Virus record (IMG/VR): IMGVR_UViG_3300017593_000402
Location: 32,001 to 96,000 of that record
Length of the DNA stretch: 64,000 bases
Origin: a virus
Direction: 5' to 3' (one strand)
The notes beneath the pieces are model-generated. The model did not search any database, was not told where the DNA came from, and was given only the letters and a program-made list of their open reading frames with translations. A program made the translations under genes and the position numbers. Below, piece after piece: positions 1 to 64,000 of the stretch. How positions within the stretch are numbered: position 1 is the first letter of the stretch; every line of letters begins with the position of its first letter.

Positions 1-135
1 GATTCCGTTGATTTAGATGTAGCGGTTCAGGAGATTCTTCAGTTTCTTAAAGGTAATCCTAAAGTTTTAGTCTTGGAGAGGGGGGATGTACATGATCGCC
101 GATTGGGGACTTCACCTGATTTTAGATTTGTATGA
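1..135 (+). CDS. 5'-truncated ORF, C-terminus of an upstream gene (hypothetical)
   Basis: Frame 1 is open from base 1 (DSVDLDVAVQEILQFLKG...) to TGA at 133-135 and overlaps the next gene. Confidence 0.45.
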   Translation, partial: DSVDLDVAVQEILQFLKGNPKVLVLERGDVHDRRLGTSPDFRFV

Positions 136-463
136 TTGTGATGAGTTCCTTATTTCTAGTAAGGGCAAACTTAGGGAATTCGTATTCGAACTTTGTGATA
201 TTCTTGATGTGAAAAGGTACGGTGACCCTATAATTGAGTGGTTTGGTAACGGCCCTTCTGAAGGATACACTCTTGTTCAGTTAATAGAGACGTCTCTGGT
301 ATCAGGACATTTTGCTCCTTCTAGCCGGACTGCTTACATTGATGTGTTTAGTTGTAAATTTTTTGACCCGATTAAGGTTCAGGAGTACATTGGAGGTTTC
401 TTTAAAGCTAAGAAGGTTGATTCTACCCTTCTTGAAAGGGGGTCGAAGTTACGTGAAGTATAA
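86..463 (+). CDS. speD: S-adenosylmethionine decarboxylase proenzyme
   Basis: WGLHLILDLYDCD...GYTLVQLIETSLVSGHF...AYIDVFSCKFFD matches the small pyruvoyl-dependent AdoMetDC family; the ETS segment is the self-cleavage site. Confidence 0.85.
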   Translation: MYMIADWGLHLILDLYDCDEFLISSKGKLREFVFELCDILDVKRYGDPIIEWFGNGPSEGYTLVQLIETSLVSGHFAPSSRTAYIDVFSCKFFDPIKVQEYIGGFFKAKKVDSTLLERGSKLREV

Positions 464-1652
464 GATAACATTTCTGGGTTCTAAGGGTATGATTGAGGAA
501 AGTTCCCCTCATCACAAACTGAGAACAGGTATTGTAGTCGAGACTCGCAGAGCGCGTTTCCAAATTGACTGTGGTGAAGAGGAGTTCTTTGATAACCTTA
601 AGGACGTGGATTTTTTGTATGTAAGTCATTGTTATGATGAGAAGACTGAAGTTTTTACTAATCGTGGCTGGAAGAGGTTTACTGAGTTAAGTAGTTCGGA
701 TTACGTCGCGACATTGGATGAGGACGATCGATTAGTGTTTGAGAAGCCTATAGATTATATTGAGCAAGATTACACTGGGTTAATGTATTACTTGAGTACG
801 GATTTTTTGAATATGATGGTGACTCCTAATCACAATTTGTATATTTCGGAGAACTTTGATGACCCTTCCTTTTCTCTTATCCCTGCCGCGAGGTGTTTTG
901 GGCGCCCTAAGATGTTTACGTGCTCTTTTAAATGTGAACAACACGATACTTCTCTGGCACAAGCAGTTTTTTCTGACAGTCGTTCCTCTACCGCTAAGTC
1001 AGTAACCTCCGGTAGTCAAGAGTCCTGGGTTCCTTACGACGGGAAAGTTTACTGTGTTACTTTACCCGAGTACACTAGGCATATACTGTTGACTCGCCGT
1101 GAGGGTAAAGTGTGCTTTTCCGGGAACTCACACCCAGATCATGTAAGTGGCTTAAAACACAAGGAAATTCCGACGACGTTGGTGTCTACGTCGCTCGTTC
1201 GACGTCAATTAGTCCGTAATTGGAAGGTCACTCCTACTCTTTTTTCTTCACTTCCTTTTGAGTACGAAGATGTGTCGTTAAAAGCTGTTTCTTGTTTTCA
1301 CTCTATTCGATGTCCTATGTGGGGTGTTGTAATAAATAACGAATTGGGTATCTTTACGGATGTTATACGACCACGTGCTGGCTGGGGGATTCTCAAGGGA
1401 CTCCGAGTTTACATTGGTGATGGCTCCGCGATTAACCATCCCATAATCCGCGTTAAGGAAAAGGGAGGAGAACCGTTCGGGCACACTTGTATGAAATCTC
1501 AACTCCGATATGCTTCTCAATTGAATTGGCAAACAGTTGTTTTTACTCATCTTGGCCGCCAGCCTGTTTTGAAAGGTGATGAGAGAGTGAGAGAAATTCT
1601 CGGTGTGGAGGATTTAATTATTGCGAAGGATGGACTTACAATCGAAGTTTGA
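453..1652 (+). CDS. Metallo-beta-lactamase-fold hydrolase (PhnP/RNase Z-like) containing a mini-intein
   Basis: Likely GTG start at 453. Motifs FLGSKG, IDCG, SH[intein]SHPDH (HxHxDH after splicing), FTD, GH, VFTHLG, IAKDGLTIEV. Confidence 0.85.
   Translation: MKYKITFLGSKGMIEESSPHHKLRTGIVVETRRARFQIDCGEEEFFDNLKDVDFLYVSHCYDEKTEVFTNRGWKRFTELSSSDYVATLDEDDRLVFEKPIDYIEQDYTGLMYYLSTDFLNMMVTPNHNLYISENFDDPSFSLIPAARCFGRPKMFTCSFKCEQHDTSLAQAVFSDSRSSTAKSVTSGSQESWVPYDGKVYCVTLPEYTRHILLTRREGKVCFSGNSHPDHVSGLKHKEIPTTLVSTSLVRRQLVRNWKVTPTLFSSLPFEYEDVSLKAVSCFHSIRCPMWGVVINNELGIFTDVIRPRAGWGILKGLRVYIGDGSAINHPIIRVKEKGGEPFGHTCMKSQLRYASQLNWQTVVFTHLGRQPVLKGDERVREILGVEDLIIAKDGLTIEV
630..1127 (+). mobile_element. Mini-intein (166 aa, no endonuclease) in the MBL gene
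   Basis: Starts CYDEKTEVFTNRGW; block B VTPNH; block F YDGKVYCVTLP; ends SGN with Ser as +1. Confidence 0.9.
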
Positions 1653-1860
1653 GTCAGAGGTGCCGAAGTACAGACATCGAACACGAAAACGTAGAATTCC
1701 TGTTTACTATCGACTTAGAAGGGAGTACCGAAGTAGGGTACCGTGGTTTCGTGAGTGGGCCGTTCTAAAACGTTATGTCACCGTGGATGATGCTGAAAAA
1801 GCTGTTAAGGTCTTGAACGCTAAGGATAAGTGGTTTGAATATAGTTTAGATCCTTATTAA
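1621..1860 (+). CDS. Small basic hypothetical protein
   Basis: Fills the gap between coupled genes; Arg-rich; start could be ATG 1630. Confidence 0.55.
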   Translation: MRRMDLQSKFESEVPKYRHRTRKRRIPVYYRLRREYRSRVPWFREWAVLKRYVTVDDAEKAVKVLNAKDKWFEYSLDPY

Positions 1861-1870
1861 GGAGATTGGC

Positions 1871-2869
1871 GTGAAATTTAGAGTCCCTCCTGAGTGGATT
1901 GAGAAATGGATTACCAAGGGCGGACGTAGAGTTCCGATTATTAAAAAGGAGTTCCGCCAAGCTTTCTTGTGGACTTTCGCCTTTGCCAGGAAGTCTCCTC
2001 TTCGAGTTGTTGACTCCCGGTCTATTAATGAAACGCTAGAAGGGGCGGGCTTCGAGACTTTTAGGTTTCTCGAGAACGTTGCAGCGCCTCATCCCGAAGT
2101 CCGCAGGAAAGTCCTTCCTCAGGCTGATGCATTTTTGAATTTTTTTATTGGGAGTGCTGAGAGTGAAAGAGCATTTCGTAATGTAAGTTTATCCTTTCAT
2201 CGTTATACGTCGTCTGCTCCAATAGGGTGTTATGTTGATGCCTATATTCTTAGGTCGACGGGGAAAATTGAAAGAGAGCTCACACAACAGTGCCTTGAAC
2301 AATTTTCCGCAAATGATCGTGTCCATCTCAGACACGTTCTGGGAATTACTCTTCCTAAGGTTCAAAGGGTTCCTTCTGAGGTTAAGGATCTTGCTGAGTA
2401 CGCGTTTCCGCAAGGATCGGGGGCTATTAGTATGCTAGTGTACTCCCCTAGGCGGCGTGATGTTCCTTATGATCTTACTTTTCTCCATGAATGCGGTCAT
2501 TTTGTTCAGAGTCAGCTTGCTACTCGGGCTCCTGATTATTATGTAGAATTTGGTCGAAGTGTTTATGCTCCTTACCTTCAGAGAGTTTTGCCTGAAGCTG
2601 TACAGCTCTTTCAGCAAGCTACTAAGCATTATGGTTCGGTACGCCCTTCAGTTAGGCGTAATTTTGTGAGGTTGCAGTTTTATCGGGCTTTAATGGACGA
2701 CCCTTTTAACACGTCCGTGATATCAATTCCCAGCCTTCAAAGTCCAGAAGAGGGCTTTTCTGAGGCTTTTTCGCTTTTTGCACATTCAAATCTTCAGCAT
2801 CGTAGGTTTCTTAGACTTAAGTGGCCTGAGGCACGTGACTATTTTGCTACTTTGGAAGGAGTACTGTGA
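1871..2869 (+). CDS. Zincin-type metallopeptidase (anthrax lethal factor-like HExxH + downstream E motif)
   Basis: FLHECGH and SPEEGFSEAFSLF; N-terminal WITKGGRRVPI motif; RBS GGAG. Confidence 0.65.
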   Translation: MKFRVPPEWIEKWITKGGRRVPIIKKEFRQAFLWTFAFARKSPLRVVDSRSINETLEGAGFETFRFLENVAAPHPEVRRKVLPQADAFLNFFIGSAESERAFRNVSLSFHRYTSSAPIGCYVDAYILRSTGKIERELTQQCLEQFSANDRVHLRHVLGITLPKVQRVPSEVKDLAEYAFPQGSGAISMLVYSPRRRDVPYDLTFLHECGHFVQSQLATRAPDYYVEFGRSVYAPYLQRVLPEAVQLFQQATKHYGSVRPSVRRNFVRLQFYRALMDDPFNTSVISIPSLQSPEEGFSEAFSLFAHSNLQHRRFLRLKWPEARDYFATLEGVL

Positions 2870-3108
2870 TGACTGAATTCGACCCAATTCGGTGGCTGTC
2901 CAAGTATCGAGCAAAACATCTCGGAGAAGATCACTTCTCCCTGTGCTCTTTTTGTAAACATTTCCGTGAGGATTGTACTTGTGTAGCGTTTCCCAAAGGA
3001 ATTCCAGGAAAGTACTTGTTCTTTGATGTCTATCACCTTGAGAAAGATCCTTCTCAGAAAGGGGATGCTGTATTTGAATTGTCTTCTCGTTTTGTGAAGG
3101 AGAAGTAA
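2866..3108 (+). CDS. Small Cys-rich protein (CxxCxH...CxAFPxGIP type)
   Basis: CSFCKH...CVAFPKGIP...YH; overlaps the stop of the zincin gene. Confidence 0.65.
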   Translation: MMTEFDPIRWLSKYRAKHLGEDHFSLCSFCKHFREDCTCVAFPKGIPGKYLFFDVYHLEKDPSQKGDAVFELSSRFVKEK

Positions 3109-3110
3109 CT

Positions 3111-4079
3111 ATGCTGAAGATTTTATATATTTGTAAAGACTTTACTAACTGGATTGGACATGGACATCTAGCCTTTAAGAAAGCTCTTGCTAAAGTTGCT
3201 GATGTTACTTTTCATCACAAGCCCTGTCACGTACCTACGCTATTGAAGGAGCTCGCTGACAAAGGGAAAACTTTTGATCTACTCATGTTGGGTGAAGCTC
3301 CTCCAGTAACTCCTCCTTTGACAGGGCTAGCTGAGATTAAGCTTCCTAAGGTAGTTCACTATTGGGATGTTCATGCTTATCAGAGAGATCGGCTCCTGTT
3401 TATCAAGGAGAATAAAATCGACTTTGTGGTAGTAAAGTTTAAAGAAGGGACGCTCAAGTTGTTTCCTCGACTCCTTGATGTAGTTCCTTGTGAGTGGTTA
3501 CCTATTGGAGTTGACACTCACGTGTTTAAGAAATGGTCTCAAACGAAGACCATAGACATCTTACTAACCGGAGCTATTCTCCCTGATGTTTATCCTATGA
3601 GAACATCTTATTTACGTACGTTTAAGGGGTACCCTGGTTTTGTACACGTCCCTCATCCTGGTTATGGTCACTTTGATTCACGAACTGCGATTGTTCATGA
3701 TACCTACGCGAAGCTTTTGAACTCAGCTAAAGTTTGCCCTACTTGTGGTAGTATCTACAATTACTCCATTCAGAAGTTCTTCGAGATTCCCGCGTCTTTT
3801 TCTCTTTTGGCAGCTCCACCTATTAACGACATTGTAGAACTTGGGTACGTTCCAGATAAACACTTTTTGCCCGTCTCACCAACTTCCTTTGAGGATAAAA
3901 TTCTCTCAGTGTTAAGGGACGAAGACCGCTTAGTTGAGATTACGACACGAGGGTATAGATTAGTTCGTAAGTTCCACAGTGTCGATGTGAGAGCAAAGCA
4001 GTTTGTTAACTTGATGTGTAGAGCTGTATTGGGCGTTAAGCAGCCATTTGATGGGTTAAGGGAGTTTTCTCTGAGGTGA
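3111..4079 (+). CDS. GT-B glycosyltransferase (CgeB / Glyco_trans_1_2-like)
   Basis: DILLTGA...YPMR, YAKLLNSAKV, QKFFEIPAS, GYRLVRKFHS..R C-terminal pattern. Confidence 0.75.
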   Translation: MLKILYICKDFTNWIGHGHLAFKKALAKVADVTFHHKPCHVPTLLKELADKGKTFDLLMLGEAPPVTPPLTGLAEIKLPKVVHYWDVHAYQRDRLLFIKENKIDFVVVKFKEGTLKLFPRLLDVVPCEWLPIGVDTHVFKKWSQTKTIDILLTGAILPDVYPMRTSYLRTFKGYPGFVHVPHPGYGHFDSRTAIVHDTYAKLLNSAKVCPTCGSIYNYSIQKFFEIPASFSLLAAPPINDIVELGYVPDKHFLPVSPTSFEDKILSVLRDEDRLVEITTRGYRLVRKFHSVDVRAKQFVNLMCRAVLGVKQPFDGLREFSLR

Positions 4080-5152
4080 GAATCGCAATTCTAGGGGCAG
4101 ACGGCTACTTAGGTTTTGCACTTTCACATCATTTGCTTAGAGAAGGGCACTCTGTACTAGGCGTTGACAATTTAAAGCGGGAGTCTTTAGTAGAGGCGAC
4201 CTCCTCTTATTCGATTATTCGTCACTCTTTTGAGTCCTTAAAAGATTTACAGACTGTTGAGTTAGATGTTACAGATTCCGCTGCCTTACGTGACCGATTG
4301 GAGAAGTTTGAGCCTGATTTGATTGTCGACTTATCCCGGTTATACAGCCCAGCCCTTTTTCAGCAGCGAGACCAATTGCTTTGTGTTACTAACCTTTACA
4401 ACACCATTTCGGTTGTAAATACACTAGCTTCGTCCGCTTTACGTAACGTTCCTTTATTTGTGGTAACCGATCTAAACTCCTATTATCCCTCACAACTACC
4501 GGTTCCAGAAGGTCCGTTATTGATTCACCACAATGAGCTTGAGGATTTTTTACCTTTTCCATTGAAAGGGGACTCTCTTAATCAGTGTACTGAAGCCTTT
4601 GTTCAAATTTTCTTAACATATGCTCGTAACCACTTAAAACTCAAGTTAGTCGATCTCCGTGTAGGTTCTGTGTATGGTGTGTATCCAAGTGAGGAACCAC
4701 TTCATCGATTGCACGTTGACAAGTTTCATAGTACCGTCATTAACTACTATTGCGCCCGAGGCGTCCGTCAAGGGATCGTAAATGTGCCTCAGGAGGGTTA
4801 CTATACTATTATCTCGTTGAATCAATTTGTTGAGAGTTTTACTTACTTGTTGACTAAGAAGGTGGACAAACCCATTGTTCATTTGTTCGATCGGCTGGTC
4901 AGCTTTCAGGATTTGATTTATAAGATAAAACATGTTTTTGCGGAGGATTTTGGGTATAGACTACGAATTGGGTTCTTTCGTACTAAAACATTTGAGTTTA
5001 CTTGGCCACAGTTTGTCCACATTGAAAGGGAACTCTTGAGTGATTGTTTCTTAAGTGATACAATTGAGCTTGAGGATGATTTGAGAACGTTGATCGATGT
5101 GTGCTTCAGGAATAAGAAGAAAATCACTTCGTTACCTCGTTCTTTGTGGTAG
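4076..5152 (+). CDS. NAD-dependent epimerase/dehydratase, UDP-sulfoquinovose synthase (SqdB/Agl3)-like, catalytic YxxxK missing
   Basis: ILGADGYLG Rossmann motif, VDNLKR, EG...LPFP, DLRVGSVYG, STVINYYC follow the SqdB layout; SLNQCTE stands where SxYHxSK is expected. Confidence 0.7.
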   Translation: MRIAILGADGYLGFALSHHLLREGHSVLGVDNLKRESLVEATSSYSIIRHSFESLKDLQTVELDVTDSAALRDRLEKFEPDLIVDLSRLYSPALFQQRDQLLCVTNLYNTISVVNTLASSALRNVPLFVVTDLNSYYPSQLPVPEGPLLIHHNELEDFLPFPLKGDSLNQCTEAFVQIFLTYARNHLKLKLVDLRVGSVYGVYPSEEPLHRLHVDKFHSTVINYYCARGVRQGIVNVPQEGYYTIISLNQFVESFTYLLTKKVDKPIVHLFDRLVSFQDLIYKIKHVFAEDFGYRLRIGFFRTKTFEFTWPQFVHIERELLSDCFLSDTIELEDDLRTLIDVCFRNKKKITSLPRSLW

Positions 5153-5163
5153 GAGGAAAGAGT

Positions 5164-6051
5164 ATGAGAGTCCTAATCTTGGACGATGAGGCGCCAGTAA
5201 GGGACTTTTTTAAGTCTTTCCTCGAGAGTAGTTTTGACAATTGTGAGTGTTATACTTGCGGTTCAGTTCAAGAGTTTAAGAAGTTAAATACTGAAGTCAA
5301 TCCCGATTTCTACATCCTTGACGTTGTCCTACTCAATGGGCAAGTGTTCTCAGCGGTGGACCAGTTTGACCCTGCACGGGCGATACTTGTGACAGGTTAC
5401 GATTCGGATAGAGTTCGTAAAATCGCCCGCGTATATGGGTTTCACGGGGTTCTTCCCAAGCCTGTAAATGGAGACGTGTTGAAAAGTATGCTGGATTCTT
5501 TGGTATTGAGGGTGAGCCCCCGCTTACGGTCTAGAGTTCAGGATTTAATGGGCGTTTTCCCGAAACTGTTTGAAGTTCTTGCAAAGAGTTTGGTTAGTGG
5601 GCAGAAAGTGCAAGAATGTGTTGAGATAGTTGGTAAAGCTCTTAACGCAACAGTGATAGTTTCCCCATTTGAACAAGGTGGTATGATTAGTTTCCCTTTG
5701 TTTGCATACTTTAAAGAGGGCGAACCTAAAATGCCCCGACGATTTAAGTTACCTAAAGGTTGGTTTGATCAGTTGTTGAACGGGAAATTTGTTACCTGTT
5801 TCGAACAGGGACTCGACGAGCTTGGCATCGATGTTAAGAGGGCTTTAGCATTTCCTATCAAGGGCGAAGGTATAGGTCAATGGGGTTTCTTCTTGACTTA
5901 TGATGATAAGGATGCTCCTTATTCTCAAGAGGAAATTACGTTCGTGAAGTGTGTTACGGATATTCTTGCTCTTGCATTACTCCGGCTACGTCATAATACT
6001 ACTCTCGAGACTGTGCTTCGCAACGCCATTACGAAGGTGAGTGCTTTTTGA
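5164..6051 (+). CDS. Response-regulator receiver domain + GAF-like domain
   Basis: RBS AGGAGG before ATG 5164; ILDDE, phospho-Asp ILDV, VTG, LPKP; C-terminal WGFF...YSQEEITFVKCVTDILALAL resembles a GAF end. Confidence 0.8.
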   Translation: MRVLILDDEAPVRDFFKSFLESSFDNCECYTCGSVQEFKKLNTEVNPDFYILDVVLLNGQVFSAVDQFDPARAILVTGYDSDRVRKIARVYGFHGVLPKPVNGDVLKSMLDSLVLRVSPRLRSRVQDLMGVFPKLFEVLAKSLVSGQKVQECVEIVGKALNATVIVSPFEQGGMISFPLFAYFKEGEPKMPRRFKLPKGWFDQLLNGKFVTCFEQGLDELGIDVKRALAFPIKGEGIGQWGFFLTYDDKDAPYSQEEITFVKCVTDILALALLRLRHNTTLETVLRNAITKVSAF

Positions 6052-6340
6052 AGTAACGGTGGACTTAAGGAATCTCTCTACAGTCGAAGAATTGTTGGTT
6101 GAACTAGTACGAGGGAATACGTCTGCCACGGAGAAGTTAGTTGAGCGGGTGACTGTGATTGAACGTAAGGCAGAAAGTCTGTGTGAAAATCAAACTTCTG
6201 TTGTGTCGAGTGTGACTGAAGTTAAACTCCGAGTAGATGATATTTGGCGTATTTTACGGAGTTTGTTCATTAAAGTTATCCTAGTTTGTGGCTCCGTTTG
6301 TGCGATTAGTTTCGTGTTAGGATATCTTTTAAAAGGATAG
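6041..6340 (+). CDS. Coiled-coil protein with C-terminal transmembrane helix
   Basis: Heptad-like N-part followed by hydrophobic VILVCGSVCAISFVLGYLL. Confidence 0.6.
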   Translation: MLFEVTVDLRNLSTVEELLVELVRGNTSATEKLVERVTVIERKAESLCENQTSVVSSVTEVKLRVDDIWRILRSLFIKVILVCGSVCAISFVLGYLLKG

Positions 6341-6342
6341 GA

Positions 6343-7134
6343 TTACATCTCCGTGATCTTGAAAGAGACCTTCCGCAGTGTTAGATCGTACACCGGAATA
6401 CAGTTTTGGTGTACTCCCCCCTTTAGCGCTTTAATCTCTGGCCTCTCTTCTACCGGGAACATTCTCTGTAGTCTAATATAAAGAGGAACGAAGTAGTAAA
6501 TAGGTATTTTGGGTATTAAGAAGAGATGATATGCAGGTGCGTAGTGTATAAAGTTTTTGATAAGTGTCTGTTTTTCGGGTAAGTCGTTGACTATTTTGTG
6601 AAGATCAATGGAAATTGGGTTGGTATAGTTTTTAGGGTACATAGGCGCGTACTTCCTACTCAAGACCGGCGGTGTGAGCTCTAAATTGTAGATGGGAGCG
6701 AACGTTGAGAAAGGTGTTCCGTAGTATGCGTTTGACCAGTGAACATAAGTTGGTAGAAATTTTTCGAGGACTTGTTTGGTCACTCTGGCGATTGGGTCTT
6801 CTTCAATCTTGAGAGGAGTGAAGACCATAAAATCGAGATCGTGCGGTGTTCCGTAGAAGACTGATCCTGTTACGATCACGTAGGGGTTTTTGATCTGGAA
6901 AGGTAACATCCTGTTCAAACTTCTTTTTACTTTATGAGCGTTTACCCCTCTCTTACGCAGTTCTCTGACTATTAAGCTGTCGAGTTTCATAAGCTGCGAT
7001 AGAGTCAAACCCCCGACTTTCCCTCCTTTTTTTCGGGCCTTTTTAATCAGGGCTACTACAATTGAGTGCTTAAAAAGCAGGTCTTTAGTAGGGATTTTTG
7101 ATAAATCGGCCCCTAAAAGCTGAGTTACTTTCAT
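6343..7134 (-). CDS. Pol-beta-superfamily nucleotidyltransferase-like protein
   Basis: Only reverse-strand gene; RBS AAGGAG before ATG 7134; VTGSVFYGTPHDLDFMV = GS...DxD motif. Confidence 0.6.
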   Translation of the reverse strand: MKVTQLLGADLSKIPTKDLLFKHSIVVALIKKARKKGGKVGGLTLSQLMKLDSLIVRELRKRGVNAHKVKRSLNRMLPFQIKNPYVIVTGSVFYGTPHDLDFMVFTPLKIEEDPIARVTKQVLEKFLPTYVHWSNAYYGTPFSTFAPIYNLELTPPVLSRKYAPMYPKNYTNPISIDLHKIVNDLPEKQTLIKNFIHYAPAYHLFLIPKIPIYYFVPLYIRLQRMFPVEERPEIKALKGGVHQNCIPVYDLTLRKVSFKITEM

Positions 7135-7143
7135 ACTTACTCC

Positions 7144-7172
7144 TTGCACTAGTTGGTTGGTTCTAGTATAAA
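7144..7172 (+). promoter_or_regulatory. Sigma70-like promoter upstream of the portal gene
   Basis: TTGCAC-17 bp-TATAAA in the divergent intergenic gap. Confidence 0.5.
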
Positions 7173-7212
7173 GGTAAGGAGACGCCGAGTCAACCCGTAG
7201 AGGAGGAAGACT

Positions 7213-16055: not shown

Positions 16056-17005
16056 TGTTGAATCCTATATCTGAACTTCGAAGGGCATTAGCAGAGAATA
16101 CTGGTGGCGGTTATGAAGGTATCGCTGATATCCTGCCGAAGGAAGTTGATAAGATCATCACCCAGATGGTCGAGCACCTTAACCCGCTGAGACAGAATAT
16201 ACCTAGGAAACCCGGTTCTGGTGCAGGGGTTTACATCAATCGTAGAACCCCTGGTGCTGCTAAGGCTGCGTTCTATGCTGATACTGATTCTTTTGATGAA
16301 GAAACCGGTACTTATGAACAGGTCGAGTTCCTTTATAAGACTATCGGAACACAAGGGAAGGTTACTCGTAAGGCGCGCGCTATCGGTTCTAAGTACGTTG
16401 ATATTCTAACAGCTGAGATGGAGGCGAAGGCAGAGGATTTCAAAGATAAAGAGGAGTATGCTATTTGTTGGGGAGACTCCAGCGCCAACGCTAAGGAGTT
16501 TGACGGACTGTACAAGCTGTGCGATTCCTCGAATATTATTCCTGCTGGGTCCGACAACACAGGTGGTGATTTAACTCTGGCACTGCTGGATCAGGCTTTG
16601 GACGCCATTCGTGGTATGCCCAGTTTGATCGTATGTTCAAAGAGGACCCGTAGAAGGATTAGGGCATTGCTCCAGGCACAGCAAAGGTTCATTAACATGG
16701 TGAAGGTGAAAGGTGGATTTGAGGTTTTGAGTTATAACGAGGTTCCTATTTTGGTTAGCAACCAGATTCCGGATACTCAGCAGGTGAGTGCTAGCGGTGC
16801 TACAATTACTTCTCTCACAGGAGGTAATTTGAGTACTCTGTTTGTAGTTGATACAAGCAAAGTATTCGTCTCTGAGTTGACCCCGCTAACCGTTCAACCG
16901 CTGGCTAAGGAAAGTAGTCAGTATGATAAGTTTGATATCTTCGCTGATGAGGTGTTGGTAGCCAGAGATCCTCAAGCAATTTCGTGCATTGTAGGTATCA
17001 GGTAA
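16055..17005 (+). CDS. Major capsid protein A (HK97 fold)
   Basis: Follows protease/scaffold; 316 aa; EEYAICWGD...EFDGL and LTLALLDQALD motifs; strong RBS; terminator downstream. Confidence 0.88.
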   Translation: MLNPISELRRALAENTGGGYEGIADILPKEVDKIITQMVEHLNPLRQNIPRKPGSGAGVYINRRTPGAAKAAFYADTDSFDEETGTYEQVEFLYKTIGTQGKVTRKARAIGSKYVDILTAEMEAKAEDFKDKEEYAICWGDSSANAKEFDGLYKLCDSSNIIPAGSDNTGGDLTLALLDQALDAIRGMPSLIVCSKRTRRRIRALLQAQQRFINMVKVKGGFEVLSYNEVPILVSNQIPDTQQVSASGATITSLTGGNLSTLFVVDTSKVFVSELTPLTVQPLAKESSQYDKFDIFADEVLVARDPQAISCIVGIR

Positions 17006-17028
17006 TTAGTTCAGTTAAGAAGTAGTAT

Positions 17029-17063
17029 AAAAACCCTCAACGTGTTGACGTTGGGGGTTTTTT
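17029..17063 (+). terminator. Rho-independent terminator after MCP A
   Basis: AACCCTCAACGT-GTTG-ACGTTGGGGGTT stem followed by a T run. Confidence 0.8.
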
Positions 17064-17153
17064 GTTGCTTCTTAACTAGTTGGTACTTGCTTTTCTGTGG
17101 GAAAGTCGGTAAAAACTTACTATAAGTACTTGTGGTGTAATGAGGAGGTTGTT

Positions 17154-17522
17154 GTGATAGAGTTAGAATATAAAGGGCCTTATGAGGGTGAATATTGGGA
17201 GATGCCCACGTATAGGGAGTTAGTTCGAGTTTATAAGGGGCGGTGTAAGGTGAAGTATGAAGACACCGCACAAACTTTGGAGATGCACGGGTTTGTTCGA
17301 GTTACCAAAAGTGAACCGGTTAAGAAGGTCGAAGTGTCTGTAGATACTACTCCGGCTCCTCTCCCAGAGTCGAGTCGAGAGCGCAAAGTGATTGAAATGT
17401 ATAGAGACGGAAATGCTTCGGTCTCGATGATTTCTAAAACTTTGCGAATGAGTAAGAAGAAAGTTGAGGCGATTCTCGAGACTTACAAAGCTTGCTTAAA
17501 CGAAGGAGACAGGAATGTTTAA
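17154..17522 (+). CDS. Hypothetical protein with C-terminal HTH-like segment
   Basis: RBS GAGGAGG before GTG 17154; ERKVIEMYRDG.ASVSMISKTLRMSKKKVEAIL. Confidence 0.6.
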   Translation: MIELEYKGPYEGEYWEMPTYRELVRVYKGRCKVKYEDTAQTLEMHGFVRVTKSEPVKKVEVSVDTTPAPLPESSRERKVIEMYRDGNASVSMISKTLRMSKKKVEAILETYKACLNEGDRNV

Positions 17523-18330
17523 ACAAGTTTACACCGGGAGTGAGATAAGGCTGCAGTTTGATTTCGTTGTAGGAGGTCAAACTGTCCTTGTTTCACAACC
17601 TCAGGCAGATGTTTTCGATCCTTTTGGAAATAAAGTGGATGTAGTTGATCTTGTTTTTTCTGGCGGACATTATTTGACTTATTGGACTACTCCTTCTGCT
17701 ACGTTAGGGTCCTACGTTGCAATCGGCCGAGGAAAGTATGGTTATGAAGACCTTCTAGCCAATTCTCAAGTCAGGTTCGATGTCGTTTCGTCGTTGACTA
17801 CTGAGCTTGTTACATTAGATGAAGTAAAAGAGTATTTGCACGTAGATGATTTTTCTGAAGATCCCTTTCTCAGAGCCCTCCTTTTGGCTGCCTCGTCCGC
17901 GATTTTGGCGTATACACAGTTGAAATTAGGTTCTGTTAGTGAAACAGAGCGCTGTTTCTTGTCGGGAGCTACTCAGTATGGACTGAGATACTTTCCCATT
18001 TCTGAAATCACTGAGATTAAGCTCGACAGTGTGGATTTGGTTGAGGATACTGATTATTTTGTAGAACTGTCCACAGGTCTTATTAAGTTTTTCGTACCAC
18101 AAACTGGTTTCTTTGAATGTACTTACACTTTTGGACTTTCCCAAATCCCTTCTCCGGTTAAACTCGCCTGTTTGAAGCTCGTTGCCGCTCTTTATAACCT
18201 GCGGGAATCTGAAGGTTTTTCCAGTCGCCGTTTATTGAGTAACGTTGAGAACTACTTGAGAGACGCGAAGATGGATGTAATGACTGAAGTTAGGAGTTTA
18301 CTCGCTCCGTATAAACGTAAATTAGTTTAG
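17515..18330 (+). CDS. Head-tail connector (HK97 gp6/SPP1 gp15-like) with extra N-terminal beta domain
   Basis: LVTLDEVKEYLHVD...EDPFL, IPSPVKLACLKLVAALY, LLAPYKR. Confidence 0.8.
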   Translation: MFKQVYTGSEIRLQFDFVVGGQTVLVSQPQADVFDPFGNKVDVVDLVFSGGHYLTYWTTPSATLGSYVAIGRGKYGYEDLLANSQVRFDVVSSLTTELVTLDEVKEYLHVDDFSEDPFLRALLLAASSAILAYTQLKLGSVSETERCFLSGATQYGLRYFPISEITEIKLDSVDLVEDTDYFVELSTGLIKFFVPQTGFFECTYTFGLSQIPSPVKLACLKLVAALYNLRESEGFSSRRLLSNVENYLRDAKMDVMTEVRSLLAPYKRKLV

Positions 18331-18349
18331 TTACAGGAAGGAGGTTGTT

Positions 18350-20242
18350 ATGATTACCGCTGTAACGTTTACGTCGGAAGATGTAGTCGCGTTTTTGAAC
18401 ACTACACTACCTTTTCACATTGAGGGCATTCCTTTAGTTGTAGTTGGACAGGATCAACGAGATCTTACCAAAGTCTTGAACTGTCGTACTTATGAAGGGG
18501 GAAAGACTTTTGGTAGGAAGTTACTTGCTGGATTAGAGAAGGTCGAAACGGAGTATTTTGTTTTTGTACACCCAAAGGCGGCTCTCTCTAATTTAGACTT
18601 CCTTGGTGAGGCTTTGAAAGTTCTTTCTTCCCCTGAAGTTGGTTTTGTAGTTCCTGGACTTCCTAAGGGTGTGGGACCACAGAGCTATAAGAGGAAAGAC
18701 AGAGGAGCATTAGCTCGGATTGCCCCTTGGTGTTTCGCGTTCAGAACAGAGGAGGCTATTACTCTGTTTGAGAAAGCTCTGAAGGTGTTTCAAGACGAGC
18801 GAATTGTTCAGCTTGTATGTTATGAGCTGATGAAGCAAGGTCGTTTTAGCTATGTACTCCCAATGTACACTTTGGATATGGAAGAGGATTTTAGTGATCT
18901 GAAACTTGACGCGAGGTTCAGAACTCAACCGTTGGAGCCAGTATTAATCTATCAATATCGCCGGTTGAAGGACATCCCCTCTACTGCGAAATCTTTGTTC
19001 AAGGATGTCATTGTTTGCACTCCTTTAGACGTTCCTGAAATTGATCAGGGAAAGTTGATTTTTGTTCTGAGAGAGGGTGAGGATTTTGCCGATATTTTTA
19101 CCCTTGAGCAATTGCAAAGGATGTGTGACAATCCTGATCCGTTTGTTTTCGCGTACCAATTTCCTGTACTACGGACTTGGTCGGATAATCGATATTTGAA
19201 AGATCAAGTTACTTGGGAAATTAGGGCTTTTGCTTCCTTTGAAAAGATTGCCCCGCGTATTTTGATTAATCCTTACTACGGGCAACAGCTTCCTTATGAA
19301 GGCCTACGCCCAGTTAATGTGCCCATTATCAAGAAGGTTAATGACTTACCCGACAATTGTTCTATTGCGAGACTTCGTACTCCTACCTTGACTATTGCAA
19401 CGATTATGAAGGACGAAATGAAAAACCTCCCCACGTATTTGGGCACTGCTCTTCCTTTTGCTCAACAGGTGATTTTGGTAGACACCGGTTCTCAAGATGA
19501 ATCTCTGTCTTTTGCAAAGCGCTTTGGAGCTGAGGTGTTAGAGACTAAATTAGATAAAGACTTCTCTAAAGCGCGGAATTTGTACTTACAGAGGGCGAAC
19601 GGCACTTGGCTCCTTCAACAGGACCTGGACGAAATTGTTGACTATAAGCAGATTTACGCAGTGATGTTGGAAACACCTGAGAATACAGACGCGGTCCAGC
19701 TTCAGGTGCACAATTTAACTCCGCAAGAGGGGACGGTCATCTATCAAGATGCCATTCGTTTGGTTAAGAACCCACGAACTTGGTACTACTCAAATCGGGT
19801 TCACGAGACGTTTGAACGCTGCGCTACTGAGGAGAACCGTGTTGTATCACGAGTTAATGATGTAGTGATTTACCACCTAGGATTTCTGTCCCCACGCATG
19901 AAAGAGAAACTCTCTTTTTATCGAGAGTTGATCAACATGCAGTTAGAGGAGGAACCGGAAAACCCCTTACCGTATTTTAATCTCGCGCTCGATCTGTTGA
20001 ACGAGTATGAAGAGCATCCTGAAAATTTGGACGTAGCGCTCAAACTCCTCCTTCAAGCAACTTCTCTCCATCCGAGTTTTGCCCTTGCACAGTACGAAGT
20101 TTCGAGAGTATATTGTCAAAAAGCACTCGAGGCAATTGAGAGGACCCTCGAAGTTGTGCCACCTCAACATCCTATGGTGAATGCTATTAAGAAGGTTTAC
20201 GGACCTTTGAAAGAGTACACCAAAAGGTATATTGTGAGATGA
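18350..20242 (+). CDS. GT2 glycosyltransferase (degenerate + intact GT-A domains) with C-terminal TPR
   Basis: LTIATIMKDE, ILVDTGSQD, DFSKARN, QQDLDE, RVHE, IYHLG, then TPR-like PYFNLA. Confidence 0.85.
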   Translation: MITAVTFTSEDVVAFLNTTLPFHIEGIPLVVVGQDQRDLTKVLNCRTYEGGKTFGRKLLAGLEKVETEYFVFVHPKAALSNLDFLGEALKVLSSPEVGFVVPGLPKGVGPQSYKRKDRGALARIAPWCFAFRTEEAITLFEKALKVFQDERIVQLVCYELMKQGRFSYVLPMYTLDMEEDFSDLKLDARFRTQPLEPVLIYQYRRLKDIPSTAKSLFKDVIVCTPLDVPEIDQGKLIFVLREGEDFADIFTLEQLQRMCDNPDPFVFAYQFPVLRTWSDNRYLKDQVTWEIRAFASFEKIAPRILINPYYGQQLPYEGLRPVNVPIIKKVNDLPDNCSIARLRTPTLTIATIMKDEMKNLPTYLGTALPFAQQVILVDTGSQDESLSFAKRFGAEVLETKLDKDFSKARNLYLQRANGTWLLQQDLDEIVDYKQIYAVMLETPENTDAVQLQVHNLTPQEGTVIYQDAIRLVKNPRTWYYSNRVHETFERCATEENRVVSRVNDVVIYHLGFLSPRMKEKLSFYRELINMQLEEEPENPLPYFNLALDLLNEYEEHPENLDVALKLLLQATSLHPSFALAQYEVSRVYCQKALEAIERTLEVVPPQHPMVNAIKKVYGPLKEYTKRYIVR

Positions 20243-20820
20243 CCAATCTCGTTGGCTTTCATTACAGACAGCGTGTTTACACGGTTCGTCGGTATACCAC
20301 TTGTGTTACAGTGGAGTTATCTTGCAAAAGAGGAGTTCCTACTGCTTTGAACATTTCGCAAATACATCCTGAAGCTACGTTGCGATTGACCTGGTTAGGA
20401 GATACACCGAGCGTGTTGTGCACGTTAGTCGGGGCCTCTGTAACTGAAACTCTTACTTTAACTAAGTTTAGCGCGTCTCTTACGTCAAATAAGTTTCCTG
20501 GGCTGGAGTACGTTACGTGTACTCAGGATGGTTCCCTTTCGATTTATACCACCGAAGAAGTTGGTCTTGACATAGGACAAGTCACCGGCGCGGTTTATAC
20601 TACTAGAAGGGCTATAGGAACGGATGAGTTTGGTCGTGTTACGTTAGTCTCTTCGAGTGTAATGGTGTGTTTACCCGGAGTTGAAATTCGCTCTGACGAT
20701 GTACTGATTGACCAAGAAACGAACGAGACTTTTTCTGTAGTAGAGGCACAGCAAGCTTTTGATCGAAGAGGTAGATTGCATCATTGGGAACTTGATGTTG
20801 TACGGATAAGAGAACGATGA
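20239..20820 (+). CDS. Putative head closure protein
   Basis: Position in the neck cluster; C-terminal EIRSDDVL...LHHWELDV. Confidence 0.5.
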   Translation: MTNLVGFHYRQRVYTVRRYTTCVTVELSCKRGVPTALNISQIHPEATLRLTWLGDTPSVLCTLVGASVTETLTLTKFSASLTSNKFPGLEYVTCTQDGSLSIYTTEEVGLDIGQVTGAVYTTRRAIGTDEFGRVTLVSSSVMVCLPGVEIRSDDVLIDQETNETFSVVEAQQAFDRRGRLHHWELDVVRIRER

Positions 20821-21194
20821 GACTGTTAATTCGATTACCTTCTGTTTCGAAGATTTACGATGACCTTGAGAGAAGGAAGCAAAAGTCCATCGATGTGATA
20901 TTTGAGGAGGTTATTCGACTCGTTAGTGGTGAACCTCTTTCTAACGAGGAGTTACGCAGACGAGGACATCCTTACTCAAGGCGACGTCCTACTAACTTGT
21001 CCCCTTTGGTTCATATTCGTACTGGACGTTTAAAGGCTTCGATTCGTAAGAATCGCGACGGAATTGCTTTTGACACTGGTAAAGCACCCCATCTAAAATA
21101 TGTGACTAAAGGTACAAGGCGGATGATCCCTCGAGACTTTATTGCGGCTGCTCTCCAAAGGGCTTCAGATCGATTGAGGGAGATTTGGGAGTAG
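20817..21194 (+). CDS. HK97 gp10-like tail completion protein
   Basis: RTGRLKASI and GTRRMIPRDFI motifs. Confidence 0.7.
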   Translation: MRLLIRLPSVSKIYDDLERRKQKSIDVIFEEVIRLVSGEPLSNEELRRRGHPYSRRRPTNLSPLVHIRTGRLKASIRKNRDGIAFDTGKAPHLKYVTKGTRRMIPRDFIAAALQRASDRLREIWE

Positions 21195-21200
21195 GATAGT

Positions 21201-21629
21201 ATGATTTATTTGCACGAAGTTCAGTCGGATTTGAGTAGTAAGATTGAGTCCGTTTTGACGGATTTGGATCAAACGTATAATTTGGGGTTGATTAGAGCTC
21301 CGGTGATAGTTTCCTCCTTACCAGAGGATCGCGTTACTCCTTCTACTTACTTGAAAATGGAAGAGGTTTCAAGTCAAGAGAAGGTTTTCTTTCGGTGTAC
21401 TGGAACGTTACTCGTTGAGTTATCTTTTGAGATAGGTGAAGATGTGGCTTCGAGCCTGATCCGGAAGTTAGGTAATAAGTTGCAAGATCAATTGGAGCGA
21501 AGAAATAATACTACCCATACCTACTATTCAGGTAGTGTTAAAAGAGTCACGTGGTCTCTTCCTAAGGAAGAGATGGTTAGAACAATTAAAGTTGAGTTCG
21601 AGGTACAAGGCATTGAGCAACCAATCTAG
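21201..21629 (+). CDS. Putative tail terminator
   Basis: 142 aa; lies between the gp10-like gene and the tail tube. Confidence 0.5.
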   Translation: MIYLHEVQSDLSSKIESVLTDLDQTYNLGLIRAPVIVSSLPEDRVTPSTYLKMEEVSSQEKVFFRCTGTLLVELSFEIGEDVASSLIRKLGNKLQDQLERRNNTTHTYYSGSVKRVTWSLPKEEMVRTIKVEFEVQGIEQPI

Positions 21630-21849
21630 TGCTTGGAAGTGCTCAAGTTGTGGGGCCGTCCTAGGTTACCTGGATGGTACAGACATCTTGCGTATCAAGT
21701 ATAAGGACTTATACTTTTACGTAAATGTTATAAGAGGAGCTTCGTTGATAAAGTGTTTGTGTCGTAAGTGTGGTAAAGTTAATGAAGTTATGGCGAAAGC
21801 GATGAAGATGAGTGAACCTGCTGTGATCGAACTGGAGAAGTACTTGTAG
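21613..21849 (+). CDS. Small zinc-ribbon protein (Mu Com-like)
   Basis: WKCSSCGAVLG...CLCRKCGKVN; start uncertain (TTG 21613 or the ORF-track 21535). Confidence 0.6.
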   Translation: MSNQSSAWKCSSCGAVLGYLDGTDILRIKYKDLYFYVNVIRGASLIKCLCRKCGKVNEVMAKAMKMSEPAVIELEKYL

Positions 21850-21900
21850 TGAGTTAGGTTGTTGAGGTACACACTTAATTTGAGGAGGTGAGAATTGTAA

Positions 21901-21945
21901 ATGAACACACCAACTTATAACACCAAAAGATTGAGTTTCGGGCCT
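21901..21945 (+). CDS. Major tail tube protein, exon 1 (MNTPTYNTKRLSFGP)
   Basis: Strong RBS GAGGAGGTG; in-frame TGA just after unless spliced; joining to 23135 gives ...LSFGPGVLYIG... Confidence 0.85.
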
Positions 21946-23134
21946 AAGTGACACTGGGCCCGTAAAACCTCTGCTGATCAACGGGGAAACACAATGGTAT
22001 CCACTCAGCTAAATGAGATTTTAGATGGATTAATTTTCAGTGATGGGCATATTGCTTATTGTAAGGCTGGTGACTATAGGTTCGAGTTGGGGACGACCAA
22101 GCGTTTGTACGCAGAGCAAGTTTGTAACCTTCTTCGTCCTGTTATTTCCTGTTCTATTAGAGAACAAGTACGTATTGGATTTGGGAAGAAATTTATCTCT
22201 TACAGAGTTGTTGGATATAAAGCTCCTGTTATGAAGAATCTTCACTATCGTTGGTATGATGATAAAAAGAAAAAGCTTCCCAAAGATTTTAGATGGACGC
22301 CTACTACTTTGAACGTTGCTTATTGTGGTGATGGTACTGTTATTGAGAATAGCCCGACTATGTGCTTAAATAGTTGGGCGGTTCCCGAGGTGAAAGAGAT
22401 AGTTAGGTGCTTTGAAGAGTTGGGCTTGTATGGGACGGTTGTCCAAACCCCAACAGGACCGATTTTTAGGTTACATCAAGATTGTGCCCTAGATTTCTTC
22501 GAGTACATAGGAGACCCACTAATTCCGTTTCACTCTTATAAGTGGATTACCGTTGTCAACCCCCAGCAAGCAGTTCGCGCGACTCTGTGGGACGATGACC
22601 TAGCTCAAAAGGTTGCGAGGTGTATTAAGAAGATTATGATTTTACGCGTTTGGGGAGGTTCGAAGGAACGGCGGTACTTGTCGTACTTTCCTGAGTTAGT
22701 CGTAATGGTTAATGATAAAGACGTTAAAGATGCCCTTCAGAGAATCAGAACTTCAAGGAAGAAAGGTGAGGTTGTAGTTAGAGGTCGACAAGCGAAACGT
22801 GTTTTAGAAAGGGTCCATTTGTTTCTTCCGGACGATAAACGAATGTTAGCTACAATTGCGTTAGCTTTGCCTCTTGGGCGGAGGAAGAAAGATTTGAAGG
22901 AAGTTCTATATCAGTTTTTCTGGACGAAATTTAATGAATTAAATCCGCCCGAGAGAAGACGGGGACCCAAAAGAGAGTTGAATAGCGAACTGCGGCTGCA
23001 GAGACTGAGCGTAGAGGACACTAACCTCTTTCAGGATCTGGTTAGTGTATACGACAGTCCGACCCCTACGGTGACGTAGGGAAGTAGTTGTACTACTTGC
23101 CCGAAAGGGTCAAGAAAAATAACAGGTTAAAGCG
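21946..23134 (+). mobile_element. Group I self-splicing intron in the tail tube gene
   Basis: P1 GGGCCU/GGGCCC with U.G at the 5' splice site; P10 ACACU/GGUGU; P3 21968-74/23011-17; P5 21991-22005/22541-56; P6a 22570-78/22985-93; P7 GACUG/CAGUC; P8 23018-26/23040-48; P9 with GUGA loop; terminal G 23134. Confidence 0.92.
21994..23079 (+). CDS. Intron-encoded LAGLIDADG homing endonuclease (double motif) fused to a second degenerate LAGLIDADG-like domain
   Basis: ILDGLIFSDGHI and LNVAYCGDGT motifs, domain end IPFHSYKW; C-part VVRGRQAKRVLERVHLFLPDDKR..A.IAL. Confidence 0.85.
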   Translation: MVSTQLNEILDGLIFSDGHIAYCKAGDYRFELGTTKRLYAEQVCNLLRPVISCSIREQVRIGFGKKFISYRVVGYKAPVMKNLHYRWYDDKKKKLPKDFRWTPTTLNVAYCGDGTVIENSPTMCLNSWAVPEVKEIVRCFEELGLYGTVVQTPTGPIFRLHQDCALDFFEYIGDPLIPFHSYKWITVVNPQQAVRATLWDDDLAQKVARCIKKIMILRVWGGSKERRYLSYFPELVVMVNDKDVKDALQRIRTSRKKGEVVVRGRQAKRVLERVHLFLPDDKRMLATIALALPLGRRKKDLKEVLYQFFWTKFNELNPPERRRGPKRELNSELRLQRLSVEDTNLFQDLVSVYDSPTPTVT

Positions 23135-23638
23135 GGTGTGCTTTATATTGGAAGCGCCGGCCAAACACCTACTATTGATATAGGCGCTGTTAAGACTGGA
23201 GCAACTCTAACATTTACTCGAGATAAACTCGAGGTTAAACAGGGTTCTCCCGAGAAGTTGATCAAACAGTGGGTTGTTACTGAGACAGTTAAACTAGATG
23301 TTGTTGGTCATGAATGGAATCTTGAGAATTTGAGGTATGCTATTGGTTGTGGTATCATTCAAACTTCGGGAAATGAGAAGACGATGGATTTCGGCGGAGA
23401 TATGGAAGTTACTGAAGCGTCGCTGAAGTTCGTTCACCAGATGCCTGCTGGAGGAACTGTGGAAATTGATATTTGGAGAGCTCAGTCCGCAGGAGAACTC
23501 TCGATCGAGTTTGGGAACGATCCACACGAATTCCCTTACTCGTTCGTTGCTCTGGATGCCGATACTGCTTGGGATGGCACTACCTTGGATGAGAGGGGAA
23601 GGTTGTGCCGAATTAGGTTAATCGGTGACTTCTCCTAA
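23135..23638 (+). CDS. Major tail tube protein, exon 2 (spliced product 182 aa)
   Basis: GVLYIG...IDIGAVKTGATLTF...EIDIWRAQ..GELSIEF...FPYSFVAL; precedes chaperones and tape measure; no good RBS of its own. Confidence 0.85.
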   Translation, partial: GVLYIGSAGQTPTIDIGAVKTGATLTFTRDKLEVKQGSPEKLIKQWVVTETVKLDVVGHEWNLENLRYAIGCGIIQTSGNEKTMDFGGDMEVTEASLKFVHQMPAGGTVEIDIWRAQSAGELSIEFGNDPHEFPYSFVALDADTAWDGTTLDERGRLCRIRLIGDFS

Positions 23639-23691
23639 TTTTAGGTTAACTTAGTTAGTACAATTTAGACGCCCCAGGAGGTGCATTTATT

Positions 23692-24090
23692 ATGAAAGCT
23701 TTTGAAGAGTACATTGAAGGAGCTCGTGAAGTTACCTTAAGCAATGGGAACACGGTTGAGATTCCTCCGCTTACTTGGGGGAAGGAACTTAGGCTCTACA
23801 ACATTCTAACTAAGGTCTTTTCTAAGCTTTCCGTTAGTACTGATGCAGAAGGCAATCCTCAGTTCGATGAGTCCCAAGTCTACGCGTTCATGACCGCCTT
23901 TGCTAATGACGTGTCTGAGATTGCATCGATTATTTTCAACAAAGACAAGAAGTGGGTTGAAAATAATCTGACCTCAAAGGATATGGTAGAGTTTATCGTC
24001 CCTTTGTCGCTTCACATTTTCGGAAAGCTAAATCTCGGACTAACCAACGCGGTAACGAAGTTGGCAGAAGAGGCGGGGGAGACCCCATAG
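23692..24090 (+). CDS. Tail assembly chaperone (G-like)
   Basis: Between tail tube and tape measure; RBS AGGAGG. Confidence 0.75.
   Translation: MKAFEEYIEGAREVTLSNGNTVEIPPLTWGKELRLYNILTKVFSKLSVSTDAEGNPQFDESQVYAFMTAFANDVSEIASIIFNKDKKWVENNLTSKDMVEFIVPLSLHIFGKLNLGLTNAVTKLAEEAGETP
24075..24081 (+). promoter_or_regulatory. Putative -1 programmed frameshift site GGGGGAG
   Basis: G GGG GAG just before the stop; the -1 frame is open into the 24120-24353 ORF. Confidence 0.65.
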
Positions 24091-24353
24091 AGAAGACCAT
24101 AGCGCAGGTAGTCGACTTCTTGTGCTCTCAGTATGGATGGACTCCTGACCAGGTTTTCGCCTTGACAAGGCCCACGATTGAGGGTTTACTAGAAGAAGCG
24201 AGAGAACGACTCCACGCTCAGTATCGTTTCTATGCTTCTCTAGTAGGCGCAGAACTTCGTGATGATTACGTTCGGCCAGATAGTGATGATCCACGTACCT
24301 TGTTGAAGAAAGTGCGAGATATTGGAGTCGATTTTGAGGTGGTTGGTGGGTAA
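24078..24353 (+). CDS. Tail assembly chaperone frameshift extension (T-like)
   Basis: GDPIEKTIAQVVDFLCSQYGWTPDQVFALT; YGWT is typical of such extensions. Confidence 0.7.
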   Translation, partial: GDPIEKTIAQVVDFLCSQYGWTPDQVFALTRPTIEGLLEEARERLHAQYRFYASLVGAELRDDYVRPDSDDPRTLLKKVRDIGVDFEVVGG

Positions 24354-24358
24354 AGAAT

Positions 24359-27300
24359 ATGGCCGAAGAGTATATAGTAGAAATAGGTGTTGAGAATAAG
24401 GAGGAGTTAGAAAAACTCCGTACCCAAGTCGCGAAAACCGCTGAGTCTGTCCAAACCCTTTCTGAAACTGTACGTAAGCTCGCTGAAAGTCAACGACAAT
24501 TAGTTGAGTCGATTCGTAATACCGCCCGGAGTACCCAAGCTTCTGTTAAGTCCACCCAAAGTGCTTCGAAGGCCACTTCACAGTACGCCTCCTCTGTTCT
24601 CACGTTAAGGACTGCGTTTATTGCTATTGCCTCTGCAGCTGGGTTGGTAACTGCAGCGATTAACTCTAAAAAGATCTCGATGAGCTTAGCGAATAAGTTG
24701 TACGTACTTTATACGCGCTCAGCCCAAAGCGCTGCTCGAGCAGTCACCTCATTTGCAGTACAGCATCGCTTCCTTGGTACCGTTTTGACGCAAACCGTTC
24801 ATATACTTTCCACTACAACTTCTGCTTGGATTACTTGGGCAAAAGGATCAATCCCTGCTACTGCCGCAATGAAACAGTCTTTAAATTCTGTGCGAGATGC
24901 GCTCAGAGTGTTGTTCACCGAGTTTCGCAGGGGACCTTTTACTTGGATAGCTTCTCAGTTTACGCACGTTGCAGAAGTTGGTAAGTCTGCGTTCGTTTCT
25001 ATTGCTGTTTATGCTGTAAGGGCAGCTACTAGGTTAGTTGAGTTCTTGACTCCTGCTGTTGCTACGGTAACGCGCTTGTTTTTGAAGTTGAGCGATTCTC
25101 TTACTCCAGTAAGGGAAGCTCTTTCTCGTCTGTTTGTTAGACTGAGAATTCCAGACGCCTTTACTAAGCTAACCGAAGTTTTTACCAGGCTTAAAGTGAT
25201 AATCGTTGATGTCGCGGATGTTATCTCTACTAAGTTTGTGTCTGGACTTCGTGTCGTAGCCGACCTCTGGAAAGGCTTACTCCGACTTGCTTATTCCCTA
25301 CGTGATCGTGTAGCCCAGATCGGGAGTGTGGTGAAGTCTAAGTTAGCCGGCAAGATAGGACTGACCGCTAGTTTTGCGTTTTTAGGTACTGTATTGGATA
25401 AGGTGCGAGACAAGATCTTGCAGCTCGGGGCTCGTATTAACGAATCCCTAGGTGGTGAGGCCGTTTCTATAGGCGCGAAGTTATCTAAACCTTTTGTGGC
25501 GATGATGGGGAGTTTGACCATTCTTTCCGGGAAACTGTTGCGTTTCTTTCCCTTGACTAAGAAGTTAGGCTCTACACTAACTACGTTGGGGTACTCCCTC
25601 GCTTCTGTGTCCTCGTTTTCGCGGTCGTGGTCTATGGTAATGTCCCATTTGGATAAGACATTACCTGGAGTCAACGACCGATTACGCAGAGTTACTCGCG
25701 GTTTCTCAGAGTTGACCGGTAAGATTAACATACAAACGGCCGCGCTTCCTAGATTGATCAAGGCACTTGGGGAAGTCACCTTTCACTACCTTATGATATT
25801 CAAGTTTAATGTTAGTCTAGCTCACGGATTCGAGCTCTTGGGTGAGAAGCTCTCTTACTTTGGTGAAGCCATGCTCGAGCACTTCTCCGAATCGTATAGA
25901 GTCAGTTCTGAGATGATTCGCACGCAGGTTGATTTGAACCGAGCGGTTCGGAGGTATGCTGAGTTGACCGGCGATGCTTCTATGAGTGCAAAAGATTGGC
26001 TCCAGTGGTCCGACAGACTTGCTCTTTCTGCAGGTAAAAACGTTTCAGAGATGCGCCGGGTTACCGGTGCTCTGTTGGATTTTGCGGCTTTGTATAAGTT
26101 GAACCAAAAGGAGACGAAGCGATTCATTTCTTTGATGACAGACGTTTCGAGTTTCTTGGGCAAAGATGTGTTCGAGACCTTGCAACATGTCCACGGTGCG
26201 TTGGCTGGGTTAACTAATTCAGCCATGATTTTGGGCATTAACATAGACCACCTCAGAGAGAAGACTAAGTTTTACGAAGAACAACTCCGGAAAGAAGGCA
26301 CCGAAACTGGAAAGTCCGTCAAACAAAAAGCGAGGATGCTCGCTCTTATACAGGAGTTGAGTTACTTACAGGGTGTTAACAATAGGTTGATGGAAACAGG
26401 GTATGGTATTCTGAGACGTTATCGCGTTTCTCAAGAACTTCTCGCGGCCCAAACTGGAAATTATGTAACTCCTATTTTGAATGCTTATTACAAAATTTTG
26501 ACCCGAATTAACGAGGTCATGGCTCAGCCCGGGATTGGAGGTTTTATCACTACGATGAAGGCCGCTGGTGCCGCCTCACTTGATTTGCTAGGACGTTTTG
26601 TAAAACTCGGAGCGCAGTTGTTTGTATTGATTGAGACTGTACATTTAGTTGAAAAGGCGTTAACAGCACTAAACGCAGCCTTTGACGTCTTTGGGATGAC
26701 TCAGAGAACAGCTCTTGCTCCTCTATTCGTGATGAGAGATGGTATGGTCAAAACTAGTTTTACTGCCTCGTCACTAAGCAAAGTTCTCAAGAGGTTAAGC
26801 GTTTACATTGGTACTACCTTTGTAAACTTCTTCAAAAACGGTGCCAAGGCTGTTAAAGGCCTTGTTGTAGAGTTAAGAACTGCGATCTCCACATTAATGG
26901 CGACTAAAGTTCCCAAGGCCATTTTTGGCCCAGCTCTAGCATCTGCTATGGTTCCAGAAAGGGGTGTGATTAGGAAAGCTCTGGCTGCTAGTAAGTTGAT
27001 GCAAGCGACTTTTATGGCCGAAGGGTTGGTGCTGGCGAAGAAGGTAACTCCTATGGTACAGAAGCACGCTAAACAGGTTCGAGATTTGTACTTAATTACT
27101 CATGACGTCGCCGGAGCTCAACGGGAGTGGGCTAATACCATAATTACGTTTACTGGGGCGGCCGGGGGTTTGTCTAAAGTATGGTACACTTTCTTAGGTG
27201 TCGTTACAAAAGTTAAAGGTGCCGTGTTAAAACTCATTAACATATTCAAAGGCTTTGCCAAGATTTTTGGGATTATTTTGATCGTCATTCCCGCGGTGTA

Positions 27301-30300
27301 TAAAGCCTTCAAAGAAGCGCTTATCCCGGCTTTTAAGGAAACTTTTGGGGAGTCCGAAACTTTTCGGGCCGCGGTTTCTGCACTAGGGAAAGTTTTGGGT
27401 TGGTTAGGAAAAATCATTGTACAGATTGTTACTGGCCCCGTTAAGCTGTTTGCGACGGGAATCGCTGGGACTGCAGGTGTTATTTCGTATGCACTGGGAT
27501 TGATTATTAAGTACAGGGGCGTTCTTCTCCGCTTAACAGGACCTTTCTATTTACTCGGGAAGTCCGTCTTTAATGTGGGGAAGTGGTTCGGTATTTGGGG
27601 TAAGTCTGTTGACTCCTTGAACAAGAAACTTGACAGTGCTGGCGAGACTTTGATCAAGTTTGGAGAACGGTCTGCAGATAATGCTCGAGCTATAATTGGG
27701 CTGAACAAGGTACTACAGACTAACATCGATCGTACTGCGCGGTTGCGAAAGGAACTTGCTGAAGGAATGAAGAGACGACAAGAGGAACTGGGACTGAACC
27801 TTTCGTCTGCTAAGTCGTTGGAGCGAGTTGTTAACGCTATTCAGGAGTATCGAGATGCCTACCAAGAGTTCCTCGAAGTTCAAGATGAGATTGAGAAAGG
27901 TAGGACGACTGAGGGTAAGCAGTTAGAAGATGCAGAGGCTTTACATAGGAGAAGTACCGAAGCGGTTCAGGAGCTTTCGAAGGCGCGTTCCGCTCTTGCA
28001 GAGAATTTGAAGAAGCAGTTTGAAATTACAGGAGCCCAGATTAAGGAAACTAAAACGTTGGTAAGTTTGTACTCAAAGTACACTAAAGCTATTGGCGACG
28101 TTTCGACTGGACAAGTAGTTACTCTCAAAACTGGGCAAGCTATTTCACGGATTTGGCAAGGCTTAAATCAGATTACACAGGGAAACTTAAGTGGGATTAA
28201 GACAACCGCAGAAGCGTACAACTCGTTAGCAGGTATACTTCGTGATATGGCCTCTAAAGCTAGCCCTTCACTACGGGCCGCGTTGGTAGCAGAAGCTAAG
28301 TCTTATGAGAAGCAAGCTGGTATACTAACTAAGGTAATGGAGAGGACCAAAGGGAAGGTCAAAATTGATGAAAAATTAATCGAGACTTCCTTCAAAGTCT
28401 CCGCTGCCCAACGTGCTGTGAATGACGAATTACAAAGGCACCAAGCAATTTTGACTTACTTACATAAATCGATTTCCGATACAACTGAGGGACTGGGTCA
28501 GTTCGCGAATGTGTATTCTAAAGATGTAACAGTCTCGGCCGAAACTGCCGCCCGTGTACAGCTCGCTTTAGCGAAGATCTCCGAAGTAGGTGCTCGTCGC
28601 TACGAAGAAGCTATCAATGGTAATATAGACTCTCTTAAAGTGTACCGGAACTATCTTGAAACAATTCAGAAGTCCCAGAACGACGAATTTGCCACTCTTG
28701 TTAAGGACGCAAAGGGGAGACAGCTCCTGAATGCTTACTTGGAAGCACAGATTCGAACCGTTGATAACTTGATAAAGTCTTATGAGAGTGAGTCTCAAGT
28801 TCATGTAACTTTATCGGCTCGTATAAAAGCACGACTCGCTACTTTGAAGGCGCAGAATAAGGTAACAACGGAAACTCTGAAGCTTCGGAAACTTCTACTT
28901 GACCTTTGGAAGTCTGAGTTTAACCTCCATTCTCGGTTAAACGCCCTTACGTTACAGGGGTTGACTACAAGAGAAAAGAGAGCCCAAGCAGAACAGTATC
29001 TTAGCGAGGCTTTACAACAAAGTATCGAGCAGTATAGCAGAGCAGGACTTTCTCTCAAAGCCTTTGATGATTACGAGAAAGGGGCTATTTCAACTACTAC
29101 AGCCGTTAGACAGGCTCTGGTGCAATTACAAGGTCGTACCGACTTGTTAAGTAGGGCTATTAAGGAAACCCTCTTAGAAGCTCTGTCTCGTGCTACATCT
29201 CAACAGCGTGAGTATGCGGCTATGACGATCCAAAGTGCGAGGCGGATTAAAGAACTCGAGAAAGTAATTCACCCTGTTTATACTACTTTTGGGAATTACT
29301 CGAATCTGATCGCTGATTTGGTTAATCGTTCTCGTGACCTAGCAAAGCAGACAGGGATTTCGGCCCTCGCCTTTGATTCCTCTACGGTTACTGTGAGTGA
29401 ACTGGCTTCTTATCTCGCCCTTTTAAGCGCACATCAAGTTGATTACAACAATGTTTCAAAAGAGACCGCTCAAGAAGTTACCTCTCTAGTTGAGAAGTTA
29501 CTCGAGCTGACCAGAGTTGATGTCCCCCAATGGGGGTCAAGCTTAGCTAATGTATTTGAGAGCTTACAAGGGAAGACTAAGGATTTCATTTCAGCGAATG
29601 ATTACCTCAAACCCGCTCTCCTGAACGCTATCTTTGGATTTAGGGGGTTGGTTGACAGAGTCCGTGAGCTTGATGCTAACCTCGCTCCTGTTATACAAAG
29701 CGTGTTAGACAGCGCTTCGGCGATGTATGAAGCTAAGAGTTCTTCTTCGGCTTATAGTGAGGGGTTGAGTAAAATCACGAGTTTGGAAGAGCAAGTACGT
29801 ACCGCCCTTAGTAGCGTACTCCCTCATTTAAACGCGCAAGTTCAGGCTTTAGCTAAAGGGAAAGTGCAAACTGCTGACATGATCGCGAAGACTCAAGATT
29901 ATGCTAGGATCGTTTCAATACTGGTTTCCCAGTTAAACACATTGACTGATGCTGAGGAACGTTTGCGAGAAAGCCGCCGTAAGAATTTGGAGTTGAGTTC
30001 CTCTTTGGTATTTTCCACTCAGCAACTTCATGAGAATGTGTCCGAGCTCGCTAACATTGCTGTACAAGATCTGATTCAACAGTACCGACGAGCGGGTGTG
30101 GTACTGAGTGAATCGCAGAAACAAGCACTGGAGGACATAACAAGGACTATTACAGGTTACACAGAGTTAACTGAGTTGGCTCGTAGACGAGTTGATACTT
30201 TTACGAAGTTCGTGGACGCTAAGCTGGCCGAACAAACACGCGCTTGGTCGCGCAATAAGGATGAAGTTGAAGCTTTTGCTAATGGCTTGAGGACTATTGG

Positions 30301-30976
30301 CGAGAGTGCAATGCAAGGAATCTTGAAGAACTATGCTGAGATTGGGGCGAAGATCGAGGAAATGGGCGGGTTCTTTGGCGCCCTCGGACAAATGACTCAA
30401 GAGGCTGTTGCGAGGACCGCTGCGAGCGCGTTTGATGAGTTGAACAGGGCAATAATTGATTCTATAGTATACGGAAAGCGATTTCAGATGAACTGGCAGG
30501 AAATTTTGAGAAGCTTTACGGCAGGTCTTGCTCAGGCAATGCTACAGTTGTTAGAATTTAAACTAGCTATGATGGCGCTGCAGGCGATGGGAATTCGAGT
30601 TCCTATGATGAGACGTGGGGGTTTGGTTCCTTTAAGGAGGCAGGCCGGCGGCCCGGTACCTGGGCAAGGACGTGGAGATAGCGTCCCCGCTTTACTAGAA
30701 CCAGGAGAATATGTTGTTCCAAGGCCTGTGGTAGAAAAAATAGGAGTTTCGTTCTTTGACGCGCTACGTAAAGGTGTTGTACCTCCGACGATAACACCTT
30801 TTCATTACCAAGCGGGAGGCTTGGTTACGCCGATGCAACAACAAACGCAGGAACCGAAGGTAACGGTTGTGACTATTTTCGATGAGAAGGAGCTTAATAA
30901 GTATTATAGCTCTCCCACTTATGGCAGGGTTGTTGCGAACAATGTAGGTGAGAGAATCGCGAGGAGGACTAGCTAA
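24359..30976 (+). CDS. Tape measure protein (2205 aa)
   Basis: Long helical Ala/Leu-rich protein; C-terminal GGPVPGQGRGDSVPALLEPGEYVV. Confidence 0.92.
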   Translation: MAEEYIVEIGVENKEELEKLRTQVAKTAESVQTLSETVRKLAESQRQLVESIRNTARSTQASVKSTQSASKATSQYASSVLTLRTAFIAIASAAGLVTAAINSKKISMSLANKLYVLYTRSAQSAARAVTSFAVQHRFLGTVLTQTVHILSTTTSAWITWAKGSIPATAAMKQSLNSVRDALRVLFTEFRRGPFTWIASQFTHVAEVGKSAFVSIAVYAVRAATRLVEFLTPAVATVTRLFLKLSDSLTPVREALSRLFVRLRIPDAFTKLTEVFTRLKVIIVDVADVISTKFVSGLRVVADLWKGLLRLAYSLRDRVAQIGSVVKSKLAGKIGLTASFAFLGTVLDKVRDKILQLGARINESLGGEAVSIGAKLSKPFVAMMGSLTILSGKLLRFFPLTKKLGSTLTTLGYSLASVSSFSRSWSMVMSHLDKTLPGVNDRLRRVTRGFSELTGKINIQTAALPRLIKALGEVTFHYLMIFKFNVSLAHGFELLGEKLSYFGEAMLEHFSESYRVSSEMIRTQVDLNRAVRRYAELTGDASMSAKDWLQWSDRLALSAGKNVSEMRRVTGALLDFAALYKLNQKETKRFISLMTDVSSFLGKDVFETLQHVHGALAGLTNSAMILGINIDHLREKTKFYEEQLRKEGTETGKSVKQKARMLALIQELSYLQGVNNRLMETGYGILRRYRVSQELLAAQTGNYVTPILNAYYKILTRINEVMAQPGIGGFITTMKAAGAASLDLLGRFVKLGAQLFVLIETVHLVEKALTALNAAFDVFGMTQRTALAPLFVMRDGMVKTSFTASSLSKVLKRLSVYIGTTFVNFFKNGAKAVKGLVVELRTAISTLMATKVPKAIFGPALASAMVPERGVIRKALAASKLMQATFMAEGLVLAKKVTPMVQKHAKQVRDLYLITHDVAGAQREWANTIITFTGAAGGLSKVWYTFLGVVTKVKGAVLKLINIFKGFAKIFGIILIVIPAVYKAFKEALIPAFKETFGESETFRAAVSALGKVLGWLGKIIVQIVTGPVKLFATGIAGTAGVISYALGLIIKYRGVLLRLTGPFYLLGKSVFNVGKWFGIWGKSVDSLNKKLDSAGETLIKFGERSADNARAIIGLNKVLQTNIDRTARLRKELAEGMKRRQEELGLNLSSAKSLERVVNAIQEYRDAYQEFLEVQDEIEKGRTTEGKQLEDAEALHRRSTEAVQELSKARSALAENLKKQFEITGAQIKETKTLVSLYSKYTKAIGDVSTGQVVTLKTGQAISRIWQGLNQITQGNLSGIKTTAEAYNSLAGILRDMASKASPSLRAALVAEAKSYEKQAGILTKVMERTKGKVKIDEKLIETSFKVSAAQRAVNDELQRHQAILTYLHKSISDTTEGLGQFANVYSKDVTVSAETAARVQLALAKISEVGARRYEEAINGNIDSLKVYRNYLETIQKSQNDEFATLVKDAKGRQLLNAYLEAQIRTVDNLIKSYESESQVHVTLSARIKARLATLKAQNKVTTETLKLRKLLLDLWKSEFNLHSRLNALTLQGLTTREKRAQAEQYLSEALQQSIEQYSRAGLSLKAFDDYEKGAISTTTAVRQALVQLQGRTDLLSRAIKETLLEALSRATSQQREYAAMTIQSARRIKELEKVIHPVYTTFGNYSNLIADLVNRSRDLAKQTGISALAFDSSTVTVSELASYLALLSAHQVDYNNVSKETAQEVTSLVEKLLELTRVDVPQWGSSLANVFESLQGKTKDFISANDYLKPALLNAIFGFRGLVDRVRELDANLAPVIQSVLDSASAMYEAKSSSSAYSEGLSKITSLEEQVRTALSSVLPHLNAQVQALAKGKVQTADMIAKTQDYARIVSILVSQLNTLTDAEERLRESRRKNLELSSSLVFSTQQLHENVSELANIAVQDLIQQYRRAGVVLSESQKQALEDITRTITGYTELTELARRRVDTFTKFVDAKLAEQTRAWSRNKDEVEAFANGLRTIGESAMQGILKNYAEIGAKIEEMGGFFGALGQMTQEAVARTAASAFDELNRAIIDSIVYGKRFQMNWQEILRSFTAGLAQAMLQLLEFKLAMMALQAMGIRVPMMRRGGLVPLRRQAGGPVPGQGRGDSVPALLEPGEYVVPRPVVEKIGVSFFDALRKGVVPPTITPFHYQAGGLVTPMQQQTQEPKVTVVTIFDEKELNKYYSSPTYGRVVANNVGERIARRTS

Positions 30977-31950
30977 TGGCTTTTAGAAAAACGTCTGGAA
31001 CTGTATCTTCGCTGTCGGATTTATTTGCTCGAATTAGGACTTTCTTTGTTGGCTCTCTCGGATGGACACAAGTTCACTCAGGAACTCAAATGGGGAGTGC
31101 TTACTACTTTTATCATAGTACAGGAGAGGCTGGAAATAAAGACATTTACATTGGTGTTAGATCTTTCCGGCGCAGTAGCACTTTGTGCGGCTTTCAGTTT
31201 ACAGCTTGTACAGATATAAACACGTCGGAGGATTTCGATAGTCAGCCGGGGGGTTTTGGAACTCCAGACTGTTGTTGCTGCCAGTTTGTAAGGTATCCTA
31301 TCTTAAGCGCTGTTGATGATGGGACGTCGATGGCGTATTGGTTTATTGGGGATAAGGATTTTGCATTTCTTTTGTTTAGAATTGGTTCTAAATATTTATC
31401 AGCTTACGTGGGGTTGATTAATTCGTACTGGAGTGATTACCCTTTACCATTAGTAGTTCTTGGTTCTTTAACCTTCGACCCCTATCTTAGATTTGGCTGT
31501 ACTAGCGTTTGTTGGCGTGATCGTCAGCTTGCAATCCCGTATCGCCGGAATCTGGGGAGTGGTGAAGGTTATGACGCCTTTTTCGGTTGCTGTGGTTCCT
31601 GGCTTCGAAATTGCGGAAATACTGAGTGGTTTCGCCGCTTTGTAACTAATTGTGTAGATAGTTATAATAACTGTGAATTTCTAAGCCATACTAATTCTTG
31701 TTGGTGGTTGGTTACTTACTTCTATTGCCAATCGTATTCGACCCGGTCTCAAGGGCACGTTTTATTTCCTATTTATGTCGGGAGCCCAGAGATTGACCTA
31801 CTCGGTGAGTTGAAATATGTTTACTATTCATACTTTTATGGTAATGTACCGTCTGAGTCTACTATTTACGTTGGGGGCGACCCTTACTTGGTTTTTGTAA
31901 GTACTTATGGAGAAGACTCCGTTTCAATAGCAATAAGGGATTACGAATAA
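30976..31950 (+). CDS. Virion tail-base protein, Cys-rich (paralog 1)
   Basis: Coupled to the tape measure; LGW...STGEAGNKDIYIG, WFIGDKD, YPLPL, GELKYVY shared with the next gene. Confidence 0.6.
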   Translation: MAFRKTSGTVSSLSDLFARIRTFFVGSLGWTQVHSGTQMGSAYYFYHSTGEAGNKDIYIGVRSFRRSSTLCGFQFTACTDINTSEDFDSQPGGFGTPDCCCCQFVRYPILSAVDDGTSMAYWFIGDKDFAFLLFRIGSKYLSAYVGLINSYWSDYPLPLVVLGSLTFDPYLRFGCTSVCWRDRQLAIPYRRNLGSGEGYDAFFGCCGSWLRNCGNTEWFRRFVTNCVDSYNNCEFLSHTNSCWWLVTYFYCQSYSTRSQGHVLFPIYVGSPEIDLLGELKYVYYSYFYGNVPSESTIYVGGDPYLVFVSTYGEDSVSIAIRDYE

Positions 31951-32900
31951 TGGCATATCATATAGAACACTTAACTGATATAAACGGGCCTCAAGCGTTA
32001 TACAACGCCTTGATTGACTTTATGACAAGTACGTTAGGGTGGGAAGTCAAGAAAACTGGAACTACTGGAGGTAGTTACGGAAGAGATTATACTATCCTTT
32101 ATTCTAGCGGCGAATCAGAGCAAGAAGATATTTACGTTGGATTTAGTTGGTATTATCGTACTAATATTCGTTGCGGCATTCAAGTAAACGCTTATACAGG
32201 GTTCGACAGTGCTTACGGCTTTAGTAGTTTAGGTTCTCTAAATACGGAGAAGTCCCACGGTGTTTATAGGTGGTTGCCCACCGTACTACTTCAGGACACA
32301 AATTACGATCACGTGTGGTTTTGTGGAGATAAAGATAGTTGTTTCGGTGTAGTTAGGTGTGTTACTATTTACCCCCACTTTTGTGTTGGCCTCTTACGAC
32401 GTTATTGGTCACGGTATTTTGATCCTTACCCTCTTTATGCGTTTGGAACTTTCAGTGGCGGATACAATTACCCTTATGACTATGACTGGAACGACTCTTC
32501 GCGGTTCAGAGGAATCAGTTCTTACCGACATGGGGATTACTGTAGAGATTACTTGTGGTACAATCAGGATACTTGGCATTCGGATTTTGGTTACTACCCC
32601 GTGGATCCTGGTACAGGAGATACTATGCGACATGAACATCCTGAAAGAAAAAAGAAAATCTTTACCGCTAATATGTTTATCCACGCAATGGAACTGCCTA
32701 ACAACGAGAAAGCTATTGCCCCTTTTATGATCGCCGATGAGACAGGTATACGCGGCGAAATTAAGTGGGTTTATAAGTTATCTCGAGCTGTTGGGCTGGA
32801 TCCGGAGGACGAAGTTACAATTAACTCGGCTTCGTACAAAGTATTCCCTGGTACAGTAGATCTGAATCTCTCAAGATGGTTTGCAATTAGACTCGCTTAG
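31950..32900 (+). CDS. Virion tail-base protein (paralog 2)
   Basis: LGW...SSGESEQEDIYVG, WFCGDKD, PYPL, GEIKWVY. Confidence 0.6.
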   Translation: MAYHIEHLTDINGPQALYNALIDFMTSTLGWEVKKTGTTGGSYGRDYTILYSSGESEQEDIYVGFSWYYRTNIRCGIQVNAYTGFDSAYGFSSLGSLNTEKSHGVYRWLPTVLLQDTNYDHVWFCGDKDSCFGVVRCVTIYPHFCVGLLRRYWSRYFDPYPLYAFGTFSGGYNYPYDYDWNDSSRFRGISSYRHGDYCRDYLWYNQDTWHSDFGYYPVDPGTGDTMRHEHPERKKKIFTANMFIHAMELPNNEKAIAPFMIADETGIRGEIKWVYKLSRAVGLDPEDEVTINSASYKVFPGTVDLNLSRWFAIRLA

Positions 32901-32907
32901 GAGTTAA

Positions 32908-33861
32908 TTGAGCATGGGTGTGATTAAACTCTATAAGTCAAAAATTGTTAACGATTCGGAGTTCAACGGAGGTTATGAAGATTGCTCGTCCGAGATTTTC
33001 TCAGGACAATATGAGAACCTTTTTCCAGATGTCTCGCCCTCCGAACGTGCTTCTGGGTACGTTCGTTATCGAAAGTTCTTCGTTCACGCAACTGCTCAAA
33101 CTATCTCTAGTTCGTACGTAGGAATCTTTGACAGGAGCCCTGCAGGAGATTATTTTAGACTTCACGCAGCAACTGTTGCTCAGACTCAAGGAAGTTTACT
33201 CGCACTTCCTTCGCACAAGTGGTATGGTACTGGTAGGATTACCCAACCCGTTGCCTCTGGGGCTACAGTTGTAGTTGCGTCTTTTGATGGTGATGTCCCT
33301 GATATTGAAGTGAACGATACCGTTCTTTTGGCTAGTGCGACTGATAATGAACTGCATACTGTGGCCGCTGTTACCAGTTCCGGACTGAGTGTAACCGTTA
33401 CTTTGAGTAATGGTACTAACCACTCGTACGATACGGGTTCTCGTTTGTGCCACTTACTTCCGTTGGGTAGTATTGCCCCTAGTTACTCTGATTGGTTGGA
33501 GTCTAGCTCTTCAGGGACTTATGATGAAGTGAATTACCCTCCTAGTGTGTATAATGTGGGGACGGTTGAAGATGTTTGGACTTTGACGTTTTATAGTTCC
33601 TCTGCGTTTACGTGTGTAGGTTTAACTACGGGAACTGTTGGAACAGGAGATATTAACAACGATTTTTCGCCCAGTAATCCTGTGGGGGGCACCTATTTCA
33701 CACTCTACGCCTCCGGTTGGGGAGGTTCATGGCAGTCTGGAGATTCTGTCTCGTTTAAAACTCACCCGTCTTCGAAGCCTGCTTGGGCTAAAGAAGTTAT
33801 CCCTGCGGGCGCTGCGCCTTGTTTCTCGAATGAGGTGCCCTTTATTGTGATCTATGCTTAA
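32908..33861 (+). CDS. Virion tail-associated structural protein
   Basis: NGG...NLFPDVSPSERASGYVRYRKFF; Ser/Thr/Gly-rich beta content. Confidence 0.55.
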   Translation: MSMGVIKLYKSKIVNDSEFNGGYEDCSSEIFSGQYENLFPDVSPSERASGYVRYRKFFVHATAQTISSSYVGIFDRSPAGDYFRLHAATVAQTQGSLLALPSHKWYGTGRITQPVASGATVVVASFDGDVPDIEVNDTVLLASATDNELHTVAAVTSSGLSVTVTLSNGTNHSYDTGSRLCHLLPLGSIAPSYSDWLESSSSGTYDEVNYPPSVYNVGTVEDVWTLTFYSSSAFTCVGLTTGTVGTGDINNDFSPSNPVGGTYFTLYASGWGGSWQSGDSVSFKTHPSSKPAWAKEVIPAGAAPCFSNEVPFIVIYA

Positions 33862-33955
33862 GGGGACCCAGATGACTCTTAAGACGACTACTCCAATTCT
33901 CGAGTCTTACACTCCTAGTGGGCTACTGCGATTATAACTTAAGGAGAGGAAGTAA

Positions 33956-36900
33956 ATGGGCTGGCTCCCAGAATATTCACACAGAATCAGGTTCAAGATT
34001 GATCATGCAAAGATTGACTCTGATCTTACTCACTTCCCTATTACCCTCTTCTTGACTGAAGATAATGCTGATGCAGTCTTTAATGAACTGGGTTCTAACT
34101 ATAAGAAGATTGCAGTTACTTCTGATGATGGTACTACTCAACTTTATGTAGAAGTTGAAGTATGGGACTCAGCGAATAAACAGGCAGTTCTCCATATTTC
34201 TAGGTCGTCTTGGACTATTTCGTCATCTTCAGATACTTATTTTTATCTTTACTACGACGCGTCTGTTGCAGACAACACAACTTACGTTGGAGATCCTGGA
34301 GATTCTGTTGCTGCAAATGTTTGGGATGACAACTTTAAAGCGGTTTACCATTTATCTCAAAATCCCACAGGAGGCAATGGATGTATTAAAGATAGCACCA
34401 GCAACAATAATGACGGTACTCCTCATGGAAGTATGACTTCAGATGATTTAGTTGATGGGGGGGTAGGAAAGGCTCTGGACTTCGACGGAAGTGACGACTA
34501 TGTGGATTGTGGGAGCGACGGCAGCTTGGATATTACTGGTCCTCTTACAATAGAGTCAGTTGTGAAGTTATCTTCTACAGGCGGGAGTCAAGCTTTTTTT
34601 GAAGGGCGTCTGCAATATACATTGTGGGTGAATTCAAGTGGTAGAGTACGCCTTGCAGACACGCAAGGTAACTACTGTGATTCAGATTCTGGTGATTTTG
34701 CCTGGGATGTTTATCAGTACGTAGCTGGCAAGTTTTCGGGTTCTTCTGGAGACTCTATTACCACGTCCAATGCTGCTGTTTTTATAAACGACGCTAATGT
34801 AACAGCAGCTACGGGAGGTACGTGGTTGCCACAGTCTCTTTCTACTGCTGTAATTGCGTGTTCTCCTCAAGCTACGCCCATCTCTTTTGCAGATGGTTTG
34901 ATAGACGAAGTAAGAATTTCCAACGTGGCTCGTTCCGATGCTTGGATCAAGGCGACTTATTATTCTTTATTTAATAGTTTGATAACTGTTTGTGAGCATG
35001 TAACGGCGTGGAGTTATAGAAAGAAAATTACTATTTCTGGTTCTCCAGGAGCCGGAACAGGTTATCAAGTCCTTTTAAAAGTAGGAGAAAGTTCTGGAGC
35101 TAGTAACTGTGATTTCCATGTTGAAGGGCATTCTGCCAAGTTCCCTTCAGGAACCAATGATTCAGGAGACCTTCGTTTTGTAGATAACGATGGTTCTACT
35201 TTTTTAAACTTCTGGGTTGAGAAGGTAGAAGGTGAGGCACCCAATAGAGTAGCTTATTGTTGGGTTAAGATAAACGACAACTTAGATTCGGATGTGAATA
35301 TTTACTGTTATTATGGCAACCCTGGGACAGGTAATGTAAGCAACGGGAAAAATACGTTTGAGTTCTTTGACGATTTTAGCATTGACTCACTTTCAAACTA
35401 TGATCTGATTTCGGTGTTTCACTTCGGCGACGGTACTGATGATAAAACAGCAGGAACTTATGATGTAGTTAATCAGAGAGTAAACATTAACACTGGTGAT
35501 AACCTTGAAACGGTTTATTCCCCGAAAAATTTTACCATCAGAAATTTTCATGCCCAGGCTAAGTTTCTTGTTTCAGGAGGCTACCCGTATGGTGCTACGG
35601 GTACTGTAGTAGGACGGTATCAAGATGACAACAATATGTACACAGGCCAAAAGGCAGCACAACAGTATAGTGAGACTGGGGGGACAGGTTCTTATTGTAG
35701 TTATACATCACCAATAATACGTAAGTGGGTTGCTAGTACCGAGAGTGACATTGCTACACCCCCGTCAAATAATTACATTCCAATGAATACTGAAACTATA
35801 CTAGCTCTAGCAATATATGAAAACAATATAAAATTCTTTGTTGACGGTTCAGAGGTTTTATCGACTACAGACTCTGATTTATCTGATGCAGGCAGGGTGG
35901 CATTTGGAGCGGGTCAGTGGGAGGGCTGGCTGGATGAGATCAGAGTCCGTAAATATGTGTCTCCCGAACCTTCTTTCTCTACTGCAGGAGACGAAGAGCA
36001 ACTTGTCGGCCCTACCTGGTATCAGGCTATTTCTTGTATTCGAAATCGCCTTTACGAGATTGCCTACAATTCTAAACATTACCTTACTTCTACCTTTTAT
36101 ATGTTCTTTAGAATTTGGGGAGGTGATATTACTAAAGTCAAGAACAAAGTATTTGCTGATGCGTTAACTTTAATAGCCAACCAAGTTCGATCCTATCAGC
36201 TCGTGGTCCCTCATTTGATTCAACATTGGGACGGCCCTGAAGGTGATTACCGGCTCGTTCCTCCTTCTACTCGCGAACGTCCATGGTGGTGGTGGCCTTA
36301 TTCTTGCGGTGAACCCGTATCTAAAGGGCAGGAGGGTATTAACTATTCACGTATTTCGAAGGATCGTCGTTACGACACGTTTTTCTCCCCCCAACGGTAT
36401 TATTGGGGTGTAATAGTAGGGACACCGTACTCACGAACTCCCTCATCTTACGCAGGTAAAACAATTGAGGACAAACCAAAGAATTTCTTCTGGAACAGAG
36501 TTTACGTTGTCCCTACAAAAATTGATTTCGGATTTACTAAGGTAGGTTCGTCTCGGTTAATTCACATTTTACATCGTTATGAAGACACCTCTCACGATTT
36601 ACAATCTGTTTCTTCTTCGGATCCTACGTTTTCGGTAACTCTTCCTGAGCCTTTGCCTCACACTATGGCTCCCGGGGCTGAGATGGACGGTCTTGTGAAT
36701 GTGGCACAGGTGGGGGCAGTGAGAGTAGTAGACGCGCCCATCTACTTCCATTTTGATACAGTAGGAGACGCCATTTGTTATGTTTCTGCTACGTTCGCTA
36801 TAGTCCTCTTGAAACCGAGAAAGTATGATCAATGGAATACACCTCATACTTTTCAGAAGATAAAGTTCAAGTTCGAAACAGAATTGGTTCACAACTTAGC

Positions 36901-37948
36901 AAGCAAGCCCACCCGTATTCCTAAACTTTATTACCCTACCCGCTCGTCTTCGTTGCACTTGGGAGCTGTTGATGAGGTTGCATATGATCTTGATTATGAT
37001 GCTATCAATGCGGCTCGTTATTTAGTAGTAGTGCCTGAGTTTCCTCTTAGAGTACGATTAGTGAGCAACGCGCACCAACATGATACCCAGATAGTGGTAG
37101 AAGATGTCACAGACTTTGAGGTAGGGTATTCTGCTGTTTTGTGTAGCTCGCGTCATTTAGAAGCGGGCCAGATCACCGAAATTGACGCAGCCTCGAAAAC
37201 ACTTAAGTTTGCTGGCCAGCTTCAGTATGATTATGATGTGAACGATACCTGGGTGTACCCCAGTTTTACGGGGTACGGCCACGTGCGACGGACTCGTTCT
37301 TTAGTGAAACATAATGTTTACAACCTTGAGATTGACGTAGATGAAATAATCCCTGAGGGCTGTAACGCATTGACAGGTACTACTTCGCAGTGGTACAAAC
37401 GGCCAAGAACGGTGCTTGTTGAAGGGTCTGTAGTTGATAGTAGGGATGTTAAGGGTCTTGAAGTTGGCGTCCCGTCCATTAAAAATCCTTTGAGCTCTCG
37501 TCTGCGTGATAAAATTGTTGTAACGCATAGTTACCAGTTCTTTGGAACTGCTTGGAGGGATTTCAAAGACTTGTTTTTATACGCAAAAGGGCGCTATCAG
37601 AAAGTCAATATAATCACTTGGTTGAGTGAATTACGCGTTTACGAAGACGCTTATCAAGGTTCTGCTTCGCTAAAGATCATACCTCGGACTTACTCTGAGA
37701 TTTGGAGTGCTTACAAGAAGGTGGTGATTGATTATGGATCTACTATAGTTCACACGACCGTTACGGGCGTAGTTACTGCTGAGGATCATTGTGTAGTTAC
37801 CCTTCAAGATAATTTGTCGTTAGACACACCGAAGGGTACCCCACTCCACTTTAAGATTGACGCTTACTTAACAGAGGATACCATCGAGTTTGATTTCAAG
37901 GGCGATGGCTGTTTCGTAACTGTTACTTGGGAGGAAGCGTATGACTAA
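33956..37948 (+). CDS. Large tail protein: two DUF2341 domains with LamG/ConA-like lectin domains, fused to a distal-tail-like C-half
   Basis: IDSDLTHFP, ALDFDGSDDYV, GLIDEVRISNVARSDAWIKA, GDLRFVDNDG, IYCYYGNP, FEFFDDF; C-terminal FLYAKGRY. Confidence 0.7.
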   Translation: MGWLPEYSHRIRFKIDHAKIDSDLTHFPITLFLTEDNADAVFNELGSNYKKIAVTSDDGTTQLYVEVEVWDSANKQAVLHISRSSWTISSSSDTYFYLYYDASVADNTTYVGDPGDSVAANVWDDNFKAVYHLSQNPTGGNGCIKDSTSNNNDGTPHGSMTSDDLVDGGVGKALDFDGSDDYVDCGSDGSLDITGPLTIESVVKLSSTGGSQAFFEGRLQYTLWVNSSGRVRLADTQGNYCDSDSGDFAWDVYQYVAGKFSGSSGDSITTSNAAVFINDANVTAATGGTWLPQSLSTAVIACSPQATPISFADGLIDEVRISNVARSDAWIKATYYSLFNSLITVCEHVTAWSYRKKITISGSPGAGTGYQVLLKVGESSGASNCDFHVEGHSAKFPSGTNDSGDLRFVDNDGSTFLNFWVEKVEGEAPNRVAYCWVKINDNLDSDVNIYCYYGNPGTGNVSNGKNTFEFFDDFSIDSLSNYDLISVFHFGDGTDDKTAGTYDVVNQRVNINTGDNLETVYSPKNFTIRNFHAQAKFLVSGGYPYGATGTVVGRYQDDNNMYTGQKAAQQYSETGGTGSYCSYTSPIIRKWVASTESDIATPPSNNYIPMNTETILALAIYENNIKFFVDGSEVLSTTDSDLSDAGRVAFGAGQWEGWLDEIRVRKYVSPEPSFSTAGDEEQLVGPTWYQAISCIRNRLYEIAYNSKHYLTSTFYMFFRIWGGDITKVKNKVFADALTLIANQVRSYQLVVPHLIQHWDGPEGDYRLVPPSTRERPWWWWPYSCGEPVSKGQEGINYSRISKDRRYDTFFSPQRYYWGVIVGTPYSRTPSSYAGKTIEDKPKNFFWNRVYVVPTKIDFGFTKVGSSRLIHILHRYEDTSHDLQSVSSSDPTFSVTLPEPLPHTMAPGAEMDGLVNVAQVGAVRVVDAPIYFHFDTVGDAICYVSATFAIVLLKPRKYDQWNTPHTFQKIKFKFETELVHNLASKPTRIPKLYYPTRSSSLHLGAVDEVAYDLDYDAINAARYLVVVPEFPLRVRLVSNAHQHDTQIVVEDVTDFEVGYSAVLCSSRHLEAGQITEIDAASKTLKFAGQLQYDYDVNDTWVYPSFTGYGHVRRTRSLVKHNVYNLEIDVDEIIPEGCNALTGTTSQWYKRPRTVLVEGSVVDSRDVKGLEVGVPSIKNPLSSRLRDKIVVTHSYQFFGTAWRDFKDLFLYAKGRYQKVNIITWLSELRVYEDAYQGSASLKIIPRTYSEIWSAYKKVVIDYGSTIVHTTVTGVVTAEDHCVVTLQDNLSLDTPKGTPLHFKIDAYLTEDTIEFDFKGDGCFVTVTWEEAYD

Positions 37949-38810
37949 AATAGCACTTGAGCTCACTGGGGGGTTAGGGAAGAATATTGCTTTTACTGCA
38001 GTGCTCCCTTACCTCGACTCTAAACCAACCATTTTATGTTCGTTCCCTGTTGCCTTTGAGAATAGTCCTTATGTGGAGGAGTGTGTGCCGTGGCCTTCTT
38101 CCAACTTTAGGGTGCTGAGTGAGTTTGATATAAGGAAAGTTGAACCCTACTACGTTGCGGATTACCGTCAAGGGAAGATTACTCTGATTGAGGCAATATT
38201 TAGATCCTGTGATGTTAAGCTTGTGCAGGGCGCTGCCCCGAAGCTTTACTTAACTGATAAAGAGAAGAAGGATGCACGGGCCTATCTCGATCGGAAAGGG
38301 CGCCCTGTTATTTTATTCCAACCTTTTGGAGCTTCTACCGACGTATCCAGCCCCCTCTCTTCAGGTCAACGCTCTTTGAGTAAAGATCAAGCGCTGAAGT
38401 TAGCCCGGTTCTTGAGCGATTTTGGTACTGTACTCGTACTGCGCGGTTTGTCCCAACCCTCGCTACCTGGATTTGAGCATCCTGATTTGAACTTAAGGTT
38501 TTCCATCTCTCTTGTGTCAGAAGCGGACGCTCTAGTGGGTGTGGATAGTTGGCTTTGCCACGCCGGGGCTGCACTGGGGAAGAGAGGTTTCTTTATCTTT
38601 ACGTCTACGGACCCGAGACAGTTGTCCTATCCTCTGCACATTTCAGTTCAGTCACCTAACCGCTGCGATTTGTACCCATGCCGCCGTCCTTGGCCAGGAG
38701 TTCCTGACAATTTTGTGTGTCCCTTTGGTTTGAAGTGCCAAGATTTTAATCCTGAAGTATTTTTTGAAGAGATAGAGTCCTATTTGAAGGAGGCCCTCGT
38801 TGAAGTTTGA
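37941..38810 (+). CDS. GT9 (heptosyltransferase-like) glycosyltransferase
   Basis: GGLGKNI, PKLYLT, ILFQPFG, VGVDSWLCHAGAALG. Confidence 0.8.
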   Translation: MTKIALELTGGLGKNIAFTAVLPYLDSKPTILCSFPVAFENSPYVEECVPWPSSNFRVLSEFDIRKVEPYYVADYRQGKITLIEAIFRSCDVKLVQGAAPKLYLTDKEKKDARAYLDRKGRPVILFQPFGASTDVSSPLSSGQRSLSKDQALKLARFLSDFGTVLVLRGLSQPSLPGFEHPDLNLRFSISLVSEADALVGVDSWLCHAGAALGKRGFFIFTSTDPRQLSYPLHISVQSPNRCDLYPCRRPWPGVPDNFVCPFGLKCQDFNPEVFFEEIESYLKEALVEV

Positions 38811-39600
38811 CGGCGTAATTCTCGTTTATGGCATGCATACAGACTATTTAATTGCGACTAACTTCCCGTTTACGACCAATGACTCTATTACCTGGGAACC
38901 TCTTATCACGTCTGATATTTCATACGAGCTTTCTGGCGTAGATCGGAAAGAAGCGTTTACTATTAAAATTTTACGGGATAAAGTACCCGATCTCTCAAGT
39001 TACCTTGTAAATCGAGTTGGTTCTGTGACAGTTCGCGCTGTTGAGATTGATGTGGATACGGCAACTTGGTCAGAGTTTTATCAAGGTAATGTCACTAAGT
39101 TTAAAATCGACCTCCACTTTGTCGAACTCGAAGTTGAGAGTATGGTGTCGTTAGGTCTTAGGTCAGCGAATCGTGTCCGCCTTTCTCTAGGATGTATTCG
39201 AACTTTAGACGAATGTGGAGTCGCATGGGATTCTTATTCTGCTTCTGGAATAGTAGCTGGTATTAGTGGGAGAACTATCTCGATTAACTATACTACTCGG
39301 GGTTCAAACTTCCCAGACCCCGTTCCAAATAATTTTCTGAAATATGGGAAGTTAGTTGCGCCAACGGAAGTTAGGAGTATAGTTTTTAATGATGCGGGTT
39401 CTGTGGTGGTGAGGTTTGCTACTCGTGATCTGTCTGTAGGAGATGTTGTTACTGTTTACGCCGGGTGTGATAAATCGATTGCAACTTGTAGAGACAAGTT
39501 TAACAATTTGGATAACTACTTAGGTTTTCCTCATACTCCTACAGAGAGTGCGACTTTAAGAGGAAGACAGGGAAAGACTGCGTCTGGTGGAAAGAAGTAA
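38800..39600 (+). CDS. Tail hub protein, BR0599/DUF2163-like
   Basis: C-terminal VYAGCDKSIATCRDKFNNLDNYLGFPHTP. Confidence 0.85.
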   Translation: MKFDGVILVYGMHTDYLIATNFPFTTNDSITWEPLITSDISYELSGVDRKEAFTIKILRDKVPDLSSYLVNRVGSVTVRAVEIDVDTATWSEFYQGNVTKFKIDLHFVELEVESMVSLGLRSANRVRLSLGCIRTLDECGVAWDSYSASGIVAGISGRTISINYTTRGSNFPDPVPNNFLKYGKLVAPTEVRSIVFNDAGSVVVRFATRDLSVGDVVTVYAGCDKSIATCRDKFNNLDNYLGFPHTPTESATLRGRQGKTASGGKK

Positions 39601-40048
39601 GTGCTACAATTGCGTACTCTTTGAGAAGGCTAATGAATGGATTGGTACCCCATTTAAACTCAGGGATTGTGTTAAAGGTAGGGGGGCTGATTGTGTGAGT
39701 GCGCCTCTTTCGATCTTGGTAGATGTAGGTCTACTTCCTAAGGAAACGTTTCTAGATATTTACAGCGCGCGAATGCTCAAACTATTTCGTCAAAACCATC
39801 AAGAGTTCTTACGGCAACTGGCGCATACTTTTGGTGACAATTACATGGTGGTAACTGGAGATAAAAGTGTGAAGTGCGGAGATATTGTGGTGCGAGACAT
39901 TGGGCGCTATAGAGAGATGTTCGCCGCAGTCTATGTGTCCGATAAGTTTCTCGTTGCTAGACCTGTAACCGGAGTTCAGTGGGTTGCTAACTTTGAATTT
40001 GACTACAAAATTTCTAAAGTCAATTTTAGGTGTCCTTGTGAAGTGTGA
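39587..40048 (+). CDS. NlpC/P60-like tail protein (paralog 1; catalytic His absent)
   Basis: WIGTPF...KGRGADCVS...CGDIV. Confidence 0.7.
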   Translation: MERSKCYNCVLFEKANEWIGTPFKLRDCVKGRGADCVSAPLSILVDVGLLPKETFLDIYSARMLKLFRQNHQEFLRQLAHTFGDNYMVVTGDKSVKCGDIVVRDIGRYREMFAAVYVSDKFLVARPVTGVQWVANFEFDYKISKVNFRCPCEV

Positions 40049-40502
40049 GAATTGTTATTATTATCAGTTAGCACAGAAGTGGGTTAATACCCCTTTCAAG
40101 CTCGGGGGTACTTCTCTTAAGGGAATTGACTGCTTTGGAGTCTCATTACGTATAGCACAAGAGAGTGGTTTGATTTCGGAGGATCAGTTCAAAGTAATTC
40201 ATACTACAACGGTACTTAGGATTCTAAGGAAAGAGGGTGTACATAAATTCAAAACGTTTATTCAGGAAGGGAGTGGTGGACGACTTGTTGAAACAACTAA
40301 CCCAGCAGACTTGAAGTGTGGGGACTGGGTGTTAAGAATTATAGGAAGAAATTTTGACGTTGAGAGTGCTCTGTTTGTAGGAGGTCAGTTTATTACATCT
40401 TTCCCGAAAGAGTGTGTTACTATCACACCTGTGTTTAAGTTTGACTTTGCAATCTCGTGGGGAGGATTTTCGTTTAGGAAATGGCGGTCTTTGCAACTCT
40501 AG
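40038..40502 (+). CDS. NlpC/P60-like tail protein (paralog 2; catalytic His absent)
   Basis: Likely GTG start at 40038; WVNTPF...KGIDCFG...CGDWV. Confidence 0.7.
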   Translation: MKCENCYYYQLAQKWVNTPFKLGGTSLKGIDCFGVSLRIAQESGLISEDQFKVIHTTTVLRILRKEGVHKFKTFIQEGSGGRLVETTNPADLKCGDWVLRIIGRNFDVESALFVGGQFITSFPKECVTITPVFKFDFAISWGGFSFRKWRSLQL

Positions 40503-42820
40503 CAATTTATGCGGCGTTGTTTCTCGCGAGCTACTTTTTGGCGGGGCCACCTAAGACTGAGGACAGTCCGGGCGACCAAAGTGCTAATGAAGTAAAGATT
40601 CCTCGCAACCGAGTTGGGCTGGCGATTCCCTCTGTTTTTGGAAGGGGCCAGGTTGCTGGCGTAATGATTGATATGGTTCCTAAAGTAGAGGCATATGGTC
40701 GTTTCAAGCGGTCATTTCAAGAGGTTGAACATAAGAAGAAGGTAGGTTCTGGTAAGGCTAAGGCAGAAATTACCTATTACACCTACGTGATGGTTGCTCG
40801 TTGGGCCTTTTCTATAGGCCCGGTCGATGAGTTTACGAAGCTAATCCTTGAGTCCACTCGAGTGGATGTAGATCACCCTTCTTCGGGGTGCGATCAGAGT
40901 GAACGAGGTAAGTACCTCGGGGGCTATTGGTACTATGGTACGTCTACGCAAACTCGACATTCTCACGACACCGCTCTTCATGACAGTTCCGACCTATTGA
41001 ACTATCGCAATGTGGCGTACGCTACACTAAATATTTGTTTAGGACAATCTCCATCTCCTATCCACCCACAATGTGAGTTGAAAAGGTTCGTTCAGCCCTT
41101 GACTTCACTTGGGAAGAAAGTTGGAGATGACGCTAATTTGATGCAAGTCCTTTACTACATTCTAACGAATCGATGGTATTTGAACATCCCGGAAAGTTTG
41201 GTCGATAAAGATTCGTTTATAGAGGCAGGTAATGTTCTTGCGTCGGAGGGAATTGGAGGTTCATATGTAGTTTCAACTTCAGCCGACCTAGGACAGGTAA
41301 TAAGAGAGATCTTAGATTGGTGCGGGGCCAAGCTTTATTGGTATCAAAACAAAATTTGCGTTAAGGTAATTAGAAATACAGGGGCTGCAACGTTGACTTT
41401 AACTGATGATGACATTGACAACTTGTCACTCGAGGGGAATCTTTGGACCGCAGTTCATTGTGCAGCTTCGCTGGAGTGGATTGATCCTCACAATGATTAT
41501 GAGACGAACTGGATTTATCAGGTTGACCACGGTACCGAAGCAGTTGCAGGTAATTTTAAACTAAACGAGTTTAGTTATAGGATTATTGCTTCTGATACTA
41601 TTGCAAAGAAAGTGCTTGATCGTAAGATGACTGAGGTTACGTTCCCCCGTATTAAAGCTACTTTCACGACTACTGTGTCTATCGAACCTTACCAAATCAT
41701 TGAGATTGATTCTGACCAGTTTGGAGTAACGGGTACATTTAGGGTTACATCAATTGTTCGAAAGGGAGTGGGCGTTTACGAGCTTGAGGCTATAGAACTT
41801 GTTGAAGCAGAACCTGTTGACATGTCAGACGTTCCTTCTGTTGGTCCAGGAGTAGTTACGCAGGACTTCGAGAGTAGTTGGATTTCCTGGGGTTATCTCG
41901 AAAACCCAATTGGAGGTGTTTACTTCTGGTGTAAACCTGATTTAAGCAATCCTTACTTAAAAGGTTTCTCGATAACCTTGAGTTACGACTCTTTAGAGCT
42001 TTCTACGGCAGAGATTTTGGTTAACTACTTAGGGACGCTAACTCACGATGTTCCTGTTACTCATAAGACTTCTAGGACTTATCAGATCGATGTTACTAGT
42101 GACGTCGCTTTTTCACTACTTGGATCTAGTGATGCTGGTTGGTTCGCTGGTTCTTTGTTATTACTGATCAATAACGAGATAATTTCTGTTAGAGATGTAA
42201 GTGTAGATGAGAGTGGATACCATTTTGTAGGAGTAATCAGGGGATTCTTCAAGACAATCATCTCTTCACATGCTGCTGGAACTGACGTGTTCTATCTGAA
42301 TTACAACTCTCCCGTTACTACGGATAGAAATACGTTTGCGCCTCTTGCTAACCAAACCCTCGATATTGACATGACCCCTCGACATCACTTCCTTGGAGCG
42401 GAAATCGACGATACAGAACACGCGGAGACAGACTCCTTTACGTACAAGGGTAATCCTTTTAGGCCATTGCCAATCTGTAATCTCCAGGTTAATGAGCAAG
42501 GTAATAATCACCGCGTTTCTTCGGGCGATGACGTCAGCATTAGTTGGAGGAACCAATCTAGAGATGGGGCGGGGTTTCATTTCCCAAGTCAGCAAAAGCC
42601 ACAGGATCCTACTCCTGATTATGACCAGATCCGGTTAGAGATTTATGATGGTACCACGCAGGTGAGAGAAGAGATATTAGATGGCACAACTACGTCGTAT
42701 GACTACACGTCCGCGCTGCAATCTTCAGACGGCGTGCTTAACAAGAACTTCACGATTAAAATTACGCCAAGGAACAACGTATGTGAGGCGGACACTGTTG
42801 AACTAACAGTACTACGCTGA
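40481..42820 (+). CDS. Tail tip / central fibre attachment protein (J-like)
   Basis: Hydrophobic N-terminus, GLAIPSVFG, YRNVAY, DANLMQVLYYILTN, GVIRG, PLPICNL. Confidence 0.8.
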   Translation: MAVFATLAIYAALFLASYFLAGPPKTEDSPGDQSANEVKIPRNRVGLAIPSVFGRGQVAGVMIDMVPKVEAYGRFKRSFQEVEHKKKVGSGKAKAEITYYTYVMVARWAFSIGPVDEFTKLILESTRVDVDHPSSGCDQSERGKYLGGYWYYGTSTQTRHSHDTALHDSSDLLNYRNVAYATLNICLGQSPSPIHPQCELKRFVQPLTSLGKKVGDDANLMQVLYYILTNRWYLNIPESLVDKDSFIEAGNVLASEGIGGSYVVSTSADLGQVIREILDWCGAKLYWYQNKICVKVIRNTGAATLTLTDDDIDNLSLEGNLWTAVHCAASLEWIDPHNDYETNWIYQVDHGTEAVAGNFKLNEFSYRIIASDTIAKKVLDRKMTEVTFPRIKATFTTTVSIEPYQIIEIDSDQFGVTGTFRVTSIVRKGVGVYELEAIELVEAEPVDMSDVPSVGPGVVTQDFESSWISWGYLENPIGGVYFWCKPDLSNPYLKGFSITLSYDSLELSTAEILVNYLGTLTHDVPVTHKTSRTYQIDVTSDVAFSLLGSSDAGWFAGSLLLLINNEIISVRDVSVDESGYHFVGVIRGFFKTIISSHAAGTDVFYLNYNSPVTTDRNTFAPLANQTLDIDMTPRHHFLGAEIDDTEHAETDSFTYKGNPFRPLPICNLQVNEQGNNHRVSSGDDVSISWRNQSRDGAGFHFPSQQKPQDPTPDYDQIRLEIYDGTTQVREEILDGTTTSYDYTSALQSSDGVLNKNFTIKITPRNNVCEADTVELTVLR

Positions 42821-42832
42821 GGAGGTTAGTAG

Positions 42833-43681
42833 ATGGGATTCTTAGAGCCTTACGAGTTTGAGGAGATGGGGAATGTAATTGGATGGGATGCTATTTGCAC
42901 AGGAAACACTCAAAAAGTAAGAGATGCAATCGGTGCTCCTTGTTATTCGGTTACAGCTGGAGAAAACCTCTCTAAAGGACAAGCTGTTTATATCGCAAGT
43001 GATCAAAGGGCTTATAGAGCTAGCAATACTTCTGACAGTACCATGCCTTGTGTAGGGTTTGTCTATAAGGATGCATCTGCAGGTAACGATGTGTGGATAC
43101 AGTTTGACGGGCGTGCCGCGCTGTTTTCAGGTCTTACAGTTGGGTCTAAGTATTTCGTAGGTACAAATGGAGGGATTACTTCTACACGGCCTACTGGGTC
43201 GAATATAGTTCAATGTGTTGGGATTGCTGTTTCTTCAACCACACTCCTGCTCGTATCTTTGGGGTGCGACTTTGCTAGCACTAGGACGGCAGAAGTAGGA
43301 GGTTTACATATAGTAGGGGCAAGTGACAGCTTTGGAACCGCTCAGGTGATTGATGTTGATGCTTCCCAGAGCGACCCATCTGCTATTACGTCTACTGCAG
43401 TTACCTATGCCGATGCTGCGGCTGTTACTTTAGGAGACGCAGACTTAACGTATGACGCGAATGAGAGAGACTTGATTAACGATCTGAAATCCAAATATAA
43501 CGATCTTGTACCTCTGGTAAACGAGATAAAGAGTGACTATAATGCGTTAAGAGCTGATGTTACTTCTATCCACTCTGTCTTGATAGGGACTATTGATTAC
43601 TGTGATGCTTTAAAAGCGAAAATTAACGAATTACTAGGAGAGCTCCGTAAGACCGGTGGTTGCGGAGTTTTGAATGATTAG
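42833..43681 (+). CDS. Fibre/decoration-like protein with C-terminal coiled coil
   Basis: AGENLSKGQAVYI...GLTVGSKYFVG..G.IT.T.P...VQCVGIA module followed by heptads. Confidence 0.55.
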   Translation: MGFLEPYEFEEMGNVIGWDAICTGNTQKVRDAIGAPCYSVTAGENLSKGQAVYIASDQRAYRASNTSDSTMPCVGFVYKDASAGNDVWIQFDGRAALFSGLTVGSKYFVGTNGGITSTRPTGSNIVQCVGIAVSSTTLLLVSLGCDFASTRTAEVGGLHIVGASDSFGTAQVIDVDASQSDPSAITSTAVTYADAAAVTLGDADLTYDANERDLINDLKSKYNDLVPLVNEIKSDYNALRADVTSIHSVLIGTIDYCDALKAKINELLGELRKTGGCGVLND

Positions 43682-43693
43682 AGGAGGTAGCTT

Positions 43694-44107
43694 ATGATAG
43701 AGTATCCTGTTGTTGAAATTGTAAGGCTAGAGGAGAATGAATCTTACGGCACCTTTGGAGTGCTTCGTATTCAGAAGCAAGTCTTTTGTGTGACTCTCGA
43801 ACCTGCGGACCGATTCAATATGCCCGGAGTTTCATGTATTCCCGCACAGCAGTACATATGTAGAAGGCACGTTTCTAGCCGGTTTGGGGAGACTTTCATA
43901 GTTACAAATGTACCGGGCCGTGTTGGTATTCTATTCCATCCGGGCAATGAAGTTGAAGATACTGCTGGGTGCATTCTTTTGGCGGAACATTATGGGAAGT
44001 TACACGGTGATAGAGCTGTGCTGAATTCGGGTAAGACGTTCAAGAGGTTTATGGAGGTTATGAAGGACTTTGATAAGTTTCATTTGACAATTCTGGAATG
44101 TTATTAA
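43694..44107 (+). CDS. Putative endolysin, DUF5675 (L,D-peptidase-like)
   Basis: GTFGVL...TLE...SCIP...VPGRVGILFHPGN...DTAGCILL. Confidence 0.8.
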   Translation: MIEYPVVEIVRLEENESYGTFGVLRIQKQVFCVTLEPADRFNMPGVSCIPAQQYICRRHVSSRFGETFIVTNVPGRVGILFHPGNEVEDTAGCILLAEHYGKLHGDRAVLNSGKTFKRFMEVMKDFDKFHLTILECY

Positions 44108-44121
44108 AGGGGGTTAAATTG

Positions 44122-44562
44122 GTGAAAAGAGTTTTAATAGGAGTATTATTGTTGTTTTTAATGAACAGTTCTCTTTGCCTGGCGAAGAATCGGATTACTT
44201 GGCTTAGTTTGCTAAACAACAAGCATTTCTCTGCTGGTGAAGTTGTTTCCACTCGAGTCCTCGATCTTGATAAACTACGCGCTACAGGGTACTTTTCGTT
44301 ACAAGTGACGATTACTGGAGGAGGTGTTTACACTATTAAGGAGAAGTGCAGTCTCGATGAACAGTTTTTCAGAACCCCCGAAGGAGTCCCAGATATTGCG
44401 ACTGAGCTTACTTCTACTTCTGGTCCGGAGAGCGACGGCCATTTGTTTATACCAGTTGATTTGGGTGCAATGACGAAGTATTTGCAGTTTGAGGTGGTTG
44501 AAACTTCTGGGACTTCCGGAGGTACTGTAACAATTCTATTGGGGATAACTGTGGATCGATAA
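44122..44562 (+). CDS. Signal-peptide-bearing beta-sandwich protein
   Basis: KRVLIGVLLLFLMNSSLCLA Sec-type N-terminus. Confidence 0.6.
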   Translation: MKRVLIGVLLLFLMNSSLCLAKNRITWLSLLNNKHFSAGEVVSTRVLDLDKLRATGYFSLQVTITGGGVYTIKEKCSLDEQFFRTPEGVPDIATELTSTSGPESDGHLFIPVDLGAMTKYLQFEVVETSGTSGGTVTILLGITVDR

Positions 44563-44565
44563 GTG

Positions 44566-45039
44566 ATGGTCAGGAAAGTCCTTTCAATTAGTATATTGCT
44601 CTTGGCGATTTTTACAACAAGTGTTTGTGCTCAATGGGTGCGTAAACGTCAATTCGTCTCAGACTCTACAATTACTGTCGCGTGGAACGCTCCTATAGTG
44701 CTGTCTACAGGTGACCCGATTCCAACTGATGCTGTTTTAAAGTACCGGGTTTACATTCGAAGAGTTGGGTCTCCTCCGCGAGAGATTACTTCTGCTCCTA
44801 TTACAGAGACTCAATTTACGTTCGCTCCTCCTAAAGTTGACTTTTGTTTTATTGGTGTACGTGCAGTACTTTACGATTCTAACGGAGTTCAAATTAGTGA
44901 ATCACCTATCGCGTGGTCGTACGACCTTAGAGTAGCAGCTAATGGTCGTACGTTCGGGATGCGTAACTATTCCTCGAAGTTGATAACTATATTGGGGCGA
45001 AGACCTCGATGGGGCCAGCTTTGGCATCATCGATGGTAA
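44566..45039 (+). CDS. Signal-peptide-bearing Fn3-like protein
   Basis: RKVLSISILLLAIFTTSVCA; ITVAWNAP...YRVY...FIGVRA...ES. Confidence 0.6.
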   Translation: MVRKVLSISILLLAIFTTSVCAQWVRKRQFVSDSTITVAWNAPIVLSTGDPIPTDAVLKYRVYIRRVGSPPREITSAPITETQFTFAPPKVDFCFIGVRAVLYDSNGVQISESPIAWSYDLRVAANGRTFGMRNYSSKLITILGRRPRWGQLWHHRW

Positions 45040-45075
45040 AAAGCACACTAAATTCTAAAACAGGAGGTAGTTAAG

Positions 45076-45291
45076 ATGGAGATTAAACCAGGATACAAAA
45101 CTACTGAGTTTTGGGTAACTGTAACAGCGAAAGCAATTGCCCTGCTTGCGGCTCTAGGTGTGTTTACACCTGAGCAAGCTTCTGTGGTAACTCAAGCGAT
45201 TACTCAACTAGCCGGAGTAGTGGGAGTTGTAGCAGCTGCATTTGGCTACTCTCTGGCAAGAGGTTCTGCTAAGAAAGGGAGTCAACAATAG
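45076..45291 (+). CDS. Putative holin
   Basis: 71 aa, KPGYKTTEFW, two hydrophobic helices, YSLARG..K; near the endolysin. Confidence 0.65.
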   Translation: MEIKPGYKTTEFWVTVTAKAIALLAALGVFTPEQASVVTQAITQLAGVVGVVAAAFGYSLARGSAKKGSQQ

Positions 45292-45380
45292 AATACTAAC
45301 TCGCATTAGGGGGTAGAAGAGTGTTTACGAGGCTGGTGATCGCTTTAATCTTGTGCTTTTTTCGTGTTTGTTAGTCACGC

Positions 45381-45414
45381 TCTGGGAGTAGCACGTACTA
45401 GCGCCACTCCCAGA
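45381..45414. repeat. Inverted repeat / hairpin
   Basis: TCTGGGAGT ... ACTCCCAGA, a perfect 9-bp stem. Confidence 0.6.
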
Positions 45415-45547
45415 CCCGGTCCAGTAAGACCTACAGCACTTAGGGTACTTCATTAGGTGAGTCAGACCGCTTTGAATCATCGGCAGAGCTTTACACGAGG
45501 GTACAACTGTATTACAGCTATTATCTTCAATTGGGAGGTCCGAAAAA

Positions 45548-46090
45548 ATGGCCGAACTATTAGTCAAGTCTAGTGATACGACAAACCCCGATCCAATAAA
45601 AGATTTACGCGGATGCTACAAAAAGGGTGACGTTGTAGTTGTGAAGCCAGATGGATGGAAATGGGGGAAAGAAGAGTTGAACAAGAATAAGTTCTACATT
45701 CTGTGTGTGCCTGACAAAGAAGTCGATGAATTAAAGTTTTTGACAAAGGAAGATGAAATTGTGCTGGGAAATCGGTACATTGCTGAGTCTCCTGAATTAG
45801 GAGTAATGGCAGAAGGTCCTGATGCAGAGACAGCATCTAAGACTTGCCAAACCCTAGCTGATGCTGTTCTGAAGAGATTACAAGACCACGATTTATCTCC
45901 TAGTTACCAAATCGTAACAAGAATAGAACCTATCAGACACGTTGTGGCCAGGCGCAGACATAGGATCAACATTGAAGATATTGAGGACATCCTACAAAGT
46001 GAGGTAGTTGCTGAAGTAACCAGTGACAAAATCAGCGTAACAGACAAACCTCAGAAAATATCAGCAACCTTAGCGAAGCTGGCTAAGTAA
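45548..46090 (+). CDS. Hypothetical virion-associated protein with HicB-like segment
   Basis: YKKGDVVVVKPDGWKWGKEE; internal YIAESPELGVMAEGPDAETA. Confidence 0.55.
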   Translation: MAELLVKSSDTTNPDPIKDLRGCYKKGDVVVVKPDGWKWGKEELNKNKFYILCVPDKEVDELKFLTKEDEIVLGNRYIAESPELGVMAEGPDAETASKTCQTLADAVLKRLQDHDLSPSYQIVTRIEPIRHVVARRRHRINIEDIEDILQSEVVAEVTSDKISVTDKPQKISATLAKLAK

Positions 46091-46091
46091 A

Positions 46092-48185
46092 ATGGCAACT
46101 GAAGTTGTAAAGATAGTCGATACAGGAGGAAGTGGAGATTACTCATCTCTAGCTGCTTGGGAAGCAGACTTCGGGAGCTGTACCCAGTCGAACTACCCTT
46201 CTATGTCTGGAGACGGTGACCTTGTGGGAGCGGACTTGATCGCTGTTGCTGATTGTAGGTGTTCAACTGGGGATGAGGATGATAGTGCAGTTACTATTGA
46301 TGGATGGACTTCTGTAGACTCGGATCACTACATTAGGATTTGGACCGATCCAGATCAGGGGTACAGACACCCAGGGAAATGGGATGACACAAAGTACAGG
46401 CTTGTGCTCTCCGAAGGAACTATTTTTGACATACAAGAAGAGTATGTGAGACTTATTGGCTTACAGATGAAAGGAACGAGATCGACAGGGTCTCAGTTGT
46501 TGATACATACATATTACACAAGCCGTTATCTGCGGGTCGAAAAATGTATCCTCTGTAGAGAGAATGCTGGTGGAACAGTAAATACTGGAATTGGTTGTGA
46601 TAATTCTGCTGTACAAATTTATTTGGTCAATAATCTTTTTTATGACATACCTCAATATGCCATTCGTGGAAACGACTATTACTACTTATACAACAATACT
46701 ATTATCAACTGTGGTACTGGTGTAGATGGTGGATCATCAGGGTATTGCAGAGCTATCAACAACATTGTTGACTGTACTACTTGTTTTGTTGGGACTTTTG
46801 ATTCATCTTCTGATTACAACGTATCTTCAGATAATACAGCTCCAGGGCCAAATTCAATCCACAACGCTACAGTTACTTTTGTAGATGCAGCTAATGATGA
46901 CTTCCATCTAGATGCTTCTGATACAGTAGCACGAGACGCAGGTACTGACCTTTCATCCGATCCATATTTAGCTTTCACTGACGACATAGACGGCGAGACC
47001 CGCTCTGCACCTTGGGACATTGGAGCAGATGAGTATGTGAGTGGAGGAGGTGAGATCGTTGTAATATCTGATAATGGCTCTGGTTCTGATTCTTTGCTCC
47101 AGATAACAACGTTACTTTCTATAAATGATACTGGAACGGGTTTAGATTCTACTCCCAACCTCCAAGCTTCTTTGGACCTTTCTGAGCAAGGGTCAGGGGC
47201 TGATTTTTTATCCCAGCTTTCAGCTTTGTTAAATATAAATGATTCTGGTTTTGGGGAAGATAATTTACCTTCTATACCTGTTTCAGCTTTTGTATCAGAT
47301 ACTGGCACTGCTTCTGATTCTATTTCTTCTTTGACCGTTACTTTTTCAATTTCCGATGCAGGAGTAGGCTCAGATAGCCTTTCAGTATTAAAGGAACTTC
47401 TTAAAACCATTTCTGATTCAGGCATCGCTTCTGATCTAATAGCTTCTGTTACTGTAAATGTGTCTGTTCCTGATTTTACGTTAGGCCAAGACAATATAAG
47501 CGGTATATCAGCAACTTTGACATTGTCAGACACAGCGTCTGGGTTAGACGCAATAATAGTTTTAAAAGAGCTTTTAAAACAAGTTATTGATAGTGGATTG
47601 GGAGCGGACAGTGTTTCTTATTTAAACGTATCTTTTGGTCTATCTGATACTGGCAAAGGCAACGATATTTTATCTTCTATTTCTGCTAGGATTCCTATAT
47701 CAGACTTTGGTTTCGCTGTAGATGTAATTTCTGTTTTAACAGAAATAATCAAAAGTATATCCGAATCAGGGCAAGGCACAGACTCGCTTTCTTCTATTTC
47801 CGCAAATTTAGGTGTGACAGATGGTGCAATTGGGACCGATTCTGTTGGAATAAATGTATTTTTAACTGTTTCTGATGTTGCAACTTCAGCGGAAATTTTA
47901 ACGATAGCCAAAACTGCTCTAAAAGTAATAACTGATGGTGGAGTAGGATTAGACATATTAAGTAGTGTTGTAGTTAATGTTCCAGTTAAGGATTATGGGC
48001 AAGGACTTGATCTTATTACGCAAATAATTACAATATTATCTATAATTGACTTAGGAGTTGCTACTGATGTAATTTTAAGATATGATACTGCTGTTAAGTT
48101 AGTTAGTATCTCTTTTAGGCTTAAGAAATCAAATATTGAGTTTGGGCTTAGAACTAATGAAATTGAGTTTAAACTTTACACTTAG
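46092..48185 (+). CDS. Fibre/spike-like protein: right-handed beta-helix domain + repeat stalk
   Basis: GDYSSLAAWEA, YNNTIINC, DFHL, DIDGETR..WDIGADEY, then ~18 repeats. Confidence 0.7.
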   Translation: MATEVVKIVDTGGSGDYSSLAAWEADFGSCTQSNYPSMSGDGDLVGADLIAVADCRCSTGDEDDSAVTIDGWTSVDSDHYIRIWTDPDQGYRHPGKWDDTKYRLVLSEGTIFDIQEEYVRLIGLQMKGTRSTGSQLLIHTYYTSRYLRVEKCILCRENAGGTVNTGIGCDNSAVQIYLVNNLFYDIPQYAIRGNDYYYLYNNTIINCGTGVDGGSSGYCRAINNIVDCTTCFVGTFDSSSDYNVSSDNTAPGPNSIHNATVTFVDAANDDFHLDASDTVARDAGTDLSSDPYLAFTDDIDGETRSAPWDIGADEYVSGGGEIVVISDNGSGSDSLLQITTLLSINDTGTGLDSTPNLQASLDLSEQGSGADFLSQLSALLNINDSGFGEDNLPSIPVSAFVSDTGTASDSISSLTVTFSISDAGVGSDSLSVLKELLKTISDSGIASDLIASVTVNVSVPDFTLGQDNISGISATLTLSDTASGLDAIIVLKELLKQVIDSGLGADSVSYLNVSFGLSDTGKGNDILSSISARIPISDFGFAVDVISVLTEIIKSISESGQGTDSLSSISANLGVTDGAIGTDSVGINVFLTVSDVATSAEILTIAKTALKVITDGGVGLDILSSVVVNVPVKDYGQGLDLITQIITILSIIDLGVATDVILRYDTAVKLVSISFRLKKSNIEFGLRTNEIEFKLYT
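47064..48070 (+). repeat. ~18 tandem ~19-aa protein repeats (SDxGxGxD)
   Basis: SDNGSGSDS, NDTGTGLDS, SEQGSGADF, NDSGFGEDN ... IDLGVATDV. Confidence 0.8.
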
Positions 48186-48194
48186 GAGGCAATT

Positions 48195-48710
48195 ATGGTC
48201 GTAGAAAAAGGCGGACACAAAAGTAAGTGGATAATAACTCGTTATCCTAATGAAGAGGCTTTTAAAAATAAAACCCCTAGTCCAGTAATAGATGCTGAAG
48301 GCCGAGAGTTACCCGCAGTTTCGGTTGTTGAGGGTAATATTTTATTGAATGTAGGTATTGGCGAGATGTGGGATTTGATTTGCGGTCTAGGTTCTCCTAC
48401 TGCTTATGATAATACTAATGCTGAGTTAGGAGTAGGAAACGGAACAACTGCTGCTGATGCTTCTCAGACAGATTTGCAAGGAAGTAGCACTGCTTGGCAA
48501 TCAATGGCAACAGGATACCCACAACGTTCTGGTCAAACAGTGACTTTTAGGGCTGAGTTTGATGGAAGTACAGCTAATTTTAGTTGGCAAGAGTTCGCTG
48601 TGAGGAATGGTTCTACAGCTAACAAGTTGATGAATAGGAAAGTAGAAGATCAGGGAACAAAAGCTTCGGGCCAAGTGTGGACTCTTGAGCTTCAAATAAC
48701 TTTGTCATAG
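48195..48710 (+). CDS. Fibre-anchoring type structural protein
   Basis: NILLNVG...LGVGNGTTAA..SQTDL...ANFSWQEFAV...LMNRKV. Confidence 0.55.
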   Translation: MVVEKGGHKSKWIITRYPNEEAFKNKTPSPVIDAEGRELPAVSVVEGNILLNVGIGEMWDLICGLGSPTAYDNTNAELGVGNGTTAADASQTDLQGSSTAWQSMATGYPQRSGQTVTFRAEFDGSTANFSWQEFAVRNGSTANKLMNRKVEDQGTKASGQVWTLELQITLS

Positions 48711-48717
48711 AGGGTTT

Positions 48718-49035
48718 ATGAAAAATATAATAAACGAAAATAGCACAGCCTATTTATCTCTGACTTTCAAGAACAAAGAAGGGGAAGTAGAAAGCCCTCA
48801 GGCTGTGACTTATAGTATTCATTGTTTGACTAACGACATAGAAATAAGAGGAGATACTTCGGTGTCTCCAGGGCCTTCAATTGAAATTGTTTTGTCTCCT
48901 ACTGAGAATAGAATTATTGATCCTAATAATAAATATGAACGCCGTTTAGTTACTGTTACAGCTACTTATGGTCCTGATGAGAAAATAACTGGGCAGTATG
49001 AGTATAAGGTTTTGAATTTGAAATATATTTCGTAG
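48718..49035 (+). CDS. Small beta-sandwich hypothetical structural protein
   Basis: 105 aa with RBS; alternating beta pattern. Confidence 0.5.
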   Translation: MKNIINENSTAYLSLTFKNKEGEVESPQAVTYSIHCLTNDIEIRGDTSVSPGPSIEIVLSPTENRIIDPNNKYERRLVTVTATYGPDEKITGQYEYKVLNLKYIS

Positions 49036-49069
49036 TATGTTAATAACTTATTAGCTAATAGGAGGTTTT

Positions 49070-49999
49070 ATGCCAGTACCAATCGCAGTAAAAAAACAAG
49101 CAGATAAAGCAAGAGACCTTGAGAAAAAATTACTTGATAAAGACAAGGATGATAATAAGGACGATAAGCCTCAGACAGGCGAACCTACTCAACCAGAACC
49201 TTCTTCTACAGGTTCTCAATCTTCTTCAGAACCTGCAACGCCTGCTGAACCTGAACCTAAACCAGAACCTTCTTCTGACGTATGGGAACAGAGATATAAG
49301 ACTTTACAAGGTAAATACAATGCAGAAATTGGAAGATTACAGGATGTGCTAAAGACAATGCAGGCCGAAAACGAATTTCTTAAAGGCAAATTGGCTACTC
49401 TAGAAGATATGGTTAAAACTCAATCTGTGTCTAATCCTCCTGCTCCTTCTCAGCAGGAAGACCCTTTGGCTGTTATTAAGGATACATTGCCTGAAGTATA
49501 TGATGCTCTTATTAAGTATACGTCTCAATTTGTTAAGAAAGATGAAATTCCTGATATAGAAAAAACGGTTGAAAATAAAGTTCAGCCACTTGTTCAAAGT
49601 ACGTTTCAGGCTACATTAGCAAGTCTTGTACCCGATTGGGAGACACTGAACACTGACCCTGATTTTATTGAGTGGCTTCAGCGTCCAGCCCCCTATTCGG
49701 ACAAGACTTTGCATGAGTTAATGTTGGAATATTTTAATCAAGGTGATGCTCATAAAGTAGCTCAATTTTTCTTAGATTATAAGAAAGAAAAACAGGCTAC
49801 TAGCCAGCCCTCGGCTAACGTTGCACCTCCGAGGAGACAGGCTGCCGTAACACAACCGCAGAGTCCCAGACTGATAAAGCGGGACGAGATAGTTCAGTTT
49901 TATAGGGATGCTGCGTTAGGCAGGTACTCTCCTGAACAAAAAACTCAAATGGAGGCCGAGTTTATAAAGGCCATCCGAGAAAATCGTGTGATAGATTAG
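49070..49999 (+). CDS. Capsid scaffolding protein B
   Basis: Pro/Glu-rich N-terminus, WEQRYKTLQGKYNAE coiled coil, VPDWETLNTDPDFIEWL; directly upstream of MCP B. Confidence 0.75.
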   Translation: MPVPIAVKKQADKARDLEKKLLDKDKDDNKDDKPQTGEPTQPEPSSTGSQSSSEPATPAEPEPKPEPSSDVWEQRYKTLQGKYNAEIGRLQDVLKTMQAENEFLKGKLATLEDMVKTQSVSNPPAPSQQEDPLAVIKDTLPEVYDALIKYTSQFVKKDEIPDIEKTVENKVQPLVQSTFQATLASLVPDWETLNTDPDFIEWLQRPAPYSDKTLHELMLEYFNQGDAHKVAQFFLDYKKEKQATSQPSANVAPPRRQAAVTQPQSPRLIKRDEIVQFYRDAALGRYSPEQKTQMEAEFIKAIRENRVID

Positions 50000-50009
50000 G
50001 AGGTCAACT

Positions 50010-50930
50010 ATGCCAGTTGCAAAAGTGCCAGGTTATCCTGATTATAATGCTACCAAGAATATTCCTGTAATTTTTGCAGGAAAAACCCTTGAGAAATTTT
50101 ATGAAGCTAGCACTGTGGCTAACATTTCGTCTGTGGATTATGTAGGCGAAGTTAAAAACGTCGGGGATACAGTCTATATCAGGACTGTTCCTAATATTAC
50201 TATTAAGGATTACAAAAAAGGCCAGAAACTTGATCTAGAATATCCTGAAAGCCCTTATGTAGAATTTTCAATTAATAAGGCCAAGTACTATAACTTTGCT
50301 TTGGATGATATTGATATTAAGCAGTTCGATCTGAAAATGATGGGCAAATATGCGGACGATGCTGCGGAACAGCTTAAGATTACTCAGGATACTGAAGTCT
50401 TTGCTACTATTTATGCGGATGTGGACGATGCTAATCAGGGAAGTTCTGCAGGAGCTAAAACTGGAAAGTTCAATCTCGGAACGACTGGTTCCCCTGTTAC
50501 GCTGACTAAGGATAATATTATTGATTACATAGTGGACTGCGGAACTGTTCTTGATGAGCAGAATAGACCTTCTACTGATAGGTTTATAGTTATGCCTCCG
50601 CATATTGCTGGACTGATTAAAAAATCTGACCTTAAAGATGCTTCTCTGACTGGAGACGCTAAGTCTATTCTCCGAAGCGGATTGATAGGCTCCATTGACC
50701 GTTTTGACATTTATATTTCTAATTTGCTGCCTATTGTGAATGATGGTGGGACAAATTGTACTTATATTTACTTTGGCCATAAATCTGCTTTGGTGTTTGT
50801 TACGCAGTTAACCAGAGAAGAAATGTATAGGCCCCAGGACACATTTGCCGAAGCTATGAAAGGTTTGGTGGTGTATGATTTTGCTGTTATTCAGCCTGGA
50901 AGTCTCGGCGTATTGTATGTTGAAGTTTAA
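50010..50930 (+). CDS. Major capsid protein B (podovirus-type, P22 coat-like family)
   Basis: IPVIFAGKTLEKFY...DYVGEVKNVGDTVYIRTVP, LDEQNRP..DRFIV.PP, GLIGSIDRFDIYISN, FAEAMKGLVVY. Confidence 0.88.
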   Translation: MPVAKVPGYPDYNATKNIPVIFAGKTLEKFYEASTVANISSVDYVGEVKNVGDTVYIRTVPNITIKDYKKGQKLDLEYPESPYVEFSINKAKYYNFALDDIDIKQFDLKMMGKYADDAAEQLKITQDTEVFATIYADVDDANQGSSAGAKTGKFNLGTTGSPVTLTKDNIIDYIVDCGTVLDEQNRPSTDRFIVMPPHIAGLIKKSDLKDASLTGDAKSILRSGLIGSIDRFDIYISNLLPIVNDGGTNCTYIYFGHKSALVFVTQLTREEMYRPQDTFAEAMKGLVVYDFAVIQPGSLGVLYVEV

Positions 50931-50947
50931 TTTAGGAGGTAAGACAA

Positions 50948-51385
50948 ATGGCTACTATTAACGGGCTTGGCGGACACTCGGCTGCGGTCCCTTTTAAGGG
51001 ATCAGGAGCAGCCTTTGTATTGGAAAATATAATTGATTTGGATGCTCTTAACATAGCTAGCGGCGATGTTGTACAGGCTCTCCCTGTTAAAGCAGGAATG
51101 AGAATTCTTCTTGTTGAAACTGAAATTGTTACTCCTTCAGACGCTGCTACATCAGCTACGGCTGATATTGGAGATGGAGATGATACTGATGGTTTTGACG
51201 CTTCTGTGGACCTCAAAGCAAGTGCGGGCACTATAGTATGTACTGCTATAGGCACAGATGCTTATGGTACGTCTGGGAAACGCTATACAGGCTCAGACAC
51301 TATTGACCTTACTGTTACGTATTCTGGTGCTGTTACTGTGAAAGGTAAGGTAAAAATTCGGGCACTTGGCTTTATGATGGAATAA
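50948..51385 (+). CDS. Capsid decoration/cement-like protein
   Basis: Small Ala/Gly/Thr-rich beta protein between MCP B and a terminator. Confidence 0.6.
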   Translation: MATINGLGGHSAAVPFKGSGAAFVLENIIDLDALNIASGDVVQALPVKAGMRILLVETEIVTPSDAATSATADIGDGDDTDGFDASVDLKASAGTIVCTAIGTDAYGTSGKRYTGSDTIDLTVTYSGAVTVKGKVKIRALGFMME

Positions 51386-51387
51386 GA

Positions 51388-51415
51388 TAAAGGGGGCTTA
51401 GTGCCCCCTTTTATT
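51388..51415 (+). terminator. Rho-independent terminator
   Basis: AAGGGGGC-TTAGT-GCCCCCTT followed by TTATT. Confidence 0.75.
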
Positions 51416-51431
51416 AGGTTTGGAGGTAGGG

Positions 51432-51632
51432 ATGCGCAAGTTAAAACAGATTACAACAGGGCGAATTTATATTTACACTGAAGCCTTAGCTAAACGTAAA
51501 GATATGGTCTTGATTGAAGATTCTCCAAAACCGAAGAAAGTTAAAAGAAAAGTGAACAAAAAAGTGAAAAAGACTGATGATAAACTTTTTAATGAACTTT
51601 TGCTAGATTCAAAAGAAGATGAACAGAAGTGA
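51432..51632 (+). CDS. Small Lys-rich hypothetical protein
   Basis: RBS GGAGG before ATG 51432; GRIYIYTEALAKRKDM. Confidence 0.6.
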   Translation: MRKLKQITTGRIYIYTEALAKRKDMVLIEDSPKPKKVKRKVNKKVKKTDDKLFNELLLDSKEDEQK

Positions 51633-52239
51633 GCTTGTTCAAAGAGTAAGAGAGCTTTTGTTTGACACAGAAATTCCTTATCTGTGGGGAGATTCTGATT
51701 TGGAGTTTTATTATTATCTTTCTGTAAGGGAGATGTGCCGACGCACTCTTCTTTACAGAAAGACTTTTGATCCTATTTTGTCTGTGGCCAATCAGTATAT
51801 ATATGATTATCCAAATCAGCTTATTTTGCCTTTAGAAATTACTTACGACGGAAATGATTTGACTAAGATTGATTATAACAGAATAAAATCCGTTCGTGGC
51901 ACTGTAGGCACAGTTAAGTATTATTGCTTGGATTTTGCTCCTAAACAGATTGTTCTTCATATGACACCAAGCGAATCTGATAAGGAAATAGTTATTTATG
52001 GAGCTGCGATTCCAGATTCTAAGGCTATTGAATCAGCTATTCCAGATGAATATACTGATTATTTAATATATGGAATGTTAATGTTTGCTTTTCAGAAAGC
52101 GGATTCTGAAACAGTTAGCCCGTTTGCTGCTAAGTATGAAACTTTGTGGAATGCGTATATTGAAAAAATTAATCGAGAATTAGACAGGAACAAGTATGTT
52201 CCTTTATCCCAAACTCTTGTGCATCCTGGTTTGTTGTGA
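51619..52239 (+). CDS. Head-tail adaptor (podovirus tail tubular A-like)
   Basis: ELVQRVRELLFD...YLWGDSDL, IPDEYTDYLIYG...AFQKAD.E. Confidence 0.7.
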   Translation: MNRSELVQRVRELLFDTEIPYLWGDSDLEFYYYLSVREMCRRTLLYRKTFDPILSVANQYIYDYPNQLILPLEITYDGNDLTKIDYNRIKSVRGTVGTVKYYCLDFAPKQIVLHMTPSESDKEIVIYGAAIPDSKAIESAIPDEYTDYLIYGMLMFAFQKADSETVSPFAAKYETLWNAYIEKINRELDRNKYVPLSQTLVHPGLL

Positions 52240-52937
52240 AACCATTATTTCAAACAGAGTTGTTTTTAGGAGAAGTACAAACTACTCCTAAATTTGTGGT
52301 GGTGTCTAGAAAGACACCTCTTCCTCTTTTAATTAATGGCTTGCCTACCGATTCGGGTTCTCTCAAGGCTCAGGATTTAACAGGATTGCAATTTGTTGGA
52401 GAAGCACACGCTCCGCCTTTGTCTTTACTTTTTGTCTGTTTAGGTAGGCAATGGAAAGTAGAAGGTAATCGTCTTTACTATAGTCCTCCTTTTACTTCTC
52501 TAAACTTAGAAGGCGGAGAGCATTATGAGGATGACTCTACAAAGGCTATTACTTTTAATCATTTAATAAATGCTGTAAGCATAAGCCCTACTGGGTTGGT
52601 ATGCAAATGGGCTTTATATGTATCGACTACAGAAGCTGTTTATGAGATAAAATTTCAGGGTACTAAGCCTTTGATTCAGAGAATAATTAGTTCTCCAGCT
52701 TTAGGTTCTATAGGTGTAGGCGTTCTGGAGAGGCCTATGTCAGACAGCCTTCCTTCAGGAACCCAGATAGTTATTATTCCTACGCATAAAGGAATTTTTA
52801 TTGCTACTGACGGTGGAACACTGCCATTGACTGAGAGACACCCCAATGTATTGTCAAATTTTGATTATGTACATATTGCCTTTAGTATTAATGATTATGG
52901 GCAGTATTTAGTATTTTTAGATGCTTTGAAAAAGTGA
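52236..52937 (+). CDS. Hypothetical tail protein (short; at the nozzle gene position)
   Basis: Coupled to the adaptor; GNRLYYSPP and THKGIFIATDGG beta-propeller-like pieces. Confidence 0.45.
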   Translation: MKPLFQTELFLGEVQTTPKFVVVSRKTPLPLLINGLPTDSGSLKAQDLTGLQFVGEAHAPPLSLLFVCLGRQWKVEGNRLYYSPPFTSLNLEGGEHYEDDSTKAITFNHLINAVSISPTGLVCKWALYVSTTEAVYEIKFQGTKPLIQRIISSPALGSIGVGVLERPMSDSLPSGTQIVIIPTHKGIFIATDGGTLPLTERHPNVLSNFDYVHIAFSINDYGQYLVFLDALKK

Positions 52938-52965
52938 AAACGTTTTCATTTTTGGAGGTGATTCA

Positions 52966-53769
52966 ATGGGAAATGTAAAGATTTCAACGGGAATGGCCAA
53001 GGCTTTGGCAGTAAGAGACAATTTAAAAAGCTTAATGACAGATTGTGTGCTTCAGATATTTAGTGGTTCTGTTCCTAATTCTGCTGATGACGCTGAAACT
53101 GGTAGTTTGTTGGTAACTATTACTACTGACGGCAATAGTTGGTCGGCCAGTGAAAGGCAAGTGATGAATTTTAGCATTACTGCAGTTGGTAACAGTGGAG
53201 ATACTCTAACAATTACTATCAGCCCTGTAATTCCTTCTGGTACTAATGAAGTTATTCAATATACTAAGTCTGATTCTGAATCTACAGTAAATGAAGTAGC
53301 CAAAGCGGTAGTCGATTTAATAAATGCTAATTCGGAATTAGTTGATGCCGTTGTAGGTTCAAATGGTGAAGTTATTTTAGTATCCAAATATGCAGGGGAT
53401 AGTTTTTCTGTGACTGCTGTGCCTAGTGGAAGTTTGACTGTAAGTGCTGTGAGTGAATTGGTAACAAATGTTAGAGGAAATGGTTTGCATTTTGAGTCTC
53501 CACAAAATGTGGACAATGGTATACTTCAAAAAACTGATGAGACTTGGAAAGGAACAGTGTCTGCGTCAGGCACTGCTTCTTATTTTAGATTAAAAGCTAT
53601 TACAGATGCTGGGGCACAGGATAGTTCTGGTGTTTATAAGAGAATTCAAGGTACAGTGGGGACTTTGTCTGATTCACCTTTGCAATTGTCTGGAAGTTCT
53701 ACACTAACTAAAGATACGACAATAACAATAGGCTCGTTTTCTATACAAATTCCTTTGGCTAATGCTTAA
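52966..53769 (+). CDS. Virion structural protein (paralog 1, central insert)
   Basis: KISTG...LQIFSGSVP.SADDAETG.LLVTIT...SGTASYFRL...RIQGTVGT. Confidence 0.65.
   Translation: MGNVKISTGMAKALAVRDNLKSLMTDCVLQIFSGSVPNSADDAETGSLLVTITTDGNSWSASERQVMNFSITAVGNSGDTLTITISPVIPSGTNEVIQYTKSDSESTVNEVAKAVVDLINANSELVDAVVGSNGEVILVSKYAGDSFSVTAVPSGSLTVSAVSELVTNVRGNGLHFESPQNVDNGILQKTDETWKGTVSASGTASYFRLKAITDAGAQDSSGVYKRIQGTVGTLSDSPLQLSGSSTLTKDTTITIGSFSIQIPLANA

Positions 53770-64000: not shown

Follow-up and report, generated by a model that had tools for sequence, protein, structure and literature searches.

Probable mobile group I intron in a long-tailed phage: a split major tail-tube gene and a reading frame that runs through the ribozyme core

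Introduction

The locus described here raises the question of whether the gene for a major virion protein is carried in two pieces, and if so what kind of element divides it. Positions are those of the window, the whole 64-kb stretch of DNA analysed, which comes from a 137-kb phage record. A first-pass annotation had proposed that a tail-tube gene is split by a group I intron with a LAGLIDADG reading frame, leaving a hidden first exon, and the data discussed below bear this out. In our best explanation, the major tail-tube gene of this long-tailed phage is very probably interrupted, at 21946-23134, by a mobile group I intron. A very abundant virion protein would then need RNA splicing, in phages from runs labelled hydrothermal vent, while current knowledge of the group I intron mechanism is unchanged by the finding.

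The split gene and its product

This is the major tail-tube gene of the phage, and it is interrupted after codon 15 by a 1.2-kb insert. Its parts are:

21882..21891, + strand: ribosome-binding site, GAGGAGGTGA, 9 nt 5' of ATG 21901, read directly from the sequence
21901..21945, + strand: exon 1, 15 codons, MNTPTYNTKRLSFGP, with 3' end GGGCCU (DNA GGGCCT)
21946..23134, + strand: probable group I intron, 1189 nt, starting directly 3' of U21945 and ending with terminal G23134
23135..23638, + strand: exon 2, 167 codons plus stop, beginning GVLYIGSAG

In the unspliced reading exon 1 is followed by AAG and then TGA (21946-21951), so that translation would end at codon two of the intron, as the first-pass annotation had it. 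The predicted spliced product has 182 aa and reads MNTPTYNTKRLSFGP|GVLYIGSAG across the junction. The FGP|G junction is contiguous in 22 of the 23 IMG/VR tail-tube loci, and intron-less relatives have MNTPTYTTKRLSFGPGVLYIG unbroken; the intron-less FGPGxLY homologues that had been suggested as a check thus exist. Nor do homologues naturally start at VLYIG, which had been put forward as an argument against splicing: 45 of 55 proteins are 177-187 aa long, and the mode is 181-184 aa as compared with the 182 predicted. The intron-less protein P0003 (MNTPTYTTKRLSFGPGVLYIGAAG) is continuous across the junction, straight into exon 2. Exon 1 is identical to the N-terminus of P0003/L002 in 14 of 15 residues, whereas the overall identity of P0003 to the window protein is just 75%, and in the N-terminal arm residues N, P, S, F, G and P are invariant or almost so in 26 homologues.

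Exon 1 closes with GGGCCT in all four intron-bearing alleles but in none of the 19 intron-less loci listed, which fits selection for P1 pairing or co-conversion. Public gene calls miss exon 1 and start exon 2 at GTG 23138, giving a protein of 166 aa (P0001, on 10 contigs). The real tail-tube product is most likely the 182-aa form, which starts 1.2 kb upstream of the catalogue start. The 166-aa entry would thus be an annotation error, and tiny first exons such as this one are systematically overlooked.

We identify the gene as that for the tail tube because the Phage_TTP_17 matches, the Foldseek matches of a structural model and the gene order agree, so that fold, profile match and gene position all point the same way. 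Pfam PF25681 (Phage_TTP_17) matches 5 of 16 family members, with a best E of 8.3e-7; used on its own, the window's exon-2 protein gave no match to it. There is a PDB profile match to 9n71_B ‘Tail tube’ (E 0.043). An AlphaFold model of an intron-less homologue has a pLDDT of 86.5, and Foldseek with that model gives tail-tube proteins on top (9n71_A at E 4.5e-9; 27 matches with E<=1e-3). Residues 1-15 of the model have no regular structure and a block mean pLDDT of 63. The tail-tube gene is followed downstream by a chaperone-like ORF (phrog_1442) and by one of 2205 aa, which we take from its size and position to be the tape measure gene.

Ribozyme helices

The boundaries of the intron are fixed by the contiguous homologues and by the P1 and P10 pairings. 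The helices are (all on the + strand):

21940..21961, + strand: P1 hairpin, GGGCCU 21940-45 with guide GGGCCC 21956-61; U21945.G21956 at the 5' splice site
21949-51, + strand: in-frame stop TGA inside the P1 hairpin
21951-55 with 23135-39, + strand: P10, ACACU of the P1 loop with GGUGU of exon 2, from the pair table
21968..21974 with 23011-23017, + strand: P3, CCUCUGC with GUAGAGG, 7 pairs in 4/4 introns
21983..21986 with 22560-22563, + strand: P4, GGGG with CCCC; also the Shine-Dalgarno-like GGGGA of the intron ORF
21991..22005 with 22541-22556, + strand: P5, 15 bp with one bulged U; closes the 535-nt L5 and holds the ORF AUG 21994-96
22541..22578, + strand: P5' 22541-56, J5/4 CAA, P4' 22560-63 and the P6 5' strands (22564-67 outer, 22570-78 inner)
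22985..22998, + strand: P6 3' strands, 22985-93 GCGAACUGC (inner, 9 bp) and 22995-98 GCUG (outer, 4 bp), closing the 406-nt L6
23001..23007, + strand: P7 5' strand, G23001, bulged A23002 and GACUG 23003-07
within 23001..23060, + strand: P3' 23011-17; P8 hairpin 23018-26/23040-48; J8/7 AUACGA; P7' 23055-60
23064-70 with 23075-81, + strand: P9, GUGA loop; ORF stop TAG 23077-79 in its 3' strand
23082-88 with 23092-98, + strand: P9.1
23099-102 with 23107-110, + strand: P9.2, GAAA loop

P1, P10, P3, P4, P5, outer and inner P6, P7, P8 and P9 consist entirely of Watson-Crick or G.U pairs. The assignment to group I follows from P1 with its U.G, the terminal G with P10, the P3-P8 order with the P3/P7 pseudoknot, and the bulged P7. 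The position of the guanosine-binding pair is occupied by G23003-C23059, which by that position would bind guanosine. P4' directly abuts P6 without a spacer, and J6/7 has 2 nt. R/S-type motifs (CUGCAGAGACUG and GACAGUCCG) are present in 4/4 introns. Some dimensions are atypical. P4 has just 4 bp, and J3/4 has 8 nt (UGAUCAAN), which is longer than usual; this J3/4 is conserved in the four introns at this site and in a second intron of the relative L025. The 4-bp P4 was absent from the helix list of the first-pass annotation. An alternative P4 (CAACGG 21979-84 with CCGUUG 22550-55) was rejected: it would compete with P5 and put an 8-nt gap between P4' and P6, and L025 has nothing equivalent.

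Three relatives (L025, L026 and L027) have homologous introns at the identical codon boundary, with every helix kept through compensatory changes. The comparison was made with a pair table of the four introns, as the MAFFT alignment misplaces inner pairs of P5, P6 and P8. The covariation stands for few independent lineages, since there are three relatives only and the L026 and L027 contigs are closely related. All 6 pairs of P1 are present in 4/4 introns. P10 is paired at 5/5 positions in the window, 8/8 in L025 and 5/5 in L027, with sequences that differ and track each exon 2 (ACACU/GGUGU, AACACUCU/GGGGUGUU and GCCCU/GGGGU). At one P3 position the window has U-A where the three relatives have C-G (CCUCCGC/GCGGAGG), and P4 of the relatives is GGGG/UCCU or GGGG/CCCU. 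P5 has 14 bp of different sequence in L025 and L026, with several positions changed on both strands; in L027 it has 5 bp with a 15-nt loop, and the nuclease domain is absent. A C-G pair of outer P6 in the window is G-C in L025 and L026, and inner P6 has three different sequences, one per lineage, all fully paired. The P7 strands GACUG/CAGUC are identical in 4/4 introns. P8 is paired in all four; it has 9 bp in the window, and in the relatives 6 bp whose sequence is unrelated. P9 shows an A-U to G-C change. Three introns extend as far as L9, and in each the loop is GNRA (GUGA, GUGA, GCAA). The helices listed in the first-pass annotation (P1 with U.G, P10, P3, P5, P6/P6a, P7, P8 and P9), together with the terminal G, are thus fully paired and covary in three introns. 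In L027 the in-frame junction gives A and not G as the last intron base, and there are four Gs where L025 has five; this relative at least is atypical, defective or mis-assembled.

Detection by Rfam and folding

A covariance-model search had been suggested as a check. The gathering threshold of Rfam RF00028 (Intron_gpI) is 50 bits, a detection threshold and not a structural criterion, and the best score on the intron is 13.4 bits (E 0.34), for a 5'-truncated match when 231 nt were given. The partial alignment (22930-23081) nevertheless places P7, P3', P8, J8/7, P7' and P9 exactly as assigned by hand, including the R and S positions. At E<=10 there was no RF00028 match on 21850-23250 (1401 nt) or 22557-23140 (584 nt), at E<=1 none on L027 1700-2829, the stretch with the homologous intron, and no Rfam family, group II included, reaches gathering in the window. 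In the whole 137-kb record the sole RF00028 match at E<=1 is one of 19 bits on the minus strand (window positions 34190-34439), enclosed by a plus-strand ORF of 1330 aa; 8 of 14 control genomes also give a match in this search, and we therefore take it as chance. Two large loops filled by the ORF, together with a divergent P4-P6 region, probably account for the low score on the intron. This looks like a blind spot in detection: similar introns of metagenomic phages are probably under-counted, and the four aligned introns could seed a better model.

Folding agrees with the assignment. The 3' domain folds with z -3.36 (0/200 shuffles as good), and its MFE fold recovers the helices of the P7/P3'/P8/P9 region. 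For the P4/P5 region z is -2.43 (0/100 shuffles as good), the MFE and centroid folds of 21978-22568 retain P4 and P5, and the compact P4-P5 of L027 folds as predicted.

The intron reading frame

21994..23079, + strand: intron ORF, 361 aa, with its start in P5 and its stop inside P9

Residues 2-185 are a LAGLIDADG endonuclease domain encoded in L5, and residues ~186-330 have a second LAGLIDADG-like fold encoded in L6. The enzyme type proposed earlier is confirmed by PF03161 (LAGLIDADG_2), at 45.9 bits (cut-off 25) and E 7.7e-12 over residues 8-157, and by phrog_11023, at E 3.5e-20 over residues 2-185. The linker is encoded by P5', P4' and P6 (the translation of 22541..22578 is ..WITVVNPQQAVRA..), and the tail by P6', P7, P3', P8, P7' and P9. 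ORF and ribozyme overlap over most of the core, and this stretch therefore serves both as coding sequence and as RNA structure. P0057 is a full-length homologue (46% identical), and a motif conserved in P0057 and P0058, LQRLSxE..DSPxPxVT, is the translation of P7/P3'/P7'/P9.

For the C-terminal half, Foldseek with an AlphaFold model finds I-MsoI/I-CreI. The matches of the L6 domain are modest (best E 4.3e-4, TM about 0.45, with a model from 6 sequences). The fold is alpha-beta-beta-alpha-beta-beta-alpha, and by eye there is no evident acidic LAGLIDADG motif. L027 retains the frame of the L6 domain, with 189 codons open and about 46% identity to that of the window. No second copy of the intron ORF was found in its own genome, IMG/VR scans with the exon-2 protein alone, the intron ORF or the ORF alignment found no relative, and a DNA search of an annotated phage collection with 21000-25000 gave no match.

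Proposed mechanism and alternatives

Self-splicing, nuclease activity, homing and any maturase role are inferred from the sequence, and we suggest the following course. The guide GGGCCC (21956-61) would pair with GGGCCU, the last six bases of exon 1, to form P1, in which the U.G wobble marks the point of cleavage. Attack after U21945 would come from an external guanosine bound at G23003-C23059 in P7, and ACACU in the P1 loop would then hold GGUGU, the start of exon 2, as P10. Terminal G23134 would then enter the guanosine site and the exons would be joined, to give the 182-aa tail-tube protein MNTPTYNTKRLSFGP-GVLYIG... On unspliced RNA the TGA two codons into the intron would halt ribosomes before they unfold the core. 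With GGGGA in P4 and AUG in P5, the folded ribozyme should also hide the start of the intron ORF. The L5-encoded nuclease would presumably cut intron-less alleles at FGP|GxLY and so lead to homing; the DNA of this presumed target varies at synonymous positions among intron-less loci. The L6-encoded domain may bind DNA or aid RNA folding. In four DNA runs no contig was found that joins the exons across the intron, and the runs with the window's phage are labelled as hydrothermal vent metagenomes. A look for RNA reads over the junction found no run recorded as RNA among those with the phage.

The alternative to be taken most seriously is that the element is derived from a group I intron but no longer splices unaided, the intron protein or a host factor acting as maturase, with the L6 domain as candidate. 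We think this unlikely, though with a chance that should be kept in mind. It would accord with the short P4 and low Rfam scores, with the vent label on the runs, with an L6 domain that has a LAGLIDADG fold but no acidic motif by eye, and with L027, which has lost the L5 nuclease domain yet keeps the L6 frame open. However that ORF has perhaps simply not decayed yet, the structural matches of the L6 domain are modest as given above, and with the canonical helices all present and GNRA loops in place the core may fold unaided.

It is far less probable that there is no splicing at all, and that a homing-endonuclease cassette has left exon 1 as a relic with the tail tube translated from GTG 23138. 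That codon is in frame, the 166-aa form is catalogued, the first 15 residues are unstructured and of lower confidence in the model of the intron-less homologue, and a co-occurring allele with an HNH intron seems to lack N-terminal codons too. But GTG 23138 has no Shine-Dalgarno sequence at a usable distance and a strong one precedes ATG 21901; exon 1 is intact and much better matched to P0003 than the protein as a whole; the residues of the N-terminal arm are near-invariant; and P1 and P10 pair and covary with both exon edges, which a non-splicing cassette would have no reason to retain. Since inteins, archaeal introns and some group II introns can likewise carry LAGLIDADG enzymes, one could think of an element of one of these kinds (for the archaeal case, a bulge-helix-bulge intron), to which we give almost no credence. 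An intein is contradicted by an insert that is out of frame with exon 1 and has TGA after two codons. As for group II, PMC3706429 has among its references one family with LAGLIDADG ORFs, but the window has no Rfam match to group II at gathering. All helices seen belong to the group I set, the 5' splice site has a U.G and the intron a terminal G, and a group I intron remains our preferred reading.

Relation to known introns

In classical phage introns the ORF generally sits in one peripheral loop, whereas that of the window fills both L5 and L6, and its translation crosses P5', P4', P6 and P6'-P9. The window intron also differs from the classical ones in having a LAGLIDADG enzyme and a tail-tube host gene. 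The classical cases include T4 td, nrdB and nrdD, the SPO1 DNA polymerase gene and those of staphylococcal phages (PMC3984707, PMC3706429). They are described as self-splicing ribozymes in conserved protein genes, with an in-frame stop soon 3' of the 5' splice site and mobility through an intron-encoded homing endonuclease; the window intron has the same kind of stop and, as predicted above, would share the splicing and homing. The examples given in the introduction of PMC3706429 are mostly in genes for nucleotide metabolism, DNA polymerase, helicase and lysis.

The first-pass annotation had regarded a LAGLIDADG intron in a structural gene as unusual, and this overstated its rarity. In the literature, Cluster J mycobacteriophages already provide spliced group I introns in tail genes and in a capsid gene, the latter with a LAGLIDADG ORF, and the window intron adds a member. 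As with the introns of LittleE (capsid) and BAKA and Optimus (tail) reported by Pope et al. 2013 (PMC3706429), the host genes are highly expressed siphovirus structural genes, exon 1 ends in U, the intron ends in G, and recognition came from intron-less relatives. Splicing of those introns is reported as shown by RT-PCR, and that of the window intron is predicted. The LittleE intron also has a LAGLIDADG-type ORF, given as 177 aa and on the opposite strand, whereas that of the window is on the sense strand, has 361 aa and runs through the ribozyme core. For BAKA, the intron is described as 265 bp with no ORF; the gene that it splits is called a tail gene, and the product, a known structural protein, is not the major tail subunit. 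The DNA search of the phage collection with 21000-25000 found no sequence relationship to the LittleE, BAKA or Optimus introns.

The 23S rRNA group I intron of Thermotoga encodes a LAGLIDADG protein described as having maturase-like activity (PMC3984707). It resembles the window intron in being of bacterial type with a LAGLIDADG ORF, in its hot environment and in a possible folding aid from the protein. The resemblance is one of general features; the host gene is rRNA in the one and a phage structural gene in the other, and a maturase role in the window is hypothetical.

Other introns in the tail-tube family

The tail-tube gene family is a hot spot for introns: two sites are seen in it, and there may be up to two more. 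An allele with an HNH intron (L003 type) is present in the same samples as the LAGLIDADG-type intron. RF00028 scores 25.6 and 23.8 bits (E 2.3e-4 and 8.1e-4) on this sister intron. The 16 codons missing from L003 (SFGPGVLYIGxAGxTP) were not found in its three forward frames, and of every combination of U(-1) and terminal G that was tried, none is in frame. TAG as a sense codon in this allele was considered and dropped because in the window both the upstream gene and the intron ORF end with TAG; a -1 frameshift was also set aside, with no slippery site seen by eye.

A more far-reaching reading, which we hold to be quite improbable, is that introns compete within the tail-tube family and that the intron protein is now part of the ribozyme design, an L5 nuclease and a heat-stable L6 maturase being carried on one frame through the core, while the HNH allele spreads selfishly. 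The L6 module would then be retained in L027 because it is a maturase, and tail assembly would depend on a protein-assisted ribozyme. The HNH allele would have removed codons 12-15 of exon 1, the LAGLIDADG-type intron and the next 12 codons, and its canonical splicing would leave the tail-tube gene out of frame. The co-occurring alleles could serve as a natural system for the study of intron competition and homing in uncultured phages. One relative in the family has an internal exon of 12 codons.

The split tail-tube gene

Comparison with related sequences indicates that the split of the major tail-tube gene is real and that its edges are exact. ATG 21901 is preceded by GAGGAGGTGA, as read in the sequence, and opens an exon 1 of 15 codons (21901-21945), MNTPTYNTKRLSFGP; if there is no splicing a TGA is reached two codons further on. 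The frame encoding the remainder of the protein is open from 23123 and reads GVLYIGSAG... from 23135, the start of exon 2 (23135-23638), and the spliced product would have the junction peptide LSFGPGVLYIGSAGQTPTIDIGAVK.

The first-pass annotation had proposed this hidden first exon and pointed to intron-less homologs for comparison, and these bear it out. P0003, the closest full-length homolog and itself intron-less (75% identical), has the N-terminus MNTPTYTTKRLSFGPGVLYIGAAG, and in 22 of the 23 IMG/VR loci with relatives the DNA is uninterrupted through ..[FLIA]G[PQN]G.., the exception being L003. The predicted length of 182 aa (15 + 167) fits the homologs: 45 of the 55 proteins matched by the 167-aa exon-2 query have 177-187 aa. 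Across 26 homologs the residues S, F, G, P and G around the junction show no or almost no variation, and the insert is thus located where the gene is most conserved, which is also where homing elements are usually found.

With regard to function, profile matches and predicted structure indicate that the gene encodes the tail tube, as had been proposed. Pfam Phage_TTP_17 matches 5 of 16 family members (best E 8.3e-7), with no match for the window's exon-2 protein alone, and among solved structures the family profile weakly matches chain 9n71_B, labelled 'Tail tube' (E 0.043). For the AlphaFold model of P0003 (pLDDT 86.5) solved tail-tube proteins rank first in Foldseek (9n71_A, E 4.5e-9; 27 matches at E<=1e-3). 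Residues 1-15, which correspond to exon 1, are predicted to be an unstructured arm, and the first predicted strand, residues 16-22, begins exactly at the splice junction.

Group I structure of the insert

From structure and comparison only, we infer that the insert (21946-23134, 1189 nt) is very probably a splicing group I intron that joins 21945 to 23135. This is in keeping with the first-pass annotation, and the full helix set can be paired here and in homologous introns. The helices were assigned by hand and then script-checked.

Elements of the intron (plus strand)
21940-45 / 21956-61: P1, with U.G at the splice site
21951-55 / 23135-39: P10, P1 loop paired with exon 2
21968-74 / 23011-17: P3
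21983-86 / 22560-63: P4, 4 bp
21991-22005 / 22541-56: P5, 15 bp with one bulge
22564-67 and 22570-78 / 22985-93 and 22995-98: P6, outer and inner
J6/7: CA, 2 nt
23001, 23003-07 / 23055-60: P7, A23002 bulged
23018-26 / 23040-48: P8
J8/7: AUACGA
23064-70 / 23075-81: P9, loop GUGA
23082-88 / 23092-98: P9.1
23099-102 / 23107-110: P9.2, loop GAAA
23134: terminal G

P3 and P7 form a pseudoknot, as usual, and P4' directly adjoins P6. The 3' domain alone folds into P7, P8, P9, P9.1 and P9.2 (z -3.36; as good in 0 of 200 shuffles), and for 21978-22568 the MFE and centroid structures both retain P4 and P5, closing a 535-nt loop (z -2.43).

Searches with the group I covariance model, a check that the first-pass annotation had named, tell against this reading. 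The Rfam group I model RF00028 had no match at its gathering threshold (50 bits) within the 64-kb window, none at E<=10 on stretches of 1401 nt or 584 nt from this region, and none at E<=1 over the part of L027 containing the homologous intron. On 231 nt there was a 5'-truncated match of 13.4 bits (E 0.34), the best obtained and below threshold; its alignment places P7, P3', P8, J8/7, P7' and P9 as by hand, and is consistent but weak. Among sequencing runs recorded as RNA, none contains the phage.

Some other Rfam matches were seen. Across the whole 137-kb record RF00028 matches at E<=1 at a single site (19 bits, E 1e-3), on the minus strand at 34190-34439 and antisense inside a 1330-aa ORF (33956-37948); this match is probably due to chance, since the same search also matches in 8 of 14 control genomes. 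Bacilli-1 RNA gives a weak match at 23064-23121, over P9, P9.1 and P9.2 (18.6 bits, gathering 55.6, E 0.05-0.3), and LOOT RNA a similarly weak one (22 bits) in L027, over the P5-P6 region of its HNH-type intron.

Homologous introns

Scanning of JGI metagenome contigs with the intron-ORF alignment gave three loci, L025, L026 and L027, all of them syntenic tail-tube regions in which an intron interrupts the same codon boundary, ..FGP|G.. The L025 intron is at 2952-4091, the L026 contig ends within P9, and in L027 this is the first of two introns, beginning at 1744. The helices are fully paired throughout the three despite differing sequence. P3 is CCUCUGC/GUAGAGG in the window and CCUCCGC/GCGGAGG in the relatives; P5, 15 bp in the window, has 14 bp of other sequence in L025 and L026 and in L027 consists of 5 bp closing a 15-nt loop. 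Outer P6 is CAGC/GCUG in the window as against CAGG/CCUG, and inner P6 has three distinct sequences among the introns compared. P8 is ACACUAACC/GGUUAGUGU in the window, with GCCCGA/UCGGGU and GCCCAC/GUGGGU in the others, and P9 is CCCUACG/CGUAGGG, with CCUGCG/CGCAGG and CCUCGUG/CACGAGG in the others and always a GNRA loop. P10 tracks exon 2 (ACACU/GGUGU, AACACUCU/GGGGUGUU and GCCCU/GGGGU), and the P7 strands do not differ among the four introns.

The last six bases of exon 1 are GGGCCT, a perfect match to the guide, in 4 of 4 intron-bearing alleles and in 0 of 19 intron-less loci (excluding L010, L016 and L017, which are duplicates of L009 and L015), where there are other synonymous codons. 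Few introns are available for comparison, and two of them, L026 and L027, are from closely related contigs, but wholly different helix sequences at fixed positions would be hard to explain in another way.

The intron ORF

21994-23079, plus strand: intron ORF, 361 aa

Over residues 2-185 the protein has matches to LAGLIDADG profiles (PF03161, E 7.7e-12; phrog_11023, E 3.5e-20), as expected from the first-pass description of the intron, and two motifs, LDGLIFSDGHI and LNVAYCGDGTV, can be recognised there by eye. The LAGLIDADG part fills L5, the AUG falling within P5 (5' strand) and GGGGA within P4. The frame runs onward through P5', J5/4, P4' and P6 as WITVVNPQQAVRA, then fills the 406-nt L6 and crosses P6', P7, P3', P8 and P7' to a TAG stop inside P9.

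Alignment indicates that the C-terminal half is genuinely coding: six sequences align over it, and P0057, the homolog from L025, is 46% identical to the intron ORF over its full length. The peptide LQRLSxE...DSPxPxVT, conserved in homologs, is a mere translation of the ribozyme R and S elements. An AlphaFold model of the C-terminal half (pLDDT 71.8, residues 12-139 confident) has the predicted topology alpha-beta-beta-alpha-beta-beta-alpha, and in Foldseek it is matched best by I-MsoI and I-CreI (E 4.3e-4 to 2e-2), which suggests a further LAGLIDADG-like fold, one without an obvious acidic motif. In L027 the L5 nuclease domain is absent and the L6 domain is still an open frame, which prompts the rival and less likely hypothesis that the L6 domain acts as a maturase and aids splicing. 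Maturase-like activity of a Thermotoga LAGLIDADG protein is mentioned in PMC3984707.

Other introns and alleles of the gene family

These loci show that introns are concentrated in the tail-tube gene family, although some details do not fit. In L027 (1744-2829) the gene has two introns around a 12-codon internal exon, GVLYLGPVGSTP (2343-2378). The first is of the window's type without the L5 LAGLIDADG domain, and its in-frame end is A2342, not G, there being four Gs as against five in L025; the second begins after ..ACGCCU and is of an HNH-bearing type. The L003 intron is of this HNH type, with an ORF matching HNH_3 (E 6.2e-11), and scores 25.6 and 23.8 bits against RF00028. L025 also has a second intron (4272-5312), LAGLIDADG-bearing and after ..RGLE, with a similar core, the same GGGCCC guide, a P2 hairpin and no P9. 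It has the 4-nt repeat GAGU at both ends, and for this reason an in-frame junction cannot have U(-1) together with a terminal G. The homologs P0007 and P0010 are called from MKQGSPE, at about codon 48, which hints at either a further intron site or truncated gene calls.

The HNH-type allele shares samples with the window's allele. In sequencing runs X1, X4 and X5, which contain the window's phage, some contigs depart from the window at 21926 and rejoin it at 23171-23174, with an L003-type intron in place of 21927-23170. This form is minor in X1 (depth 6 vs 16-17) and X4 (6-9 vs 22) and is the only one seen in X5 (depth 30-33). Another locus, L031, has the same 5' junction; the allele is at 12508-12668 there and at 3305-4000 in L003. 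Judged by its sequence the allele seems broken: it is without 16 codons (SFGPGVLYIGxAGxTP), reads ..KRLN-stop after codon 11, and splicing at U(-1) and a terminal G would shift the frame between its exons. The odd alleles (HNH-type, second intron of L025 and first intron of L027) are possibly assembly errors, or defective selfish alleles maintained by co-infection; it is also possible that a shortened protein is made from a GTG formed at the intron end, or that the choice of splice site is unusual. They do not affect the window's intron, which is canonical and in frame.

The window's insert very probably belongs to a kind already known, mobile group I introns within structural genes of phages. 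PMC3706429 reports spliced group I introns, by RT-PCR, in the capsid gene of phage LittleE, where a LAGLIDADG-type ORF lies on the opposite strand, and in BAKA and Optimus tail genes, and cites an intron in the capsid gene of lactococcal phage Tuc2009; PMC4599081 notes one in the terminase gene of Bacillus phage Silence. Among the papers listed on group I introns and tail tube or major tail protein, no title or abstract opening describes one in the tail-tube gene itself, which is no proof of absence. The uncommon details are the 15-codon first exon, the ORF that spans two loops and runs through the core, the low detectability by Rfam and the multi-intron, multi-allele gene family.

Gene neighbourhood

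The source record, of which the window is bases 32001-96000, is a 137,043-bp IMG/VR virus rated complete by CheckV, and the runs containing the phage carry the label hydrothermal vent metagenome. By gene calls and profile searches the genes near the split gene are all on the plus strand, in the order customary in long-tailed phage.

20817-21194, plus: neck or tail-completion-like ORF (phrog_5)
21201-21629, plus: tail-terminator-like ORF (weak)
21535-21849, plus: small Cys-rich ORF, just upstream of the tail-tube gene
23692-24090, plus: tail-assembly-chaperone-like ORF (phrog_1442, E 1.3e-5)
24359-30976, plus: 2205-aa ORF in the tape-measure position

The Cys-rich ORF, whose sequence includes ..WKCSSCGAVLGYLDGTDILRIKYKDLYFYV..CRKCGKVN.., overlaps the end of the preceding ORF, and the same place is kept in L003, L025, L026 and L027. 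Two ORFs, at 23692-24090 and at 24120-24353, separate the tail-tube gene from the 2205-aa ORF, the customary place of a frameshifted chaperone pair.

What the first reader, a model, noticed from the sequence alone, without database searches (positions are those of the whole stretch)
21980..23081. One ORF threads two separate endonuclease insertions through the ribozyme core, with its start codon locked in P5
Seen: insertion 1 lies in the P5 loop (22006-22540, double-motif LAGLIDADG ending SYKW). Insertion 2 lies in the P6a loop (22579-22984, LAGLIDADG-like body with the motif decayed to LAQKVARCIKK). The frame stays open across P5', P4', P6 (ITVVNPQQAVR), then P7, P3', P8 and P7', and stops in P9. 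The AUG (21994) is inside the 15-bp P5 helix and the likely SD (GGGGA) is the P4 strand. Inference: two successive invasions fused into one protein, with the dead domain possibly a maturase or extra DNA-binding module. Translation and ribozyme folding would be mutually exclusive, giving a switch between endonuclease and tail tube production.
Basis: partly seen in the sequence, partly recalled or inferred. Interest (0 to 1): 0.85.

Follow-up and report, generated by a model that had tools for sequence, protein, structure and literature searches.

The report
Two-loop endonuclease gene in phage intron
A self-splicing intron in a phage tail-tube gene carries one long gene that runs through two separate loops and through the catalytic RNA core itself, joining a working-looking DNA-cutting enzyme to a catalytically disarmed relative that selection has nevertheless kept.

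Summary
Window 21946-23134 (1189 nt) interrupts a tail-tube gene exactly where nine uninterrupted homologues read SFGP|GVLY. It follows a U and ends in G.

- **Ribozyme fold:** it folds as a group I ribozyme. Helices covary across 18 related introns: 85.6% of cells paired against 37-41% in slid controls, and 0 of 500 shuffles reached it.
- **The ORF:** one 361-aa ORF (21994-23079) starts inside the P5 5' strand, 6 nt after the P4 G-run. It fills L5 with an I-SceI-like double-motif LAGLIDADG. It then crosses P5'/P4'/P6, fills L6a with an I-CreI-fold domain (Z 11.7) that has no catalytic motif, and ends in P9.
- **Origin:** relatives at the same site carry the L6a domain alone. The wider intron class normally houses canonical single-motif LAGLIDADG genes in L6a. 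This supports "old resident plus later L5 invader".
- **The C-domain is not junk:** amino-acid change is far below saturated synonymous change.
- **Open points:** its function (maturase-like RNA binding is my lead) and the translation/folding "switch" remain inference.
- **Prior knowledge:** ORF-core overlap ("core creep") is known; a single ORF bridging two loops is a new variant.
- **Rfam** does not detect this intron class.

Other first-stage notes of this scan flagged the same intron.

The parts
21901..21945 (+). Tail-tube exon 1 (15 codons, strong AGGAGG-type ribosome site upstream)
   Evidence: Uninterrupted 182-aa homologues P0003 and P0005 begin with the same 15 residues and continue directly into exon 2.
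21946..23134 (+). Group I-type intron, 1189 nt; preceded by U21945, ends in G23134
   Evidence: exon junction; fold and covariation.
21939..21962 (+). P1 hairpin: 21939-46 pairs with 21955-62, with the U21945-G21956 wobble at the 5' splice site. The in-frame UGA at 21949-51 lies in its loop.
   Evidence: The same arrangement is visible in L012, L013 and L014.
21968..21974 (+). P3 5' strand; pairs with 23011-23017
   Evidence: 7 pairs, 100% of cells paired, 6 pairs with changes on both sides.
21983..21986 (+). P4 5' strand (G-run); pairs with 22560-22563. Also the only Shine-Dalgarno-like element before the ORF.
   Evidence: It is weak compared with the AGGAGG/GGAGG sites found at 16 of 39 surveyed genes.
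21991..22005 (+). P5 5' strand; contains the ORF start codon at 21994-96
21994..23079 (+). 361-aa ORF threading L5, the core, L6a and the 3' core
   Evidence: Homologues with the same architecture: P0008 (= L012) and P0010 (= L013) full-length, and P0013.
22006..22540 (+). Insertion 1 in L5. With the P5 strands it codes aa 1-185, an I-SceI-like double-motif LAGLIDADG.
   Evidence: Pfam PF03161, 45.9 bits against cut-off 25. phrog_11023, 3.5e-20. Foldseek 1r7m_A, E 3.6e-10, TMt 0.71.
22541..22556 (+). P5 3' strand (bulged U22548); coding
22560..22567 (+). P4' (22560-63) and P6 5' strand (22564-67; pairs with 22995-98); coding. pLDDT is below 50 in the protein model here.
22570..22578 (+). P6a 5' strand; pairs with 22985-22993
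22579..22984 (+). Insertion 2 in L6a. 22588-22932 codes a 115-aa LAGLIDADG-fold domain without a catalytic motif.
   Evidence: Model pLDDT 91.5, pTM 0.83. VIA Z 11.7, rmsd 2.4 A, 110 of 115 residues aligned to I-CvuI/I-MsoI/I-CreI. No Pfam hit.
22985..22998 (+). P6a 3' strand and P6 3' strand; coding
23001..23060 (+). P7 (23001, 23003-07 with 23055-60), P3' (23011-17), P8 hairpin (23018-26/23040-48) and J8/7; all coding
   Evidence: P8: 8 of 9 pairs show double changes. P7 is invariant because the search pattern selected for it.
23064..23110 (+). P9 (23064-70/23075-81, holding the ORF stop TAG at 23077-79), P9.1 (23082-88/23092-98) and P9.2 (23099-102/23107-110)
   Evidence: P9: 6 of 7 pairs show double changes.
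23135..23638 (+). Tail-tube exon 2

Best explanation
A mobile group I-type intron sits 45 nt into the tail-tube gene of a 137-kb phage from hydrothermal-vent metagenomes.

It belongs to a common phage intron class in which a single-motif LAGLIDADG homing-endonuclease gene normally occupies the P6a loop and reads out into the ribozyme core. In this lineage that resident lost its catalytic motif but was kept by selection as a basic, I-CreI-fold domain. Later a second, complete I-SceI-like endonuclease gene entered the P5 loop. It landed in frame with a leader that already started in P5.

The result is one 361-aa protein. Its inter-domain linker and C-terminal tail are the RNA core read as codons (P5'-P4'-P6, and P6'-P7-P3'-P8-P7'-P9).

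Inferred, not shown:
- The N domain cuts intron-less alleles at the SFGP|GVLY coding site and drives homing.
- The C domain binds nucleic acid. My leading guess (about 0.4) is the intron RNA, acting as a maturase.
- Formation of the long-range P4 and P5 helices closes a weak ribosome site and the AUG once the 3' strands are transcribed. This would limit endonuclease synthesis to a co-transcriptional burst and leave the RNA free to fold and splice.
For: **Intron**
- Exon junction: two uninterrupted 182-aa homologues and nine intron-less loci read straight across the site.
- The intron follows a U that is wobble-paired to G in P1, and it ends in G.
- On 18 introns and 61 pairs, 85.6% of cells are paired, against 36.7-41.0% when partners are slid. 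Cells with double changes number 214, against 47-63. 0 of 500 shuffles reached this.
- The P3/P7 pseudoknot is included. P3 is 100% paired, with 6 of 7 pairs changed on both sides.
- P5 has 4 compensatory double changes between W and L012/L013.
- The core without the insertions folds at -121.9 kcal/mol, z -7.2.

**Protein**
- Pfam, PHROG and Foldseek support the N domain. The acidic residues of both motifs are conserved in all 5 N-bearing sequences.
- The C-domain fold scores Z 11.7.
- A profile of the C-domain against 14 canonical L6a LAGLIDADGs of the same intron class gives E 5.7e-5, probability 65.7%.

**History**
- L014 has the C-domain only, at the same site, with a GTG start in P5.
- Where my junction motif matched (38 of 53 class loci), the J3/4-to-P7 spacing was 55-121 nt in 21 loci and 430-714 nt in 17.
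- Only W, L012 and L013 reach 975-1023 nt.

**Selection**
- L012 against L013, C-domain: 72 of 112 residues identical, dN 0.27, with synonymous sites saturated.
- Core-coded tail: dN 0.55 against dS 0.64.
- Core-coded stretches have pLDDT below 50 in the protein model.
- The C-domain has 28 K+R against 14 D+E. Its helices and basic loop are more conserved (0.48-0.70) than its strands (0.27-0.32).
Against: - No Rfam RF00028 match at the locus at any threshold. Compact class members also gave none.
- No RNA data and no splicing or cleavage assay.
- Only three independent two-insertion sequences have DNA, and L013 is cut short.
- The class loci were found with a pattern that fixes P7 and J8/7. 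The counted structure was derived from W.
- Structure models rest on 7-row alignments.
- dS is saturated, so dN/dS is only qualitative.
- The predicted C-domain dimer uses the C-terminal helices, not the LAGLIDADG-type helix. Canonical dimerisation is therefore not indicated.
- The start site is not sequestered in the nascent 200 nt, which weakens any strict "lock".
- P0012 shows an N+C unit whose linker does not read like W's, in a context I could not fetch.
Confidence: 0.8

Rival explanations
1. The C-domain is an accessory DNA-binding or dimerisation module of the endonuclease. It would extend or stabilise target recognition, as modular DNA-binding domains do in other homing enzymes. It would not be an RNA-binding maturase.
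For: - It has the I-CreI fold.
- It is strongly basic and has a conserved basic loop before the last helix. The title of PDB entry 2o7m says the C-terminal loop of I-CreI is essential for DNA binding.
- Homodimer model: ipSAE 0.47 against a best of 3 controls of 0.00. That mark was reached by 20 of 30 proteins solved as pairs of one chain and by 1 of 23 solved as single chains. The runs agree in 100% of contacts, and partner pLDDT is at least 83. My own alignment was used, so these counts hold only roughly.
Against: - The domain occurs alone, with no endonuclease partner, in L014, P0011 and P0009.
- Its beta-sheet face, which reads DNA in this fold, is the least conserved part. Yet all these introns share one insertion site.
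Confidence: 0.25
2. The C-domain is a decaying remnant translated only as a passenger. The open frame through the core is an accident of short distance.
For: - The catalytic motif is gone.
- The linker is only about 14 codons.
- The tail evolves with dN about equal to dS.
Against: - Synonymous sites are saturated while 64% of C-domain residues are identical between L012 and L013. About half are identical between W and L012.
- The frame is open in all six cluster representatives found among 1.84 billion.
- C-only forms are intact.
Confidence: 0.08
3. It is not an intron. A free-standing endonuclease gene lies between a 16-codon ORF and a truncated tail-tube gene.
For: No Rfam hit.
Against: - Removing exactly 21946-23134 restores the conserved N-terminus.
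- Long-range helices covary.
- The GTG-started exon 2 lacks the first 24 profile positions of phrog_2175.
Confidence: 0.03

Closest known systems
Phage T4 td intron with I-TevI (passages read in PMC3073962)
   Same: A phage group I intron with the endonuclease ORF in the P6 region. The ORF's 3' end supplies core nucleotides (P6a/P7). The ribosome site is masked by RNA structure, and translation and splicing are in conflict.
   Different: - In T4 td the overlap is 20 nt at one end, there is one ORF in one loop, the enzyme is GIY-YIG, and a local hairpin masks the ribosome site.
- Here the ORF spans two loops, both ends and the middle are core, and the masking helices are the long-range P4 and P5 themselves.
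"Core creep" cases: the Synechococcus lividus LSU intron LAGLIDADG with 81 nt of overlap (Table 1 of PMC3073962), and fungal mitochondrial intron ORFs fused to the upstream exon (passages in PMC8393795)
   Same: ORFs that extend into P6/P7/P3/P8/P9 or upstream core. RNA and protein constraints act on the same bases.
   Different: Those are extensions of one inserted gene. Here a core segment is the linker between two separately inserted domains. I found no such case in the listings. That does not show there is none.
I-SceI and I-CreI / I-MsoI / I-CvuI (solved structures)
   Same: The N domain superposes on monomeric I-SceI. The C domain superposes on one subunit of the homodimeric I-CreI type.
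   Different: - Sequence identity is 10-22%.
- The C domain lacks the motif's acidic residue.
- The modelled dimer does not use the motif helix.
LAGLIDADG maturases: bI3 maturase (2ab5, listed), I-AniI, and the Thermotoga neapolitana 23S intron protein (passage in PMC3984707)
   Same: An intron-encoded LAGLIDADG-fold protein kept after, or alongside, loss of cleavage activity. The review states that an endonuclease may take on a maturase role to avoid loss.
   Different: RNA binding by this C-domain is untested. The known maturases are double-motif proteins, not a single disarmed domain fused to a separate active enzyme.

Membership tests
Group I self-splicing intron | 5' exon ends in U that forms a U-G wobble in P1; the intron ends in G | tested here: met
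   U21945-G21956 and G23134. The same holds in L012 and L014, and at the 5' end of L013.
Group I self-splicing intron | Precise removal restores the host reading frame at a conserved site | tested here: met
   Nine intron-less loci and two 182-aa proteins read across the junction.
Group I self-splicing intron | Conserved core: P3-P8 and P7 forming a pseudoknot, plus a P4-P6 domain, supported by covariation | tested here: met
   61 pairs, 85.6% paired against 37-41% slid, 43 pairs with double changes, 0 of 500 shuffles. P7 invariance is by ascertainment.
Group I self-splicing intron | Match to the Rfam RF00028 covariance model (a detector, not a defining feature) | tested here: inconclusive
   No match at the locus. 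None in 38 related loci either, compact introns included. The model does fire over its cut-off in 2 of 14 control genomes.
Group I self-splicing intron | Guanosine-dependent self-splicing | not testable with these tools
   No RNA run holds the locus.
LAGLIDADG homing endonuclease, double-motif monomer (N domain) | Family profile match above the curated cut-off | tested here: met
   PF03161, 45.9 bits against 25, aa 8-157.
LAGLIDADG homing endonuclease, double-motif monomer (N domain) | Two motif helices, each ending in a conserved acidic residue | tested here: met
   Both motifs are aligned and conserved in 5 of 5 N-bearing sequences. The role of the acidic residues is recalled, not tested.
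LAGLIDADG homing endonuclease, double-motif monomer (N domain) | Fold | tested here: met
   I-SceI 1r7m_A: E 3.6e-10, TMt 0.71, 193 columns.
LAGLIDADG homing endonuclease, double-motif monomer (N domain) | Site-specific cleavage of the intron-less allele | not testable with these tools
   Needs an enzyme assay.
Active single-motif LAGLIDADG endonuclease (C domain) | Alpha-beta-beta-alpha-beta-beta-alpha fold | tested here: met
   Z 11.7, rmsd 2.4 A, 110 of 115 residues.
Active single-motif LAGLIDADG endonuclease (C domain) | Motif with a catalytic acidic residue at the end of the first helix | tested here: not met
   In all 7 family members, conserved basic residues follow the first helix and no conserved acid is present. 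The domain is therefore filed as a fold relative, not as an active endonuclease.
Active single-motif LAGLIDADG endonuclease (C domain) | Sequence-profile membership (PF00961 / PF14528) | tested here: not met
   No hit for W, L012 or L014 C-domains. Of the 5 canonical L6a ORFs of the class that were scanned, 3 pass PF00961 and 2 fall just under.
LAGLIDADG-type intron maturase (C domain) | Binds its intron RNA and promotes splicing | not testable with these tools
   Indirect only: retention without a catalytic motif, occurrence alone, basic charge, and conservation off the beta-sheet face.

The most novel reading that the evidence does not exclude
A phage group I intron has come to depend on its own disarmed LAGLIDADG domain as a maturase. 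It then captured a second, active endonuclease in frame. The result is a two-domain homing-plus-splicing protein whose linker and tail are the ribozyme core. Its synthesis is timed by formation of the long-range P4 and P5 helices, giving a co-transcriptional burst followed by closure. The natural series at one insertion site (ORF-less, C-only, N+C) would make "core creep" and endonuclease succession directly testable.
Probability: 0.3. Interest if true: 0.8.

Novelty: new variant of a known kind. Interest (0 to 1): 0.62.

Why it matters
- It gives a compact, testable bacterial-virus example of three debated steps in mobile-intron evolution. These are survival of a disarmed endonuclease, re-invasion of an occupied intron by a second endonuclease gene, and sharing of the same bases between a catalytic RNA core and a protein.
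- Natural intermediates exist at the same insertion site.
- It exposes an abundant phage intron class that the standard Rfam model does not detect. One strict motif found it on 53 viral and 20 genome contigs. Genes split by these introns are therefore likely to be mis-annotated as truncated.

Tried and rejected
**Searches that found nothing**
- Rfam at gathering and at E up to 10 gave no group I match in the window, in L005 and L012-14, in 16 viral loci, in compact L046, or in 18 genome loci.
- RF00028 on the whole genome gave one 19-bit match elsewhere.
- tblastn of exon 2 against GenBank phages: none.
- The ORF against GenBank phages: only 3 Haloarcula virus records, about 26% identity, N half only.
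- blastn of the 3' core against phages: none.
- Single-protein scans of viral contigs with exon 2, the ORF, P0012 and P0013: none. The A2 alignment also found none.
- A profile of the C-domain against PDB sequences gave only chance nanobody rows.
- ESM Atlas: scores of 0.78, no lead.
- No RNA holder was listed among sequencing runs, so expression and splicing could not be examined. Laid DNA contigs showed no joint across the intron.
- The promoter/terminator scan showed nothing specific.

**Readings rejected**
- The MFE alternative for P3 (21970-74 with 22998-23002). L012 and L014 would break it, while the canonical P3 covaries.
- An I-CreI-like dimer through the motif helix. The model's interface is residues 74-113.

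**Left unresolved**
- How the HNH-intron allele of L005 and of the laid contigs is spliced in frame.
- The architecture behind P0012.

**Dropped before the count**
- From alignment A8 I dropped L038 (near-identical to L026) and L013 (cut short). I kept L050 although it is partly misaligned.

**Literature limits**
- Supplements of papers are closed and may hold intron tables that bear on novelty.
Full report
**Setting**

The window is bases 32001-96000 of a 137,043-bp viral record. DNA runs that hold it are hydrothermal-vent metagenomes. Around the finding lies a siphovirus-type structural module: large terminase, major head protein, a neck protein, a tail chaperone and a 2205-aa tape measure.

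The ORF after the finding (23138-23638) matches phrog_2175 only from profile position 25. So its N-terminus is missing.

**The host gene is split**

A search of 5.8 billion proteins with exon 2 gave 6 relatives. Two of them (P0003 and P0005, 182 aa) are 16 residues longer. They begin with the same 15 residues that the window encodes at 21901-45, behind a strong AGGAGG-type site.

Removing 21946-23134 joins ...SFGP to GVLY.... Nine intron-less loci from viral contigs read across this conserved spot. The intervening 1189 nt follow a U and end in G.

**It folds as a group I-type ribozyme**

An unconstrained fold of 21930-23150 recovers the following:
- P1, with a U21945-G21956 wobble at the splice site.
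- P4, at 21983-86 paired with 22561-64. I re-register the 3' strand to 22560-63, to match the class consensus.
- P5, 15 bp across 535 nt.
- P6 and P6a, across 406 nt.
- P7, P8, P9, P9.1 and P9.2.

With the two insertions left out, the 296 nt fold at -121.9 kcal/mol, z -7.2 against 200 shuffles.

Rfam gave no group I match at any threshold. I therefore looked for relatives.

**Relatives**

The ORF has a 354-aa homologue with 46% identity over its whole length (P0008). An exhaustive search with aa 184-361 found 6 cluster representatives among 1.84 billion.

A metagenome scan returned three loci with introns at the same codon:
- L012: both insertions.
- L013: both insertions, contig cut in P9.
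- L014: only the second insertion.

A strict pattern over P7...J8/7-P7' found 53 viral contigs and 20 bacterial or archaeal genome contigs. All but one of the viral ones (L056) show the same P7-P3'-P8-J8/7-P7'-P9 layout, with variable hairpins.

My junction motif matched in 38 of the 53 viral contigs. In those, the J3/4-to-P7 distance is 55-121 nt in 21 (compact, ORF-less) and 430-714 nt in 17. For W, L012 and L013 it is 1023, 980 and 975 nt.

**Covariation**

I used a MAFFT alignment of W, L012, L014 and 15 compact introns. I counted the 61 pairs of P3, P4, P5, P6/P6a, P7, P8 and P9 as drawn on W.

| Measure | Observed | With 3' partners slid 1-3 columns |
|---|---|---|
| Cells forming standard pairs | 85.6% | 36.7-41.0% |
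| Cells with changes on both sides | 214 | 47-63 |
| Covariation score | 0.470 | 0.070-0.110 |

- 0 of 500 shuffles reached any of the five measures.
- P3, which crosses P7 as a pseudoknot, is 100% paired, with 6 of 7 pairs changed on both sides.
- P8 has 8 of 9 pairs with double changes, and P9 has 6 of 7.

Caveats:
- P7 never varies because the pattern fixed it.
- The structure came from W.
- P5 and the outer P6a columns of compact introns are not positionally homologous. They are 67% and 76% paired.

For the long-range helices I compared the insertion-bearing introns directly:
- P5 shows four compensatory double changes and one one-sided change between W and L012/L013. Both strands are coding.
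- The closing duplexes beat every control window inside the insertions. For P5, 0 of 160, 0 of 162 and 0 of 161 windows were as strong. For P6a, 0 of 112, 0 of 96 and 0 of 95.

**The ORF**

ORF 21994-23079 starts with an ATG inside the P5 5' strand, 6 nt after the P4 G-run. It ends with a TAG in the P9 3' strand.

The same layout (G-run, 5-6 nt, then ATG or GTG in P5) holds in L012, L013 and L014.

Among 39 surveyed genes of the window, 16 have AGGAGG or GGAGG and 25 have some GGAG-type site. The G-run is a weak site by comparison.

**The N domain**

Residues 8-157 match Pfam LAGLIDADG_2 at 45.9 bits against a cut-off of 25. Residues 2-185 match phrog_11023.

The model superposes on I-SceI with E 3.6e-10 and TMt 0.71. 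Both motifs, with their acidic residues, are conserved in the five N-bearing sequences.

**The C domain**

It has no Pfam, PDB-sequence or Atlas match. Modelled alone it reaches pLDDT 91.5 and pTM 0.83. Only single-domain LAGLIDADG enzymes top the structure searches:
- Foldseek: E 3e-3, TMq up to 0.70.
- VIA: Z 11.7, rmsd 2.4 A, 110 of 115 residues, against I-CvuI, I-MsoI and I-CreI.

Where the motif would end, all seven family members have basic residues and no conserved acid. So I do not file it as an active endonuclease.

The stretches coded by P4'/P6 (aa 187-192) and by P6' through P9 (aa 321-361) have pLDDT below 50.

**Where the C domain came from**

In the same intron class, 18 distinct forward ORFs with a canonical single motif sit in L6a and read out into P6'/P7. 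Some stop in the first bases of P3', others run to P9. Of the five scanned, three pass PF00961 and two fall just under.

Four loci carry such genes on the reverse strand, and L050 keeps only a stump.

A profile of the C-domain against 14 of the canonical ones aligns 71 columns with E 5.7e-5 and probability 65.7%.

In L049 the canonical motif follows the P4'/P6-coded residues at the place where W has its motif-less helix.

No class member outside W, L012 and L013 showed an L5 insertion. For 15 of the 53 loci, though, my junction motif did not match.

In L014 the ORF already starts in P5 and runs through the small P5 hairpin, P4' and P6 into the C-domain. So the L5 gene most likely entered an existing leader in frame.

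**Selection**

Between L012 and L013:

| Region | Identical residues | dN | dS |
|---|---|---|---|
| N domain | 130 of 185 | 0.21 | too saturated to estimate |
| C domain | 72 of 112 | 0.27 | too saturated to estimate |
| Core-coded tail | 11 of 20 | 0.55 | 0.64 |

Between W and L012 the tail has dN 0.25 and dS 0.28. So both domains are constrained as proteins, and the tail is constrained as RNA only.

Within the C-domain, the last three helices and the basic loop are the most conserved (mean pairwise identity 0.48-0.70). The strands score 0.27-0.32. The domain has 28 K+R against 14 D+E.

A homodimer model passed its controls:
- ipSAE 0.47, against a best of 3 controls of 0.00.
- The mark was reached by 20 of 30 proteins solved as pairs of one chain and by 1 of 23 solved as single chains.
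- The runs agree in 100% of contacts, and partner pLDDT is at least 83.
- My own alignment was used, so these counts hold only roughly.
- The interface is residues 74-113, not the motif helix.

**How it probably works (inference)**

The N domain is the homing nuclease for the SFGP|GVLY site.

The C domain is a retained nucleic-acid binder. It survives alone in C-only introns, and its conserved face is not the DNA-reading sheet. The ribozyme it sits in has two roughly 0.5-kb loops to fold around. For these reasons I favour a maturase-like role (about 0.4) over a DNA accessory role (about 0.25).

The start site and its weak ribosome site are strands of P5 and P4. Their partners are transcribed about 550-575 nt later, and the nascent 200 nt do not hide them (z -0.95). 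The likely behaviour is therefore a short co-transcriptional window for initiation, followed by closure when the P4-P6 domain forms. It is not a static lock.

Exon 1 and the intron ORF are in the same frame, separated by the UGA at 21949-51.

**Comparison with print**

I read passages, not whole texts, of two reviews:
- PMC3073962 describes I-TevI's 20-nt overlap with P6a/P7, a masked ribosome site, a table of overlaps of up to 81 nt, and the "core creep" idea.
- PMC3984707 states that some endonuclease ORFs overlap the core, that a spent endonuclease may become a maturase, and that a bacterial LAGLIDADG maturase exists.

Passages of PMC8393795 describe fusion to upstream exons and composite introns gaining ORFs.

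The listings of five searches showed no paper on one ORF bridging two loops of a phage intron. That is not proof of absence, and supplements were closed.

**Population**

Contigs in three runs from two studies leave the window at 21926 and return at 23171 or 23174. They carry the start of the HNH-intron allele seen in L005. So this locus is polymorphic for different introns in nature.

**Verdict**

It needs correcting on the "dead" domain, and it is untested on the switch. This is a new variant of a known kind.

Noticed in passing
window 21926-23171; L005 4330-4995; L014 2380-2829: Relatives carry a different, HNH-encoding intron (phrog_7545, 1e-13) whose 3' end abuts the base matching window 23171, 36 nt into exon 2. 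L014 has both introns. Contigs in runs X1, X4 and X5 replace window 21927-23170 with this allele. I could not work out how the L005 allele splices in frame: it seems to lack about 16 codons.
   Followed up: partly
L012 about 4900-7157: The same tail-tube gene in L012 is interrupted again after ...VRGLE. The interrupting sequence encodes another LAGLIDADG_2-like ORF. The 5' third of this gene looks like an intron hot spot.
   Followed up: no
L012 4205-4225 and 4555-4575; L013 equivalents: A 17-nt direct repeat flanks the C-domain insertion in L012 (15 of 17 in L013). It is read in two different frames. It may be a footprint of the insertion event. W has no such repeat.
   Followed up: partly
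L013 4396-4445 and 5404-5463 against L014 1744-1795 and 2209-2270: By eye, L013 and L014 have near-identical ribozyme flanks (P1-P4 and P7-P9). Everything between P4 and P7, including the C-domain type, differs. It looks as if the P4-P6 region with its genes was exchanged as a cassette.
   Followed up: no
L015-L088: A large class of phage and prophage group I-type introns shares the P7/J8/7 signature: 53 viral and 20 genome contigs by one strict pattern. Many lie in capsid-like genes. Rfam RF00028 does not detect it, even in compact 250-nt members.
   Followed up: partly
protein P0012 (no DNA available): A 466-aa protein reads C-domain, then core-like tail, then only about 15 residues, then an N domain plus a second, diverged C-domain. 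Its linker differs from W's. It may be another arrangement (a gene in a 3' loop) or the core read in another frame.
   Followed up: no
window 21535-21849: A 104-aa ORF with two CxxC pairs (weak zinc-ribbon hits) overlaps the end of the preceding gene. It is conserved just upstream of the tail-tube gene in L005, L012, L013 and L014.
   Followed up: no
window 34190-34439, minus strand: The only RF00028 signal in the genome: 19 bits, E 9.9e-4, below the 50-bit cut-off. It lies antisense inside a 1330-aa ORF and is probably chance.
   Followed up: no
window 12434-13879: The large terminase matches phrog_38 only from profile position 269. The two ORFs just upstream (11457-12113 and 12067-12462) have no PHROG match.
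   Followed up: partly
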